From NCBI GenBank assembly GCA_001662655.1, contig KV460225.1: DNA of 64,000 nucleotides. One strand, written 5' to 3'. Numbering within the stretch: the stretch's first letter is position 1; each line of letters opens with the position of its first letter. Of the stretch, positions 1-64,000 are shown one piece after another. This stretch comes from Pseudogymnoascus verrucosus (Eukaryota). The notes below the pieces were generated by a model. The model worked only from the letters and a program-made list of their open reading frames with translations, was not told the DNA's origin and made no database searches. The translations under genes and the position numbers were made by a program.

Positions 1-181
1 TTTGTGGGGGGAGGGGGAGTGTTGTAAAAAATGGAGAGGGGATGGATGGGTGGGATAATAGGGCGTTTAATAGGATGGATGATGTGGTTCAGTTGGTAGT
101 TGGTATATATACATCTTTTTCCCGTGCTTCTTCTACTTATTTTCCGTATGCTGAGGTGTGTGGGATTACATTTTATCTGGG

Positions 182-203
182 GTAGTAGTAGTAGTAGTAG
201 TAG
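182..203. repeat. (TAG)n microsatellite
   Basis: About 7 tandem TAG units, read directly. Confidence 0.85.
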
Positions 204-2921
204 CTCAGGAATCAGCAAACGCGGGGAAGCGGTGAGTTAGCTGCTGCACAGCACTGCACTGGTGTATAGTACAGTAATTAGGGGAAGTTCAAAAGCATCA
301 ACCACCCGTTCATCCCAACGCCGCATGTGACGTCCCCTGACATCTCGGCGCATCGGCTTAGGCAAAAGCGTGTTTACGGCCTCTCTGCTTGGCATCTGCA
401 TGCCCTGCCCTGCCTGTCTTGTGGTGGTTCTCGGCTCAGTTGTAAAAAAAAACGTAACTGGATTAGGAGACACGTGATGTGTAATCTTAAAACCCCTCGT
501 AGGAGTGGAGAAGGGGGGATAAGGAGTTTCTTGATGGGGAGGGAGGTAATTTCGGTGGGTTTATGCGGAGGTGATGTGGTGTGTTGATAGGAGTTACTGT
601 GTGTAATGGATGAGAGGTGCACGGGGTGGGTGGTGGAATACTGGGGAGTGAGAGGGCTGTGAGAGAGGTGGTGGTGATACAGACCTCTACCCAGCTACGG
701 CTGGAGTAAGTCAAGACGACTTCACTACGCGTGTGCACAATGATCTACCACTATAATAGCCATGTCTCTCCAACCCGTCTCTCTGGTGATACACCACTAC
801 ACGCCACCACCACCACCCAGCTTCCAGCGATAGATCATCCTGTGTCTAGGAAGCCTAGTGTGTTTCCTCCTCGTATCTCGGACGGGCTGGACTGGTCGGT
901 AAGATGCGCATGAGTCGGTCTAATCGGGGGAAAGGGGGAAGGGGGTTAAGTGATCGGTTCCTAGGTTAGTGGTGATCGGGTTCCTGGGCCGTTTGGGGAT
1001 GGGGTAGAGTAGAGTGCTCATGGCGGTGGTGCGTATAACGGTTACGGTGCCGTAGAGTAGTTCACGTGAAAGTTGAGGAAGTGTGTATGGGGCGCATATG
1101 GGGGAGGGTAAATGTAGTGGAGAGAGGAGGCTGGATGGTGCAGTGGACAGAGACAAAAATAGGAATAACGGGCTGGCCTGGCCGGCTGCGTTGATCGTCA
1201 TCTCGTGTCAAACGGCGTGGCGGCCGTGGCGGAAAAGAAAAGAAAAAAACTCGTCTCCCGGCTGGAAAAATATTAAATTACCGGCCGCCTCGACTGAATA
1301 GGGGATGGGATTAGCTAGAACGGGAAATTAAGAGCACAGTTTTAGTAGTGTTAGTAGCCTAGTTATCGTACTATAGTAGAATAGTAGAGTAAGAAGGGCC
1401 ATCGGATTAGACCGTCTACTACCACCACGGTGTATCTAAATGTCTTGGCCTTGGGTCTGGGAAAAAAAGTCAATTTCCGAGACAAAATGTTTCTCCCTGT
1501 TGTTGTGGGCGAGCGATTAGGTAGAGAAAAGAAGCGGGATTTCCGTGTTTTGCGGTAGGCGGGAGATGTACGATGATGTGCGGGCTGTGCTGTGTATGTG
1601 TATGTGTATGTACTGTGAGCTGGCAGACTTCATGGGATTAGAGTTTGAGATATAATAGGAGAAGTGTCACGGGTTTAGGGAGGATCTTTTTTTAAGATGG
1701 CAGGCACAAGGGGTGAGGTGAGGCTTCTCCTTTTGGATAAACACCACACACGGACACGACAGACAGACAACCGTGAAAAAGACGTTAGAATAACTGTCTA
1801 TCGACCAACTATTTAGTACTGTAGCATAGAGTGGTGTACAGCGCATTAGCCTGTCGTTTTTCTACTAGGAACAGCCCAGTACTAACTCACAGGTCCACCC
1901 GTATTTCTGGTGTCGGCCGTCTCAAACTCCTCACTTTCCTAGCCACTGCTAACTAACTCTAGTTACTAGATGGTCGTTAGTGAGGTCTAGAGTGGTGGTT
2001 AGTGGCTCCGCCATCCATCGTTTTGTTCGATTTGTCTAGAGAAAGAGACATGTTAGATGGGCTAGAGGGGCTAGAGGGGAGGAGGAGGAACGGATAGGCG
2101 GTGGAGAGACAGTAGAGACACCAGAGACATGCTCTAGCCGCAGTCACGCCAGCCACCGCGATTCATGGGGAGTGGCGTGAGGAGAATGAGAGGAGAGTAC
2201 GCGGTATAGCACGTATAATGCACTGTGAGGCGGGCAAGGCGCTCAATCCGTATAGCACACGCGGCTGTACATTATAGTAGTGAGGTAGAAGAAGAAGGCT
2301 TAGCAGATACTGCATTGCATACTGTAGACTACAGGCTGTTAGCTATAGACTGCAGACGACTTGTAGGCATACAGCTAGCATAGCCTCTCTTTTGCCATTG
2401 ACAACGACTAATAATACGATTAAACCTCAATCTTCAATCTTCAATCTCCAATCTCGGAAACATCTAATTAACTATACTATAACTATAATTGCTATATTAT
2501 ACTTTACCATATTACCCTACACGGACCATCCCTTTCCCTCGCTTTTTCTTCTTGCCTTCCCTCTTTCTCCTACGCCTCTCCTACGCCAAGGTACAACCAC
2601 ATCGCACCACAGCTCTATACGATTTCCATGTACCACCCCGGACTCGGCTACCCACGTCCTCTCCCTCCTCCTCCACCACCCCCCAACCACCAACCACAAT
2701 CCTCCAACCACCAACTTACGCTACTAACAACGGACGTTCCCTGACCGACAACCACTCACCCCCAAAGACTCCCGATTCACCACTACCACTACCACCACCC
2801 AACGTCCCATCCGTGAAAGAAGAATCACCACCTCGACACAGCGACACAAACAACACACCTCACCCCCTCCGACCCGCGAACGACAAGGACTCCCATCCGG
2901 AGTCGGCTGGAAAACCCATCA

Positions 2922-4585
2922 ATGGCGTCAAGCAGCAGCAATGTCGTCGGTGTGCACTATCGCGTCGGGAAGAAGATTGGAGAGGGCTCCTTTGGTGTCA
3001 TATTCGAAGGCACCAACCTGTTGAACAACCAGCAGGTCGCCATCAAATTCGTACGTTTCACCCAACCCTTTCACCTCCATTGACTGTCGAGCATGGAGAG
3101 AGACGTGGACAGCAGGCACTGTCTATTAAAGGGCTTCACCGCTTCACCCACGAATTGATTGTAGCTGACGATTGTTTCAATCTTAGGAACCACGCAAGAG
3201 CGATGCTCCTCAGCTGCGTGACGAGTACCGGACGTACAAGATCTTGGTTGGATGCCGTGAGTACACCTCATCTTCGACAACACTCTGCCATGACTGACAA
3301 TGAAACAGCGGGCATTCCGAATGTCTACTACTTCGGCCAGGAGGGCCTCCACAACATCCTCGTTATCGACCTGTTAGGCCCCTCCCTCGAGGACCTCTTC
3401 GACCACTGCAATAGACGCTTCTCGATCAAGACTGTGGTTATGGTGGCAAAGCAGATGGTATGTACTTCCACCACACCGCCAACGCGTCAACCCCTAACCT
3501 TTTGCACAGCTGTCGAGAGTCCAAACGATCCACGAGAAGAACTTAATCTACAGAGACATCAAGCCAGACAACTTCCTGATTGGCAGGTCAGGCTCCAAGG
3601 CGGCCAATGTCATCCACGTTGTCGACTTCGGCATGGCCAAGCAATACCGCGACCCGAAGACGAAGCAGCACATCCCATACCGTGAGCGGAAATCTCTGTC
3701 TGGAACCGCACGTTACATGTCTATCAACACACATTTGGGACGCGAGCAATCACGCCGTGACGACCTGGAGGCCCTCGGACATGTGTTCATGTACTTCCTC
3801 CGCGGCGGACTACCATGGCAAGGTCTGAAGGCTGCCACCAACAAGCAAAAGTACGAGAAGATCGGTGAGAAGAAGCAGACCACGCCCATCCCCGAGCTCT
3901 GCAACGGCTTCCCGGAGGAGCTCAACAAGTACCTCAGCTACGTGCGCAACCTCGGCTTCGAGGACACCCCCGACTACGACTACCTGCGCGACCTCTTCAC
4001 GCAAGCCCTCAAGGGTTCCGGCGAGATCGAAGACGGCGAGTACGACTGGATGAAGCTCAACAACGGCAAGGGCTGGGAGGCAACCAAACAGCACCAGTCC
4101 CAGCATTTAATGCACCAAGCCAACGTCGCGCAGGGCGCCTCGAACCGCGAGCTCCACGGCACGACGCGCGCGACGGGCTCGACACCGGGCCACCTCACCG
4201 CCGCCCGTTTAAACGCCGCGCAGCCCCCGCCCCCCTCGCCCGCCAAGGCCGGGCTGGGGAAGATGCGCGACCAGCCAAGCGGGCCAGGCAGGCTGGCGCC
4301 GAAGCGCGCGAGCGGCGCGGCGGGGCACGGGGGCGAGCTGACGCCGGCGGGGTCGACGCAGGCCCAGTTCCAGAACTCGAGCAATAACCTCCCGCAGAGG
4401 ATGGTGCAGCAGCCGAATATGGTTGCGCAGCAGATGGGGAATGGAAGGGTGGAGGAGGAGGCGCAGCCGCAGGGGTTCCAGAAGTTTTTGAAGACGATAT
4501 GTTGCAGTACGTATATTCCCCGTTCCGTTGGCGGTGGGCCGGAAGACAAGGTGCAGTGACAGTGACTAACTAGACAACAGGATGA
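2922..4585 (+). CDS. Casein kinase I, membrane-anchored Yck1/2/Cki1 type; 5 exons
   Basis: Spliced protein begins [28 protein letters not shown] and contains [17 protein letters not shown] and [20 protein letters not shown] introns start near 3051, 3257, 3458 and 4507. Spliced C-terminus is TICCR-stop with a Cys-Cys lipidation motif. Confidence 0.95.
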
Positions 4586-5209
4586 TCGACCCTATGACTC
4601 TAGAGAACCCAGAAAAATCGCAATGAAATGTATAATGCCGCCCTCACCACCCATCACCTCTCCCTCCCATCCAGCAGATCCAGTCTGATCCAGTCCCAAA
4701 ACGCAACTCCGCCGGACCAGGGGAAAGAAACAAGGCCACACCACACACACACACAACAAACAAAACTTTCATATATCTCTCCACTTGTGTCGCTTCTGCA
4801 TGGTCTGGGCGGCGCGGGCGACTCTTATCTCGGCATTATATGGACGCGTTCGGGGCATGGGATGGAGCGTGCGTGTACATGACGGATCCCTTTTCTCGCT
4901 CTCTCTCACACTTGTTTCTCTCTCCAAAAGTGCCGATTCGCCTCGCCCTCGCACAGACACAGGCTCTACGCTTTTCCAACTCTCGCCAATCTCGCTCCAT
5001 CATCGTCGTCGATATTCAGCACCCAGGGGTCCTTTTACGCACCCGCGGCGACAGATTGGCTTACAAATCCGCCAATATCGGGAGGGGGACAGGAACGCGA
5101 AAAGGGGCGACTTAATATATCTATCTCAATCTCTCTATTTCCTTTCCCCCCTTCGAGCAAAAAACTTTTGTCTGTCAGAAGCGCGCCGGGTGTTGCTTGC
5201 GGACGTACA

Positions 5210-5215
<6 letters not shown>

Positions 5216-5240
<25 letters not shown>
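5216..5240. repeat. (TC)n microsatellite
   Basis: Run of TC dinucleotides. Confidence 0.8.
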
Positions 5241-5241
<1 letters not shown>

Positions 5242-6124
5242 TTTTAAACTCGCGTCATGTCAGAGCGCGGGTGTCAGGTGTCGTGGGGTTTATAGCGGGT
5301 GTTTTTCTTGTCTGTTTTGTTTTCCTTTGTTATTTTCGTTGAGGAGGGTTAATGTGTGGAGGCGGGAAGGGAAGATGGAGAGAAGGGTGTGGGGAGGGGA
5401 GGTAGATGGCTGGTACATGGATTGGAGGGTGGCGAGGGGAGGGAGAGGGGAAAGGGGGGTGGGGAGAGGTAGATAGAAAGTAGAGACTGGGGTGGGGGAA
5501 AGTTTGATGATGTATTTTCAAGTTAACTACGGTGTGGTTTGTGCGTGTGATGTGATGTGACATGTTCTTCGATTCAGGGGAATGGAGGGCTGAGTAACTA
5601 CGAGACTTACACCCCGCCCGTCCTCTACCTGATGGCAACTCTCAGACAGCAAACACATTGACATAAAGGACATACGACCCCCCCTCCCAACCCATTCACG
5701 ACACCCACCCCAAGGGCCCGCACGTCACCCACTTCGTTTCTCCCCCGTGAACGATAAACAAGATGACTTATTTCTAGTAGTTATATTTTTCGAATTTCCT
5801 TTCCTTCATGTTTCTGAGAAAAATGCTGCTCAAAAGTTACAAGAGACCACGGCCACCGACCGTCCGATGATAGACAGATAACCCAGATACATATGTAAAA
5901 CACCCCTATTTTGGAAAAAGCCCGGTATGCGTTGCTCATTACCCACGTTCCGCGCGTCGTTCTACCACCACTACCACCACTGCCACCACCGCCTATTCTC
6001 CCCCCTCCTCTTCCTCCCTTTCCTTCTTCTGCCTCCCTCCCATCTTCATTCTATCAATCTATCCCCGGCACCATTAAAGTAGTTTTTCGTCAAACAGACA
6101 GACAACCAGCTGAGAGGGAAGCGT

Positions 6125-7056
6125 CTAGGTAAGCTTCTGCTTGATGAAGAAGGAGCGCAGATGAGAGAGTTGCCACGCGCATGTGATACCCAGGACGGCG
6201 AGCTGGATGAGGGTCCAGCGCACGACGCGGGAGTTGGTGGCTTCGGATTGATCGCGGAATTCGGCTTCACGCTCCTATTATCCCGTATTAGCATTGTCTC
6301 CAAAACTCGCCCCGTTCCCCATTCCCACTTCCCCCCAATCAAATACGACGGGGAGAAACGGGCGGTATGGAAGAAATGGAAGGGGGGAAGAAAGACGTAC
6401 ACGCTGAAACAGCTGCTCCCTCTTAATATCCATCAACCTCCCATTCAAATCCTTGACCTTCTGCACCAGATCCGTGATCTTGCCATGGTCATCCGTCTCG
6501 ATCTCCGAGGTCGTACCGATGGCCAGATCCAGCGTCAGCTTGACGCCGCCGAGCGATTGGCCGCCGAGCCAGCCGGAGTGGCCCGTTGAGTGCGAGGGGG
6601 TGAAGCAGATCCTGTGGTCGCCGGAGTCGGCGGAGGTGAAGGTGATCTTGCCGCTGGATTGGCCGCGGCTGGAGACGATGCGGTGGTCGTTGTCGAAGAC
6701 TTCCTTGGGGGGTGTTAGAGTTGGTTTTTCTCTCAAATTAAACCAAATAAAGAGAGAAGGTAGAGAAAAAGTAGGGCGAAGGGAGGAGGAAGGAGGGATG
6801 AATTGGGGAGCTGCTGAGGGAGCTGGGGATGCCATACCTCGACTGAGATGAAGATATTCAGGTTATCATTCTTCACATATCTATTCTGATCCAGATTAAA
6901 CTCCTCAGCCTTATACTGTCCAACGACCAACGTATCCTTCGGCAGCCGCTCAAAGAAACACTTCGGGTTCGTGCCCTCAATGTAGAAGTACAGCGATTGC
7001 ACGGGGACGAGCAGCGTCGCGGCCGCCAGCGAGAGCGCGGGCAGGAAGGAGCGCAT
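6125..7056 (-). CDS. p24/emp24 GOLD-domain ER-Golgi cargo receptor (alpha-like); 3 exons
   Basis: Signal peptide followed by [22 protein letters not shown], a coiled coil ending IKREQLFQR, and a C-terminal tail [15 protein letters not shown]. Confidence 0.92.
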
Positions 7057-7502
7057 GGCTGTGCTGCTTGCTGTGTGTAGCTGTGACTATTCGAGAGGGA
7101 GAGAGACGACGAGGCGCGTGATGGTGAGGAGGAGTCGTGGGGGTTGAGGTGTCGTGTGTGGTGGTAGCTCTCTCTCTCTCGTGCTATTTTGACAGCGGCC
7201 ACGGTTCCAGATTCCAATGCGCGGTCAGGGGTGTGGAGCCAGAGGTGTTTGTGTCACGTGAGTTGGGGGTGGTGGTGGGTATCCAGTAATCGGTCGCGGT
7301 TGCTTGACGGGCTTCCTTAAATCTTTAGACACTCCCAAAAAGGAACACCAACTCGACGACGGATCTTTATTCCTTTCGCGACACAACAACTTACAACTTA
7401 TCGTCGCAACAAGTTTATCAATCTCAGAGGGAGTGGGGAATTGAGATATACAGGGTACACGATCGAAATACGACGCGCAGCTGCGCATTTCGACGATTCA
7501 CG

Positions 7503-9176
7503 ATGACGTCCCTCGATGTGCGCGACATGCTGGACCTGCCCAATAGTGCCGGTCCGCGCCCAGCGAAGAAACAAAAACTCACCAACGCGAGACCCAACTT
7601 GAAGGGATTACAACGTGAGGTTCAGAGCCTGGGGGGGGACAACCCGATCTCGATTGTGCCAGCAGTCCCCCAGTTCAAGAAGAGGAGGCTTGTGAGCCGC
7701 AAGCCAGCCGCGAAATGGGAGTTGAAGCCCTTCAAGAATAGTGCGAGGGAGGATGACATGAAGCTGAAGCACTGGAGGAGGAAAGTTGAAGTGCCGCCGA
7801 AGCAAGAGGCGCAGGAGGGAGAGGGTGGAGAGGCGGCGGCAGAGGGTGAAGTGAAGGAGGAAGTGGACGACTCGGCATTCGCAAAGTTCAATGTCCAAGT
7901 CAACATCCCCAAATACGACGACGAACAATACGAAGCCAAGCTCAAGAACGAAGACTGGACCAAAGAAGAAACAGACTACCTAATGCAAACAGCGCGCGAC
8001 TTCGACCTCAGATGGCCTCTCGTCTGGGACCGCTACGAATACCAGCCCGCCCCTCCCCCCGAAGGCACCGAGAGCACCGCCCTCGTCCCCGAACTCAAAC
8101 CCCGCACCCTCGAAGACCTCAAAGCGCGCTACTACGACGTCGCTGCGAAGATGATGTCTGTCCACCGCCCCGTCCAGTTCATGAGCCAGGTCGAATTCAG
8201 CCTGCACCAGCTCATGTCGTCTTTCAACCCTGTACAAGAAGCGCTGCGCAAACGATTCGCTGAGAACGCTATGTCGCGCAGCTCTGAGGAGCGCCGTGAG
8301 GAGGAGAGTCTACTTATCGAACTCAAGCGCATCATGGCGCGCTCGGAGCGCCTCAACGAGGAGCGCAAGGACTTGTACGCTCGTCTTGACGCACCACTCA
8401 GCAGCAGCAATGTAGGCGTCTATACCACCTCTGCAGGCCTGCAGCAGCTCGTCCAGCAGCTCATGAATGCCGATAAGTCCAAGAAGCGGAAATCGATCCT
8501 TGGCCCCGAGGGAACCCCTACGGCTGGACCTGGCGCAGCGCCTGTCGATCGCCGCGATAGCACCGCCGTGCGCGAGCCCGCGGCCGCCACGCCAGTGACA
8601 GCCAAGAAGGGCGGTGCGGGCCCAGCGGAGCGACGCAAGCTGAGCGAGGAGGACCAAGTTGTCTTCGGTGTATCGACACACGACCGCCTCCAGAGCGGCC
8701 CACAGTTCCGCTACGACCGCATCGCCAAGATGGTCAGTAGTCGCTCGGCGGTGCTGGCGAGCCGAATCACGAATGTGCTTACTGAGCTGGAGATCCCGCC
8801 GCGTCTGGTGATGCCGACCCTTGAGGTTGGGACGGCGTTCGAGGCGCTGCTGGGGAGCATTAATGTCCTACTTGATACGCGGAAGGCGTCGGATAAGCTG
8901 GATGGAGAGATTAAACTTGCGGAGGCGCAGAAGGCGGAGAGGGAGAAGAAGGAGGGGAAGAAGAAGGAGGAGGAGGGGGGGCAGGAGGAGGGGGAGAAGG
9001 AGACGGAGGCAGAGGTGGAGAAAGAGGGAGAGATTAAGGCTGAGGGGGGAGAGAAGGAGAGGAGTGTTTCGGTGGCTAGGGCGGGGTCGGTGCAGGCGCA
9101 GACGGCGGCGCATAAGAGGAGTGCGAGCGTTTTGAGTCAGGTTAGTGATAAGAGCACGAAGAGGCAGAAGAAGTAG
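7503..9176 (+). CDS. SWC4: SWR1/NuA4 complex subunit Swc4 (DMAP1 homolog)
   Basis: 557-aa ORF with MTSLDVRDML, WELKPFKNSAR..LKHW, SANT domain WTKEETDYL..FDLRWPLVWDRY, and RTLEDLKARYY. Confidence 0.93.
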   Translation: MTSLDVRDMLDLPNSAGPRPAKKQKLTNARPNLKGLQREVQSLGGDNPISIVPAVPQFKKRRLVSRKPAAKWELKPFKNSAREDDMKLKHWRRKVEVPPKQEAQEGEGGEAAAEGEVKEEVDDSAFAKFNVQVNIPKYDDEQYEAKLKNEDWTKEETDYLMQTARDFDLRWPLVWDRYEYQPAPPPEGTESTALVPELKPRTLEDLKARYYDVAAKMMSVHRPVQFMSQVEFSLHQLMSSFNPVQEALRKRFAENAMSRSSEERREEESLLIELKRIMARSERLNEERKDLYARLDAPLSSSNVGVYTTSAGLQQLVQQLMNADKSKKRKSILGPEGTPTAGPGAAPVDRRDSTAVREPAAATPVTAKKGGAGPAERRKLSEEDQVVFGVSTHDRLQSGPQFRYDRIAKMVSSRSAVLASRITNVLTELEIPPRLVMPTLEVGTAFEALLGSINVLLDTRKASDKLDGEIKLAEAQKAEREKKEGKKKEEEGGQEEGEKETEAEVEKEGEIKAEGGEKERSVSVARAGSVQAQTAAHKRSASVLSQVSDKSTKRQKK

Positions 9177-9688
9177 ATGGCTTGTTAAAGGGGGTTGGTG
9201 CTGTATAATAGGGTTGTTGCTGGGTTTAGCGATGGTGCTGTGGTGTACGAATATCATGATTAATTAATACACATTATGCTTCTATACTTTGTATGGATTT
9301 TAGGGCGGAGATGGGGTCACGGGGGTGCATGTTTGAGGCTGGGGAAATTCAAGGCTGTGTGTATTCGACCATGAGCTCAGCTAGTGATAGATATTGAAAA
9401 CGGGAACGGTCATTTGGGTCTTACGCGTGTCAACAAGTGATAGTAATATATTCCATTACCGCAGCACCCTAGCTACTTCAAATACATCCTCCATATCTCG
9501 ATTCGAGGTCCCCATGCGCCGTGTGTGTATCTAGTGCTCAAAATCTCCAAAACAAACCTCCGGCCACCCTTCCCCCTCGCTCCGCTGAGTCTTGTCACTC
9601 GATAGCCGCGTCTCAGTCCGTTATACACCCCCACCGCCATCTTACAAGGCCCATTGCGAGAGAGCTCTAACTACGTCCCATCCCCAGC

Positions 9689-11034
9689 TCAATCATCCTC
9701 GCAATACATCGACTCCGTATCCTCCAACGCCCTCATCACCTCCTCAATCTCCTTCGGATCACTAATCCCCCACACCCCACCCCCCTTCACCGTATCCTTC
9801 CCCCTCATCCCCACCTCCTTCCCCACGAGATTCCTCCCCACCTTCCCCGGCCCAACCCCAATCCAGCGACGCACCTTCTGCTCCTGGTCGAGGTACTTAA
9901 TACTATCCCACCAGCGCACGGTATCCACACACTGCCGTGTCCATTTATCCTTCAACTCCGCCTTCGACGTTATCGGCCTCGCAGACACGTTGGAGACTAT
10001 CTCCATCACACCCGGCCACATCACTATATCCTCCTCCTCGCGCCCGACAACCCTACTCTTCCCATCCAGCAGCCTCCTCATCATCCCACTCGCGGGCTTC
10101 ATCAGCGGGCTGTGGAAGGGGGAATCGCTCTTCAGCCTTACAGCTCTAGGATCATGACCTCCAAAGCTCCGCACGTGCGTCAGGAGAGTGCGGATCATAT
10201 TGATATTCCCACTCAACACGATCTGGTTCTTGCTATTGATATTCGCAATAGACACCTGCTGAATCGGCGGGACGTCCTCCCCGCTATTCGTCTTAACGCC
10301 CGCGTCATTGTGGCCGATGAAATCTTGGATGGCAGCTATGAGCGGCCGGAGGTGGTCCGGCTCGGTGACGAGAGCGATCATGCCGTACTCGCCGCCGAAC
10401 TCCTCTGTAGCCTTACGGGAGCACTCAGCCATTATCTCCGCGCGTCGGCGAACCAAATACAGCGAGTCCTGAAACGTGACATAGCCCCCCGCAACTAGGG
10501 CAGCGAACTCCCCCAAGGAGTGTCCCAGCGTGACATCGCAGCGCGAGGGGGGGTGGAACCCGAACTCCGCCTCGAGAACGCGCAGGATCATGATGGAGGT
10601 TGCCATGATAGCGGGCTGAGAGTGGATGGTAGCCGTGAGCGCGCTATTGGGGCCTTCTTCAATGAGGGTGGATAGCTTGTAGCCCAGGAGGTGGTCGACT
10701 TCTTCGATGGTTGGGCCGGCGCTGCGGGGGAAGGCATCGAGCCATGGCTTGAGCATGCCGACTTTTTGGACGCCTTGGCCTGGGGGGAACGCGTTAGAGA
10801 GGTGCAAAGGAGGGGGGTTAGAATAGGCGTACCTGGGAAGAAGAGCGCGGTTCGTGGCCGGCGTTTTGTCATTATAGACCGCTCCTGCCGCTGTGAACTG
10901 GTATATAGAGGGTGTTGTAGTCCAGACCGACTACCTTGCCGGCCAGGGATCGCGCTCAAGGTCTCACATCTCAGGATGGCCTCGCTGGCGAATCCTGGCC
11001 GAGTAGCAGCTAGGCCCGTAGCCAGGGTCCTCAT
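9689..11034 (-). CDS. MCT1: Mitochondrial malonyl-CoA:ACP transacylase
   Basis: RTALFFPG|QG across an intron at ~10779-10832; GHSLGE nucleophile motif; NINSKNQIVLSG; SPFHS; VRWWDSI; GPGKV. Arg-rich N-terminus fits a presequence; the start codon is uncertain. Confidence 0.9.
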
Positions 11035-11828
11035 GGTGAGGGATCACAGTTTGGGGATGTGGTGGTGTTCTGGTGAGACCATCGCGTTTTCTTGGGTCTG
11101 CATTGCTCGCTGGACGTCGCCTGGCGAGGTCGGGATGGATGGCACCGAGACCCCACGTTTTCCGACAATGTTTAGGGGAGTTCAAAGGCCGCGCGGGTAC
11201 TGCTCGGCTTAGGAAAAGTGTTGTTCCGGGTGTTGGTCATGGCGGATCCGCGGATCCCTTTTGGCCGGTAAATGTCCACGGTTAGGAGTAGATGATTTTA
11301 GGATTTGTACGTAAATTACAAAGAACAGCATAGTATTGGTGGAATTCCAAGATATTCGGTAGTAAAACAGATGGAGATATACTCTCTTCGGCTGGAAATA
11401 TATACCATTGGCTTCCGAAGCAACGCTATCTATCGCATCTAGCAATTCAACCATTTGCCTAGCTCTTTTGTCTTTGGCGTAGCCATAAATACTGTTCCCA
11501 GACATATACCCACGATCCCTTTTCAACGCCAGGCAAAAACCTCCAATCTAAATAATATTCAGCTACAAACATAATCCAAACAACATAAACAACATAAACA
11601 AAATTAATAAATCTAAATATCAATCAATTATCAAAAACATAGAACCTACAAGAGCTTTCATATACCTACCCCTGGCACAGCTCTGGTAATAAACGTGACC
11701 GCCCCCCTACCATTGGCCCAGCCGCCAACGTCACCCATCCCCAAACACTCCCAATTCCTCAGCCTCAGCCTCGCGCCGCACCACCACCCCGAACACTCAC
11801 AGCTCCACCACCACAACCCACAACAGCA

Positions 11829-12566
11829 ATGGCAACCACGCCCTCAATAGCCTGCATAGGCATAATAGGGAAAGCCGTAAATGCCCCTCCTCCTCCTCCC
11901 CCCTTCCATGTGCCAAGTCTTTAACTAACCACCTCTCTCCAACAGAACAACCCCCTCCACATATCCATCTTCCCCACCTGCCCCCCTCAATCCCCTGGCG
12001 GCTTCCCAGAACCCCTCCTCACCCCGCTGCAGACATCGCTTCTGCTATCGTCGACGCTGGATATTTTTGAGGCGCGCGCGCGTGCGAATGCGCTGAATGG
12101 ACAGGGGTTGAGTTCCGACTATGGACTGTTGAAGAATGTGGATGAGCGGTTGGCGATGTTTGGGTGGGAGACGAATACCGGGGTGAGGTTTGTGGTGGGT
12201 GTTGATATGAGGGGGAATGGGGGGGAGAGGGAGGAGGAGGTGAGGAGGGGGAAGGGTGTTGTTGGTGGACTGGGGTTGAGGGAGGGGGAAATGAAGATTG
12301 TGAGTTTTGTTGCGTGTCTCTGGATACCTGTGGTGGTGTTCAGCTTCGCTGGGGAAGGATGGGGATGAGCTGGGACTAACATTCTTTTGTAGGTTTTCCG
12401 AGCCATCCAAACAGCATACGTCCGCCTCCTCCAGAATCCCTTCTACGAACCCGATGACCACAGCCCGTTGACGGGACACGGGGGGAAGAAGATCGAGAGC
12501 CGACGGTTTTCGGATGAGATGAAGAGGATTGGAGCGAACTGGAAGGCGGGGGCGATGACACTGTGA
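11829..12566 (+). CDS. TRAPP complex sedlin-family subunit (TRAPPC2L/Tca17-like); 3 exons
   Basis: MATTPSIACIGIIGKA|NNPLHI, DYGLLKNVDERLAMFGWETNTGVRFVVGVD, and VFRAIQTAYVRLLQNPFY. Confidence 0.85.
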
Positions 12567-13994
12567 TTATGATGGCAGGTGCGTTCATGGTGGAGATGTG
12601 GGAGTGCTGGTGTTTGATATGGGTTAGCATGGCGAGGCGTTATTGGGAAGTGAAGTTTGGGAGATTCTTACAACGTGAAGTTGTTTAAGATGATCGTCGG
12701 CTGGGATATACTCTCGGTGTTGCGATAGAATGAATTCAAGGCTTAAAAAAGCCAAAGGTTTCCCAAGTGTCTTTCGATCTTACTTGACATCTCTTACCTG
12801 ATTGCAGAAACGCATCTACAGTGCCAATACTGGCAGCAGTGATACAGAAGAGTTCGACTCTTCCTTCACCTCTTATTTTTCTGGATACCACCAACTCTTC
12901 GAAACATGCTTACTCTCTTCCTAACTGGGTGATACCGGAGACCACATTTCTTGGATCCATGCTCTCTCTCAGTTCTTGATCAACCACCTGCTTCCTTACC
13001 CGTTCGATTGGAAGCAATATATTGCACCATCTACATTGCCATTTACTTCCTCTGCCTTATACTCCAACCTCGAAGAGCAACTTCTCTTTTCCTTCCATCA
13101 ACCTACTCTTGCTTCTATTGAACAGGTGGCAGCTGCAATACTTCGAACATCTATTATGCTTGGAGCCCATAATACCGACCATATTATCACTGAAGAGTTT
13201 CTCTGCCTTCGTCATACATACCAACCCCAGCCGCCCAACGCCTCTCACACCAACCTACTCTGTTCAGCTTCAGCACAGTGCTGATACAATCAATTCCAGA
13301 CTAACCCGATTCTTTACAGAAAAAGATTATCCAGATCGGAAGAACAATTCGACTTCACTTCAAAAGTGGCCTTCATCAGACATCTGGTAAGTGATAAATA
13401 CCTTCATTATCATGCGTTGATAATTTGGCTTCGCTAGTTGGGATTTCCATCCCACGCCAAAGTTTCAGTCACGGTGGACGGATTAGCCATCCCCAAGCAC
13501 TGTCATCTTTTTTAGCGGGCATAATTTCTGTCCGCTAATTGCACTGGCATTACATGTCGCTGCATTACGCTCCTGAGAGGCTATACTGCTGCGGCATAAC
13601 TGGCAATGGGATATATACTCTCAGCTGCCAGCCAGAACACAGCTCTCTCTTTTCTAATTGCTATCTTACTACCTATTTTTTTTTTCGCTTTAGTCGCATT
13701 GTTCTCATCTTTCTATCACTGGCCACATCATTCTCATAGCTTTCTTTTGATAACATATGACATCTTCAATTCCTGTGGTTGAAGCTTGAGCCTGCTTTCA
13801 ACCACAGGTCTTGCATTGTTTGTTCCAGAGTGGACGGTCTCATTCTCACTTTGGCACATAAAGTTTATCAAGTCATATTGTTACCTGCTCATTCTTTCCT
13901 TTTCTTTTCGTGCACATTAGCCAGTCATAATATTGCCTGCTTTTGAGCCAGCAGACAGTATGATAACCAACTTACACGCTCACAATTAGTCACA

Positions 13995-16349
13995 ATGGCC
14001 GACGATTTTAATTTCCTCAACTTCATTGAGGACGGGTCCGAGCCAGCCCCTAAGGACACCCCAAAAGAGACCCAGGACTCGGATTCCGATGCTGAAAACG
14101 CCAAACGCAAAGACTTCTGGGACCACGTTCCCACCGACAACGGTGGCGCAGAAGGCTCACCCAACTCCAGCTTCAACTCCTCCCCTACGCTTCCGACTCA
14201 GCATGACTTTCCCGCTCCAGATGCAGGACATGCCAAGCAAGGCACCAGAAAACCAGTTTTGCAGAGGCTTCGAGACGCCAGAACGTATGGCTTTAGAAAG
14301 AATGTGGAGAGAAGGGTGTTCAAGGGGTCTGGTGCCATGGATCATGATGAGAGTGGCAACTATGATCCCAATGAAGAAGCTGCTGCCAATAGGAGGCTAG
14401 CGAAGAAAAAAGCTGCGACGAAGTCGGGACCGGCTGAAGTGGAAACCACGCAATATGACTCTCAAAGCGAGGAAATTCTGCCGTCAATTGAGGAAGGTGT
14501 TTCCGCTGAGGAAAGCTCTGTTGAACAGAAGCATGGAAAGGGTTCGAAGAAAAAGACCACAGCCGCGGCGGGACAAAAGAAGGGGAAGGGGAAAGGGAAC
14601 GCAAAGGAGTAAGTATATTACATTTCCCATGCAACAAGAACTAACATAGCGTTCAGGCCAGAGACAACCAACGAGGCATGCTCAGCATGCAGGATCTTCG
14701 GGTTCGATTGTAGCATCCTTGACGACCCCGACCAGTTTCCCTGCACTTCCTGTTCCGAGCTAAGCATTGCCTGCGTCCTCAAGAACCCCATGACCCCCGA
14801 GGCCAAGGCCGAGAGAAAACGCGCCTTCGCCAATGCCAAGAAGAAGAAAAAGGAGCAAGCGCGCTTGCAAAGAGAGCAGAAAAAGAATAAAGGCAAGAAC
14901 CTAGTGCAGCTGGCGGCGCAGAGAGCGGCGCCAAAGATCGATCCAAGGAATAGGAAGTATATATCGTGCGCCACATGTCGGGCTGCAGACTTTGGCCACT
15001 GCTCGTTGAAGACAAGAGAGCAGACTGGACCTTGTAAACGCTGCACGTCTAAGAGGCTTGACTGCACATTCGAGGATAAAGTCATTAAATCCGGGAAAGC
15101 GGGGACTAAAAATGGAAAGGTGGGGAAGGTGGCCATCAGGGCCTCTTCTAAGGGCAGGGCCAGCCTCTTGATGGTCTCTGCGGCGCGCACTCGCCCTGAG
15201 CCGAAGAAAAAGGAGAGGGTGCCGGAGGGAATGTTCAAAAAGACAATCAAGACGTCCTTCTGCCACCCGATTGCCTTCAACCTCGATCTCAAAAGGACCC
15301 GGTTCATGGGCATGAATTGCCACTTCCACACCACCACCGCATTTCCCATGCTAGGCATCGGCGAGCCGCAAGACGTTGAGGTCCTTGGGCCCACGAAACC
15401 ATGTCCCGCTAACCCCTTTGTCTACACCGAATGCGCGCCCAGAATAGTGCTGGTTAAAAAGAAGAAAACAGGAGAAAGAGGAGAGAGGTCAGAAGACGAA
15501 GAAGCCGACAACGACGACGAAGCCACAGAAGACGAAGATGACGAAGAAGGATACGAGTACGTAGAAGAAGAAGAAGACCCAACCTACGTCTGCACAGACT
15601 GCACCTTCGCGCGCCAACGCATCCTCTTCTGCGACACCCATTCCATCTCCGCCATCGCCGGCCTCAAGCACCCCCGTGATTACGACTACAACTCCGCATA
15701 CGAGAAAATCATGAGGGACCAAAACAAGGGGTATGGAGCAAACTCCGCTAGGGTCGTCAAATGGTGCTCCGTTTGTGTGGCGCCGGCGTTCTACAAATGC
15801 TGCGTCCCAGACCGATTTGTTAATGAAGTCGGGTGTGGGTTGCTGTTGTGCGAAGTCTGCGCACAGGGGCTCTGCGGGGGAGAAGCCAAATTGGAAGGCC
15901 TGCTGGACGAGATGGTCGAGGAGCAGGCGCGCGATCCGTTCATGCCGATTCAGGAACGCAGATCTGTAGTGCAGCAGGTGTCGCTTGATCTCTTGATTGA
16001 CCGGGCAGGTCGCGATGCGTTCAGATACGAAGACGGAATCAGAGCCGACGCGGGGTTCTTGACTAACCGTGGCGAGCTGAAGCTGTGGATGGAATCACAG
16101 ACTGTAGCGGACCCCTATGAGATTGAGGAGCTAGAAGTGAGGATGGATGAGGCTACAGGCGCTGGAGCGGCAGGTGACGCGGGGTGGGCTAGATGGGGTG
16201 AGGGGATAGGAGTTAATGGGGGACGTGAAGAGACGTTTGAGGAGCATGATTTGAGGATGAAATTGGAGAAGGGGAAGGCGGAGCAGGCGAACCCTGCCTT
16301 TACGAGCGTGGCGCCGTCTGTATCGGACACTGATGACTGGGCTCTTTGA
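13995..16349 (+). CDS. Fungal protein with two Zn2Cys6-like clusters and a C-terminal Cys-rich region
   Basis: Intron at ~14609-14656 joins the 13995 and 14790 ORFs. Motifs CSACRIFGFDC..CTSCSELSIAC and CATCRAADFGHC..CKRCTSKRLDC; later CTDC, CSVC..CC and CEVC. Confidence 0.75.
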
Positions 16350-16726
16350 AGGGATCGCGCGGGGGAGTTAATTTGGCGTCGCTGTTTTTCGAGGCAACTT
16401 TACCTGGGTGAGCTTGCTGGAAGTTGGTGTGGGGGTTTGGAGGGGACGGAGAAAGTTCTGATGCTCGTGGATGGGATCGTTCTGTCCTGGTTCATTTACC
16501 CAGGATTGGCAGGGGAACTATTTTTATACTGGCTCTGGCATCGTGTCACCTCAACCGCGACCGTTGGTGGATGCAGAGGATACCAGATATATAAAATAGA
16601 CGGATATTATTTCAACCCAGGCATTCACACTATGCAGACACTCAGATAGCGATTATTGCACCAAAGCGCACATCGATTATATTTTATTATATCAGATAAT
16701 TAAAGCTGTTCAAAATATTCCCCCTC

Positions 16727-19700
16727 TCACTGTGAAAGATATGTCGTTCCGTCATACTTCCCGACCTTGTTCACATCAACTCTGAAGCTCTCTGGCGGGC
16801 CCAAGTAGCTCTTGCGCACTCCACCGAGATCGATCACAATCTTCTGGAGAACCACTCCTGGCTCCACGGACCAGAACTTGAGAGTGTGCTTTCCGGGCTT
16901 GATAGAATGCATAGTCGTCGTCTGGCGACCACTGGTAACACCCCACGCCGCATCCGCAACCGCAGCTCCCCAGCCAGGAGGTGACAGATCGCTCGTGACA
17001 GTGCCGACGAACTGGATAGTCTGCGGAGCCTCACCATCAACCGCAACAGCGTACTTGAGCGGACGATCAACGCTCATGAAGTTGAGCGACGGCGAGAGGT
17101 ACAGCGTGATGTTGGCCGGGTATGCGATGTCAGTGAAGGTGAAGAAGTCATACTCGAGGACTGGGCCGGTGCCAGCAGGCATCGAGGGCGAAGTGACAGG
17201 ACTGAGCGACACCGCGGCTTGCGAGCGGCCGTGGTTGGGGAGAGTGACGTACTTGGCTCCCTTGACGGTTGTGCTCTTGGTGCTGTGCACAGCTTCGATG
17301 GTGACCTGGCGATCGGACTCAACGAAGCCCTTGCCGAATGTAGCTGGGACCGAGCGGGGAATGACGGGGACCTTGATCTGGGGGGAGTTGTAGTTACCCC
17401 AGTCACACGACGATGTGAAGTTCAGGATCGCGGTTTGGGCCACGGTGACCTTGGACCAGTCGGGGACGGAGATGTGGGCGCGAACGTCGCTGCCCTGTTG
17501 GGGGCCGGTGGTTCCGCTGGATGGCTCGACTTTCAGGTAGGATGGAGAGGCGATGGACCATTTGCAAGCTTGGGTTCCGCGGCTGAAGACTTCGAGATAA
17601 CGGGTCTTTGGGCCGTATGGCTCGAGAGGCAGAGAAGTGAGGGTGCCGCTGCCATTATCGTGGTACTGGTCATCGCCGCTGACGGTGGCGTTGGAACCTT
17701 CAATTCCGACACCCAGGTTTCCAGCGACAGAGGTCTCCGTAGTCTGGACAAAGGCCAGAGGCGGGATGGAGTTCCTCATTGGCTGTTGCCAGTAATCGTA
17801 ACCAAGATGTGTTTGGTCCATAATGCCATTCCACTTACCACCAAGAAGAGTGTGGAATTGCTTGGTGATAACAGCATCGGTATTGAAATCAGTCAAGACA
17901 GCTTGAGCCTTGCTATTCGTTGCGGTTCTCCTCTGCTTCACATATAAGTCGTTCTGAGCAGTCTGGACGTAGATCTTGTAAACTGTGTAGCCAGCAGTGA
18001 CTGGGTGAAGCACTGTCTCGAAGAAAGATGCCTGAGTATTAGCTGGGAGAGAATCATGGAGTTTCTGTGCGTCTTTGGCCAGGGCAGCCCACTCTCCAAG
18101 AACAGTCTCGGCCTCATTGTAGTTGATGACGCTGTATGTACCAGGGCTCAACATCTCGTACTTGCGTCTCGCTGCAAGAATACCATATTTATCAGCAACG
18201 GCACCAATAGCTTCGGCATGCTTGGATCCAAACTCGCGTGCCGCCCACAGCTTAAGCCATTGTGGGACGCTGTCGTAACCCCACTGATCGATATCGTAAG
18301 CAAGATCGAAGTAATGGTTGATTGGGATCTCGAGACCCTTGAGATCTCCAACGTTGACGATCCAGATGCGGTCAGCCCCGTTCTCATAAGTTATCTTCAT
18401 CTGTTCGACCGATTTTGCGAGGTTGATCGTGTTAATCCACTTGTAATCCCTTGGGTCTCCAACGTAATCAAAGTGATAATAGATACCAGCTCCACCGCTG
18501 CGCGCTTTCTCGGCCCCAACGGGAACTCTGCGAACATTGCCCCAGTTGTCGTCGGTCCACAGGAGAGTGACATCCTCTGGCACAGACATACCTCCTTCAA
18601 AGTAATCCTGGACTTCTTTGTAAAGACACCACATCTGTGGGATATCCTTAGCAGTCTTGCCCTCATCAGCGAGAAGCTCGTCGAGAATTTCTCTCTGGGC
18701 TGTGACGGAGTCGGTGGCAGCCTTGATGGCCTTATCTCTTGTCAGAGGAATAGCAGTATCACCGCTACCTCTCATTGCCATGGTGAAAAGACTGTTGTTT
18801 ATGTATGGCTTGGCACGTTGGGCGCCGTACTCGAAGAATGGGCGAACACTGGCATTGTTCGTGTCCCAGCGCCATGCCCCTTGTCCAAAATGACCATATT
18901 CGTTTGTGGCTCGCATCATTGGCTCTGTGTGGGACGAACCCATTACAATTGCATACGCATCTGCCAACGGCTGGTTCTCATAGTCGTCAACGTTGAACAT
19001 ACCATTCCACATGGCTGGCCAGAGGTAGTTGGCTCGTAGGCGGAGTAGGAGTTCAAAGATGGTGGAAAAGAAGAGATGGTTCATCCCTGGGCCGTATTTC
19101 CCGGGCTTGTAGTTGTTGTTAACCCAATTGGTTAAGCCAGGTTGCTCATCGTTGATGAACAAGCCACGGTACTTGACACTTGGTGGCCCTTGTACCTTGA
19201 CTGTGCTGAGGGCATAGATCTCACTGTGCTTTTGGGCTGGAGTGTCGGCCCAAAACCAGAATGGCGATACACCGATTTGCTCCGAGACGTCGTAAATCTG
19301 CCATTGTTAGTGTTGGACGTATTTGAGACGCGGTTTACTTACTCCGAAAATGGAACCTCTAGCATCGGAACCTGCAATGACCAAAGCCTTGGGCACACCT
19401 GGGAGGGGGCTCTTCACGACTTGGCTAACGAAGCTCTCCCACTTGCCCTTTATCTTGGACACATCGATTTTCTTGTCCTTGACAAGCTGGTCAATGAGTG
19501 TCGAGTGACCAATGGTACCGACAATGATCACAGTATCCTTGTAGTCCTTGGTTTTGGTGTACAATGGGCCGAGAATCTGCTGTTCCGGGCCAACTGCATA
19601 GACGACGTCGCTGGTGGGAGCGTGCCACCTGTAGACTGCTTGGGCAGTTTTGGCAGCATAAGCCGTCAAAGATAGGTTCGTGCCGGTTACTCGTCCGAAG

Positions 19701-19906
19701 TCCATGGCAAGATCTCCAGCAGCTTTCTGGACGCCCCAGTAGTCATCGGGGGAGACGAGAATCTGCCCGCTGGATGCATGGTTCCCATGCGAGGATCCGA
19801 AGAGCTGGAAGGCATCATGTGAAGCCGTAAAGCCAATGGTCTGCTTCTGGCCGAGCGCAGACACAGCGCTGAAGAGCGCGAGAGAAGGGAGAAGCTTGAG
19901 TAACAT
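16727..19906 (-). CDS. Secreted GH115 alpha-glucuronidase
   Basis: Signal peptide MLLKLLPSLALFSAVSA; IAGSDARGSIFG; PSVKYRG.FINDEQP; RLRANYLWPAMW; SSHTEPM; LLWTDDNWGN; GIYYHFDYVG. One intron near 19306-19340. Confidence 0.92.
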
Positions 19907-20672
19907 CTCAATTGGCCTTGAGTCTCTTGTCAACTGCCACGAAAATAAAGGGCCATGACAGCATTATATAAGGCACGCCCCGAGCTTCTCCTCACGCTTC
20001 TTATTACCCCCGGATGAGCGTCATCTCCGCTACTCTGGATATATATCGCATGGCGTACTTTATCCATTTTGCCAGTGCTAGTTGCGCGTTGGCGTGGTAT
20101 GCCAGTGTAAATTAGGTAAAATATGGTTTTGATGCTAGAACATCGAAAGAACAAACAAGGCCCGCCCCCTCATATTAGCTTGTATAAGACAAGCAAGACT
20201 GCAAGGTACTTGATTGCCGGCTGGAGTAATGGCGTGTGGGGAAAGTCTGGACGGAACTGTTCCTATTCAACCATCTAATTAGCCTGAACCCCGCGAATGG
20301 TTATGATGCCGTTGATCACCTTCTTCGGTACTAAGGAAGCCGATGTTCTCATTTGGATAGCTCGGTTTTCCCCTGTCTCGTTCGAAGTACATACTCGAGT
20401 AGAGAATGAGGGGAAGCCCCAACGCCGAGTATCTTGTGGGGTTTAGTGATCTCAGCGAGTCTGTGATTTTGTAATTTCACAGTATTTTATCCGGACAATA
20501 TCTGAGTTGTTCCCCTTGTCCTTTATTCTCCAGCCACACGATGTCCTCAGCCACAATTCCATACGGTGATGCGTTGTCGCGCTACTCGTATCCGGAGCTA
20601 TCACCATCTCAGCCACATCATACCACGTTGTCCAACATGACATACCTAAGTTCAACGTACGGGTGAGAAACT

Positions 20673-23040
20673 ATGTCTGTACCAAGGGACCCAGCGGGCA
20701 AGCTTCTTTTCACGTTTGGTGATTATTGCGCTCTCTGCCGTGAGACTCTGCCTGAGCCCAATTCCGAGATTGGCTTCGTTCCTCCACTGAGTGATGCCTG
20801 GCAGTACAAGGTCATCGGACGTCAGTTTACATCTCCACACCCCTATATTCTTTAATAAGTGGGTACTAAATGCGTATTCCTAGTCTATAATATCGCAAGT
20901 ACAGACAAGCCGTCTAGAATAGTTGCTGCCTTTGGGGATTTGGCAAACGCTGTTTGTTTCGAGGAAATAGCTGTAGATTTCGCCAGTGGCCAGTCTTTGG
21001 CCCTGAAAGTCGAGATTAACCACCGAACACGGAATAAAGATAGAATTGCTCACCTTGTTCATCTCCCGTGTTGGAAATTGATAAAGGCATTGGATTCTGA
21101 TCTCAGTCTTCGGTCAATATATGAGTTTGCAGAGTCGACATATTCTTTGTTCAAGACTTCACATGTCCCAGAGGGTCAAGATATCACAGCCACGGGATTC
21201 ACAGGCTTCATCGATGAGAACGCCAGCCAATCAAACTTGGGAAAGTTTCTTAATCGCATATCTAGGTTGCCACTAGAACTTCAGCTAGTGATATCAGAAG
21301 CTTGCCCTTCGAACTTGATATCGTCGCTCGTAACAGTGGCTCACACATCTTTTACACTTGTCAGCGCATTCAAGTGCAGCCAAGGTCAACGACATATTGA
21401 GCTTATATGCCACTCAGATGTCAAGACCCTTTCCGCTACGACTGTGTCAATATTCGGCAACACATATATATCATCCTTGAGATTTAACGAACTAAGTGAG
21501 GGTTCAGAAAAAGTTCAAGTAAAAGAGTCAGAGGTTACAGGTATCAAGTTTGCAATTGGCCGTTATGGGCTCAAGGCACTTCGTATTTGTTATGCTTCCA
21601 ATGAGTCGTCTGATTGGCTTGGGGACCCAAGAGCCGGATGGATTGGAGTAATGCGCGGGACTGACATTACAAGTCTGCGTATTCTGCGCGATGTGAGTCT
21701 ATATATATGAACTATACCCCTAGCAGCCTGCTAATACCTAATAGGATCTGAAATGCATCCGGGTAGGTTTCATGCATGGCTCACCAATGAGAGAGCAGCG
21801 TGGACTTTTGTTGGATAAAGATCTCTCCTTTAGATTTGGAGACTGTCATCGCACCCTAGATATAACGGATTCACTATCGATTAGAAGCTTCCCTAAGTGG
21901 CGAATGTGCAGGTACCTTCCATTTTTTGATGAGACAGGTTACATATCTAGCCTCACAATGTACTGCAACGGCCACTCTATAACGGGTATGGCAGCATCTG
22001 GCTCTGGCCTCTCACTTCGATCAATTGGCGAATGCAGTGATAAACGTCACCCTGTACATATCTATCTTCGGCCGGACGAGCGTATTGAATCTATTTGGCT
22101 CCGAATGCCAAACCCTAAATCCAACACGTGGCATAGACCGAACATCATGGTTAGTCGACATTGTGCATATTTGGCATTTGCTGATACTAGTAAGATTTTG
22201 ACCAACTTAAATCGAACACAACTTTTTGGGCCCTCACTGGTACATGCCTCTGGATTTTACGGAGACAAGCGATATCAATGGACACTATTAAACAAGGGCC
22301 CTGGATATAGACCTACAGGCATTTTTTTTGATGCACTTAGAAGAGATGGTGTCTCCCAAAGAATCGACAACATAGGTATTACTCAACGCGCTAGACTGGA
22401 GGTGCAGGGGATTTATCCGACGGTTCCAATGCTCACACTGGAATTAAATACAGACGAGCCGAGAAAGAGATTTGTAAATTGCTACCTCACAGTTGCAAGC
22501 TTTGCGCATGTCAAAGAATTAAGAGTAAGCAGGACAGGCCCTCAGATATCCGGAATGGCAATACATCACCATGATGGAAGTATTGATGTCCTCGGAAAGT
22601 GGGGCAGACTGTCACTTGGTTTTCCTTCAAAAACCGAGCAGATCTATCACTGCAAAGATGGAACACTTACCAGCATAGCTTTTGGATTCTCGGGTGGTGA
22701 AGATGAGGCAAAATTGGTCGATACAATATTCCTCGCCATTGACCACAAACCGCGTATTAAAGACGTGGTCCCACAATCGAAGATTGTCGTGGAGTTTCAA
22801 GTCGACGAGGCAGACCCTGTAAGCTAACAATCATTATAATTGTGAATGATCTGGTCTCTAACTTATTTCTAGCCTACAGTAATGTGGTTGTCTAACGTAG
22901 CTCATGATCATGTTGATCTTTGGAATGGCGAGTACCTGCCGCCTAACATGTATATGTCGACCCACGAGTATCGTATAACAGAGTTTGAGGTAAAGGCAGT
23001 AGGGAAAAAAAAAATTCCCATGAAGGAGGCTTCCAACTAG
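20673..23040 (+). CDS. Hypothetical multi-exon fungal protein with an F-box-like motif
   Basis: Long ORFs at 20859-21710 and 21772-22827 are linked by GT..ctaa..AG introns. N-terminal CALC motif and internal RLPLELQLVI. The 5' end is uncertain. Confidence 0.55.
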
Positions 23041-23426
23041 ATTTATTGTGCTGTGTTCCTTTTGGGGGCTGGGATTCCATCGGCGTCAGTGATAGTTCTG
23101 AATGATAATTCTGTAGTTACACAACCTCATCCAGCTTTAATTGTGTCCCAGAAGGTACTATAATTTAATAATTAAATTCCAGCACTTTTGCCGCACGCAC
23201 GGATTAATTAAGGCTGCTTAAATGAAAGGCCCGACATCCGGGCCCGCGCCGTATATTGCTGCTATACCCCAATATGAGATGGTTTGCACAACCAACGGAG
23301 GCTTTTCCCGCGCCCAAACAAGGCCACATCTCCCTTCCTAGCATTCCAACAAAATTTCTCTCTGTAGCCTCTCCCAAACATGCTCAATGACATTATACGT
23401 ATAATCTTAGTACTCATGACCCCCAA

Positions 23427-24403
23427 ATGAGCGCCCAGAAATACACCCCACTCGCCGCTGATCCCGGCACGGCCCACACCTGTCCCTGCGGCGCCACCCG
23501 GCAACCCCACTGGGCCCGCCGCCGTAGCGTTTGGCTCCTCGTCGCTCTGGGTCTCGAGACCCTCCTCCTCCTCGGCATCGCGTATCGCGCTGCATTGGTT
23601 TACGCGCCCTCCTCCTCGCATCGCCAGGGGAACAGCACAGGACTTCTCGATCCCCAGTCGTTTCTGCCGCCGAGTAAGCCGCCTAGAGTTTCCGTACCCG
23701 AAACCGTTCTAACGCTCCCAGTTCCCATCCAAACGGTCATCTTCGAAGATGAGACCCCGTACCGGGACATAGGCCCCGCGGGTGACAAGCTATGGAATGA
23801 CATGATGCCTAGTAATTCAGCCCCCTCCATGCATACACAGCATTTGAGCTAATGCCCCAGTTAAGAGGGGAAAGGCTTCCTTCGCGTCCCTAACGCACGC
23901 CTTTATGATCTCCCGCCGAGCAAACCGAGCGGCAATGGCACGGATGGCGCAGAGGAGTACTCTGTCTCATTAACGCACCAGCTGCATTGCTTGGTCTGTT
24001 CCCCTCCCCGCCACTATCGCAGTCAATTATGAGATACGGGCTAACGGCCGCAGGCTATGCTGAGGGATGTCATTGTGCAGTTTGGGAAAGGCAGCGCGTC
24101 GAGGTTCTGGGACCAATCGGCCAAAGGGGGAGATGGACACGCGTATCACTGTCTTGATTATAGTTCGTTTCTCCCCCCCTTACCTATCGGTGTTGTGTGT
24201 ACTGATGAGCAGTAGTTCGTCAGGGAATACTTTGTGCTGGAGACACATCGCTGGAGTTCGTAAAGGTGGAGTATGATGACTTTGGGAAGGTGAAGTCAAG
24301 CTCGGTAGATGGGGCGGGTGCGGCACATGTTTGCCGGGATTGGAGAGTGGTTAGGGAGGCACTGGAGGAGAGGAGGGTGGATGACCAGGTGGGGATTCTG
24401 TGA
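23427..24403 (+). CDS. DUF3328/UstYa-family oxidase
   Basis: Single N-terminal transmembrane segment; DKLWNDMMP; twin HxxHC motifs HQLHCL and HAYHCLDY; RQGILCAGDTSLE; HVCRDW; about 4 introns. Confidence 0.9.
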
Positions 24404-24578
24404 GGGGGTTGGGGTGTATGATGTATTTGAGCAGCTCTCGGTGGAGATGTTTTATGGGGGTCTATATAGAGGCGGTTTACTCAAAAAAACAGGCCCCTAT
24501 ATAAATTGTGATATGTAGTGATGTTATTTCCAGATAACGACATTTATACTACATTAGTAACCACCACATACGACATAT

Positions 24579-25241
24579 TTAGTCATTTCTTTTTCTGGTG
24601 CAAAGACCAACACATCCGAATATCATAAAGAAAATATGCATCCCCCTAATTAAACAGAGTTAGTATTTATACAAGACTGTATGCAAACAAACAAAACAGG
24701 CGGCCATAGGTTAACTTGAAGAAGTTGAACAACTTACGCCACAACACAAGGCAGCACCCAACCAAGAAGCGTATCATGATCAGCCTCATTGCGCAGCCTT
24801 TCCTCCTCCCTGCAGACTTCCACCGGCTTACTTCCACACTCATGACTCCACCCACTAACCGATATTTGAACCGCCACTGGCACAATACCACATATCAGCA
24901 TAGTGATGAACGAAAGAAACGCTGTCATCCCTTCTGTACAGCGCGGTGTGCGCCTTGAGGAATCAGCCAACCCCGCAATTTCTGGCACGTCCACCGTCAT
25001 AGCCCAGATGGACTAAAAGTGCCACGATGTCAGCGAATACGAACGTGCCTTTACCTCGGCCTGTATTTGGCTTGGGGGATGGGAGACATACCGCAATGTA
25101 TGAGCCTACCACAGCACGGCCATGTCCCCGCGCGGATGCGTAGATGGCGACAATAAGCGTCGCGAAGGAAAGCCCGGCGGATATGGATCGTAAAACGAGC
25201 TGGGTGATGCCCCATGGCTTTGGGAATCTGGAACGCACCAT
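24579..25241 (-). CDS. Small multi-pass membrane protein, hypothetical
   Basis: Hydrophobic exons MVRSRFPKPWG..VVGSYIA, SIWAMTVD..WVLPCVVA and MHIFFMIFGCVGLCTRKRND-stop, with plausible introns. Confidence 0.55.
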
Positions 25242-25998
25242 CTCAAGGTGATTCTTCGTGGAAACGTTTAAGGCAGATATTCCGATGGCTGATCTGCAAC
25301 CGCGACTATTAAGACATTTTCTATGCCTTGGATTTAGAGCTTGATATGCTTAAAATTGGAGACTGGTGGGTAACTGGAGACTTTGTATAGTTAAACTAAC
25401 AGCCAATTTAAATAGCGTCAAGCGCGTGGTCGACATGTTGGGTTCTAGTTGGTCCAGGCAACTCTTGGCGTTCGTAAATGTAATATCGCGAAAATTAGAC
25501 CTGTCGGGCATCCCATGTCATACGTATAAGGCTAGATTTATGTCGCTGGACTTGTAAATATAACTAACTGGAAGTAATTCATAACTGATAAAAATAAACC
25601 GTTCATTGGTTGAGTAACCAACAGCTAATTTTATTTACACCAGAATGAGAAGCTTGAATCTTGAGCCAGGGGCCAAACAGTATCTACTCAGCCGTAGATA
25701 TCACATTATCTAGAATAGAGTCTAAATTTGGCTATTGGGGGCACGCTACTGTATATATCACATGCCGGCGATGAGCTTTATTTGTACGCAGTGCCGACTA
25801 GCAGCCTTCTGTTTACAGGACTACCAAATAAGTCTCACATGGAAACTGGCCCCTTACAACATTTTTCTTTAGCTTTTTCGATCTTTTATTTACAATTTGA
25901 TATGCACAATTGTAAATAAGTCAATGGTCAATCTACATGCATCATCAAACGATGGGCCCAGAATTTATCTACGCCTCTACTTCCCCTCCTTCACCCGT

Positions 25999-27871
25999 CT
26001 ATCCTCCGCCTCCCTCTCCCTCTTCACGAGGGGGCCCCCTCACCCCCTCCTTCCTCTCCTCCCTCTCCCTCCTCACCCCCCTCCACCTCACCCCCCTCCT
26101 CATCACCACCACCAAAACAGGCGCCACCCCCACCAACCCCGCCGCCAAAATCGTATACGCCCAGCCCTCCCCCACCCTCCCCGTCAACGGGCCAATAACC
26201 CCCGTAAACACAGCCCCAATCTCGCATCTCACCAGGTTATTAGCCGACGTCGCCACCGCCGCCTTCCCAGGCCACATATCAACCAGCAGCACATTAAGCA
26301 CCTGGAACGTAAACGTCAGCGCGAACCCTGCTACGAAGAGCACCACGATTGGCGCGGCGAGAGGAGCCCCTGCTCGTATCGCCCAGCCGTAGGACATCAC
26401 GGCCGCGCCGGCGAGGAAGAGCATCGGAAAGCCGACTTGGAGGCGTGCGCTCTCGATAGGGAAGTTGCGAAGGTCTTGGCGTTGGTTTTTGACCACGGTG
26501 ATGCCGAGGCGGTGTGCGTGACGGCGGTAGTTCCAGTCGATTAGGCGGCCGCTTGTGAGGGCGGAGAGGATGCTGCCTGCGCCGATGGGGATGAACATTA
26601 GGGAGATCTGGACGGGATCGAAGTTATAATGCTTGGAGAAGGCTGTTGCGGCGCCGGTGCTGGGTGGGAGTTAGCTTTGAGCCCCGGTATGAGAGATAAG
26701 GGGGAAGGGACAAAGCATACCTAATGGCATAGAAGCAACCTATTCCAACACCAGTACATATAAGAATAATCGCCGTCGCCTTATCAGAAACCACCCTCAG
26801 TGTCGCCAACGGATTCGGGAATCCAATCCGATACCTCTCCCTAATCCTCTCCTGCTTAATTTTATCCACCACCAACCCCCTCTTCGTCCTATTCCGATGC
26901 CTCCACGTATCCGTGAAATTTCTCGACCACTTTGGCGGTGGTATTGACCCATCGTCCACCACGGCTCGGCACGTTTCCGGCATAAACAGCAGCAGCGGCA
27001 CAAACACCGCCGACGAAAAAATCAGCTGGAACCAGAACAAGAAGTGCCACCCAGCGTACTGCGCTATGGCACCCCCTAGTACAGGCGCGATCATGGGACC
27101 AAATATGCCAGCGAGTGAGGAGAAGGCAATGTATGTACCGCGCTCGGCGGAGGTGATGATATCCCCGACCACGCCATTGGCGAGGGAGACGGTGGAGGAG
27201 GAGCCAGCGCTTTGGACCATGCGGAGGATGAGGAGGGCGGTGTAGTTTGTTTCTAAGGCGAGCCCGATGTTGGCGATGTTGAAGATTAGGTAGCAGATTG
27301 CGTAGATGGGGCGGCGGCCGGCGCGGTCGGCGATGTCGGCGAAGAAGGCTGGGGCAATGCCTTGGATTACCTGGGGGGTGGTTAGATTGTGGTGTGAGAG
27401 GAAGAGGAAGAGCGTACCAGGAAGAGAGTAACTGTTAGGTTGATTTTGGCGTCTGAGACGTGGAGGTCTTTGGCCATGGTTGTGAGGGATGGGTCTAGTT
27501 ATGTGAGAATGTGCTTTGCAATGTGAAGGGGATAGGGGCTCACAGTATATTGCAGTGGCCATAGGGGAGAATAGCGAAGCTAATGATGCCGTGAGAACTA
27601 TCATCTTCTTCTGGGTGACTGTGAAGACACTGTATGCTCCGGTAGATGCGTCAGTTGACTCGATAGGTGCCTCTGATGGTGGTTCACTGGCAGGATCACT
27701 GTCAGGTAGAGGCACTGTCTGCACCGCTGCCTCTGAAGGGGTCTCGCTGCCATTGCCCTCATTCGAGCTCAGAGCCTCTTTATTAATCACCGTAGCCACA
27801 TCTGTTTCTTCGGGCATTGTCCCAACAGCTCCCTTCTCAGATTCCCCTAAATCCTCATTTGTATGCGCCAT
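25999..27871 (-). CDS. MFS drug:H+ antiporter (DHA1/QDR-like)
   Basis: YSVFTVTQKKMIV, IADRAGRRPIY (MFS motif A), RMVQSAGSS, ERGTY, and NNLVRCEIGA; several introns. Confidence 0.9.
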
Positions 27872-28473
27872 CACGACAGTGCCAACTCTAAGGCAAGATG
27901 TCGGAGTTTCCAAAACCACCACGGGTCGCTGCTGCTCTTATAAGAGAATCTGTGTCCATGACAGCTAGATTTCTCTCTTGATATACTATATGTATGCGAC
28001 TTTATGAATTCTTAGTTATGGAGTTAGGGAGGAGAGTGGACATTAGCCAATCATGTTGTTGCCGACGCGCTGCCGATGCGGCCCGGTCGCCGATGCGTAC
28101 CGAAATATGTCTAACTCTGACAAAGTCCGAAGCTCTTGAAAATAGTAACAACGGAATTAATTGCTAACACCGAGATAAGACTTGTTCTATTTTATAAGCT
28201 AAGCTGTGCACAGTTTTATATGTGCTATAGCGATATGATTAAGAGAGGGGAGGTTATTTGGTTGTTTCAAGTCCGAAGTGAGACTATGTAAATTTCACAC
28301 AAATTCCGCACAAATTCCGTCCTGCATAATTGCGAGTATACTCTACAATTTAAAATAGCAAGCGTATAAAACGCAATAAACGGATATATAGCTTTAAGCA
28401 ATGTAGGTATCGAAGTCCGTTAGCAATTGGCGTCTGAAAACAAGCCTTCTAAGCAATTTAATAGCACACCCCC

Positions 28474-29373
28474 TCACTTCTGCTTCCCCTTCCCCTTCAA
28501 AAACCTCCCAAACCACTCCAAAGACTGCCTCTGCGACTCCACCGCACTCCTCGTCTGCCCCTCATCCTTCGGATCCGCCCTAACCGCAAACCCATGTTTC
28601 GCGCCCTCATACACCCTAACCTCACTCTCCAGCTCCTTCCTCCCCTCCAACAACCCCTCAATCTTCCTCACATCCTCAATCCCAATCACCATATCCACAT
28701 CTCCAATCGCCACCGCCAGCGGCTTGGCGACCTTTTCCCAGTCCTGCGGAAACGCCACCTTACTCGGATGCGCGGCGAACCCGGCGTCTACCATCCCATC
28801 TTCCTGGCAGAGATGGATCGTGTATTTACCCCCCCAACAGTACCCCGCTGATCCTAACCCGAGATGTGCGGTGGACGGGTCAGAGCGCACGGCGTGGTGG
28901 AAATCGTAGATCCGTGGACGCACGACGGCGTCGCGGTTGCGCGCTAAGAATGGGATGGCGGCGCTGGCGAATTGGACGGCCCAGACGGGTTTGTAGAAGA
29001 TGGTTGTGGCGAGGGAGGGGGAGGGGCCGAGGAGGGAGTCCATTAATTCCATTGTGCCAGGGGGTGGTGCGGTGCCTGGATATGTTCAGTACGGAGTGAT
29101 AAAACTGGGGGATTGGAAGGGGAAAGGCAAACCATTCATGAAGTCAGGGAGGTAGACGAGGAAATCGCCGTCTTGGGAGAGGCTGTCGGCGAGGAGACGG
29201 CTGTTGTTTGTTTCCCACCCGAAAATATCTGGGATCATGACGATGAGCCCTTTGGGGGCGTTCGGGGGCGTAGCGACGTAGGTTTCGAGGCCATGAATTG
29301 TCGATACAGTGCCGGTAGGCTTTTCAGTCTTCATATAGCCCGTAAGGCAGTTTTTACAGGACGGTGCCGCCAT
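28474..29373 (-). CDS. Dienelactone hydrolase family protein
   Basis: MIPDIFGW, YLPDFMNG, GYCWGG nucleophile motif, AAHPS, and YEGAKHGFAVR. Confidence 0.9.
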
Positions 29374-30305
29374 TGCTGGGAATGTGATAATAGAAGAATG
29401 AGAACGAGAATTAGTGATTGTTGTGGCTGCGGTCGTGGTTTTGAGGAAACGGCGCCCAGAGGTGTCAAAAAGGCTTATTTATGTGAGACCAATGCGACTA
29501 GAAGGATTAAGGAGCGGCATTTTGCTGGGATTTATTTGGTTTGAGTCCATCTGAGAATCGTTGGCGCTGATTGTGGAGTCGGAGTTAATCGAGTTAAGTC
29601 CTGGTGTGCCGCTCTCGGGCCGGTTGGGGAGGATCATCGGTGAGAGGAGCAACATGGCGATTAGCTGCGTCAGTGGATTGTGTTTGGTGCAAATAATTAC
29701 GTTTTGGTATAATTAGCTATCATTATTTGGGATATTTGACTTCTTCGGAAAAGTAGTGCTGGTATAGACGTCTTTTTTGTCGTGTTATCAGTCGCTATCG
29801 AGCTTGGATATCAAGTTTGGATATCAAGTTGATGAGGTGGCGGTGAAGAGATGACAATAGCTGCTCTATATCAACAATTAATTAAATTAGATCAAAAATC
29901 TGTGAGGAAATCTATGGCCATATCTATAGTATCTAGTTCAGGGACTCCCAACAATCCTGCTGCTCTTCTATGTCGTCGCGACAGAATACATCCGCCCAGC
30001 AAAAGAGGCTAAATAGTAGGACCGCCGACCATGGTATCTTGCTAACACATGGCTCCCTTCCACCCCCCAAATGAGCTCGCAAATGAGGTACTCACAGACG
30101 CAGGTTGCGATGGCGGTGGTGACAGTGGAAATTACAGTGAGAAGCTGCATTTCGTACTTGTACAGTACAGTTCAGTCTGCCGCAGGGTGCATAACGAGAC
30201 TGCACCGCGCGGCTAGCCACCCCCAGCACCAGCTCAATTAACCACTTCGTAGGCACACGCACCTCCGCCCGCATATCTACACCCCCCAACTTCCATCTTC
30301 ACAGC

Positions 30306-30980
30306 TTACAGCTCTGACTTCACTGGCTCAGCTGCCTTCTTCGCAATCTCCTTGAGCACATCACCCTCCAAAGTCTCCGGCTTCTTCGTGCTCGCCCACC
30401 TCTCCACAACCTTCCCATCCCTGCTAATCAGGAACTTCTCAAAGTTCCACTTCACGCGCTTCATGCCCATCAACCCCGGCTTCTCGCTCTTGATGTACTC
30501 CCACAGCGGATCGGCATTATCGCCATTGACCTCCGTCTTGCCGAAGATGGGGAAGCTGACGCCGTAGTTGATCTGGCAGAACTCCTGGATCTGGTCGTCG
30601 GCTGCGGGCTCCTGGCCGCCGAATTGGTTGCAGGGGAAGCCGAGGACGACGAACTCGCCGGGGTGAGAGGCTTCGATCTTCTGGTAGAGGGCTTCGAGTC
30701 CGCCGTATTGGGGGGTGAAGCCGCACTTGGAGGCGGTGTTGACGATGAGGAGGACTTTGCCGGCGTAGGCGGAGAGGGGTGCGGGTTCACCCTTCTCTGT
30801 TGAGGGTTAGTGATGAGTACGCGGTGAGAGAGGCAGCGAGCAGCAGATATGATGATAAGAACACATTGCCAATGCGACAACGAGGAGGGTTGGTGTTGTC
30901 GCTGGCGCAAACCAGGCATGTGAAGGATGCGACTTACTGTTGAGCGGCTTGAAGTCGAAGACGGAGGTAGCTGACGCCAT
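30306..30980 (-). CDS. HYR1: Glutathione peroxidase-like thiol peroxidase (Hyr1/Gpx3 type)
   Basis: VNTASKCGFTPQY, LGFPCNQFGGQEP and VKWNFEKFL; intron at ~30797-30938. Confidence 0.92.
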
Positions 30981-32161
30981 GTTTGATATGTTTCTTTTGC
31001 GACTATGTATATGCGATTGGATATCTGTGGGATATAAAGATGTCGTAGATGAGGTAGTTGACGTATGCGCCGTTATAGTGTTGTAGCTAGCGGTGAATAA
31101 AGATGCTTGGTGGCGGGAGTTGTAACCCCTCATGCGGGCCCCTCGGCATTTATATAAAGATGGCAAGCGAGACTGTGGACCGCGGCTCATCCCTCCACCA
31201 CCACAACTTCTTACAAAGCTGGCTGGCTGTAGATTGGGCCTGGACCGTCGCAACATGGTTTCGGAGGTTAGCGGAGGTTACAAATTAGGTGGTATTAAGT
31301 GGTTGCTGAGTAACATTAACAATTGTTATAGGATCTGGCCTTCTTGTCCATGTATTTGACATGTTCGTTGTTTACGTTTACAGCTGGAGAGATGGAGAGT
31401 CTGGAATTTGTGACGGTCTCTTATCAGCCAACACGTGACTGCATATTTTGCGATAAGAATTATGCTATGCATTGTGGAGATAAAGATCTTAGAATAGTGT
31501 AAATAGGCTCCAACTCCACAAACAAGCCACAGCCTACAAGCTACAGCTCTCTCCAGTCAAGGCGCTTCATGAGCTCCACATAATGATGACCACTCTGACT
31601 CCTTCGCCGCAGCTTCATAGCACACGGGACAGGGATGTGCTGCTCGTCACTCATCATCCATTGGCCTACGGCGTGATAACGGCGTTGAAGACGGCAGCTT
31701 CCACCTAATAGCATAAGGCGAACATGGGTGAGTATGCAGGCCGTCCCAGTCACGACAACGGCGAGTAACATCGTTTCCTTCCTCTCTCACCGCATTACGT
31801 CTGTGATTGCTTGGTTCCAGAGCTTGATAGAGGATCAAGGAGCAGTAGTTTCATGCACGGCCACGGTTGCCTGGCTGGAACCAGCCTTGGGGCTGAGCTG
31901 TGGGGAGAGGAGGCTGTGGGTGAGATCAACCCAACTCCAACGACAAGCCCCCAAACTCTATAAAGTCTGAATGAACTCCCTCATACCTTCTTTTTTTTTT
32001 CGTTCTTCATACTCGTTCACCATTCTCTTGGTGAGCTCACTTGCCGCTTTTTCCACGTCTTGAGCTGTGCTCTGAACTCCACTTCTTCCTCATCTTATAC
32101 CTACTCTCATCCTTCTCACAACAACACTCTCCTGCAATCACAACAACACTCTCCTGCAACC

Positions 32162-34495
32162 ATGGGTGAATCAAGTGACAAGAAGCCCGAAGGTGAGGGC
32201 GCCAAGTATGTTATCGTGAAGCCAGAGCAGGAATCGGCGACACCGGCCACCTCCAGCGACAATGAGACCAAGGAGGAGCTCCCACAATGCCCGGAGATCC
32301 TCTACAAAGTCCAGTACAAGGATTTTGGCGGAGAGATCAAGGGTACCAAGGATCTCACTGCTCCATACAAGATGAAGAAGACTGCATACAGCGATCTCGG
32401 CATTCCAATTCTCGAGGTCCTCTACAGTGTGACTGTCTGGTTCCCAACACTCTACAAGAATGGACGCAACAACAAGAAGAGAGAGGAGGACACTCCCAAG
32501 AACATGGACGACTTTGACGAGAAGTCCATGGAGGAGAAGGAACTCATCATCCACTCGGAGCCCATCATTAAGGCTCTCCGCTCCATCGTTGATTACTACC
32601 CTGGCCAGTCTCTCCTCGGAAACACCATCTCCATCAAGGAGCCATTCAGCATTCTCGTTCACTTCCGCAAGGAGCTCGATGAGTATCGGGAGTCTTGCGA
32701 TGATGCAGAGACCTATCACCACATTGGTGTCCTGCAGAAGTACCTTGAGGACAACCTCGGCGACAAGATCCTCGAGGAGGATGAGCGCTACATGCGCCCA
32801 ACTCCTGTTGCGACCTTTGAGATGCTTTGGATGTTGTTCAAGCCAGGAATGGACGTCTACGCAAACATCGACGACCAGCGTGGTGGTTTCGTCGTGCAGT
32901 CATGTACTCCAACTGCGGACGTCAACAAAGCCACGAAAATGGGGCAGCTCAGTCCCTTGAAGATCATGATGTGGTACATGGACTTCGATGGCCGCTATTT
33001 GGGCCGCAGACAGCACGAAGTGATCATCATTCCCTTCGAAGGCGAGCGCGAAATCACTTCTCTCAAGGTCATCCCAGCAATGTACCTCGACTCCGATCCC
33101 GAGGTTTCTCCTCGCCAGAAACTGGAGGACCGTGGTGAGAAGTTCTACAAGATGTTGATGGGCCGACAGATGGATTACAAGGGCTACAGTATGGCGGCTA
33201 AGCAGCGCCCAAAGCGTTTCCACGAGGGCCGAGTCGTCGTCGATCAGGGATCGTTCTACACATACGCAGGATGGGAGGAGACTGACATCCACCCGGCTCC
33301 AAGTCTGTGTGTCGACGATGACAACTCAGGCATTCTCGCCGACATGCACTACGACTGCAACTGCAGCGAGTGCATGGAGAAGCGCCGCGCCGCATCCGGG
33401 AGCACGAAGTGGGGGACCTACGAGAACATCGATCCCCAAGAAACCCCCTCCCTCGAGACCATCAAGGACGGCGTCGTCTCCCGCCACCGCTACTTCCTCT
33501 GTCCCCGCCGCATCATGGGTTTCGACCTGAAGTCCAAGAAGTGGCAAGCTCTCGACGTCGACTTCTGCCGCGAGCCCAAGATCAAAACCGAAGCCATCGA
33601 GAACCTCGTCCTCCCCAACGAGAAGCTCGGCATGATCAAAGCCCTCGTCCACAAATACACCACCTCCAAGAAAACCAACCCCTCCAAGAACGAGACCACC
33701 TGGGCCGCCGACCCCATCCCCAACAAGGGCGAGGGCCAGATTTTCCTCCTCCACGGCCCTCCCGGTGCCGGAAAGACCTTCACCGCCGAGTGTGTTGCGG
33801 AATTCACATCGCGCCCCCTCCTCTCTCTCACCTGTGGTGACATCGGAACCGACGAGTTCCGCGTCGAGGAGAACTTGTCCAAATGGTTCAAGCTCGCTGA
33901 GATCTGGGGAGCTGTCATGCTCATCGATGAGGCGGATGTCTACCTCGAGCGCCGCGAGGTCAACGAACTCACCCGCAATGGACTCGTCTCGGTATTCCTC
34001 CGCGCCATGGAGTATTACCGCGGTATCCTCTTCATGACCACCAACCGCGTTGGCCACTTCGACCCCGCCTTCTTCAGCCGTATCCACGTCTACATCGGCT
34101 ACCCACCCCTCGACGCCGTAGGACGCAAGCGAATCTGGCTCCAGTTCTTCGCCAAGCTCGAGCGCGAGCGCGGCGATGACGTATCTGTCCGGGCCGCGGC
34201 AAAGAAGTACATTCTCAGCGACGACGTGCTTCGCGACACCGAGTGGAACGGTCGCGAGATCCGTAACGCGTTCCAGACTGCCGTGGCGCTGGCTGAGTAC
34301 GAGGCTGACCAGAAGCGCAAGGTGGAGGATAAGACGAAGCCGTTGGAGATTGAGCTCCGACAGGACCATTTCGAGAAGGTGGTCGAGATGAGTGATAACT
34401 TTAAGAAGTACTTGGCTACTGTTGGGCCCGAGGAGGGGTCGGAGATGGTTAAGGCGAAGGGGCATGGGGATAGAGGGGATGATAGCTTGTTGTAG
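32162..34495 (+). CDS. Fungal AAA+ ATPase, intronless
   Basis: Walker A GPPGAGKT, Walker B MLIDEAD, FLRAMEYYRGILFMTTNR and WNGREIRNAFQTA. Confidence 0.92.
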   Translation: MGESSDKKPEGEGAKYVIVKPEQESATPATSSDNETKEELPQCPEILYKVQYKDFGGEIKGTKDLTAPYKMKKTAYSDLGIPILEVLYSVTVWFPTLYKNGRNNKKREEDTPKNMDDFDEKSMEEKELIIHSEPIIKALRSIVDYYPGQSLLGNTISIKEPFSILVHFRKELDEYRESCDDAETYHHIGVLQKYLEDNLGDKILEEDERYMRPTPVATFEMLWMLFKPGMDVYANIDDQRGGFVVQSCTPTADVNKATKMGQLSPLKIMMWYMDFDGRYLGRRQHEVIIIPFEGEREITSLKVIPAMYLDSDPEVSPRQKLEDRGEKFYKMLMGRQMDYKGYSMAAKQRPKRFHEGRVVVDQGSFYTYAGWEETDIHPAPSLCVDDDNSGILADMHYDCNCSECMEKRRAASGSTKWGTYENIDPQETPSLETIKDGVVSRHRYFLCPRRIMGFDLKSKKWQALDVDFCREPKIKTEAIENLVLPNEKLGMIKALVHKYTTSKKTNPSKNETTWAADPIPNKGEGQIFLLHGPPGAGKTFTAECVAEFTSRPLLSLTCGDIGTDEFRVEENLSKWFKLAEIWGAVMLIDEADVYLERREVNELTRNGLVSVFLRAMEYYRGILFMTTNRVGHFDPAFFSRIHVYIGYPPLDAVGRKRIWLQFFAKLERERGDDVSVRAAAKKYILSDDVLRDTEWNGREIRNAFQTAVALAEYEADQKRKVEDKTKPLEIELRQDHFEKVVEMSDNFKKYLATVGPEEGSEMVKAKGHGDRGDDSLL

Positions 34496-34732
34496 AGGAT
34501 TAGATTTACTGCGTGGGGAGTGGTAGATCGGATGTGTATTTTAATGAATAACGAGATGATGATGTATTTGATAAGTCCAATTGCTCTTTATTCAGTGTGA
34601 TACGAAACTTTTTTCTCTAGATCATCCATCATCACCAAAATTGTACCATCTCTATCATCATCTCATTTTCGGCCTTCAAAACTTGTTCGATCTAGGCTCA
34701 ATCACCATCTCACCTCATTTTATCTCCCCCCC

Positions 34733-37111
34733 TTAAAACCTCAAATCCCATCCAATCTTGGGTCCCAAAATAGGCAACTCATCCGCCACACTCTGCACAT
34801 CCTTATCACCGCGTCCACTAACACAAATAACAACATCCTTCCCCTTCCCCAACCTCTTCGCCACCTCCACAGCGCCCCAAACCGCATGCGCCGTCTCCAG
34901 CGCCGGAATAATCCCCTCAAACTGCGACAGCGCCCTGAACCCCTCAAATGCCTGCGCATCCGTCGCCGCGATAAACGTCGCGCGATCGCTATCCTTCCAC
35001 GCGCTCAGCTCTGGGCCGACACCGGGGTAATCCAGACCAGCCGACACAGAGTGAGTATCCTGGATCTGTCCATGCTCGTCTTGGAGAACGTAGGTGCGAA
35101 CACCGTGGAGAACGCCCTTGGATCCTCCGCTCAGAGTCGCAGAGTGGCGCGGGGTATCGATTCCGTCACCCGCGGCCTCGACGCCGACGAGCTCAACGCT
35201 CGGGTCAGCGGAGAAGGGGAAGAACATTCCCGTGGCGTTTGAGCCACCACCCACGCACGCCACGACGGCGTCGGGGAGCTTGCCGCGCGCAGCCTGCATC
35301 TGGGCCTTTGTCTCGTCACCGATGACGGACTGGAATGTGCGAACCATCGTCGGGAAGGGGTGGGGTCCGATGGCCGATCCGAGGATGTAGTGCGTGGTAT
35401 CCAAGTTCACGACCCAGGAGCGCATAGCCTCGTTAACGGCATCACGGAGGGTGCGCGATCCTGCCTCGACGGCAACGACGCGCGCGCCGAGGAGCTTAAT
35501 GCGGAAGACGTTCAGGGCCTGGCGGCGCACGTCCTCAGCGCCCATGTAGATGGTGCACTTCATGTTGAACTTCGCGCAGACAGTCGCGGTAGCGACACCG
35601 TGCTGACCGGCGCCAGTCTCAGCGATAATCTCGGTCTTCCCGAGGCGGCGGGCGATCAGGATCTGTCCGAGGGCATTGTTGATCTTGTGGCTACCGGTGT
35701 GGTTGAGATCCTCACGCTTGAGCCAGATGTTAGCTCCGCCAACGTGCTCGGTCAGGCGCTCGGCGAGGTGCAGGTGCCCTGGGCGGCCGATCCAGGGGTA
35801 GTATGAACGGTACTCCTCCCAGAACTTGGGGTCGTTCTTGGCCTCAGCCCAGCACTGCTCGAGCTCGGAAAGGCAGTCCATCAGCGACTCGGGGACGTAT
35901 TGGCCGCCGAACTCGCCGAAGCGGGAGGGGATGTGGTTTGGGTTTGCGATACCGTCGGCGTTCAGGGCGACGATTTGGTCGGCGAGGCCGACTTCGCCTT
36001 CGGGGCGGGGAGGGACGACGGCGTCGACTTGGACTTGATCTCCCGAGGGCTCTTGGGCGCTGTGTACGGCCTCGACCATTCCGATTTCACGGGTCACTGG
36101 GGCTGCTCTCCTTCCAGAGACGGTGGCACAGTAGTTCTCGACCGCCTTGGCTCCCTGTCCTGCTGGTGCGTCACCAAGCTCGTTGATGATCTGGCTTCCA
36201 ATCACGACACCATCAGCGATCTTGGCAACGGTGACGAAATGGTCTCTTGTGCTGACACCGAATCCAACGGCTGCCGGCTTGCCGCCAGAGTACTCCTTAA
36301 CTCGTGCCAAGAGCTCGGGGATACCTGTGCTCAAAGTGCCTGTAGCTCCGGTGACGCCCATTCTCGAGACGACATAGACGAATGAAGTAGCGAGTCCGCA
36401 GAGGAGCTTCATGCGCTCATCTGTGGTGGATGGGGCGATCAGGGGAACGTATGAGAGTCTACGATGCTGTTAGTAGCTGTAATAACAACCATTTGGACGG
36501 ATACTGACTGTGCTTTGGTGCAGAAGTTTCTGAATGTGACGGCCTCCTCCGGTGGCAGGTCAACAATAATGAAACCGTTGATGCCAGCCTCCTTGCAGTC
36601 CTTCAGTAGTCTCTCCTCTCCGTAGCTCAAAATCGGGTTATAGTATCCCATGAACAGTACAGGGACTGTCAGTCCCTTCTTTCTCGCATCGCGGACCAGT
36701 TGGAGCACCAAGCTGACCGTAACCTTGTTTTTTAAAGCGACCTGAAGCTCAGTCAGCGGCGTAACAGCAGTCCAGTAGGTCTGTACGAACGGTATTCGAC
36801 TTTTGGATAGTTGGTCCATCAGCAATGGGGTCTGTGAAAGGGATTCCGAGTTCAATGATGTCTGGAGAGGGAATATTAGCATTGGTCGCTCGCTTTACAA
36901 TGAAGTCATAACATACCTGATCCACCGGCTTGCAGCCCCAGCATAATATCAACACATTCCTCTACAGTAGGATACCCAGCGGTGAAATATGTAACCAACG
37001 CCGCCTATATATCATGTCAGCATCAATTCACCGCTCTCATAGTCTGAGCTCGTTGAGACTCACTCTCCCCTCCTTCTTGCACTGTGCAAAGGTCTGTTTA
37101 AGGCCCTCCAT
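34733..37111 (-). CDS. TRP5: Tryptophan synthase, fused alpha and beta
   Basis: [58 protein letters not shown] with the PLP lysine; [17 protein letters not shown]. Confidence 0.97.
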
Positions 37112-37483
37112 TTTCGCTGCCAATTATTTTTATAAGTCAATTGAAGCGTATAAGTGGGATTGAGGAAAGAAACTCTCGTATCGAGAAAAAGGGTTGTTTA
37201 TATGCAAGTGTCCTCTCTGTTGTGAGTCAAACCAGCCCATGTACGAAATATCCGAAGTCGCCCCTCCATCCCACTATCGACCACAAAATACGTTTCACCG
37301 CCCCGGCAGAATATTCAATAGGCTAACGCCCGGTCCGGCTTCAGCCTTGCCCGATTACCATCCATAACGAATTACCCCGAACGCACGCATTACCGATTCA
37401 AGAAGCAACATTCCTTTTGTACGGGTATTAGCAAGCCTTACAATATACCGACAAGTAAACATCTTCGATATAGTCACACAACC

Positions 37484-37927
37484 ATGCCTCGTCTCCTCCT
37501 CCGCCTCAACCCGGCGCCCTACCGCCGCCTCTTCTCGACATCCTCCGTTCGTCCCGCCTTCGCGACTGGGCCCTCCCCGCCACGCCTCCCACCCAAGGAG
37601 CAAGAAGAGTTCGAAAGGCTACAGAAGGCTTCGACGGGTGCCTTCTCAACACCGCGTGCGACACCACAAATAAACCAATCCCCGGCGTCGAAGCCGCAGG
37701 TCAACCAAAGCCCGGCAACAGATGAGTCAGCGGATGCCCTTGCGGCTAGGATAGAAGCTACTGGCAAAGGACAGGAGCTGCACCCTGATGTTCGCAGAGG
37801 TGCGAAGCCAGAATTTGAGGGGGAAGTAAATCCAAAGACGGGGGAGGTGGGAGGGCCGAAGAATGACCCATTGAAGTGGGGAGGGGAGGCGGATTGGAGT
37901 TATAATGGACGGGTGACTGACTTTTAA
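37484..37927 (+). CDS. SDH8: Succinate dehydrogenase assembly factor 4 (DUF1674)
   Basis: Mitochondrial-type N-terminus, PPRLPPKEQEEFE, and C-terminal NPKTGEVGGPKNDPL..DWSYNGRVTDF. Confidence 0.92.
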   Translation: MPRLLLRLNPAPYRRLFSTSSVRPAFATGPSPPRLPPKEQEEFERLQKASTGAFSTPRATPQINQSPASKPQVNQSPATDESADALAARIEATGKGQELHPDVRRGAKPEFEGEVNPKTGEVGGPKNDPLKWGGEADWSYNGRVTDF

Positions 37928-38427
37928 TCGCATGTCTTTACATGTGGGAATACGTCGAGCTGTATGATCAGGGAAAAGCATTGGCAGAGCGTTTTTGTAT
38001 GAACATGCGTGGAAGTGCTGTATAGATGCTGTATATATATCAATTTGCTTCAGCGAAATAGAAGTCACATGCATTTCAACATAACGGCCAGAGTGGCAAA
38101 AAGTGAGGTAAGAACAGAACCAGAATTATTATTCCATGTTAGTTCTTATGATGCTAAAAGTTCCAGGAACTTATCCAAGCTACCACGCCCAAGATAGGGT
38201 TTAACTCCTCTTCACTTTTGAAATCCAAAATGGCACGTTTGCACTGTACATATGCCTACCAGAGCTTTGAAATATCCCCTGAACCTTACACCAACAAAGC
38301 GCCTGAAATTTATCAAAACACCCCCCAAAAAACTTGCCCTCTGATCTATTACTTTGAAAAGTATCCTCCTCCAAAATCCACCTCAAACTAGAACGCTGGC
38401 TTTCCATTCCATACCAAAATCTGACGT

Positions 38428-39519
38428 TTAATCCGTAGGCGCGTGAGTGAACAAGAAAGAAACACTCTCGCCGTTGTGGGTCCTGCGGATGGCCTCAGCC
38501 AACGTAGGGCTGATGTCGATTGTCTGCAGCTTCGCGCACGACTCCTCCTTGCCTTGCATGGGGACAGTGTTCGTTGTCACGACCCTGCTCAGCTTGGACT
38601 TGTTGATGATCTCGATGGCCTTTCCGGACAGGATACCATGGGTGACGATCGCAACAACCTCCTTTGCGCCGTGGGCCATAACTGTCTCAGCAGCCTTTGC
38701 CAAGGTGCCACAAGTATCGGCCATATCATCCACCAAAATGGCGGTCTTGTCAGAAACGTCACCAACCAGGACCATGCGCGACACCTCGTTGGGCCTCGCA
38801 CGCTCCTTGTGAATCAGAGCGAATCCAAGATCCAACCTGTCGGCAATGCTGGTTGCCCTCTTTGCGCCACCAGCATCGGGGCTGACGATAACACAGTTCT
38901 TGACGTCCAGGTTCTCCCTGATCCACCTCAGGGTGCTGGGCTCGGCATATAGGTTGTCGACGGGGACGTTGAAGAAGCCCTGGATCTGGGAGGCGTGCAG
39001 GTCCATCGTGATGACGTGGTTGCAGCCAGCGGTCTGGAGCATGTTTGCGATGAGCTTCGCGGAGATGGGCGCACGGGACTTGTCCTTCTTGTCTTGGCGC
39101 GCGTAGGGGAAGTTGGGGATGACGGCGGTGATGCGGCGTGCAGAGGCGGTCTTGCATGCGTTGATCATGATGAGGAGTTCCATGAGTCCGTCATTGATAT
39201 CTCCCGGGGCGGTGGATTGGAGGATGAAAACTTTGAGGTGTTAGAGTATGCACAACTATAGAAACAAAGCCACGGGAATAAGACAGATTCGTACCATCTT
39301 CGTCACGAACAGACTCTCCGACTGTGACTGATGTCTCTTGATTCGAGTAGTTCAGACTCATAGTCTTCGCAAGCTCAATACCGAGGCTATGCGCAGTCAG
39401 CAACGTGCCCATCCACGCTCACCGGGTTAGGGCGCTGGTGTGCCTTACCGGTCGGCAACCAAGCGGGCAAGCTGAGGATGGCTGTTGCCAGTCAACAGCT
39501 TGATAGAGTTCGTCGCCAT
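38428..39519 (-). CDS. PRS: Ribose-phosphate pyrophosphokinase (PRPP synthetase)
   Basis: [42 protein letters not shown], and [12 protein letters not shown]; 2 introns. Confidence 0.96.
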
Positions 39520-39899
39520 TTTGTCTGAGTGTGTCGAGGAGAATTCGTCCGAGTTTCGGGGAGATCCGTGACGTGGGGTCGGGAAGCTGCCCGGGTGATA
39601 GGGTATGGCAGCTGGGTCTATCCAAGAGCTCAATTCTTCAAGAAAATATAATGGAGTTAGAAGATGTGCAACTCTGTGATGTGGCGTGGATGAGAAGCCC
39701 AGATTTCAGGCTACGGTGTGGGGTAAAATGTTCCAGAAGTTTGAAGCTGAACTTGCGGGACAAAAGTTGTCAAGACAAAAATTAGCGCGGAATTTGGTCC
39801 GCCGAGGCGATAAGATCTGAGACAGCACGGGGTTGAATCAAAAGGTGGCATGGTGGCTAGCGAACACTGAACGCCAAAAGTGATAATTTAGAAAACCTA

Positions 39900-40180
39900 C
39901 GTTCTCGCTCTATTACTTCCTGTGGCCATAGTTATCTATATAAAATAGTAGTTATACTAAATACTAAATAATTGATTTTTCCTTATTTTTAACATACACT
40001 CTCTACTTATATTTCCTGCATACTGTACTATACTTACGATATTCTTATATGGTTATGTAGTATTCTACTTTTATAAAGCCGTTTAATATATGTAATTTTT
40101 GGATTTTTGCCACTTGTAATAATTTATTCTCTGCTGTTCCTACACAGTAAGCCTTACTATCTTACAGTATAAACCTTGGT
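39900..40180. other. AT/TpA-rich degenerate tract, possible RIP-mutated repeat relic
   Basis: Abrupt drop in GC with many TA dinucleotides and no ORF. Confidence 0.45.
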
Positions 40181-40624
40181 GGAGTCGTGGCAGATCCGGA
40201 AAATTAAAGCCTAGACAGCGTATTTAGCATCGTATGCCAACAGACCCCATGCCTTCGTATTTCTCACCCGACCTAGACACTATAGCTGAGATGATAACTC
40301 CTCTCCTGAGATCTCTCGATGTCGCGATTCTTCTCTAGAAGTATTATATTTCGATATTCGTCGCCCTCATCGGGTTGAGCCGTTGTACCCGTCTCTGTAC
40401 CCGTCTTTCTCGCGAATGTAGACTGTCCCCTCACTTCAACTACATTACGTGACTGCACCGAGGTTGGACATCCGTCGAGATTCCGCAGTCGAACTGCCAC
40501 TTACATTATATGTCGTCACCAACACATCTATCCTCCATTACTACTACCAGCACAATAACTCTTAACAACAAGACTTAGGATATACTAGTTAAGTTCTCGA
40601 AAACACCATTACAATTCTTAAGCC

Positions 40625-41567
40625 ATGGCACCTGTTGAGGATGTGGCACCCCCGCTTTTCGAGCGGTTTCTCGCCAGCGTATTGAAACCTGCTGGACTTA
40701 TTTGCTACTGCTATTACTGTAAGTTCCATATTTAGGATTTAGCTCCATGTTATTAACTCTACGTAGATCTTCTGATAACCTTTCTACAATGGCCTTTGCT
40801 TGCATTCCAAGACTTGCAAGCCTTCAGACACCGCGCTGTATGTATAATTTCCACTAGTTAACCCGGCATATGCTTATTAAATACAGTTTTCGAGGGTCTG
40901 GGGCAAAGTAGGAGCGGAGTTGTCGCAGCAGCTTGAAGGCAACACGTTCGACATGCTGAAAACAGCCAGCGGAGTAGTTTTGGATGTTGGGCCAGGCACC
41001 GGAGAGATATTATGTCGGCTGGATCCAGCACTCATAACCAAGGCTTATGGTGTGGAACCTGCGGTTGACATGCACCCAGCGCTACAGAAGAACATCAACA
41101 AAGCCGGGCTCGCTGGAAAATACGAGATTGTTTCCTGTGGTGCTGAACCTGCAACTCTCATCCCGGCACTGGATAAGCTAGCGCTCCTTAAGACGGAAGG
41201 CCGGTCTAACGAGGGTGTCTTCGATACGATCCTGTGTATCAGAGTCCTCTGCAGCGTGTCAAACCAGCAGGATACTGTCAACGAGCTTTACCGGTTACTG
41301 AAACCTGGCGGTCGCCTGATTGTCTGCGAGCACATTGCTAGCCCTTGGCCTGGGCGAGCATCGGTTGTGACATGGATCTTGCAAAAGCTCTGGATCTTAG
41401 CGGGGTGGAATGTTTTAATGGGTGGGTGTAAACTCAATAGAGACACTGTCGGCGCCCTTGAGGCAGCTGGTGGAGGAGATCGAAAGGGCTGGAAGAAGAT
41501 TGATATTGGGTACTGGGAAACCTGGCACCCCATACCGTTTGTGGTGGGTGAGCTGGTAAAGATTTAA
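40625..41567 (+). CDS. Class I SAM-dependent methyltransferase (METTL7/UbiE-like)
   Basis: VVLDVGPGTG (motif I), YGVEP, FDTILCIRVLCSV, LLKPGGRLIVCEH and GCKLNRD; two short 5' introns. Confidence 0.85.
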
Positions 41568-42046
41568 TGACTTGGTGAAAAGGACATATTCAGCACAAGC
41601 TAGCTCCTTCTTCTTAATGAAAAAATCGATATCTCTAATTACGGGTCTATGTACGGTTCAGTATCCATAAACTTCGCCATCATAGCGAGCATAGTTCAAC
41701 AGTATCCACCTAGTATTAGTGACAGGAGCTGTTCTTCGAAGGCCACCTGCTAACCAGTCTCATAATTTCGAACGCAATATATTTGCCAGTCAACTCTCAA
41801 GGTAGGATATTTAGCTTACTCTAGTATTAGTATTACTTACTGATGATATTACGGAGAAGTTCCTCTGATTATCGAGGCTGATAGCGAAGATGAAAGAGAG
41901 AACGAAGCTGATGGGTCTTCCTGACTCTTTACCGGAATCACTATATTCCCATCTTCGTCCCCCTCATTGCGCTGAGATATTGTACCGTCTTTCGCGTGAA
42001 TGTAGACCCCCGTCCATTCATTCCAAGCGGTCAATAAGCCCGCGGA

Positions 42047-43815
42047 TTAAATATTTGGAACAGTATCCGATATTGCAGTACCCTCGAATGCGTGTCGAAG
42101 GCGGATATCATAATCCTCTCTATCTGACATTTTCTTCATCCCGACTTTAACGTAGTCTTCTGCCCAGTACCATGGCATAATCAGTTCGAAATTGTCATGA
42201 CCCGTAGTATGCATAATGAACCTAGGTTGGATCTGTTTGTAGAATAGTCGAAAAATACCTGTTGGGCTGGCAAGGGCAAGCGTATACCAAAATATTCCCT
42301 TATCCCAGTTCAGCTTCATTGCAGCTGACAGCAGCGGCTTCCCATCGTAATTACAAGAGGCGGGACTTTGAGCTTGTTCCTCTTCCGCCGTGAATTTGTC
42401 CATAAATTCTGCCCGGACCTTATCATACTCTTCGTGCCCTTCCTCAGCAATCTCATCGCAAGCCTTGCTCGTGAGCCAGGTCGGAGTCCGAAACATATCT
42501 AGTGGCCGGGTGCTTGCCCACTCAAGATCCACAAGTGAGGTGATGTTCCAGTTTTTATCAACGAAGAGGTTGCTCTGGTGAAGATCCGTTAAGGTGAAAA
42601 GAAAAGGTCCACGGCGACATTCCCACTTAAAAAATGATGGCAGTACTGTCCTCATTGCCGTTAACGCTGATGTCTAATAGATATAATCACCTACACCCTT
42701 TATTGCGTTTAGCTGATGTCGTAGTCGATTATCATGGATGCTAATGATACTCATCGCGTATGAATCCGCTGTAGAATAAGTCTAGTCTTGGGGTATATCT
42801 GTCGGAATTTCCTCGTTTTCTAGCTCGAAAATTTCAACACTGGCCTATTTGCCAAGCGCAAGAACCCGTCACGGTCAATTATGAAAGATCTAATTTTAGG
42901 TAGGGGAGTCCGTGCCATACTGAGCATTATCCAGGAGAGATCGTGAAAGAGGTTGTTGCGTAGCCTACTGTCATCCCGCTTTTCCTGAAGATATGCATAG
43001 GCGCCTGCCTCACATCGAATCTTTTCGTCTCCATTCCCAGGCCGAAAGGCTTCCCCAACACGATATGGGAGAGGAAATCTAATTAGAACACGCCGTCCAG
43101 GCTGTTCCTTCCCTTCCCAGGGGCTAATTGTGACTGGAATGCAAACATTGAAGCTACTTGTTCCCCTCCCCCCTCCAGTATGTGCATCTCGGTTGAGAAT
43201 CCGTTCGCTCATCGAACGCTCATAAATCCCCTACGTCTAACCTATCGCAAAAGAGAACAGAGTCCACACAGCTAATGTAGAAGAATTTTATACCGTCAAA
43301 CCGCCATCACCATCCGGCCGTCAGTCAAGCACACACCACCATATAACCCTTCCCCAACCTAGAACTTCCACATACGACCATAGACTCAAGAGAATTGGGC
43401 ATCCCGTCCGCTCTGCCATACACAAGCTTGAGATCGGTGGATTAGTAGTTGGGTGGGTGACCACCAGCGAATACCCACTGTTGTATGTTATTTTTGTCAT
43501 TTTTGTCATTTTTGCCCCCCACCAGGGGGGAAGCTGTAACAATGACGGATAGAGGTTAGGTGATGGGATTACTTGGGATTTTTTGTGCCAACATGACGTT
43601 TGGGTCTTAACATCAGCTACCTGGCATAAAGTAGGCAACCTTAGATTTAGGTGATGCGCAACGATAGCTTTAATCCAACTGCGCTTGTTGTTAATGTGGT
43701 TAAAGAATTTGACTTCTTCGGCTGGATATCGTAGGCGATGAAGGATATTGACCTCTTCATCTTTAGCAGTCGAGTATGTGATCTCTCCACGAGAAAGAGG
43801 CAATGCCCTCGGCAT
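42047..43815 (-). pseudogene. APH/phosphotransferase-like kinase pseudogene split by a 5S-containing insertion
   Basis: 5' part ends near CQVADVKT (~43604) and resumes at SFNVCIPV..IRFPLPYRVGE..DEKIRCEAG (~43157). DLHQSNLFVD..LVDLEWA kinase-like motif. In-frame TAG stops at 42782-42784 and 42674-42676, plus a frameshift. Confidence 0.85.
43370..43488 (+). rRNA. 5S rRNA, intact
   Basis: 119 nt ACATACGACCATAG...CTGTTGTATGT with paired termini, a T-run terminator after it, and TATA-like ATATAA about 30 nt upstream. Confidence 0.96.
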
Positions 43816-44411
43816 TATGAAGTGGTAAGGAGCTGAAGAGGGCAGACATCAGTGCACTTCGAAATAGGGACATAGTAAACAAAAGTCGAGGTCACGTTCT
43901 GTTTGTATGTGGCTTGTAATGTTGTGGCTAGTTGTCTCCTTAATTCTCATAGACACGTGATCATAATGAATAGGCGTGAATAATTTTGCGAGGATATGTC
44001 GTCGGTGACTGTTGGCGATCTCACTAAATTTTATATAATTCTGAAGTGCAGTTTAGTTCGAATGTTGGTCTTCCTTTTCCCATCTCCCGCCGTTTTGAAA
44101 TATCACCTTTTCGTAATAGAGTCTCCTTCATACCGCGTCCAAGGAAAATCACCGAATCACGACATGGGTAAACAAAGGGATCATAATTTAATATTTAACA
44201 TGCCAATGCTCATTTTTTCTCTCACGCCAAGAAGCCAGATTGATATCATCGAATAAGACGCCTTTTGCTGAAATGTATGCCATGAATATCTAGACCCTAC
44301 ATGCCGGCATCCTCGGTACACAGTAGCCCAAGGCGACTGATGTATACATAGGACTTTCTTTCAAATAGCTCATTCCCGCCCATTCCTGCCCTTCTCCCAG
44401 CCATACGCAAT

Positions 44412-45386
44412 CTAAGCCTTGGTGGCAGTGCGCATGGACGAAGCGCGACGCTTGCGGAGATCGGCCTTCTCGGCCTTGACGTCGTGGACACGCTTGGCGA
44501 GGATGGCGGCGTACTCAGACTAGCATATCATTAGTATAGCGTTCTTGCAGTGTATATATATATTGGAATACTCACAGCAGCATCCTTGGTCCTCTCGGAG
44601 TTGCGGCGCTTGAGCGCAATGCGGTGACGCTTGTGCTGGAGGCGTTGTGGGGTAACCAGGCGCTGGATCTTTGGTGCCTTGGTGTATGCCTTCTTGCCCT
44701 CGCCCTTAGGTTGGACCTCGCGGCGAATGACGAACTTGCGGACCTATAGTTGAAAATTCCGTTAGCGTGGGTTCTGCTCACACTCTGTACCGTTTGCACG
44801 GACAGGCGATGAAGATGGACAAACGTACATCATCATCCTTGGTGAGGCCGAAGAACTTGCGGATCTTGGTGGCGCGCTTGGGGCCAAGACGCTTGGGGTG
44901 GACGGTGTCGGTGACGCCTGGGATGTCGGCATCGCCCTGCTTGACGATGGAGAGAGCAAGGACGGAAAGATCCATGGCGACGATGCAACCGCGGACGGAC
45001 TTGCGCTTGCGCTCACCGGTACGGCGGGGGCGGTAGCAAGAGTGTCCATCGGAGAGGAGAAGGCGGACACGGGTTGGGTGCATGACACCCTGCTTCATGG
45101 GGAAACCCTGCTTGTCGTTGCCTCCGGTGATCTTGAAGATGTAGCCCTTGAACTCATCTCCGACGGAGTCTCCGGGAACCTCAGCGCCCATACGCCTGTT
45201 ATATGTTAGATTCGTTCGTTCCAATGAGATTCGAAATATCGTACTTCTCCATGAAGACACGGAGTCTGCGCTCGTCGTCGATCTCGACCATCTTCTGGCT
45301 GCCATTGGCAGGCTATCGGAACGTCAGTATATCGTCCATTTGGTCTGAATAGCATTTGCGCATACGTATGAGATGTTAAGCTTCAT
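44412..45386 (-). CDS. RPS6: 40S ribosomal protein S6 (eS6)
   Basis: [50 protein letters not shown], and C-terminal RRASSMR; 4 introns. Confidence 0.97.
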
Positions 45387-45784
45387 GGCCGGCTAAAGAA
45401 TTTGTCGAAAGGCCGGTGGTTGTTGATGAGGTCGCGATCGGGATCAAACAAGAAGGGAATCAATTTTGCGAAATTCGTGTGTGTGCTCGCATTTTGCGCT
45501 AGTTGTGGGAATAAGCGAGCCAAATTTCGGAGCTAATGTTGTGGGCTAGTGGTGGATTTGGTAAGGGCTGAAAAGAAATGACTAAGCAAAATAGTGGGTA
45601 GCTCTTTCCACTTTGGTTTTTCCGTCGTGACTATGGGGATATTTGAGATATTTTGGCAATTTTAGATAGGAAGGCAATTGAGAGTCCAGGATATTTGAGA
45701 GGATACCTTACTTTCAGTAATTTCTTATAAATCAAACTGGTTTGCCTATTGGAGTGATTTTAGACAGAGTAATTTAGTCACTTT

Positions 45785-45820
45785 ACGCGCTTGGAGTCGC
45801 TTAACGCGTCTCGTCGCGTC
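45785..45820. promoter_or_regulatory. MCB-like (ACGCGT) element cluster upstream of CTF8
   Basis: ACGCGT at 45804-45809 flanked by ACGCG and CGCGT partial sites. MBF control of S-phase genes is established in fungi. Confidence 0.55.
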
Positions 45821-45955
45821 CAACTATATCAAGAGGCACAGCAATTATAACCAGATCCACAAAGTTATAGCACATGTTCATCTTGTATATTCTCAGAATA
45901 AAATGATATAATTCAATTTCAAAGAAGAAACAGATAAGCTCAAAAATCCGCAAAA

Positions 45956-46444
45956 ATGGCTACGAAAGTGGCCCTCTACCCGTCACCAAAAGCCCTCGAG
46001 AAGCCCTTGGAGAATCCATTACCCCAGCTACTCCAGACACCATCCGGGCTTGCTCTGCTAGAGATGCAGGGGACGATCAACACACCCTCTCCTCCTACTC
46101 AAGATGAAGACGACGAGTCAAACCAGCCGGGAAGCTATGAAACACCAATCGGGCGCCTTGTCTTCCCAGACTACGAGCCAGGGACATCAGAAGGCGGAGC
46201 GTGGCAGAAACGCGTCTATCTCTATGTAGGCATGCATCAGCGTCTCACGGGAGAGGTCAAGAAACTTTCAAAAGCTATTGCTATTATTCGGAAACGTGCG
46301 CCGTCTGAAACCGAGAACACTTCGAAGGAGGGGCAGGGCGTTGAAGAGCTGGAGATTGTGGAGATTGTGAAGTGGAAGATCATCTTCTCGAACCGGCCAG
46401 AACCAGTGGGGACTGCTGTTGTGGACGTTGTTGTTGACGCTTGA
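45956..46444 (+). CDS. CTF8: Chromosome transmission fidelity protein 8
   Basis: LALLEMQGTI, YLYVGMHQRLTGEVKKL, and IVKWKIIFSNRPEPV. Confidence 0.9.
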   Translation: MATKVALYPSPKALEKPLENPLPQLLQTPSGLALLEMQGTINTPSPPTQDEDDESNQPGSYETPIGRLVFPDYEPGTSEGGAWQKRVYLYVGMHQRLTGEVKKLSKAIAIIRKRAPSETENTSKEGQGVEELEIVEIVKWKIIFSNRPEPVGTAVVDVVVDA

Positions 46445-46937
46445 GAGACGTTCTTGCAGGTGGATTTTACGCCAAAGAATGGATATCAGGGCAGCTGTAT
46501 TCAGTAAGGGTCGTGGTACCCTAACGCATCAGCTGAGGGCAAAGGGTGGCTCAGGTATCAAGCACGCTTGCAATGCGAATTACGGTGGCAATACGCGCTG
46601 CAACTTCATGCAAAGAATAGGTCGCGCCGCTGCCTTTAGCCACATGGCAGCAGTTCTTGAGTGGCTAGGGAAAGGAATGCCTTGGGAAGTGCCACAGGCG
46701 TATCTCTTGTGAAATAGATTGATGGGCTTGGTATCAGTGGTGTAGAAAGAAAAATATTGTCAATATACCCTTGAATTATTTGAATTAATTATATATGCCT
46801 GCTTTATCTACCGTATTTTGTAATTGTGAGCGAAAAAGATAAATGATACCCCACCTCCCCAAATCCCCCACCGTCCGGTCACAACACATCACAGCACAGC
46901 ATGGCAGTATTAAGTTCCCGACATACACATAATAATC

Positions 46938-47056
46938 ACATACGACCATAGACTCAAGAGAATTGGGCATCCCGTCCGCTCTGCCATACACAAGCTTGAG
47001 ATCGGTGGATTAGTAGTTGGGTGGGTGACCACCAGCGAATACCCACTGTTGTATGT
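46938..47056 (+). rRNA. 5S rRNA, intact
   Basis: Identical to the copy at 43370-43488 and followed by a TTTT terminator. Confidence 0.96.
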
Positions 47057-47138
47057 TTTTGCCTTTATTTTCCTTTTTTTGCTGTGTAATTTTGTAGTGT
47101 GCAGGCGGTATTTATACTTGTTGGGAGTAATCATCGTC

Positions 47139-47218
47139 ACAGTAAATACAGTAAATAGAGTATATAGATCAAATATTTTTACTACACTATCCTACAGGCC
47201 TACGTATTCTACTTATAG
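47139..47218 (+). repeat. ~80-bp motif, copy 1, shared with 52841-52918
   Basis: ACAGTAAATACAGTAAATAGAGTATATAGATCAA...CTACAGGCCTACGTA..TAG. Confidence 0.8.
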
Positions 47219-48199
47219 GCCGAACCCCGCACGGAAGAGAGGAGAGGCAGCGTTCAGTCTTCGTATCAATACAGGATTCTACGTAATAGCCCAAAGCCCC
47301 GTGACCCCCTACTGCCCTGTTCATATTGAAGATCCTTACAGCTGCACCACCGGCAATTCTGACCCATTTGGGAGTCGGACTTTGCGCCGGAGAAACCTTC
47401 GGTTTCAGGGTCAATAGCCCACTGTACCCCAGCGCCCAAGTCCTTCTCCCTCCAAGAATACTTCGCGTACGACAAATAGCTAGTGACCCCTTGGTATGCA
47501 TTCATCGAAAGGTAGAACTTGGGGTGTTGATGTGGTGGGTCATGGAGTTGGGCACAGATATTACCGGAGAGGCCCGCGATGCATAAGCGCCGCTGAATTA
47601 ATATAGCCAATGACGAGGTACGATAGCAAGCCAACAAGAGCGACTGGACAGGACTCAAGGACAGACAAATAATTGGTTTCATTTTGTCTCATGCTGTGAT
47701 TCAAATAACTACGAATAGCGCTTGCTCGTAAGTACTAATGGGACATAAGTGCCAGAGATGTCCTACGAGGAGTTGGAAGGGTCTAGCCATAGTCTATAGC
47801 TCCTTCTGTGCTTTATTTAGCATTACAGAAAGCAACTCCATCCATCTTTAAGTGGTTGCTTTAACACCAATAGCCCACTTAAGTTGGATTATAGGCGCCA
47901 ACTGATACTACCCACTTAAACAACTTGCATGGATCGCGCATTTTTCCTATCGCTACATGCAGTATGCTCCGTACTAGGTAAGTCTCTGTTGGAGTAGGGG
48001 GGCGAACTGGTGTTACAGCTGACCCCTCCTTCTACATGTTGGTTGGGGGCCAATCTCGCCATATCAACGTCTGCCGTGCAATATGAAGGTGTTGGAAACC
48101 TCCATCTTTTGTTGCATTTGCGAATATCACAGCCATATATTGCTGCACAGATTTCCAACGACGAAGTCCTTTCTGGACAGCCCACTTTGCACTTGAAAC

Positions 48200-51100
48200 A
48201 TGTCCAATTCCTTTCCAGAACGCAAGATATTACCCGTAAGGTCAAGAAGAAGCCTTGGAAGGGAACGACGAAGCGTTTCGAATAGCGACCAAGGTCAACT
48301 TTCAACACCACCGATTTTTGGAAATCCTCTGCGCATCACGCAACCTCCAGAGATCTCGCCTGCTTCTGATAACCTCTCTCCACCAGTGTCTCTAGAGCAT
48401 GAGATCTTGCCTATGCGATTGAGAAGGAGCCTTGATCAGGCGGGAGAGCGACAAGATCCTATTTCAACATTGGGGGCTTCCGCAAATTCCCAGCGTGTCG
48501 AGCGAACTATAGAAGTCGCCCCAGCTTCTAGCGACCTCTCTCCACCGAGATCTGACTCTGCGGTTGCATCTAATGTCACACCTAGCAATGCAGGATTTCT
48601 CTCTTCTAGTTATGAGGGTAACGACTTCGCTTTTAAAGGCCTTGACTTTGGAAGACAGCCCACTCTCCAGCTCGATGCAATGAGACCCTCACCAATTCCG
48701 GACTCACAGACTCGGTCTAGCGATCTGTCTTTGCCAATTCTGTCCGGGCTCGAACCAGAGGACCCTCAGTCTTTGCATATCTTGTTTTCTGACGAAAAGA
48801 TAGCTGTTTCTACTGAGAACGAGGGTCTCGGAATGCCAATACCTGTTTTACTCAATGGGGACTCGGCTTCCGCTGAGTGTGGCCCATCGACTCCGCCGCG
48901 GAGGCGGACTTCTCTCTTTAGTCAAATGTCAGAGCTAGGTACAAGTCCATCCCTGTACCCACACCAGCGAAGTGTATCGGTCTCTTCTAGTATAAGCGAT
49001 GTCAGCTATTACAACGATCCCACTAGCCCTTATGATGTCGGAAGTGAGGAGCCGCCATTGGAACCCTTCTTCGCCTCACCTTTTCAAACAGCGTTGCAAA
49101 AAGGACTTGATATTGCAAAGGATGCAGCCGACGCGATGGAGACGGCGGGGCAATCTCTAGTGGCAGGGGGCGATCTTCAAAGGCTAATTAATGATGCTAA
49201 GGAGTTGAGTACGTTTAAAAGCTCTGAAACGAGAACCATCGCCGTTCTAGGAGATTCGGGTGAAGGTAAGAATGAGCCGTTAAATTATGCTGCATAGGTC
49301 TGATATTCTTCTAGGAAAGAGTAGTCTCATTAACTCTCTTCTTCACTTTCCAAATATCGCTAAAACAGTAAGTACATATCTTATAACGGGCGTTTCTAAA
49401 TCTAAACCTAACAATCCGACAGGGAGATATTGGTGCAGCCTGTACTTCAGTTGTTACTGAATATAGGCAGAAGACAACGGACCATTTGGCGCCTATTACA
49501 ATTGAGGTTGAGTACCTCTCTATGGGCGAAATTGAAGATCTAATCAAGGAACTGGTCTGGAACTACCGCCAGATGTATCTTCCACACACTGAAGGTGATA
49601 GCGTTTCTGAAAATGAATACGCTACAATGCAACGCGAATCGGAACAAGCATGGTCCTCACTTGAGGCAGGATTTAGCCACCAGCCTAGCTTTAACAAAGC
49701 TATGCTTATAAATGATATATCCGAAGCTGGGCTGTCTATAGCGAATAGCCAATTAGTTCAATGGGCGTATGAGCTTAATTGGCCAGATAGTGGAGAGAAT
49801 GGAAAGTGGACATCAACAGCAGATACTGCAGATGAATGTTGTGAGAAGACAAGTGTATTTATGGAAGATAGGTTTTGGCCATTTACAAAAATCATCCGGT
49901 AAAGTTTTCCATCATACTCTATCATTTATTAGCCTCTAATTGAGTATCGATAGTGTTTATCTTCAAGCAGACGTCTTAAAGACTGGTATTATTCTTGCCG
50001 ACTTGCCAGGTTTGTAGCTTAGGTTTGTAAATGCAGTCACAGATTAACTAACAAAACATATAGGTCTACATGATACAAATCTAGCAAGAGTAAAAGCAAC
50101 GCAGGACTATCTTTTAAGATGCAACTATATCTTCATCGTTGCAAAGATCTCTCGAGCAATCACAGATCAGTCATTGAAATCATCCCTCTATTCTATCTTA
50201 TCTCGGCATGCTGAGTTGGAATGGGAGGAGTCCGCTGGGAAAAGCATGAAAGTTGCTGTTGTCTGCACTAAGTCAGAGGTTGTAGTCTACTACAAAATTA
50301 AATTTAGAGGGTATGGCTTACACATAACTAGGATATTAATGTGAAGGCGGCACGACAAGAGTTTTGTGGCCCAAACAAGAGCATACCACAAGGAGTGATG
50401 ACGAAACTTGATGAAGATATCAAGGAAGCAAAAGCGCAGCGCAATAAAGCCCTTAAGAAACACTTAAAGCGAAAGTATGAAAGACTGGGTATGCTTGAGA
50501 CTAGACTACTAACCTTTTTATAGGCAACAATTGCTTCTTATTAGCGCTCGCAATACGCACGTTAAAGAAGGTCTACAGCGGGCCTATTCCTCAAAGGTCC
50601 CGAATGGAGGGCTAGAGGTATTTTGCGTCTCTAACACAACATACGGGAAGTATACAATAAAGGGTAATGTTGAAATGGTTCAAGCTAGTGGTATACCAGA
50701 GCTTCGACGATTCTGCTACACCATGACCGCCCATGCGCAGTTACTTGAAGCAAGGCATTTCCTTTCTTCAATGTTGTCGAGTCTTCTAAATTCAGCTGAG
50801 CTTTTAGCGACTAAACCTACAGAATCTCAACAACCCACAGAGACTGGGTTAGACGAATCTATGCTTCTCGCCGTTAATAATGGAAAAACGGAGGTTAGTC
50901 ATATTATTTATTCGATATTGAGGTCGGCTAACCTTCGGAGACATTGAGGGCAGTCTCTCAGTCCAAAAGCGAATTCCAGGACACCTTTCGGGAGCTGGTT
51001 CTTATGCTTCTAGGTGAGTTTGTTTAAAGCTGTTGTAGGTTAAGGGGCTACCTGCCTAACTTTATTCAAGACAAGCAAAGCGAGGTTTGGGAAACTGTGG

Positions 51101-52198
51101 CGAAACAAAATAGTGCAAGTTGGAACAATGTAATATCCATCTCTCATTCACAGCAGTCCGAATTCTAACTCAGCATAGTGGCATTGGAGTAATGTCTCTA
51201 AATAGTGCACAACTTTATGTACACAGGCTGATTTAGCTCGTGTAGCTCAGTATAATGCCTGGTGCAGACACGATGGTTACCACTACACGGAAAAGCGGGG
51301 GAAAGTCAATTGGAACGCTGAACTCATCTGGAAAATGAGGATGGAGATGGCATTCCAATGGGAGACATTAGAAGAAGACATTCCAACGCTGTTTAAAGAT
51401 TTGTTACAGTCCGCTAAAGCACCGCTACTGGCCTTGCAGTCAGAGATGAGAGGTAAGTTGATAGAGATTAGTTTTCTGCGGTAAAATAGCTGACATTCTA
51501 GTGAAGAAAAATGCTTCAGCCCTTTGCTCGTTGAAGGAATTGACTTCAGAATTCAAAGTTTGACATATAGATGCAGTCTAGCAGAGCAGAATTTTGCAAA
51601 GGAAGTCAAGTAAGTTTTATTGTGCCCTTGCAAACTTCGATACCTCTTAAAGCCTCGCTTGGCCAAGGACCCTTTACTTACACCAACGAGGATTACTCGC
51701 AGTAAAGCATCAGAGCCGAATGAATCCTCCTATATTTTCGCAGAGATGGTTCCAGCTTACCGATCAGCAGCCAATGAATATGGTGAGTATACCTACCCAG
51801 GTAGACTATTAAGACACTATTATCATCTAAATCGACTTCAACCTTATGCTGATGTCTCTTTTGTGGCAGGCACCGGCAAAGCAGCTCGTCAACGAAATAC
51901 CGTGCAAGGACGAATCACGAACGGCACCTTATTTCCCAACATCTCGACGGCGATAAAGCGGGAAATTGAAACCGCGGCCAAGACAACTTTCGATAGCGTA
52001 CTGAAATCATTAGAGTCAGACTTTGCTTTAATTGAGAACGATGTTACGATGGCGTTGGCTTCTGCGCCGCAGCAGTCTGGCGACAGAGAGGACGTGGCCT
52101 GCGAAGAGGAGGAAAGACGGAGAGGAGAGTTGGCTGGTGCAGTAAGGGGCCTCAAGAGACAGCACGCCGAAGTACTTGCGAGCATTGCAGATATATGA
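48200..52198 (+). CDS. Dynamin-like / SLIP-GC-like P-loop GTPase, many exons
   Basis: Spliced G1 IAVLGDSGEGKSSLINSLL; GAACTSVVTEY; FWPFTKIIRVY; G3 LADLPGLHDTN; G4-like VVCTKSE; SGIPELRRFC; YNAWCRHDG..WNAELIWKMR. Long low-complexity N-terminus, so the start is uncertain. Confidence 0.85.
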
Positions 52199-52552
52199 AC
52201 GCGAGAGCAAATAGCTAGATAGCATTTATATCACGATTATTTTATTTTATTATATAACGTGACGTATGGGTATCTCGCGCATATAGGGATCTCGCGCACT
52301 TTACCCTACTACCTTAGCTTCTAACTCTTATTACTACTAACCATGGGCTATAAACGTGAAACTCCTGAGGCCTATTCTAAAGATGATATACAAAAGGCAA
52401 TAACAAGCTGGAAAGAGAAAAAATTCCGATTTATTCTTGCTACTGCCTGCGGGAGTGTTTAGACCTCGCTGTCTCCCTGCATACTGTACCATGTTTCTAC
52501 ATGTGTTGTCCACGTAATCGTGGTTATAATGTGGTATGGGTAGTAATCTACC

Positions 52553-52613
52553 ACATACGACCATAGACTCAAGAGAATTGGGCATCCCGTCCGCTCTGCC
52601 ATACACAAGCTTG
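52553..52613 (+). pseudogene. Truncated 5S rRNA (nt 1-61 only)
   Basis: Identical to the other 5S copies through ...CACAAGCTTG and then diverges. The 3' half is absent from the rest of the window. Confidence 0.92.
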
Positions 52614-52840
52614 TAGTTCAGTGGATCGATGCTCTCAATCGTGCCAATAGGCATAGCGTGGAATCTGAGCCACGTAAACTGAGCCCCAAAAAAGTGCAGA
52701 GGTGCCACATCAAGACCACAAGTAGCTACAGCAGGTGTGTTGGGGGGAGGACCGGAATACGGGGACCACCACACGAATTGTGCAGTGTCTTCGATGGCCG
52801 GAACTTCTTCACTTTGGCGCAACAGAACAGAAGGCTTCAA

Positions 52841-52918
52841 ACAGTAAATACGGTATATAGAATCTATAGATCAATTGAATTACTACCTAATCTACGGGCC
52901 TACGTACGCTATTTGTAG
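52841..52918 (+). repeat. ~80-bp motif, copy 2
   Basis: ACAGTAAATACGGTATATAGAATCTATAGATCAA...CTACGGGCCTACGTA..TAG. Confidence 0.8.
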
Positions 52919-53008
52919 TCCTGGGGGAATCCCCCAAAACCCTGACAAGCTGAGCTCTCCGGGCTCAGCTGGGTTAGGATCAGTGGCTCCCAATAGTATG
53001 GCGCCACT

Positions 53009-53104
53009 GTTACGCGGGTGAAGAAAAAAGTGGCACGGTTTACTGCCAGAAATATACCAGAAATGTGCCAAGACCCGTGCCACTTATTGCTTCAACCGCG
53101 TAAC
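53009..53104. repeat. 30-bp imperfect inverted repeat (27/30) with a 36-nt spacer
   Basis: GTTACGCGGGTGAAGAAAAAAGTGGCACGG at 53009-53038 versus the reverse complement of 53075-53104, GTTACGCGGTTGAAGCAATAAGTGGCACGG. Confidence 0.9.
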
Positions 53105-53932
53105 TGTCTCACCCGTAGGTCAGCTGGGGAGCTGGACGGTCCGACGGGAATAACCCGTTATTTTGGGCGTAAAAGCCCACCGTATCCCAGCGGGAATGTC
53201 CGTTTCCCCCAACAAGGTGACTACATTGTGAAGTTCACGTGATTTGGAGATTTGGGGAAGGAACCGCCTACCTACTCTGTGCCCCTGAATCTGTGCCAAG
53301 CGTTCAGCTTGACGGAGTGGGCCCAATTGGGCTTCGATGTCTCACAGTTACGTCGCGGTTCTGAGTGTCACGCTGATGACGAATGAGGACATGATGCCCA
53401 AAAGTATCCTTTTGGTCGAAAGTGATCCTGAGGGCGAGTCAGCCAACACAGTTGTGCAGGTCACTTTCTCCTATAGGAAATCTTTGCTACGATCTCTCAC
53501 ATCGGTGAGATTTCTTATTGGCTTCTTGCCAGCCATATTTATACCAAGTCAGCGATATAATTCCCATTAACCCAATTGCATTCGGGCGGCTTATCGATCT
53601 CGAAAACTAACCCGATTCAAATTTCCGAAGTGAGACAGGCTTGAAGGAATGCCTCCGCCGAGATGGATGAACAGAAGGAATCTCAAGGAAATATCGTGAT
53701 GACCCATCATGAATTACAAACAAAGAGAAAAGGCGCGAGATGAAGATCCTATTACTGTAGAACAAATCCAATAAATAGTATAAAGCTCGACTTGCAACAA
53801 GATCTTCAGCAACCAAACGATATTAAACATTCCCCTCACAGCTCCCCACGTACAACTCCTCAAGGACAGCTTCTCCAGCTCATCGAGCTCCTCAAGCTCA
53901 GACCATATCAGTTATCAATCAAGTGATCAAAC

Positions 53933-54584
53933 ATGTCCTCAATCGTCGCAGTCATCGGTACTTCAAGGGGCATTGGACTCGAGCTCGTCAAGGAACTTTC
54001 GCTATCCGCAAACACCCGAACTCCATCCCCTGAGTCCCATCTGAAGGACGACGACATCAAAATGATCGCTCTCGACATGACAGATGACGCCTCCGTCATA
54101 GCCGCAGCCATGAATGTTCGTGAACTCGATACTCTCATCATTAACGCACCCATTGGAAACGACGATCATCTCCAAAGTCTCTCCTCTCTCGACTTCATCT
54201 CTTACCTGAACACCAATGTGGTCGGACGCGTTATCCGCGCATTCCTCCCCGCCTTACTTGTTCGCAACACACGTCAGATCGTAATTACCTCACCAGAAGC
54301 TGGATCCCACCAACTGCAAATCGGCTCAACATTTGGTCTTGTAGGGCCTTTCGGAGCCTCGAAAGTAGCAGTGAACATGCTCGCTGTGTAGTGATCACAA
54401 TGAGTTGAAAGATGAAAGATTCACTGTTGTTCCGATGGGTAGGGACAGATATCGGGAACGTTATGGGGGATAGTGGCATACCAGTGCAGACGTCGACAGG
54501 CGCTATGTTAGCGCTATTTAAGGATTAAAGCCACAGGACAGTATAACGTTTCTCAACTACGATGGAAATATCATCCCATGGTAG
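53933..54584 (+). pseudogene. Short-chain dehydrogenase (CsgA/C-factor-like) pseudogene
   Basis: GTSRGIGLELV Rossmann motif. Catalytic YxxxK reads FGASK. Premature TAG at 54389-54391. The remaining HNELKDERFTVVP / GWVGTD / FLNYDGNIIPW-stop is broken by frameshifts or stops. Confidence 0.8.
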
Positions 54585-55091
54585 TCTCTTAAGTGGGCTA
54601 AATTTAAAGAGACTTTTTATTTTATACATGCTTTTCAGGATAGCTTCTTTAATGGTCTAAAAGTTATATAGACTGAGTTTTACTAAAGTGCATCCGTAGA
54701 CGTCTTTTCTAGATACCGCTTTGCGTTTTCACAATAAATATCAATTCCTAGAATCGGAAGATAGGTTTTCCTTCTGAAGTGCGATGACGCGATTTTGGGA
54801 TCTGGCAAGTAATTTACTGTCTTGCTTGGAAGCCAGAATGTAGAATTCAACTTTATCAGAAAACAGCATATATTATATTGGTGCTTCAACAACGTCGAGA
54901 TGCTCAAGAAGCGGTTTCTTAGAATCTAAATGAAGTAACAAGCTAGGTAAGTCTAACGATCCTATTTTCGTTTAACAGGCACACAGCGCCCGTCTCTATG
55001 CAGATTCTCTTGGACACCCCTACCTTCATGAGATGTACATTCATTTCAATTTTCATGGCTCTTATCTCCTTGCTGAATAATGTTGCATCGT

Positions 55092-55093
<2 letters not shown>

Positions 55094-55122
<29 letters not shown>
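55094..55122. repeat. (GATT)n microsatellite, imperfect
   Basis: About 7 GATT/GGTT units. Confidence 0.7.
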
Positions 55123-55603
55123 CTAAGCTTTGTCGGAGCAAAATGGACCTCACGTGATGATAGATCCGAGTGTGTGCTCGCGTGCTTGCTGGTTGTCGGA
55201 GAATGTTGGTCATGTTAAGGAGGAGTTGGTTGGCATCGCCCCTGCCAATCCAGGAGAACCCCGAGACTTAATGTGCTCACTATTTTGTGAATGGCAAAGA
55301 ACAATATGGCATGCCTCTTTCTATACCAGATCTATGTCGATCCCTTGGTTGCCGGCAATTGTGGTAGACAAGGTTTGTTTGTAATTGTGCATCTAACAAG
55401 CTCGTCCCCGTTTCTTGACTTTGATTTATTTCTCAGTTTTCAGTTATTTGGTTATTGGAAGACCGACCATAGATTCTTTCACAATTATGTTTCTTCAAAT
55501 GGTTGATTCAGCTTGAACTTCTGAAGCTGTATTATATTTCATCTGCTCCGTTCTCCGGCTTTTCTCTCCCTTTCTACCGCTGTACTACTAAAACACGTCC
55601 AAT

Positions 55604-58600
55604 ATGGCCGACTCAACAACAGTCGACAAGACGGCAGTCACCTTATCAGAGACACCACAAGCACCAATTGAAACCTCGAGAGCTAATAGCGATCATAATG
55701 ATGACACCGGCAAAGAAATCATCAAAAAGCTTCTTCAAAGCCAATATAGACACAACGATGGCAGTGCTAAGAAAGTTGGCCTAATTTTCGCAGGTCTCAC
55801 GATTGCAGCACCCTATTCGGATTCAGTCTTAGTCAAAACTCTTCCACTCGCAATATGGAACACCTTCGGGACAGATCAGGTCCGATTCCTCAAGAATCTC
55901 TTCCGCGTCAATTCAAAGAAGAGCAAAACAATCAATCTACTTTCTGATTTCATTGGTCTGGTCAAACCAGGTGAAATGCTCTTCGTGCTTGGTCGCCCAG
56001 GAAGTGGTTGCTCAACCTTTCTACGAGCTGCTGCAAACCAGTCCTCTTTGGCCGTTTCTGGAAATTTATCCTTCGCGGGCATTTCACACACCGAGTTCAA
56101 GAAGAAGCATAGAAGGGAGACGATCTATCTCCCAGAAGAAGACCGACACATTGCGTCATTGTCCGTCAGCCAAACATTGAGATTTGCCTTGACGATGAGC
56201 TTGCCTTCCAACTTCCGAGACAGTGCCACAGTTGACGAATTGGTCATTACTGTGGGTAAAATGTTTGGTCTCGAACATGCCCTTGAAACGCCAGTCGGGG
56301 GTCCTTACTCTCCAGGAGTTAGCGGTGGGGAGAAGAAAAGAGTATCAATCGCAGAAGTCCTGGCAGCAGGATCTTCACTCCAATGCTTTGACAACTCAAC
56401 GCGCGGACTCGACTCCTCAACTGCTCTTGACTTTGTCAAGGCTCTTCGAACGCTGACGGATGTTGGCCAGAAGACCACACTTGCAACACTTTATCAGGCG
56501 GGCCAGAGTATTTACAATCATTTTGACAAGGTCATACTGCTTAGTGAAGGTCATCAGGTATTCTTTGGTCGTGCAGACGAAGCTGAGGCGTATTTTGAAG
56601 GATTGGGATACGTCAAGATACCTGGCCAAACAACCGCAGAGTTTCTAACTACAGTTACGGATGTGACTCAGCGAAGATTTACCCTAGGCACCACAGCGGA
56701 GCAAATCAAGACCGCCACCGACCTTTCCGCTGCGTTTCGATCTTCTACGATCTATAGTCGCCTTCAGAGGGAAATATCGGACTACGAGAAGGCACAAGCC
56801 ACAGAGTCCTCCTTACTTTCAACATCGTCGTACAACCTTGCTTTCCCAACGCAGATATGGGAGTGCTTGAAAAGAGAGTACCAATTGGTTCGAGCCCAAA
56901 AAATGGTTTATTATATCAAATGGATCACTACAGTTATTCTATCCCTTGTCATTGGAAGCGAATACTTCGATCTGACCAGCGATGCTTCAGGAGCATTCAC
57001 CAGGTCCGGAATTGTATTTTATGCTCTCTTGTTCAATGGTTGGCTCCAGTTCCCTGAATTGTTTGATGCTCATACGAACCGTCCAGTGTTAGAGCGTCAA
57101 GGTATTTATTGAAATGCTTAACTTACTCTCATTTACTTGCTAATATGAAATGCGTAGCTTCCCTCAACATGTATCGACCATCTGCTGTGGCATTTGCTAG
57201 AGTTCTCATCGATCTTCCCCTCATTGCGTTCCAGCACATTATCTTCATCATATCCTTCTACTTCTTCGTTCATCTTCAGGTGGACGTAGGAAAGTTCTTT
57301 TTCTTCTATCTCACCTTGTTTCTCTCTACGGTCAACTTTAGTAACTTGCTGCGGATGTTCGCCTACTTTGTCCCCTCTCTGGATGACTGTAAGTGCTCTA
57401 AAATACTCCAACGAATTGATTTTAGTGCTAATACAGGTCCAGGTTTTCGATATGGCGGTACTGCATGCATTGTATGCATTCTCTTTGCGGGGTTCTTAAT
57501 CCCTCCTGAGTCCATACGTCCATATTTCGGCTGGTTGCACTGGATAAATCCGATGTTCTATGCATATGAAAATGTAAGTTTCTTCTTTTCAAGCATCTTA
57601 TGCAATGCTGATGGATTATAGGTCTTTGTCAACGAATTCGATGGCCTTACACTAACTTGTGATGCAAGTTCGCTGATTCCCAACTTAAACAGCAACAACA
57701 TTGCTTACCAAACTTGTTCAATTCCTGGAGCAACAGCGAGACAAGGCACTGTTCCTGGAATTCAATATGCCAATGCTCTGGGGTTTTTCTTTGATCATCG
57801 CTGGAGAAACATTGGTATCCTCATCGCAATTGCTATTGCTTATGTCTTGATAGGAGCTCTTGGTAGCGAGATCATGACTTTCAGCTCGCAGGGCGGCGCC
57901 CCCATTATCTACTCGAAGAAATCCACAGATAAAAAGAGCTCAAGTTGTACTCAAGATATTGAGAAATCTGCTGCTGTCTCTCTTACTGAAGCTAAGGAGG
58001 ATACCAATTCTCTCGAAAAGAGACATAATGGACCTGCACTGGCCTGGAAGAATCTGACCGTAAACATCGGGGAGGCTAAGATCATCAAGGATGTCTCGGC
58101 TTATGTTCGACCGGGAGACTTTGTGGCTCTCTGTGGTGCCAGTGGTGCAGGAAAAACGACTCTACTCTCAGCATTGAGCCAAACAAATTCTGTCGGAACG
58201 CTAGACGGAGAGGTAACATTCGGCAATACCAGACCTGGGAGAGCTTTCAAGAAAACTATTGGGTTTGCCCAACAAATGGATCTCCATGATGGGACCGCCA
58301 CCATTAGAGAAGCTCTGGTGTTCTCTGCGTTACTGCGCCAGCCAAAGACATACACCAATGACGAAAAGATTGCTTACGCCGACCACGTTATTGACATGTT
58401 AGATCTGAGAAAGTACCAGAACGCTCTTATTGGTGACGAAGGCTCCGGACTCGGCGTGGAGATTATCAAGCGGGTAACTATTGGTGTTGAGCTTGCAGCG
58501 CGGCCAAAGATCTTGTTCGCAGATGAGCCTACATCTGGTCTGGACTCTCAAAGCGCGATTCATATTGTGAGTCTTCTGAGGAATCTCTCCCAACAGGGAC

Positions 58601-60085
58601 AGGCTATTCTGGTTACGATCCATCAGCCTTCCGCATCCTTGTTCTCCCAGTTTGACAGACTTCTTGCGCTGTCATCAGACGGCAGACAATTGTACTTCGG
58701 CGCCAGCCAGGATGTGATTCCATACTTTGAAAAGAACGGCGCTGTGTGCCCACCAGATGCGAATCCCGCCGAGTTTATCCTCGAGACTGTAGGCGCTGGT
58801 ATCAATTCTCGGACTGATGGAGTAGGTAAAGGTTGGGCAGACACATGGGCACAATCTCCTGAGGCCACGCAGATTGCTAGCGAGATTCAACATCTCCAAT
58901 CTGAAGAGCATGCTGTGGAGAACTTTGAGGATGACCCTGATAGCTTCAGTACTTCTACCGCGCGCCAGACACTCTTACTAACCAAGCGCATTCTCACCAA
59001 CCAATGGCGCAATGTCACATACATGTACTCCAAGATTTGGGTTCATGTTGTATGTGGCATCTTGGTCGGCTTTACATTTTTCAATGTCGGGACCAGTCCT
59101 AGCGAACTGCAGAACAGGTGAGGAGAGGCGGGATCATTATTAATGGATGATGTTTGCTAACTGATCAACAGGATTTTCAGCGTCTACTTTGTCGTCTTTC
59201 TCGTCAACAGCATCGTGAATGTCATTCTTATGCGCTTCTTCTTTGCTCGTATGTACTGGGAGTATCGCGAAGGACCTTCTAATACATATGGCTGGGTTGC
59301 TTTATGCTCTGCGAGCATCTTGGCAGAGATGCCTGGAGCCATACTGTGTGGAACGCTGTATTACCTGTTCTGGTATTTTCCTTCTGGGTTGCCATTGGGA
59401 TCCACAGCAGGATACATCTTCTTGTTCGTTCTGACTTACGAAGTATTCCAGGTAAGTTTAGTCTTATTTTCAGTACCTTTCTCACAGGTCTTGTCTGACA
59501 TAAACAGGTCACCGTCGGACTATTCATGATGGCGATGAGTCCCGATCTTGGTGCTGCTGGCAATATTCTCGTATTTATCATCTGCACACTCAACTGGTTC
59601 AACGGAATTATTGTGCCCTACAACCAGATCCAGGTCTTCTGGCGCTACTGGGTGAGTCTTCCTTTCACCAAACATTCCGTCCTACACTAACCCAAATCAA
59701 GCTCTACTATCTCAGCCCTTTTACCTACCTCCTCGGCGGCATGGCGACCTCTGTAATCAGCGGCCAGGCCGTAATTTGTTCCGAGGCCGATCTAAGCATC
59801 TTCTCGCCGCCATCTGGACAATCCTGCGGCTCCTATGCCGGAGACTGGGCACTTTCCGCGTCGGCCCAGCTCTTGAACCCGAACGCGACATCGAACTGCC
59901 AGGTGTGCAAGTGGACCACAGGCGATCAGTATCTCGAGATCTTCAATCTCGGGTCTGGAAAATTGGGCGGCATCTGGGCGTACTGGGGAATCTTCCTTGC
60001 GTTCACCCTCTCTAATGTGGCATTGATCTACTTCTTTTTTTGGGCAACGAAGATTAAACACTGGAAATTGTTTTACTTTTTTTAG
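55604..60085 (+). CDS. Full-size ABCG/PDR multidrug transporter
   Basis: NBD1 GRPGSGCST, VSGGEKKRVSIAE and FDNSTRGLDS; NBD2 GASGAGKTTLL, KRVTIGVEL and DEPTSGLDSQ; two transmembrane domains; about 6 introns. Confidence 0.95.
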
Positions 60086-60370
60086 ATTTGAGGAGAGCCA
60101 TGTTAACTTGTGGCTGATTCTTGGACTATAAAGTGGATATCTTTCAAAAGTCTTGGTTCTACGAAAGCACGGGGAAAGGAAAAATCGAGGGGTTGGGGAA
60201 GCGACGATCGATGCAGGTTGAGTGCCAGAGGAGGTTGGTATGGTTGCTCAGTTGCGGATTGTAGATTGACATCACATTTTGTCCTTTTTTGAAATTGTTT
60301 CTTCGTTAACTTACCTAAACCTAAATATCTCACTTATATGAACTTTTACAACTATTATTTCACAGGATAC

Positions 60371-61261
60371 TGTACGAGCATCCACACAATGGAACGTGGA
60401 CATCCATGCGTTTCGCGAGTGTCAATCGCGACAACACCAACATTACCTACAGAGTAGATAGAATATACCATAACTAAACAATGCTTAACATGCTTCTAAG
60501 TCCTGTGAAGACTTCTCGACATGGCAAGATTACGACTCCGACTCGTGAAAAAGCGATTGGAATGTTACGAGCCAGGCAATCTTGTCGCAAAGTTTCTGTT
60601 GCGCTCGGCTTATCAAAGCCGAGTGTGTATAACATCGCGACAAACCCAAGCTCTTCTAGGCCTAGAAAGCAACGACAGGGCCGGAAAGAGCATTGGATGA
60701 GCGAGATCGTCTACTTCCAATGGGCAACCAAAAAAAAAGGACTCCCGGTAGTTTAATTGGGCAGAACTACAACGACAAAGTGAGCTGCGTGGAAGTGCTG
60801 AAACCAATTGAATGTCGCGTCAACGCGGTTTGTGATGCGCTCGGCGATGTGTTGATGGTGTATCGGTGGCTACGTTGTTCCGTCGTAGGTTGTGTTCTCG
60901 GTATATAAATGGGTACTTATTCCTTTAGATTTCATTTTGAAGCTGGTTGAGAGCCGTTTTAGAAAGAAGCTTGAGATTGTCGAGTTCTTTCTTGAGATCC
61001 GTTTGAGACTTGAGAAAAACTTACACCAGTGTGTGTATACCGGACTTCGCCTCAGAGGATTCAAGCTTGCAAAGACCACAAAAGGCATGGCAACGGAATT
61101 CTAGACATAGGAAATGTATTGTATTATAGTTGTCTATATATGTACTTATTTATATAGCTATGTGAATCGTTGTTGTTGAATCATTCTTAATTGAAACCTA
61201 GTACTTGTCGTGGTCCTCCGTTTTGGTCCGGCAACTGCGCCCTTGTGTGCATGCTCGTACA
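60371..61261 (+). mobile_element. Internally deleted Tc1/mariner-like transposon
   Basis: Terminal inverted repeat TGTACGAGCATCCACACAA (60371-60389) matches 61243-61261 at 18/19; the TA within it on each side may be the target duplication. HTH remnant TREKAIGMLRARQSCRKVSVALGLSKPSVYNI and C-terminal-like RVNAVCDALG. No intact DDE core. Confidence 0.75.
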
Positions 61262-61773
61262 TATGGTATGGAGGCCACAGTTCGCAGCCCGGATGTTTCC
61301 CAGACTTTCTCCACCAACCTCAATGCTTCAATTCCCATCATGCTGCGTGAATGTCTACTTATTCGCGAACATTTCGATATTCGCGAAGCAGGTGTATTCG
61401 CCTTCGATGGCGCAATTTGCGAATTCGGCCGATTCATGGATACGTTCTGTCAAGTCCATTTTTACATGGTGTTATCTAATCCTTACTTACCCCGATACCT
61501 CAGGAACAACAATGGGCCGGAGCCAAATATCACAATCATAGAACAACATCAATAGCACCTTCCCGAACCGGCAGTCATGTATATATACTGCGATCAAGAA
61601 ACCTCAAAGGGCTTCGGCTCACCAATAACCGAACACTAAACACAGACAACCAGGGATCGAACAGGTGAGTGTTGTAGTGAGACATCCGGGCAATCTCTTA
61701 CTACAACTTTTCGCAACTACAACGTCCGCTTGATTGATATCGTGGCAAGCTACAGACTAAGTACATCTCCTTT

Positions 61774-62933
61774 CTACAGCCCCTGAGACTTATTCTCCCT
61801 ATACATATTATCCTCCCAACTTTCAGAATTCTTCCCGTCCTTATGTAGCTTCGCAAGTCTATCCACCACATGCTTGCCCGCAAATACGCCTTCGAAATGC
61901 TTAGGGTTGTCTTCTGTGACACAAACACTAAGTGGTTCAATGAATGCATTTCTATTGGGATGACCAAACCACGCGATTGCGTATCGAGAATGTATCGTTC
62001 CTCCAAGGGTAGCGCGTGTAGCTTCGTTTGTCGGCGGTTCGATCACTTGGTGCTCGGTCGACTTCAGCACGCCATTGAACCAGCGAGAGAGCAGGTCACC
62101 AACTAGCCGTTAAGTCAGTCTCAAAAAAATATCAGAAATTTGTTTTCGGTGCTGCAGAAGGGATAAGCGATAAGGGATCAGTGAGCGTTGCATTACATAC
62201 CATTTATAATGGCGCAGCCCGGGATTGGTGGCACGTCAAAGAACCGTCCGTCTTTTCCACGAACCTGCAACCCTCCATTGCTGTCATTGAATAGCAATGT
62301 CAAAGTGCCATAATCAGTATGTACGCCTGCTCGCACCCGGGTCTCAAACGTATCTATCGTCGTCTCTGGATAATGCAGGACGCGAAAGAAATGGTCCTTG
62401 TCCTGCACATACTGCAAAAAGTAGTTCCGCGGCAGCCCGACCTCCTCCGCTAACGTGCTCAGCAAACCGAGATGGATGTCATGGCTCCTCTCAAAGAACG
62501 CATTCATATCGGTCCTGAACTCGGGCCAGTCTGCCGGCCACTGATTTGGTCGCGTCACATCGCTGTCATCGCCCAGATCAAACGCCTCCTTCTGGTCTGA
62601 GAATTTCGAAGACCCGGAGGTCCGCTCTGGCGAGAACCAGCCGTGGAAGAACTTGCTTTCACCGGTTTCCACCTTCTCCTTTTCAGAGATAGGCTGTGAG
62701 AAAAATCGCGCGGCGTGCGCAAAGATCGTCTGCACGGCAGATTCGTCGATGCCGTGGTTTCTGAGGTAGACGAAACCAACGTCCTTCAAGGCCTGAAACA
62801 GCTTTCGCTTTTCCACAGAGCTCTCTTCTGCTGTAATGGCGCCATCCGAGTTCTTATAGCCTTCGAGTTTGGAGAAGTCGATAATTGGAAGGTTGGCTGC
62901 GGACGAGCTGGTCGTGTTTGGAGAAATAGCCAT
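61774..62933 (-). CDS. 2-oxoglutarate/Fe(II) dioxygenase (IPNS/DIOX_N type)
   Basis: LPIIDFS, VGFVYLRNHGI, DQKEAFD, RVLHYP, HTDYGTLTLL (HxD), LKSTEHQV (distal His) and SRYAIAWF; one intron at ~62104-62200. Confidence 0.92.
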
Positions 62934-63418
62934 GTTAAGTATGTTTTATCTCTACTGCTGGCCTGTTGTTTAGCGGGCGCCATCACTTTTATTCAATATC
63001 CTCTTTATCATCTTCTTGTTGTTAGCGTAGTCTATCACAAGCCTATCCGTCCCCATGTATACTCATGTCCGAACCCATGAGCTCAAGGCTGATAAGATCC
63101 TGCAGGAAGACCAAAGATTCCCGACAACCATCATACAGCGAAGGTGGCTGAAATTAACACGATTTGGCAATCAAGGTGTGCTTGTGTGCTTGTTGCCTAC
63201 CTCGGAACCATTCCGAATTCTCAGGCGTGCGTGCGTGGTTGTTGAGAGTTCAATTGGCACGAGTCACGCTATTATCATATTGCCTACCTTCCTATCCAAG
63301 AAGAAATATAAGATATAGACATGCTTCCTTACGTTTCTCCAGAGTGATTCTCAACAAATTTGCTTAAAATTAGTTCTTTATCCTTATTCAACATATCTGC
63401 TTTGATAGCAAATCAATC

Positions 63419-64000
63419 ATGTTATTTCAATCTCGTCTTCCCAAACTGGCAATACCCAATACCGATGTGTTCCACTACCTCTTTCATCAGGGGCGCAGGA
63501 GCTATTCTCGAGAGCGGATTCTCTATCGAGTAGACGGCTCGGACGAGACTCTTACATTGGCACAGCTGGAAGAAAGAAGCGAGAAGCTTGCTAAGGTCTT
63601 GATTGCTTCGTACTCAATCAAGCCTGGAGACGTAATTACAATTCTCGCGACAGATAGTGTAAGTTGAAATCGGAAACCACACTACAAACCCAAGAAACTT
63701 TTCTAATCGAGCTCTATAGATCAACTTTCCCATCGCATTTTTTGCAATTCTGGCAGCTGGAGCAACTGTGTCTCTGATTCCCATCCAGAAAGACCTTGGG
63801 TATCTGGATGTTGCTGGGAGACTTGTGCAATCTGGTTCCAGGTTGATTTTCACAGACCAGGCGCTCTTGAGCATTGCAGAAACTGCGTTGGCGATCATTG
63901 GCGTGATTCCAGTGATTACTTTGGAGGAGGTCGATTCCAGATTTCCCAGATATCCACATCTCGATGTTCTCCTGAAACAGGAAGTCAGCGCTCCGAGGTT
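63419..64000 (+). CDS. AMP-binding acyl-CoA ligase (4CL/luciferase-like), 5' part only
   Basis: MLFQSRLPKLAIPNTDVFHYLF, LTLAQLEERSEKLA, IKPGDVITILATDS|INFPIAFFAILAAGATVS; runs off the end of the window. Confidence 0.8.

Follow-up and report, generated by a model that had tools for sequence, protein, structure and literature searches.

The question raised by this locus is what kind of genetic element carries a conserved motif of about 80 bp that occurs twice, downstream of two different 5S rRNA-type sequences, in the stretch of DNA of 64,000 nucleotides analysed here (the window). In Pezizomycotina, dispersed 5S genes are known landing sites of Starship elements, and a first-pass annotation of this DNA had read the motif as a conserved subterminal module of a family of 5S-associated elements, such as a recombinase-binding site or a promoter for a structured RNA. 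Our main reading is one of ordinary repeat annotation: units A and B, in which the two copies lie, are probably solo LTRs that one lineage of LTR retrotransposons left behind in two independent insertions, the motif being their AT-rich core, and two old solo LTRs would account for the apparent 5S-associated signal. A solo LTR is the single LTR that remains after recombination between two LTRs, the interior of the element being lost.

In a blastn comparison of the window with itself, copy A (47139-47221) and copy B (52841-52921) are 78.3% identical over 83 columns (E 4.8e-12). Both blastn and nhmmer place the two copies where they had been described and in the same orientation, which is also that of the adjoining 5S sequences, and the reported association with 5S holds, both copies in the window lying beside 5S-type sequence. 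The distances from the end of the 5S sequence to the motif, previously given as 83 and 228 bp, measure 81 bp (A) and 226 bp (B). The ~80-bp motif is real, but it is not the full extent of the similarity, as a second colinear block is also homologous (47370-47458 versus 53127-53215, 68% over 91 columns, E 3.6e-5 in blastn). A two-copy nhmmer profile, of the kind proposed in the annotation, was run on the 64-kb window and six metagenome loci and returned just the two known copies, with no third one.

These segments belong to two longer units, 76% identical over 315 aligned pairs, whose ends were fixed by the homology between A and B and were not picked to suit the flanking repeats; the boundaries bear out the idea of a module placed close to an end of a mobile-element unit that is repeated. 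The features of the first locus are listed here, with plus for LTR A denoting the window strand and making no call on the sense strand of the retroelement:

46938-47057, plus strand: intact 5S rRNA gene (Rfam RF00001, 74.2 bits, full model 1-120), undamaged by insertion A
47114-47118, no strand: target-site duplication ATACT of unit A, left copy (identical 5-mer at 47458-47462)
47119-47457, plus strand: probable solo LTR A, 339 bp, TGTTGGGAG...CTCCCTCCAAGA, ends set by homology with B and by the 5-bp repeat
47139-47221, plus strand: motif copy A, AT-rich core of the probable LTR A, with TATATA at 47161 and a GC content of 0.31 versus 0.54 in the rest of the LTR
47370-47457, plus strand: second conserved block, 3' part of the probable LTR A; the blastn match extends to 47458, 1 base past the unit
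47458-47462, no strand: target-site duplication ATACT of unit A, right copy, matching the left one

Unit A begins 61 bp past the end of the 5S gene, its first base lying 181 bp after the first base of that gene. It starts with TGTTGG and ends with CCAAGA: the TG start is present and the end is one base off CA. A leftward extension of the unit was considered and rejected, since the similarity of 47058-47118 to the 5' part of LTR B was not significant. In the four genomes compared (X1, X2, X3 and X7) contig depth hardly rises over the A-type 3' part, and for this reason unit A is regarded as a diverged relative. The second locus is arranged as follows:

52553-52737, plus strand: left part of the "5S-head" repeat, host of insertion B, with 5S nucleotides 1-62 at 52553-52614 followed by non-5S sequence
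52733-52737, no strand: target-site duplication AGGTG of unit B, left copy (identical 5-mer at 53215-53219)
52738-53214, plus strand: probable solo LTR B of 477 bp, TGTTGGGGGG...CCCCCAACA, whose terminal inverted repeats match perfectly over 9 bp
52841-52921, plus strand: motif copy B, AT-rich core of the probable LTR B, with TATATA at 52854 and a GC content of 0.36 versus 0.55
53009-53107, no strand: ~99-bp foldback nested in the probable LTR B (self-complementary match 53006-53107; DNA fold z -5.2)
53127-53214, plus strand: second conserved block, 3' part of the probable LTR B; pieces of other contigs cover 53103-53214
53215-53219, no strand: target-site duplication AGGTG of unit B, right copy, matching the left one
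53220-53262, plus strand: right part of the 5S-head repeat, resuming past insertion B; 53221-53262 is 88% identical to positions 368-409 of metagenome locus L003

Unit B starts with TGTTGG and ends with CCAACA, and it begins 185 bp downstream of the point where the 5S head starts. Its termini (TGTTGGGGG and CCCCCAACA) are complementary at 9 of 9 positions, and the similarity fades after ~20 bp. The 5-bp direct repeats flanking the units are perfect (5/5) and different from each other, ATACT in A and AGGTG in B; the background rate of 5-bp flank identity at these spacings is ~0.0011 per site. The signature TGT...ACA plus a 5-bp repeat is weak alone, because a generic scan finds 28 candidates in the 64-kb window, and the case stands on the homology-defined ends and on the empty site.

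The 5S-head repeat is 93.7% identical, from 52545 to 52671, to positions 23-149 of L003, and up to 52671 it is common to 7-12 other contigs per genome. An exact empty site for B, joining 52732 to 53215, is found in one paralogous contig each of the related genomes X1 and X2, and the 482 bp that it skips equal the 477-bp LTR plus one copy of the 5-bp repeat. Nearly the same skips occur in other paralogous 5S-head contigs (52671 to 53220, 52722 to 53227 and 52713 to 53216), including those of X7 (52692 to 53215 and 52714 to 53230), and in L003 the 5S head and what follows 53220 are present but unit B is lacking. Each of the four genomes compared has the B-type unit on several further contigs. 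The summed contig depth over 52724-53024, not to be taken as a copy number, exceeds that of the flanks 5- to 16-fold (2353 versus ~220 in X1, 597 versus ~45 in X2, 448 versus ~37 in X3 and 1126 versus ~200 in X7), and a variant at 52957 is present on 5, 7, 5 and 4 distinct contigs in the runs of the four genomes. The foldback is missing from other LTR copies, in which contigs join 53008 to 53128 (with 22 other letters) or 53010 to 53160. Pattern scans for further copies gave 0 matches in the metagenomes (motif pattern) and in the viral contigs (motif and block-3 patterns). In X7, contig cover is absent over 53326-54500 with no bridging contig, a hole that proves nothing.

Boundaries, target duplications, terminal inverted repeats, multi-copy status and, for B, the empty site are observed at these loci. 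The solo-LTR class is read from the unit ends, the duplications, the multi-copy status and the empty site, and we infer an LTR-retrotransposon origin rather than another integrase-type element. The terminus TGTTG conforms to TGTNR, the pattern of Gypsy LTR ends (PMC2836005), and fungal solo LTRs with flanking 5-bp duplications are described as usual (PMC10886601). Fungal solo LTRs (Ty3/gypsy, Ty1/copia and TRIMs) resemble the units in their TG...CA-type TGTNR ends and short inverted repeats, as well as in the 5-bp duplication, the size (339-477 bp here), the dispersed multi-copy occurrence and the precise empty site (PMC2836005, PMC10886601); unlike them, unit A ends in GA and the units are seen here without interior, PBS and PPT. 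The GA, and not CA, at the end of unit A speaks against a solo LTR, and so does the finding of an empty site for B but none for A; nor did the DNA covered here show a full-length element with paired LTRs, a primer-binding site (PBS), a polypurine tract (PPT) or gag-pol genes. The same is true of the motif's position, as it would come ~20-100 bp after the 5' end and make for an unusually short U3. A known MITE or LTR was what the annotation itself had named as contrary to its proposal, and, with the solo-LTR anatomy and the empty-site joint, an LTR appears to be the case here, though not necessarily one of a family already described.

Each unit would derive from a separate integrase-mediated insertion that duplicated 5 bp of target, A entering 61 bp past the intact 5S gene and B entering a member of the 5S-head repeat, and the interior of each element would have been lost by LTR-LTR recombination, leaving a solo LTR. 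The motif is the most conserved internal segment of the two units, starting 21 bp inside A and 104 bp inside B, with TATATA conserved in both copies; six X3 contigs, which diverge from B before 52870, have in common a motif-like consensus containing TATA. Judging from its composition and conservation, the motif may have a regulatory role as the transcription-control core of the LTR, with the TATA/promoter acting in the 5' LTR and polyadenylation signals in the 3' LTR, and such a role would explain why it has diverged less than the remainder of the LTR. Of the functions suggested previously, that of a promoter is plausible in view of the AT-rich island and the conserved TATATA, while a structured RNA is not indicated by Rfam or by folding; "promoter" is itself an inference, because the sense strand of the LTR is not established.

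We give almost no credence to the alternative that the motif belongs to a gene for a structured non-coding RNA or acts as the promoter of such a gene. The hairpin-rich sequence said to follow both copies is found after B, where it is strongly hairpin-forming (52915-53260, z -8.75), but not after A (47222-47457, z -0.54), and much of the folding signal of B comes from the 99-bp foldback missing from other copies. The motif itself folds no better than shuffled sequences (z -0.46 and +0.93), and the small stem GGCCTA..TAG(G/T)CC noted at its end can be written in both copies but is absent from the minimum-energy fold of copy B. The best Rfam matches at both loci (E 0.28-0.5) are far below the gathering thresholds, at which a scan of the window returned two intact 5S genes and nothing else; the window contains no tRNA genes. 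It is also very improbable that 5S, spacer, motif and block 3 form one unit, either an LTR that carries a 5S-derived sequence, like those of Cassandra and Ajax, or a segmental duplication that took in a 5S gene and the DNA downstream of it. The two loci do agree in their order (5S start, then motif, then block 3), and TRIM LTRs with 5S-derived sequence occur in plants and nemerteans (PMC10886601). However, the DNA between 5S nucleotide 62 and the motif is unrelated between the two loci, the upstream similarity being reached by 263 of 2000 shuffles and by 599 of 2922 pieces of the window, and in X2, X3 and X7 the intact-5S contigs (8 or 9) continue after 47060 into poorly agreeing T-rich sequence. 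Moreover, the blastn matches to 5S (46937-47078 and 52548-52626) fall outside both units and their duplications, and 5S-head copies without the unit occur. The units are like the Cassandra and Ajax TRIMs in being LTR-type elements tied to 5S sequence with 5-bp duplications (PMC10886601), and unlike them in that the 5S lies outside the LTR and the duplication and the LTRs have no similarity to 5S in blastn.

The solo-LTR reading has also to be weighed against DNA-based elements. An origin of the units as MITE-like, non-autonomous DNA transposons that move by cut-and-paste, from an integrase-related superfamily with TG...CA ends and short duplications such as Ginger2/TDD, seems improbable to us: short terminal inverted repeats and 5-bp duplications are present, duplications of 5 bp are also known from TDD-4 and TDD-5, TGTNR describes the termini of Ginger (PMC2836005), and the units are seen without a retrotransposon interior; but Ginger inverted repeats measure 40-270 bp, with mostly 4-bp duplications, and the same source, in the part cited here, gives one vestige of Ginger in fungi (PMC2836005). 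At 9 bp in B, and less pronounced in A, the inverted repeat found here does not reach 40-270 bp, and the size range and internal variability of the units suit LTRs. A pogo-like transposase relic considered at 52343-52459 was without Pfam support. The proposal of the first-pass annotation, a subterminal recombinase-binding module of giant 5S-targeting Starships, has a very slight chance of being right. In Aspergillus, Starships of the Enterprise family break up 5S rDNA by inserting into it (PMC11162782, PMC12153272), and here accessory-type genes (SDR, ABC transporter, 2OG oxygenase) come after a 5S fragment (52553-52614); a broken 5S copy adjoining accessory genes is a trait in common with the Enterprise-family and Osiris navis Starships (PMC11162782, PMC12153272). 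In contrast to these, the units that contain the motif are small (<0.5 kb) and bounded, each with a target duplication of its own, unit B is precisely absent from 5S-head paralogs, and copy A follows an intact 5S gene, so the motif is not at an element boundary in a split 5S. The 32 frames scanned with Pfam (27 + 5; the window has 131 frames of at least 110 aa) contain no DUF3435 captain or other recombinase domain, in a window whose right end is 11 kb from the 5S fragment, beyond which a distant captain is possible; HTH matches at 60481-60753 were below the Pfam threshold. In the starfish tables examined, the 5S words around the break occur in no direct or inverted repeat, and no "5S" labels are present (PMC11162782). 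As the core of a probable solo LTR, the motif is therefore removed from the evidence for Starship ends.

What is noteworthy is that the insertions, though independent, flanked by different duplicated targets and set in unrelated DNA, start at +181 and +185 bp from the 5S start in the same orientation (n = 2). The RNA polymerase III machinery might have directed them to this offset, which is seen in two cases. We consider it possible, though doubtful, that this LTR lineage of a filamentous ascomycete integrates ~180 bp downstream of where 5S genes, and repeats derived from 5S, begin; either the Pol III factors at 5S (TFIIIA/TFIIIC/TFIIIB) or a nucleosome positioned behind them would then act as the guide. 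No such unit was found at the third 5S gene of the window or at 5S loci of other organisms (L002, L003, L004-L006), and a metagenome scan with a 5S 23-mer gave 6 loci, 0 of 6 with the motif or the LTR. Ty1, Ty3 and Tj1 integrate upstream of Pol III genes, including 5S genes, whereas in dictyostelids Skipper-2 inserts 8-23 or ~140 bp downstream of tRNA genes and TRE3 40-150 bp downstream (PMC5911963). The insertions studied here are like those of Pol III-targeting retrotransposons in their nearness to the 5S start, near-equal offset and shared orientation (PMC5911963), and unlike them in that n = 2 and that the 5S fragment hosting B lacks box C and may or may not be transcribed by Pol III. According to a 2018 review (PMC5911963), retrotransposon insertion downstream of Pol III genes had so far been described in dictyostelids only. 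A literature search turned up no LTR element reported next to a 5S gene in a filamentous fungus, although such a report may exist. If true genome-wide, the pattern would amount to Pol III-directed, downstream-specific integration in Pezizomycotina and would bear on how 5S loci turn into hotspots of structural variation. Reports of 1986-1991 are said to describe 5S pseudogenes with a conserved 3' block in Aspergillus nidulans.

The two copies of an approximately 80-bp motif, reported by the first-pass annotation downstream of two different 5S loci, are present in the window at 47139-47221 (copy A) and 52841-52921 (copy B), and align in a self-search of the window with 78.3% identity over 83 columns (E 4.8e-12); a profile built from both copies has no other match, either elsewhere in the window or in the six metagenome loci scanned with it. 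The gap between 5S and motif measures 81 bp for copy A and 226 bp for copy B. The homology extends beyond the stretch first noticed, with a second colinear block at 47370-47458 and 53127-53215 (68% identity, 91 columns, E 3.6e-5), and by extending it outward the ends of two units, A and B, were set, which are 76% identical over 315 aligned pairs. The window is a segment of a fungal chromosome, with housekeeping genes as far as ~46.4 kb and accessory-looking genes right of 46.9 kb, and the features relevant here are the following:

Left of ~46.4 kb, housekeeping genes: tryptophan synthase, PRPP synthetase, ribosomal protein S6e, Ctf8
43370-43489, 5S rRNA gene, intact (Rfam)
46938-47057, 5S rRNA gene, intact (Rfam)
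Right of 46.9 kb, accessory-type genes: multi-exon gene with DUF7605 tail, short-chain dehydrogenase, PDR-type ABC transporter, 2OG oxygenase
47119-47457, unit A, 339 bp, start TGTTGGGAG, end CCAAGA
47114-47118 and 47458-47462, ATACT flanking unit A
52553-52614, 5S fragment, nt 1-62 only, third 5S locus of the window
52553-52737 and 53220-53262, 5S-head repeat, headed by the 5S fragment and interrupted by unit B
52738-53214, unit B, 477 bp, start TGTTGGGGG, end CCCCCAACA
52733-52737 and 53215-53219, AGGTG flanking unit B

The two ends of unit B form a perfect 9-bp inverted repeat, and two flanking 5-mers a given distance apart are identical by chance in ~0.0011 of cases in the window. In a generic scan of the 64 kb, 28 candidates, unit B included, combined TGT...ACA with a 5-bp repeat, so this signature is weak by itself and requires independent evidence. 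A leftward extension of unit A was tried and rejected: the upstream similarity lacks significance, the same score being reached by 263 of 2000 shuffles and by 599 of 2922 pieces of actual window sequence.

Logan contigs of four sequencing runs, X1 (probably the window's own source) and X2, X3 and X7 (labelled as other organisms), were aligned to 45500-54500 at 80% likeness. One X1 contig and one X2 contig join 52732 directly to 53215, and the 482 bp skipped are unit B (477 bp) plus one copy of AGGTG; this joint is the exact empty site of unit B, in a paralogous copy of the repeat around it. A near-identical interval is skipped by further contigs (52671 to 53220, 52722 to 53227 and 52713 to 53216), including two joints in X7 (52692 to 53215 and 52714 to 53230). 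No trace of unit B is found in L003, a locus retrieved from metagenomes with a 5S 23-mer, between the segments that match both its flanks (L003 23-149 versus 52545-52671, 93.7%; L003 368-409 versus 53221-53262, 88%).

Separate contigs cover 52857-53010 and 53103-53214 of unit B, and a variant at 52957 occurs on 5 (X1), 7 (X2), 5 (X3) and 4 (X7) distinct contigs, so in each of the four genomes the B-type unit is a repeat with dispersed copies. Depth over the flanks is that of a single contig (~220, 45, 37 and 200 in X1, X2, X3 and X7), and the summed depths, which are sums and not copy numbers, reach 2353, 597, 448 and 1126, respectively, in bin 52724-53024 and 1134, 280, 270 and 844 in bin 53025-53325. 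In X3, six contigs cease to align with B before 52870 and have in common, at that place, a TATA-bearing consensus resembling the motif, indicating that the 5' half of the motif is a family feature in a diverged form. Unit A is found in all four genomes, on contigs running from 47037/47063 to ~52580, with almost no extra depth at its 3' part, and is therefore related to the B-type family but diverged from it.

The anatomy is that of a solo LTR, judging from the combination of TG...CA-type ends with a short inverted repeat, the 5-bp duplication, the size of a few hundred bp, the dispersed copies and the precision of the empty site. Units A and B are thus probably two solo LTRs derived from an LTR retrotransposon. 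Their TGTTG terminus fits TGTNR, the pattern described for the termini of Gypsy LTRs in PMC2836005, and, according to PMC10886601, fungi commonly carry solo LTRs flanked by 5-bp duplications. The main rival is a DNA transposon of the Ginger/TDD type, whose termini are similar, but whose inverted repeats of 40-270 bp and mostly 4-bp duplications, as described in the same source (PMC2836005), do not fit the units found here. The first-pass annotation had read the motif as a conserved module of a mobile element beside 5S genes, and this is partly right; its readings as part of a Starship, a recombinase site or a structured RNA found no support. Starships targeting 5S are described in Aspergillus (PMC11162782, PMC12153272), but no support was found for tying the motif to them: the units are small insertions carrying their own duplications, no DUF3435 was found in the 32 of 131 long frames scanned (most of the other 99 being overlapping or opposite-strand frames), and no direct repeats match in the part of the starfish tables of PMC11162782 that was searched. 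The observation is real and its explanation ordinary, most likely two solo LTRs of a kind already known.

Measured from the first 5S base, LTR A starts 181 bp downstream at the intact gene and LTR B, in identical orientation, 185 bp downstream at the 5S head (52553-52614). The insertions are independent, given their different duplications, the unrelated DNA from 5S nt 62 to the LTR and the existence of paralogs without B. It is well known that some retrotransposons integrate at a fixed distance from Pol III genes. Integration downstream of such genes is described, as far as the account in PMC5911963 goes, for no elements but Skipper-2 and TRE3 of dictyostelids. No such LTR unit lies downstream of the remaining 5S gene of the window (43370-43489) or at 5S sequences from other organisms in the metagenome loci L002, L003 and L004-L006, which counts against an integration rule. 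Two cases in a transposon-rich region cannot separate targeting from coincidence, and targeted integration at a set 5S offset seems to us less likely than not.

Within each LTR the motif is an AT-rich island, with a GC content of 31% (A) and 36% (B) versus 54% and 55% in the remainder of the respective LTR, and both copies conserve TATATA, with AGTAAA words upstream of it. The motif may be the transcription-control core of the LTR, which would serve a 5' LTR as TATA/promoter and supply a 3' LTR with polyadenylation signals. While the elements were active, selection would then have let it diverge less than the variable middle of the LTR. Folding lends no support to the small stem proposed to close the motif (z -0.46 and +0.93), and the hairpin-rich sequence described after both copies holds after B (z -8.75) but not after A (z -0.54). 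Part of the hairpin richness in B is accounted for by a nearly perfectly self-complementary foldback of ~99 bp at 53009-53107 (DNA fold z -5.2). It is absent from other LTR copies (joints 53008 to 53128 and 53010 to 53160) and may be a miniature inverted-repeat insertion. In paralogous LTR copies, ~22 different letters occupy its place.

The 5S fragment that begins at 52553 has to be considered apart from the motif. The repeat that it heads starts with 5S nt 1-62, goes on with a conserved non-5S stretch of ~57 bp and then a variable body, and occurs on 7 (X1), 8 (X2), 12 (X3) and 7 (X7) other contigs, which share the sequence after 52671 among them and with L003, where a copy spans 23-409 (93.7% over 127 bp). 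Candidate identities for this repeat are a SINE-like element derived from 5S, a conserved boundary of a Starship or other element, or a classical family of truncated 5S pseudogenes, such as those known in filamentous fungi (PMC5555474, citing Rooney and Ward, 2005). Some contigs carry its units in tandem (joint 52671 to 52554), and on others its body comes after an intact 5S gene, with 36 letters between the two (47061 to 52634). L003 also holds a 382-aa open frame (1946-3091) that runs off the locus and looks by eye like a Tc1/mariner-type transposase.

The multi-exon gene between both LTRs (48197-52198, plus strand) has a C-terminal match to DUF7605 (E 3.5e-11) and, by eye, a P-loop-like motif, and shows few differences across all four genomes compared. 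Directly after the first 5S gene, at 43490-43515, a T-rich 9-mer is repeated three times in short tandem and, judged by eye, is a candidate for stacked Pol III terminators.

Follow-up and report, generated by a model that had tools for sequence, protein, structure and literature searches.

A 5S rRNA gene of Pseudogymnoascus verrucosus broken at a palindrome: probable junction of a site-specific mobile element

In a stretch of 64,000 nucleotides from the fungus Pseudogymnoascus verrucosus (GenBank assembly GCA_001662655.1, contig KV460225.1), termed here the window, one 5S rRNA gene breaks off halfway and the DNA that takes over resembles the half that it replaces. Is such a gene a decayed duplicate, or is it the scar left by an insertion? 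A first-pass annotation, made from the letters alone, read the break as a site-specific integration junction with a target-like stretch on the element side, and attributed it to a Starship, a fungal element mobilized by a DUF3435 tyrosine recombinase (the “captain”). The integration junction is supported by its recurrence at a second locus, by complementary junctions in related genomes and by its coincidence with the direct repeats of Osiris, a known Starship. On balance we consider the window to hold the left junction of a site-specific element at the palindrome CAAGCTTG of the 5S gene, in an old and rearranged copy that would probably belong to a Starship of the Osiris/Enterprise kind. Elements of this kind, and their preference for 5S genes, are already in print, and the finding is a refinement of known biology. 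The features discussed below are collected in Table 1.

Table 1. Positions in the window of the 5S genes, the junction, the proposed element-side DNA and the genes to its right
Feature	Position	Strand	Basis
Intact 5S rRNA gene, copy a	43370..43489	+	Rfam RF00001, 74.2 bits, full length
Intact 5S rRNA gene, copy b	46938..47057	+	Rfam RF00001, 74.2 bits
TATA-like hexamer	52524..52529	+	-29..-24 of the truncated gene; read from upstream sequences
5S nt 1-61, putative target-side DNA	52553..52613	+	Identical to intact copies a and b
Perfect 8-bp palindrome CAAGCTTG	52606..52613	.	5S nt 54-61; palindrome check
Terminus X (58 nt), conserved, putative element side	52614..52671	+	L003 match and contigs of related genomes
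Inner part peculiar to the window copy	52672..53216	+	L003 alignment, joints in relatives, inverted repeat, raised contig depth
Module B, second conserved family module	53217..53262	+	L003 368-409 vs window 53221-53262, 88%, 42 nt
Unique DNA right of the proposed element terminus	53263..64000	+	Pfam
Short-chain dehydrogenase	53927-54391	+	Pfam
PDR-type ABC transporter	55592-60085	+	Pfam
2OG-Fe(II) oxygenase	62193-62945	-	Pfam
AMP-binding enzyme, start only, at window edge	63374-64000	+	Pfam

Three 5S copies lie within 9.2 kb of the window. The two intact ones are identical, co-oriented and 3.6 kb apart, and they flank the genes for ribosomal protein S6e and Ctf8. The third copy, which falls below the Rfam thresholds, was described in the first-pass annotation as perfect up to ...AAGCTTG and cut at nt 61, and so it is: it agrees with nt 1-61 of both intact genes at 61 of 61 positions, its final bases are ...ACACAAGCTTG, and the identity stops at the last base of the palindrome, which is presumed to be the crossover or direct-repeat core. 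Behind ...AAGCTTG follows a T and then AGTTCAGTGGAT, which on recomputation again matched the displaced 5S continuation, nt 62-73 (AGATCGGTGGAT), at 10 of 12 positions; blastn extends the 5S alignment to 52626 with one gap. A match of at least 10/12 has a chance of 3.8e-5 at one register and of about 2e-4 within a few registers, and both strands of the window hold eight such sites, namely two in the intact genes, the junction itself and five of background. The 13 bases right of nt 61 contain two substitutions and one extra base against no change in the 61 bases to the left, so that divergence sets in as a sharp step at nt 61 and not as even decay. The 5S 3′ half was rightly said to be missing from the window as a separate piece, since a probe of nt 62-120 found only the two intact genes and otherwise matches of at most 10 nt.

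The same junction was met a second time when metagenome contigs were scanned with 5S nt 42-61. This gave seven loci, comprising five intact 5S genes, one match without 5S context and one contig, L003, in which a 5S gene is cut at the same base and followed by the same 58-nt continuation (L003 23-149 against window 52545-52671, 93.7% identity over 127 nt). The upstream flank of L003 is unlike that of the window and its 5S half carries three differences, which makes it another, independent locus; one of these differences appears, on our reading of the sequence, to leave a helix II pair uncompensated. Because junction and continuation recur there, the window copy does not stem from a one-off deletion. 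Upstream, the two genes agree in a few bases and a TATA-like box and in nothing else, so that no copied block reached beyond the gene. This box, an AT-rich hexamer at about -29 to -24, precedes both intact genes, the truncated copy and the copy in L003 (which starts at L003 31), and its retention in both truncated copies accords with the in-place disruption of separate, real 5S genes; a moved block or an RNA copy would fit it less well than genes struck where they stood. The scan has a by-product in contig L007, where 5S nt 42-61 is matched exactly over 20 nt (at about 6001-6020) without surrounding 5S sequence, and about one such match is expected by chance in the collection.

What the two loci have in common beyond the junction is an ordered but short series of modules. 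The first 13 nt of the conserved terminus, termed X, include the 12-nt target-like stretch (52615-52626). After the common 58 nt, L003 continues with CCTTGCCGCC..., then with a G-rich (GGGTGAGC)n tract and then with module B, and there, at window position 53262, the homology ends, some 0.4-0.7 kb after it began. The inner part of the window copy is without the G-rich tract and instead holds, roughly at 52693-53216, about 0.5 kb of multi-copy DNA of another kind, over which the summed contig depth is raised and within which two 33-nt inverted arms lie at 53006-53038 and 53075-53107. Contigs of related genomes show joints that skip this DNA (52692>53215, 52714>53230, 52722>53227 and 52737>53221). 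A part of it, 52841-52921, resembles 47139-47221 (blastn, 78.3% over 83 nt), which begins 82 nt downstream of the intact 5S gene at 46938-47057, indicating that a second repeat family accompanies 5S genes. The repeat observation also involves window 47413-47458. L003 also has, within 1096-3307, a methyltransferase-like ORF and, behind it or inserted into it, an ORF matching HTH_23 and DDE_3, of Tc1/mariner-like transposase type; further on there are ORFs with LysM domains on the minus strand.

We then aligned contigs of four related genomes (X2, X6, X8 and X17) to window 44001-64000. Contigs of X2 and X6 span both sides of the region at about 99% identity, and the continuation X is multi-copy in all four, on at least eight contigs in X2, nine in X6, five in X8 and five in X17. 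These contigs match the window up to 52665 or 52671 and then pass into a common consensus that equals the next bases of L003. Complementary junctions, in which a conserved non-5S consensus runs into 5S sequence, were also found. They begin at nt 54/55 on at least two contigs of X2 and at least three of X8, and at nt 57 on at least seven contigs each of X6 and X8. A resumption of 5S sequence at these positions points to a direct repeat of 5-8 bp, and the contigs, unpaired as they are, show the junctions that insertions at the same spot would be expected to leave at their far ends. A third arrangement is not predicted by a simple insertion model: on two contigs of X2 and one of X8, X from 52633 onward stands behind a 5S 3′ end and an AT-rich spacer of 32-36 nt, and by eye the ends of these spacers resemble window 52620-52632. 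Such copies leave room for an origin by deletion, or for an element end that once carried the 5S 3′ half.

At the locus itself the contigs break inside the 5S repeat, and none of the four genomes bridges an intact 5S gene here. In X8 the left flank is covered to 52588, and 12 of the 14 bins of 53339-64000 have no depth, with a little at 58008-59341; as no X8 contig joins across, the missing depth does not count as absent right-hand DNA or as an empty site. Further left, at window 52414, at least two contigs of X6 diverge with a sequence common to them while another runs through; either a second, paralogous copy or an insertion variant of this locus might explain this.

The explanation that we favour would work as follows. 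A site-specific element would have integrated into a resident, promoter-bearing 5S gene by a crossover within the palindrome at 5S nt 54-61, leaving a left, “attL-like” junction in which the DNA up to 52613 would be target and that from 52614 the conserved terminus of the element. The first 12 or so bases of this terminus would mimic the displaced 5S sequence, much as two recombination partners would have similar arms when one recombinase binds both, and at the opposite end a conserved terminus would run into 5S from nt 54-57 and so produce the direct repeat of 5-8 bp. The mobilizer would most likely be a Starship captain, thus a DUF3435 tyrosine recombinase, of the 5S-targeting Enterprise/Osiris type, and the window copy would be old and rearranged, without the G-rich tract that it once had and with about 0.5 kb of other repeats added.

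Several known elements can be compared with it. According to the starfish survey, 5S genes hold 23% of the curated Starship insertion sites, at least five independent target sites were deduced within them, direct repeats measure 6-16 bp, and Enterprise targets a palindrome (PMC11162782). For Osiris navis, an Enterprise-family Starship of Aspergillus fumigatus, the direct repeats ttaagccac, aagcc, aagccaca and aagccacacg are given in Tables S3 and S4 of PMC12153272. When anchored on the common CCCGTCCGCTC and AAGC, these fall on nt 53-64 of the window 5S, so that Osiris, like the element proposed here, inserts in the 5S coding sequence and at the aligned position, the identity in the window ending at nt 61. 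The window junction thus lies where Enterprise/Osiris insertions are expected, at 5S nt ~53-64 and at or beside a palindrome. The same study also gives Osiris direct repeats of 5-10 bp, a fragmented gene, putative biosynthetic clusters as cargo and 5S-rich hotspots, a 5S-rich locus being described there as a Starship hotspot (PMC12153272); the three 5S copies in 9.2 kb of the window are in keeping with this. The local target differs, reading CAAGCTTG in the window and AAGCCACA in Osiris targets, and by eye terminus X is unlike the Osiris terminal inverted repeats listed. In the part of the starfish supplement list that we searched, none of the repeats contained AAGCTTG, AGCTTGT, GATCGGT, CGGTGGAT, ACACAAG, TTGAGAT, GTTCAGTGG or ACCGATC, and the one occurrence of CAAGCTT was in an inverted repeat of Coccidioides that is unrelated. 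Voyager of Macrophomina and other Arwing- and Voyager-family Starships are likewise large, site-specific and found to split 5S genes, but Voyager sits 20 bp from the 5S start, at another site than that in the window, which suggests another captain lineage (bioRxiv 10.1101/2021.12.13.472469, PMC11162782). A more distant likeness is offered by the integrative elements and phages of bacteria that use tRNA genes, in which a tyrosine recombinase, a short core in a conserved small-RNA gene and a target-like arm come together; the present case differs in being eukaryotic and in its truncated form, which does not restore the gene.

Which end of the element the window would hold, and how large that element would be, we infer. 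The first-pass annotation took the junction for the captain-distal end. Since the Osiris direct repeat reads in 5S sense in the orientation of the element, it is the captain end that would be expected next to the 5S 5′ half, contrary to that assumption. In Osiris the captain does lie there, whereas here no captain or remnant of one turned up to the right of the junction, in the 11.4 kb of the window or in 6 kb of L003: Pfam matched DUF3435 in none of the ORF translations scanned (14, 43 and 107), among them the larger ORFs of the whole window, smaller ORFs from most of the right-hand 11.4 kb (52.3-64 kb) and L003 1-6091. Of the Starship reading, the integration junction in a 5S gene is supported, while the Starship identity, the captain-distal end and a cargo reaching past 64 kb do not follow, no captain having been found. 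The captain could lie at the far end, beyond the window, and the far junction of the element is not within the window. A search of the window and the loci with the far-end consensus and the family continuation matched only L003's own continuation. By eye, X (AATCGTGCC) might form a terminal inverted repeat with the far-end consensus read in reverse complement, a likeness on which we do not rely.

The genes to the left are ordinary ones, those for ribosomal protein S6e, Ctf8 and a DUF7605 protein, and further left tryptophan synthase, PRPP synthetase and others. The genes to the right (53927-64000) look like part of a secondary-metabolite cluster, and the right-hand DNA from 53263 may be cargo of the element. 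Between the oxygenase and the transporter, a short ORF at 60478-60753 gives a weak match to HTH_22/HTH_23 (E 0.009) and is perhaps what remains of a decayed transposase.

How well does this explanation stand against others? The one that survives best, although we think it unlikely, needs no recombinase. An ancestral unit of 5S, T-rich spacer and X would have slipped at short TGGAT repeats and thereby lost nt 74-120 together with part of the spacer, and intact and deleted units would then have spread by duplication in a birth-and-death manner, the apparent target mimic being a decayed remnant of 5S nt 62-73. The contigs of relatives with a 5S 3′ end, a 32-36-nt spacer and X from 52633 look like that ancestral unit, the more so as the spacer ends resemble window 52620-52632 by eye and TGGAT occurs both in 5S nt 69-73 and in one spacer, and the want of a nearby captain is what this explanation expects. 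Yet a decayed remnant sits poorly with the sharp step at nt 61 (none of 61 bases changed to the left, three of 13 to the right), duplication of units with the unrelated upstream flanks of the window and L003, alike in no more than a few bases and the TATA-like box, and slippage with complementary fragments that begin at nt 54-57, in the same palindrome; moreover, the break lies at a documented Starship target position.

The same contigs of relatives would be explained by a variant of the insertion model that we rate as distinctly improbable. The element would exist in two forms, one of which carries 5S nt 62-120, a terminator and a spacer at one end and so rebuilds a working 5S gene at CAAGCTTG on insertion, in the manner of bacterial islands that target tRNA genes; a restoring end of this form would account for X standing behind a 5S 3′ end and a spacer of about 35 nt. 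The window copy would be a deletion derivative that repairs nothing, and its 12-nt mimic the last trace of the carried half.

A 5S-derived, SINE-like retroposon has still less in its favour, and we hold it to be very doubtful. Here a polymerase III transcript running from 5S +1 through X to module B would have been reverse-transcribed and inserted widely, which would agree with a multi-copy family whose homology sets in near the 5S start and has a constant end point, module B, some 0.4 kb on in L003. Against this, 5S nt 74-120 is missing, the part that holds box C of the internal control region. The ends of the copies in the window and in L003 show neither an A-rich or repeat tail nor a target-site duplication, ARAGORN found no tRNA-like head in the window, both copies keep a TATA-like box at -29 that a retrocopy would not carry, and the complementary 3′-half junctions are left unaccounted for. 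The last explanation, that a single 5S gene was deleted in part or rearranged on the spot and resembles the target by chance, is the simple deletion that the first-pass annotation had set against its own reading, and it is scarcely credible, since the single such copy in the window is outweighed by the same junction and continuation in L003, by several contigs with the continuation in each related genome and by the low chance of a 10/12 match within a few registers.

Some features of the continuation had seemed to be signals in themselves. The hairpins TGCC-AATA-GGCA and CGTGG..CCACG noted after the junction are both present, but as signals we rejected them and they carry no evidential weight: folded as DNA, 52600-52690 gave z = -1.37, with 21 of 200 shuffles at least as good, and CGTGG..CCACG is absent from L003. 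A tRNA-like continuation, with TAGTTCAGTGG as box A and CGTGG..CCACG as T arm, was rejected as well, ARAGORN finding 0 tRNAs in the window. Rfam, at E values up to 10, returned six weak unrelated matches for 52400-53400, and a pattern scan for the core of X gave no matches in prokaryote genomes or in viral contigs.

If the insertion explanation is right, the window offers a concrete and checkable junction for one family of 5S-targeting elements, and does so in a lineage with a 5S sequence unlike that of Aspergillus; an element arm that tracks the local 5S sequence bears on how captains choose their targets. Counts of 5S sequences in filamentous fungi have long included truncated pseudogenes (PMC5555474), and our literature search found no paper that ties them to Starships; the present case suggests that many of them may be insertion junctions and not decayed duplicates. 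The Aspergillus nidulans 5S pseudogenes of Borsuk et al., from 1988, are said to consist of a 5S 5′ half and a conserved block resembling an immunoglobulin switch region, and the G-rich (GGGTGAGC)n tract in L003, which the window copy is without, has the flavour of that block. On the improbable two-form variant described above, and should the conserved block of these Aspergillus pseudogenes be the same thing, the pseudogenes of the 1980s would be Starship scars.
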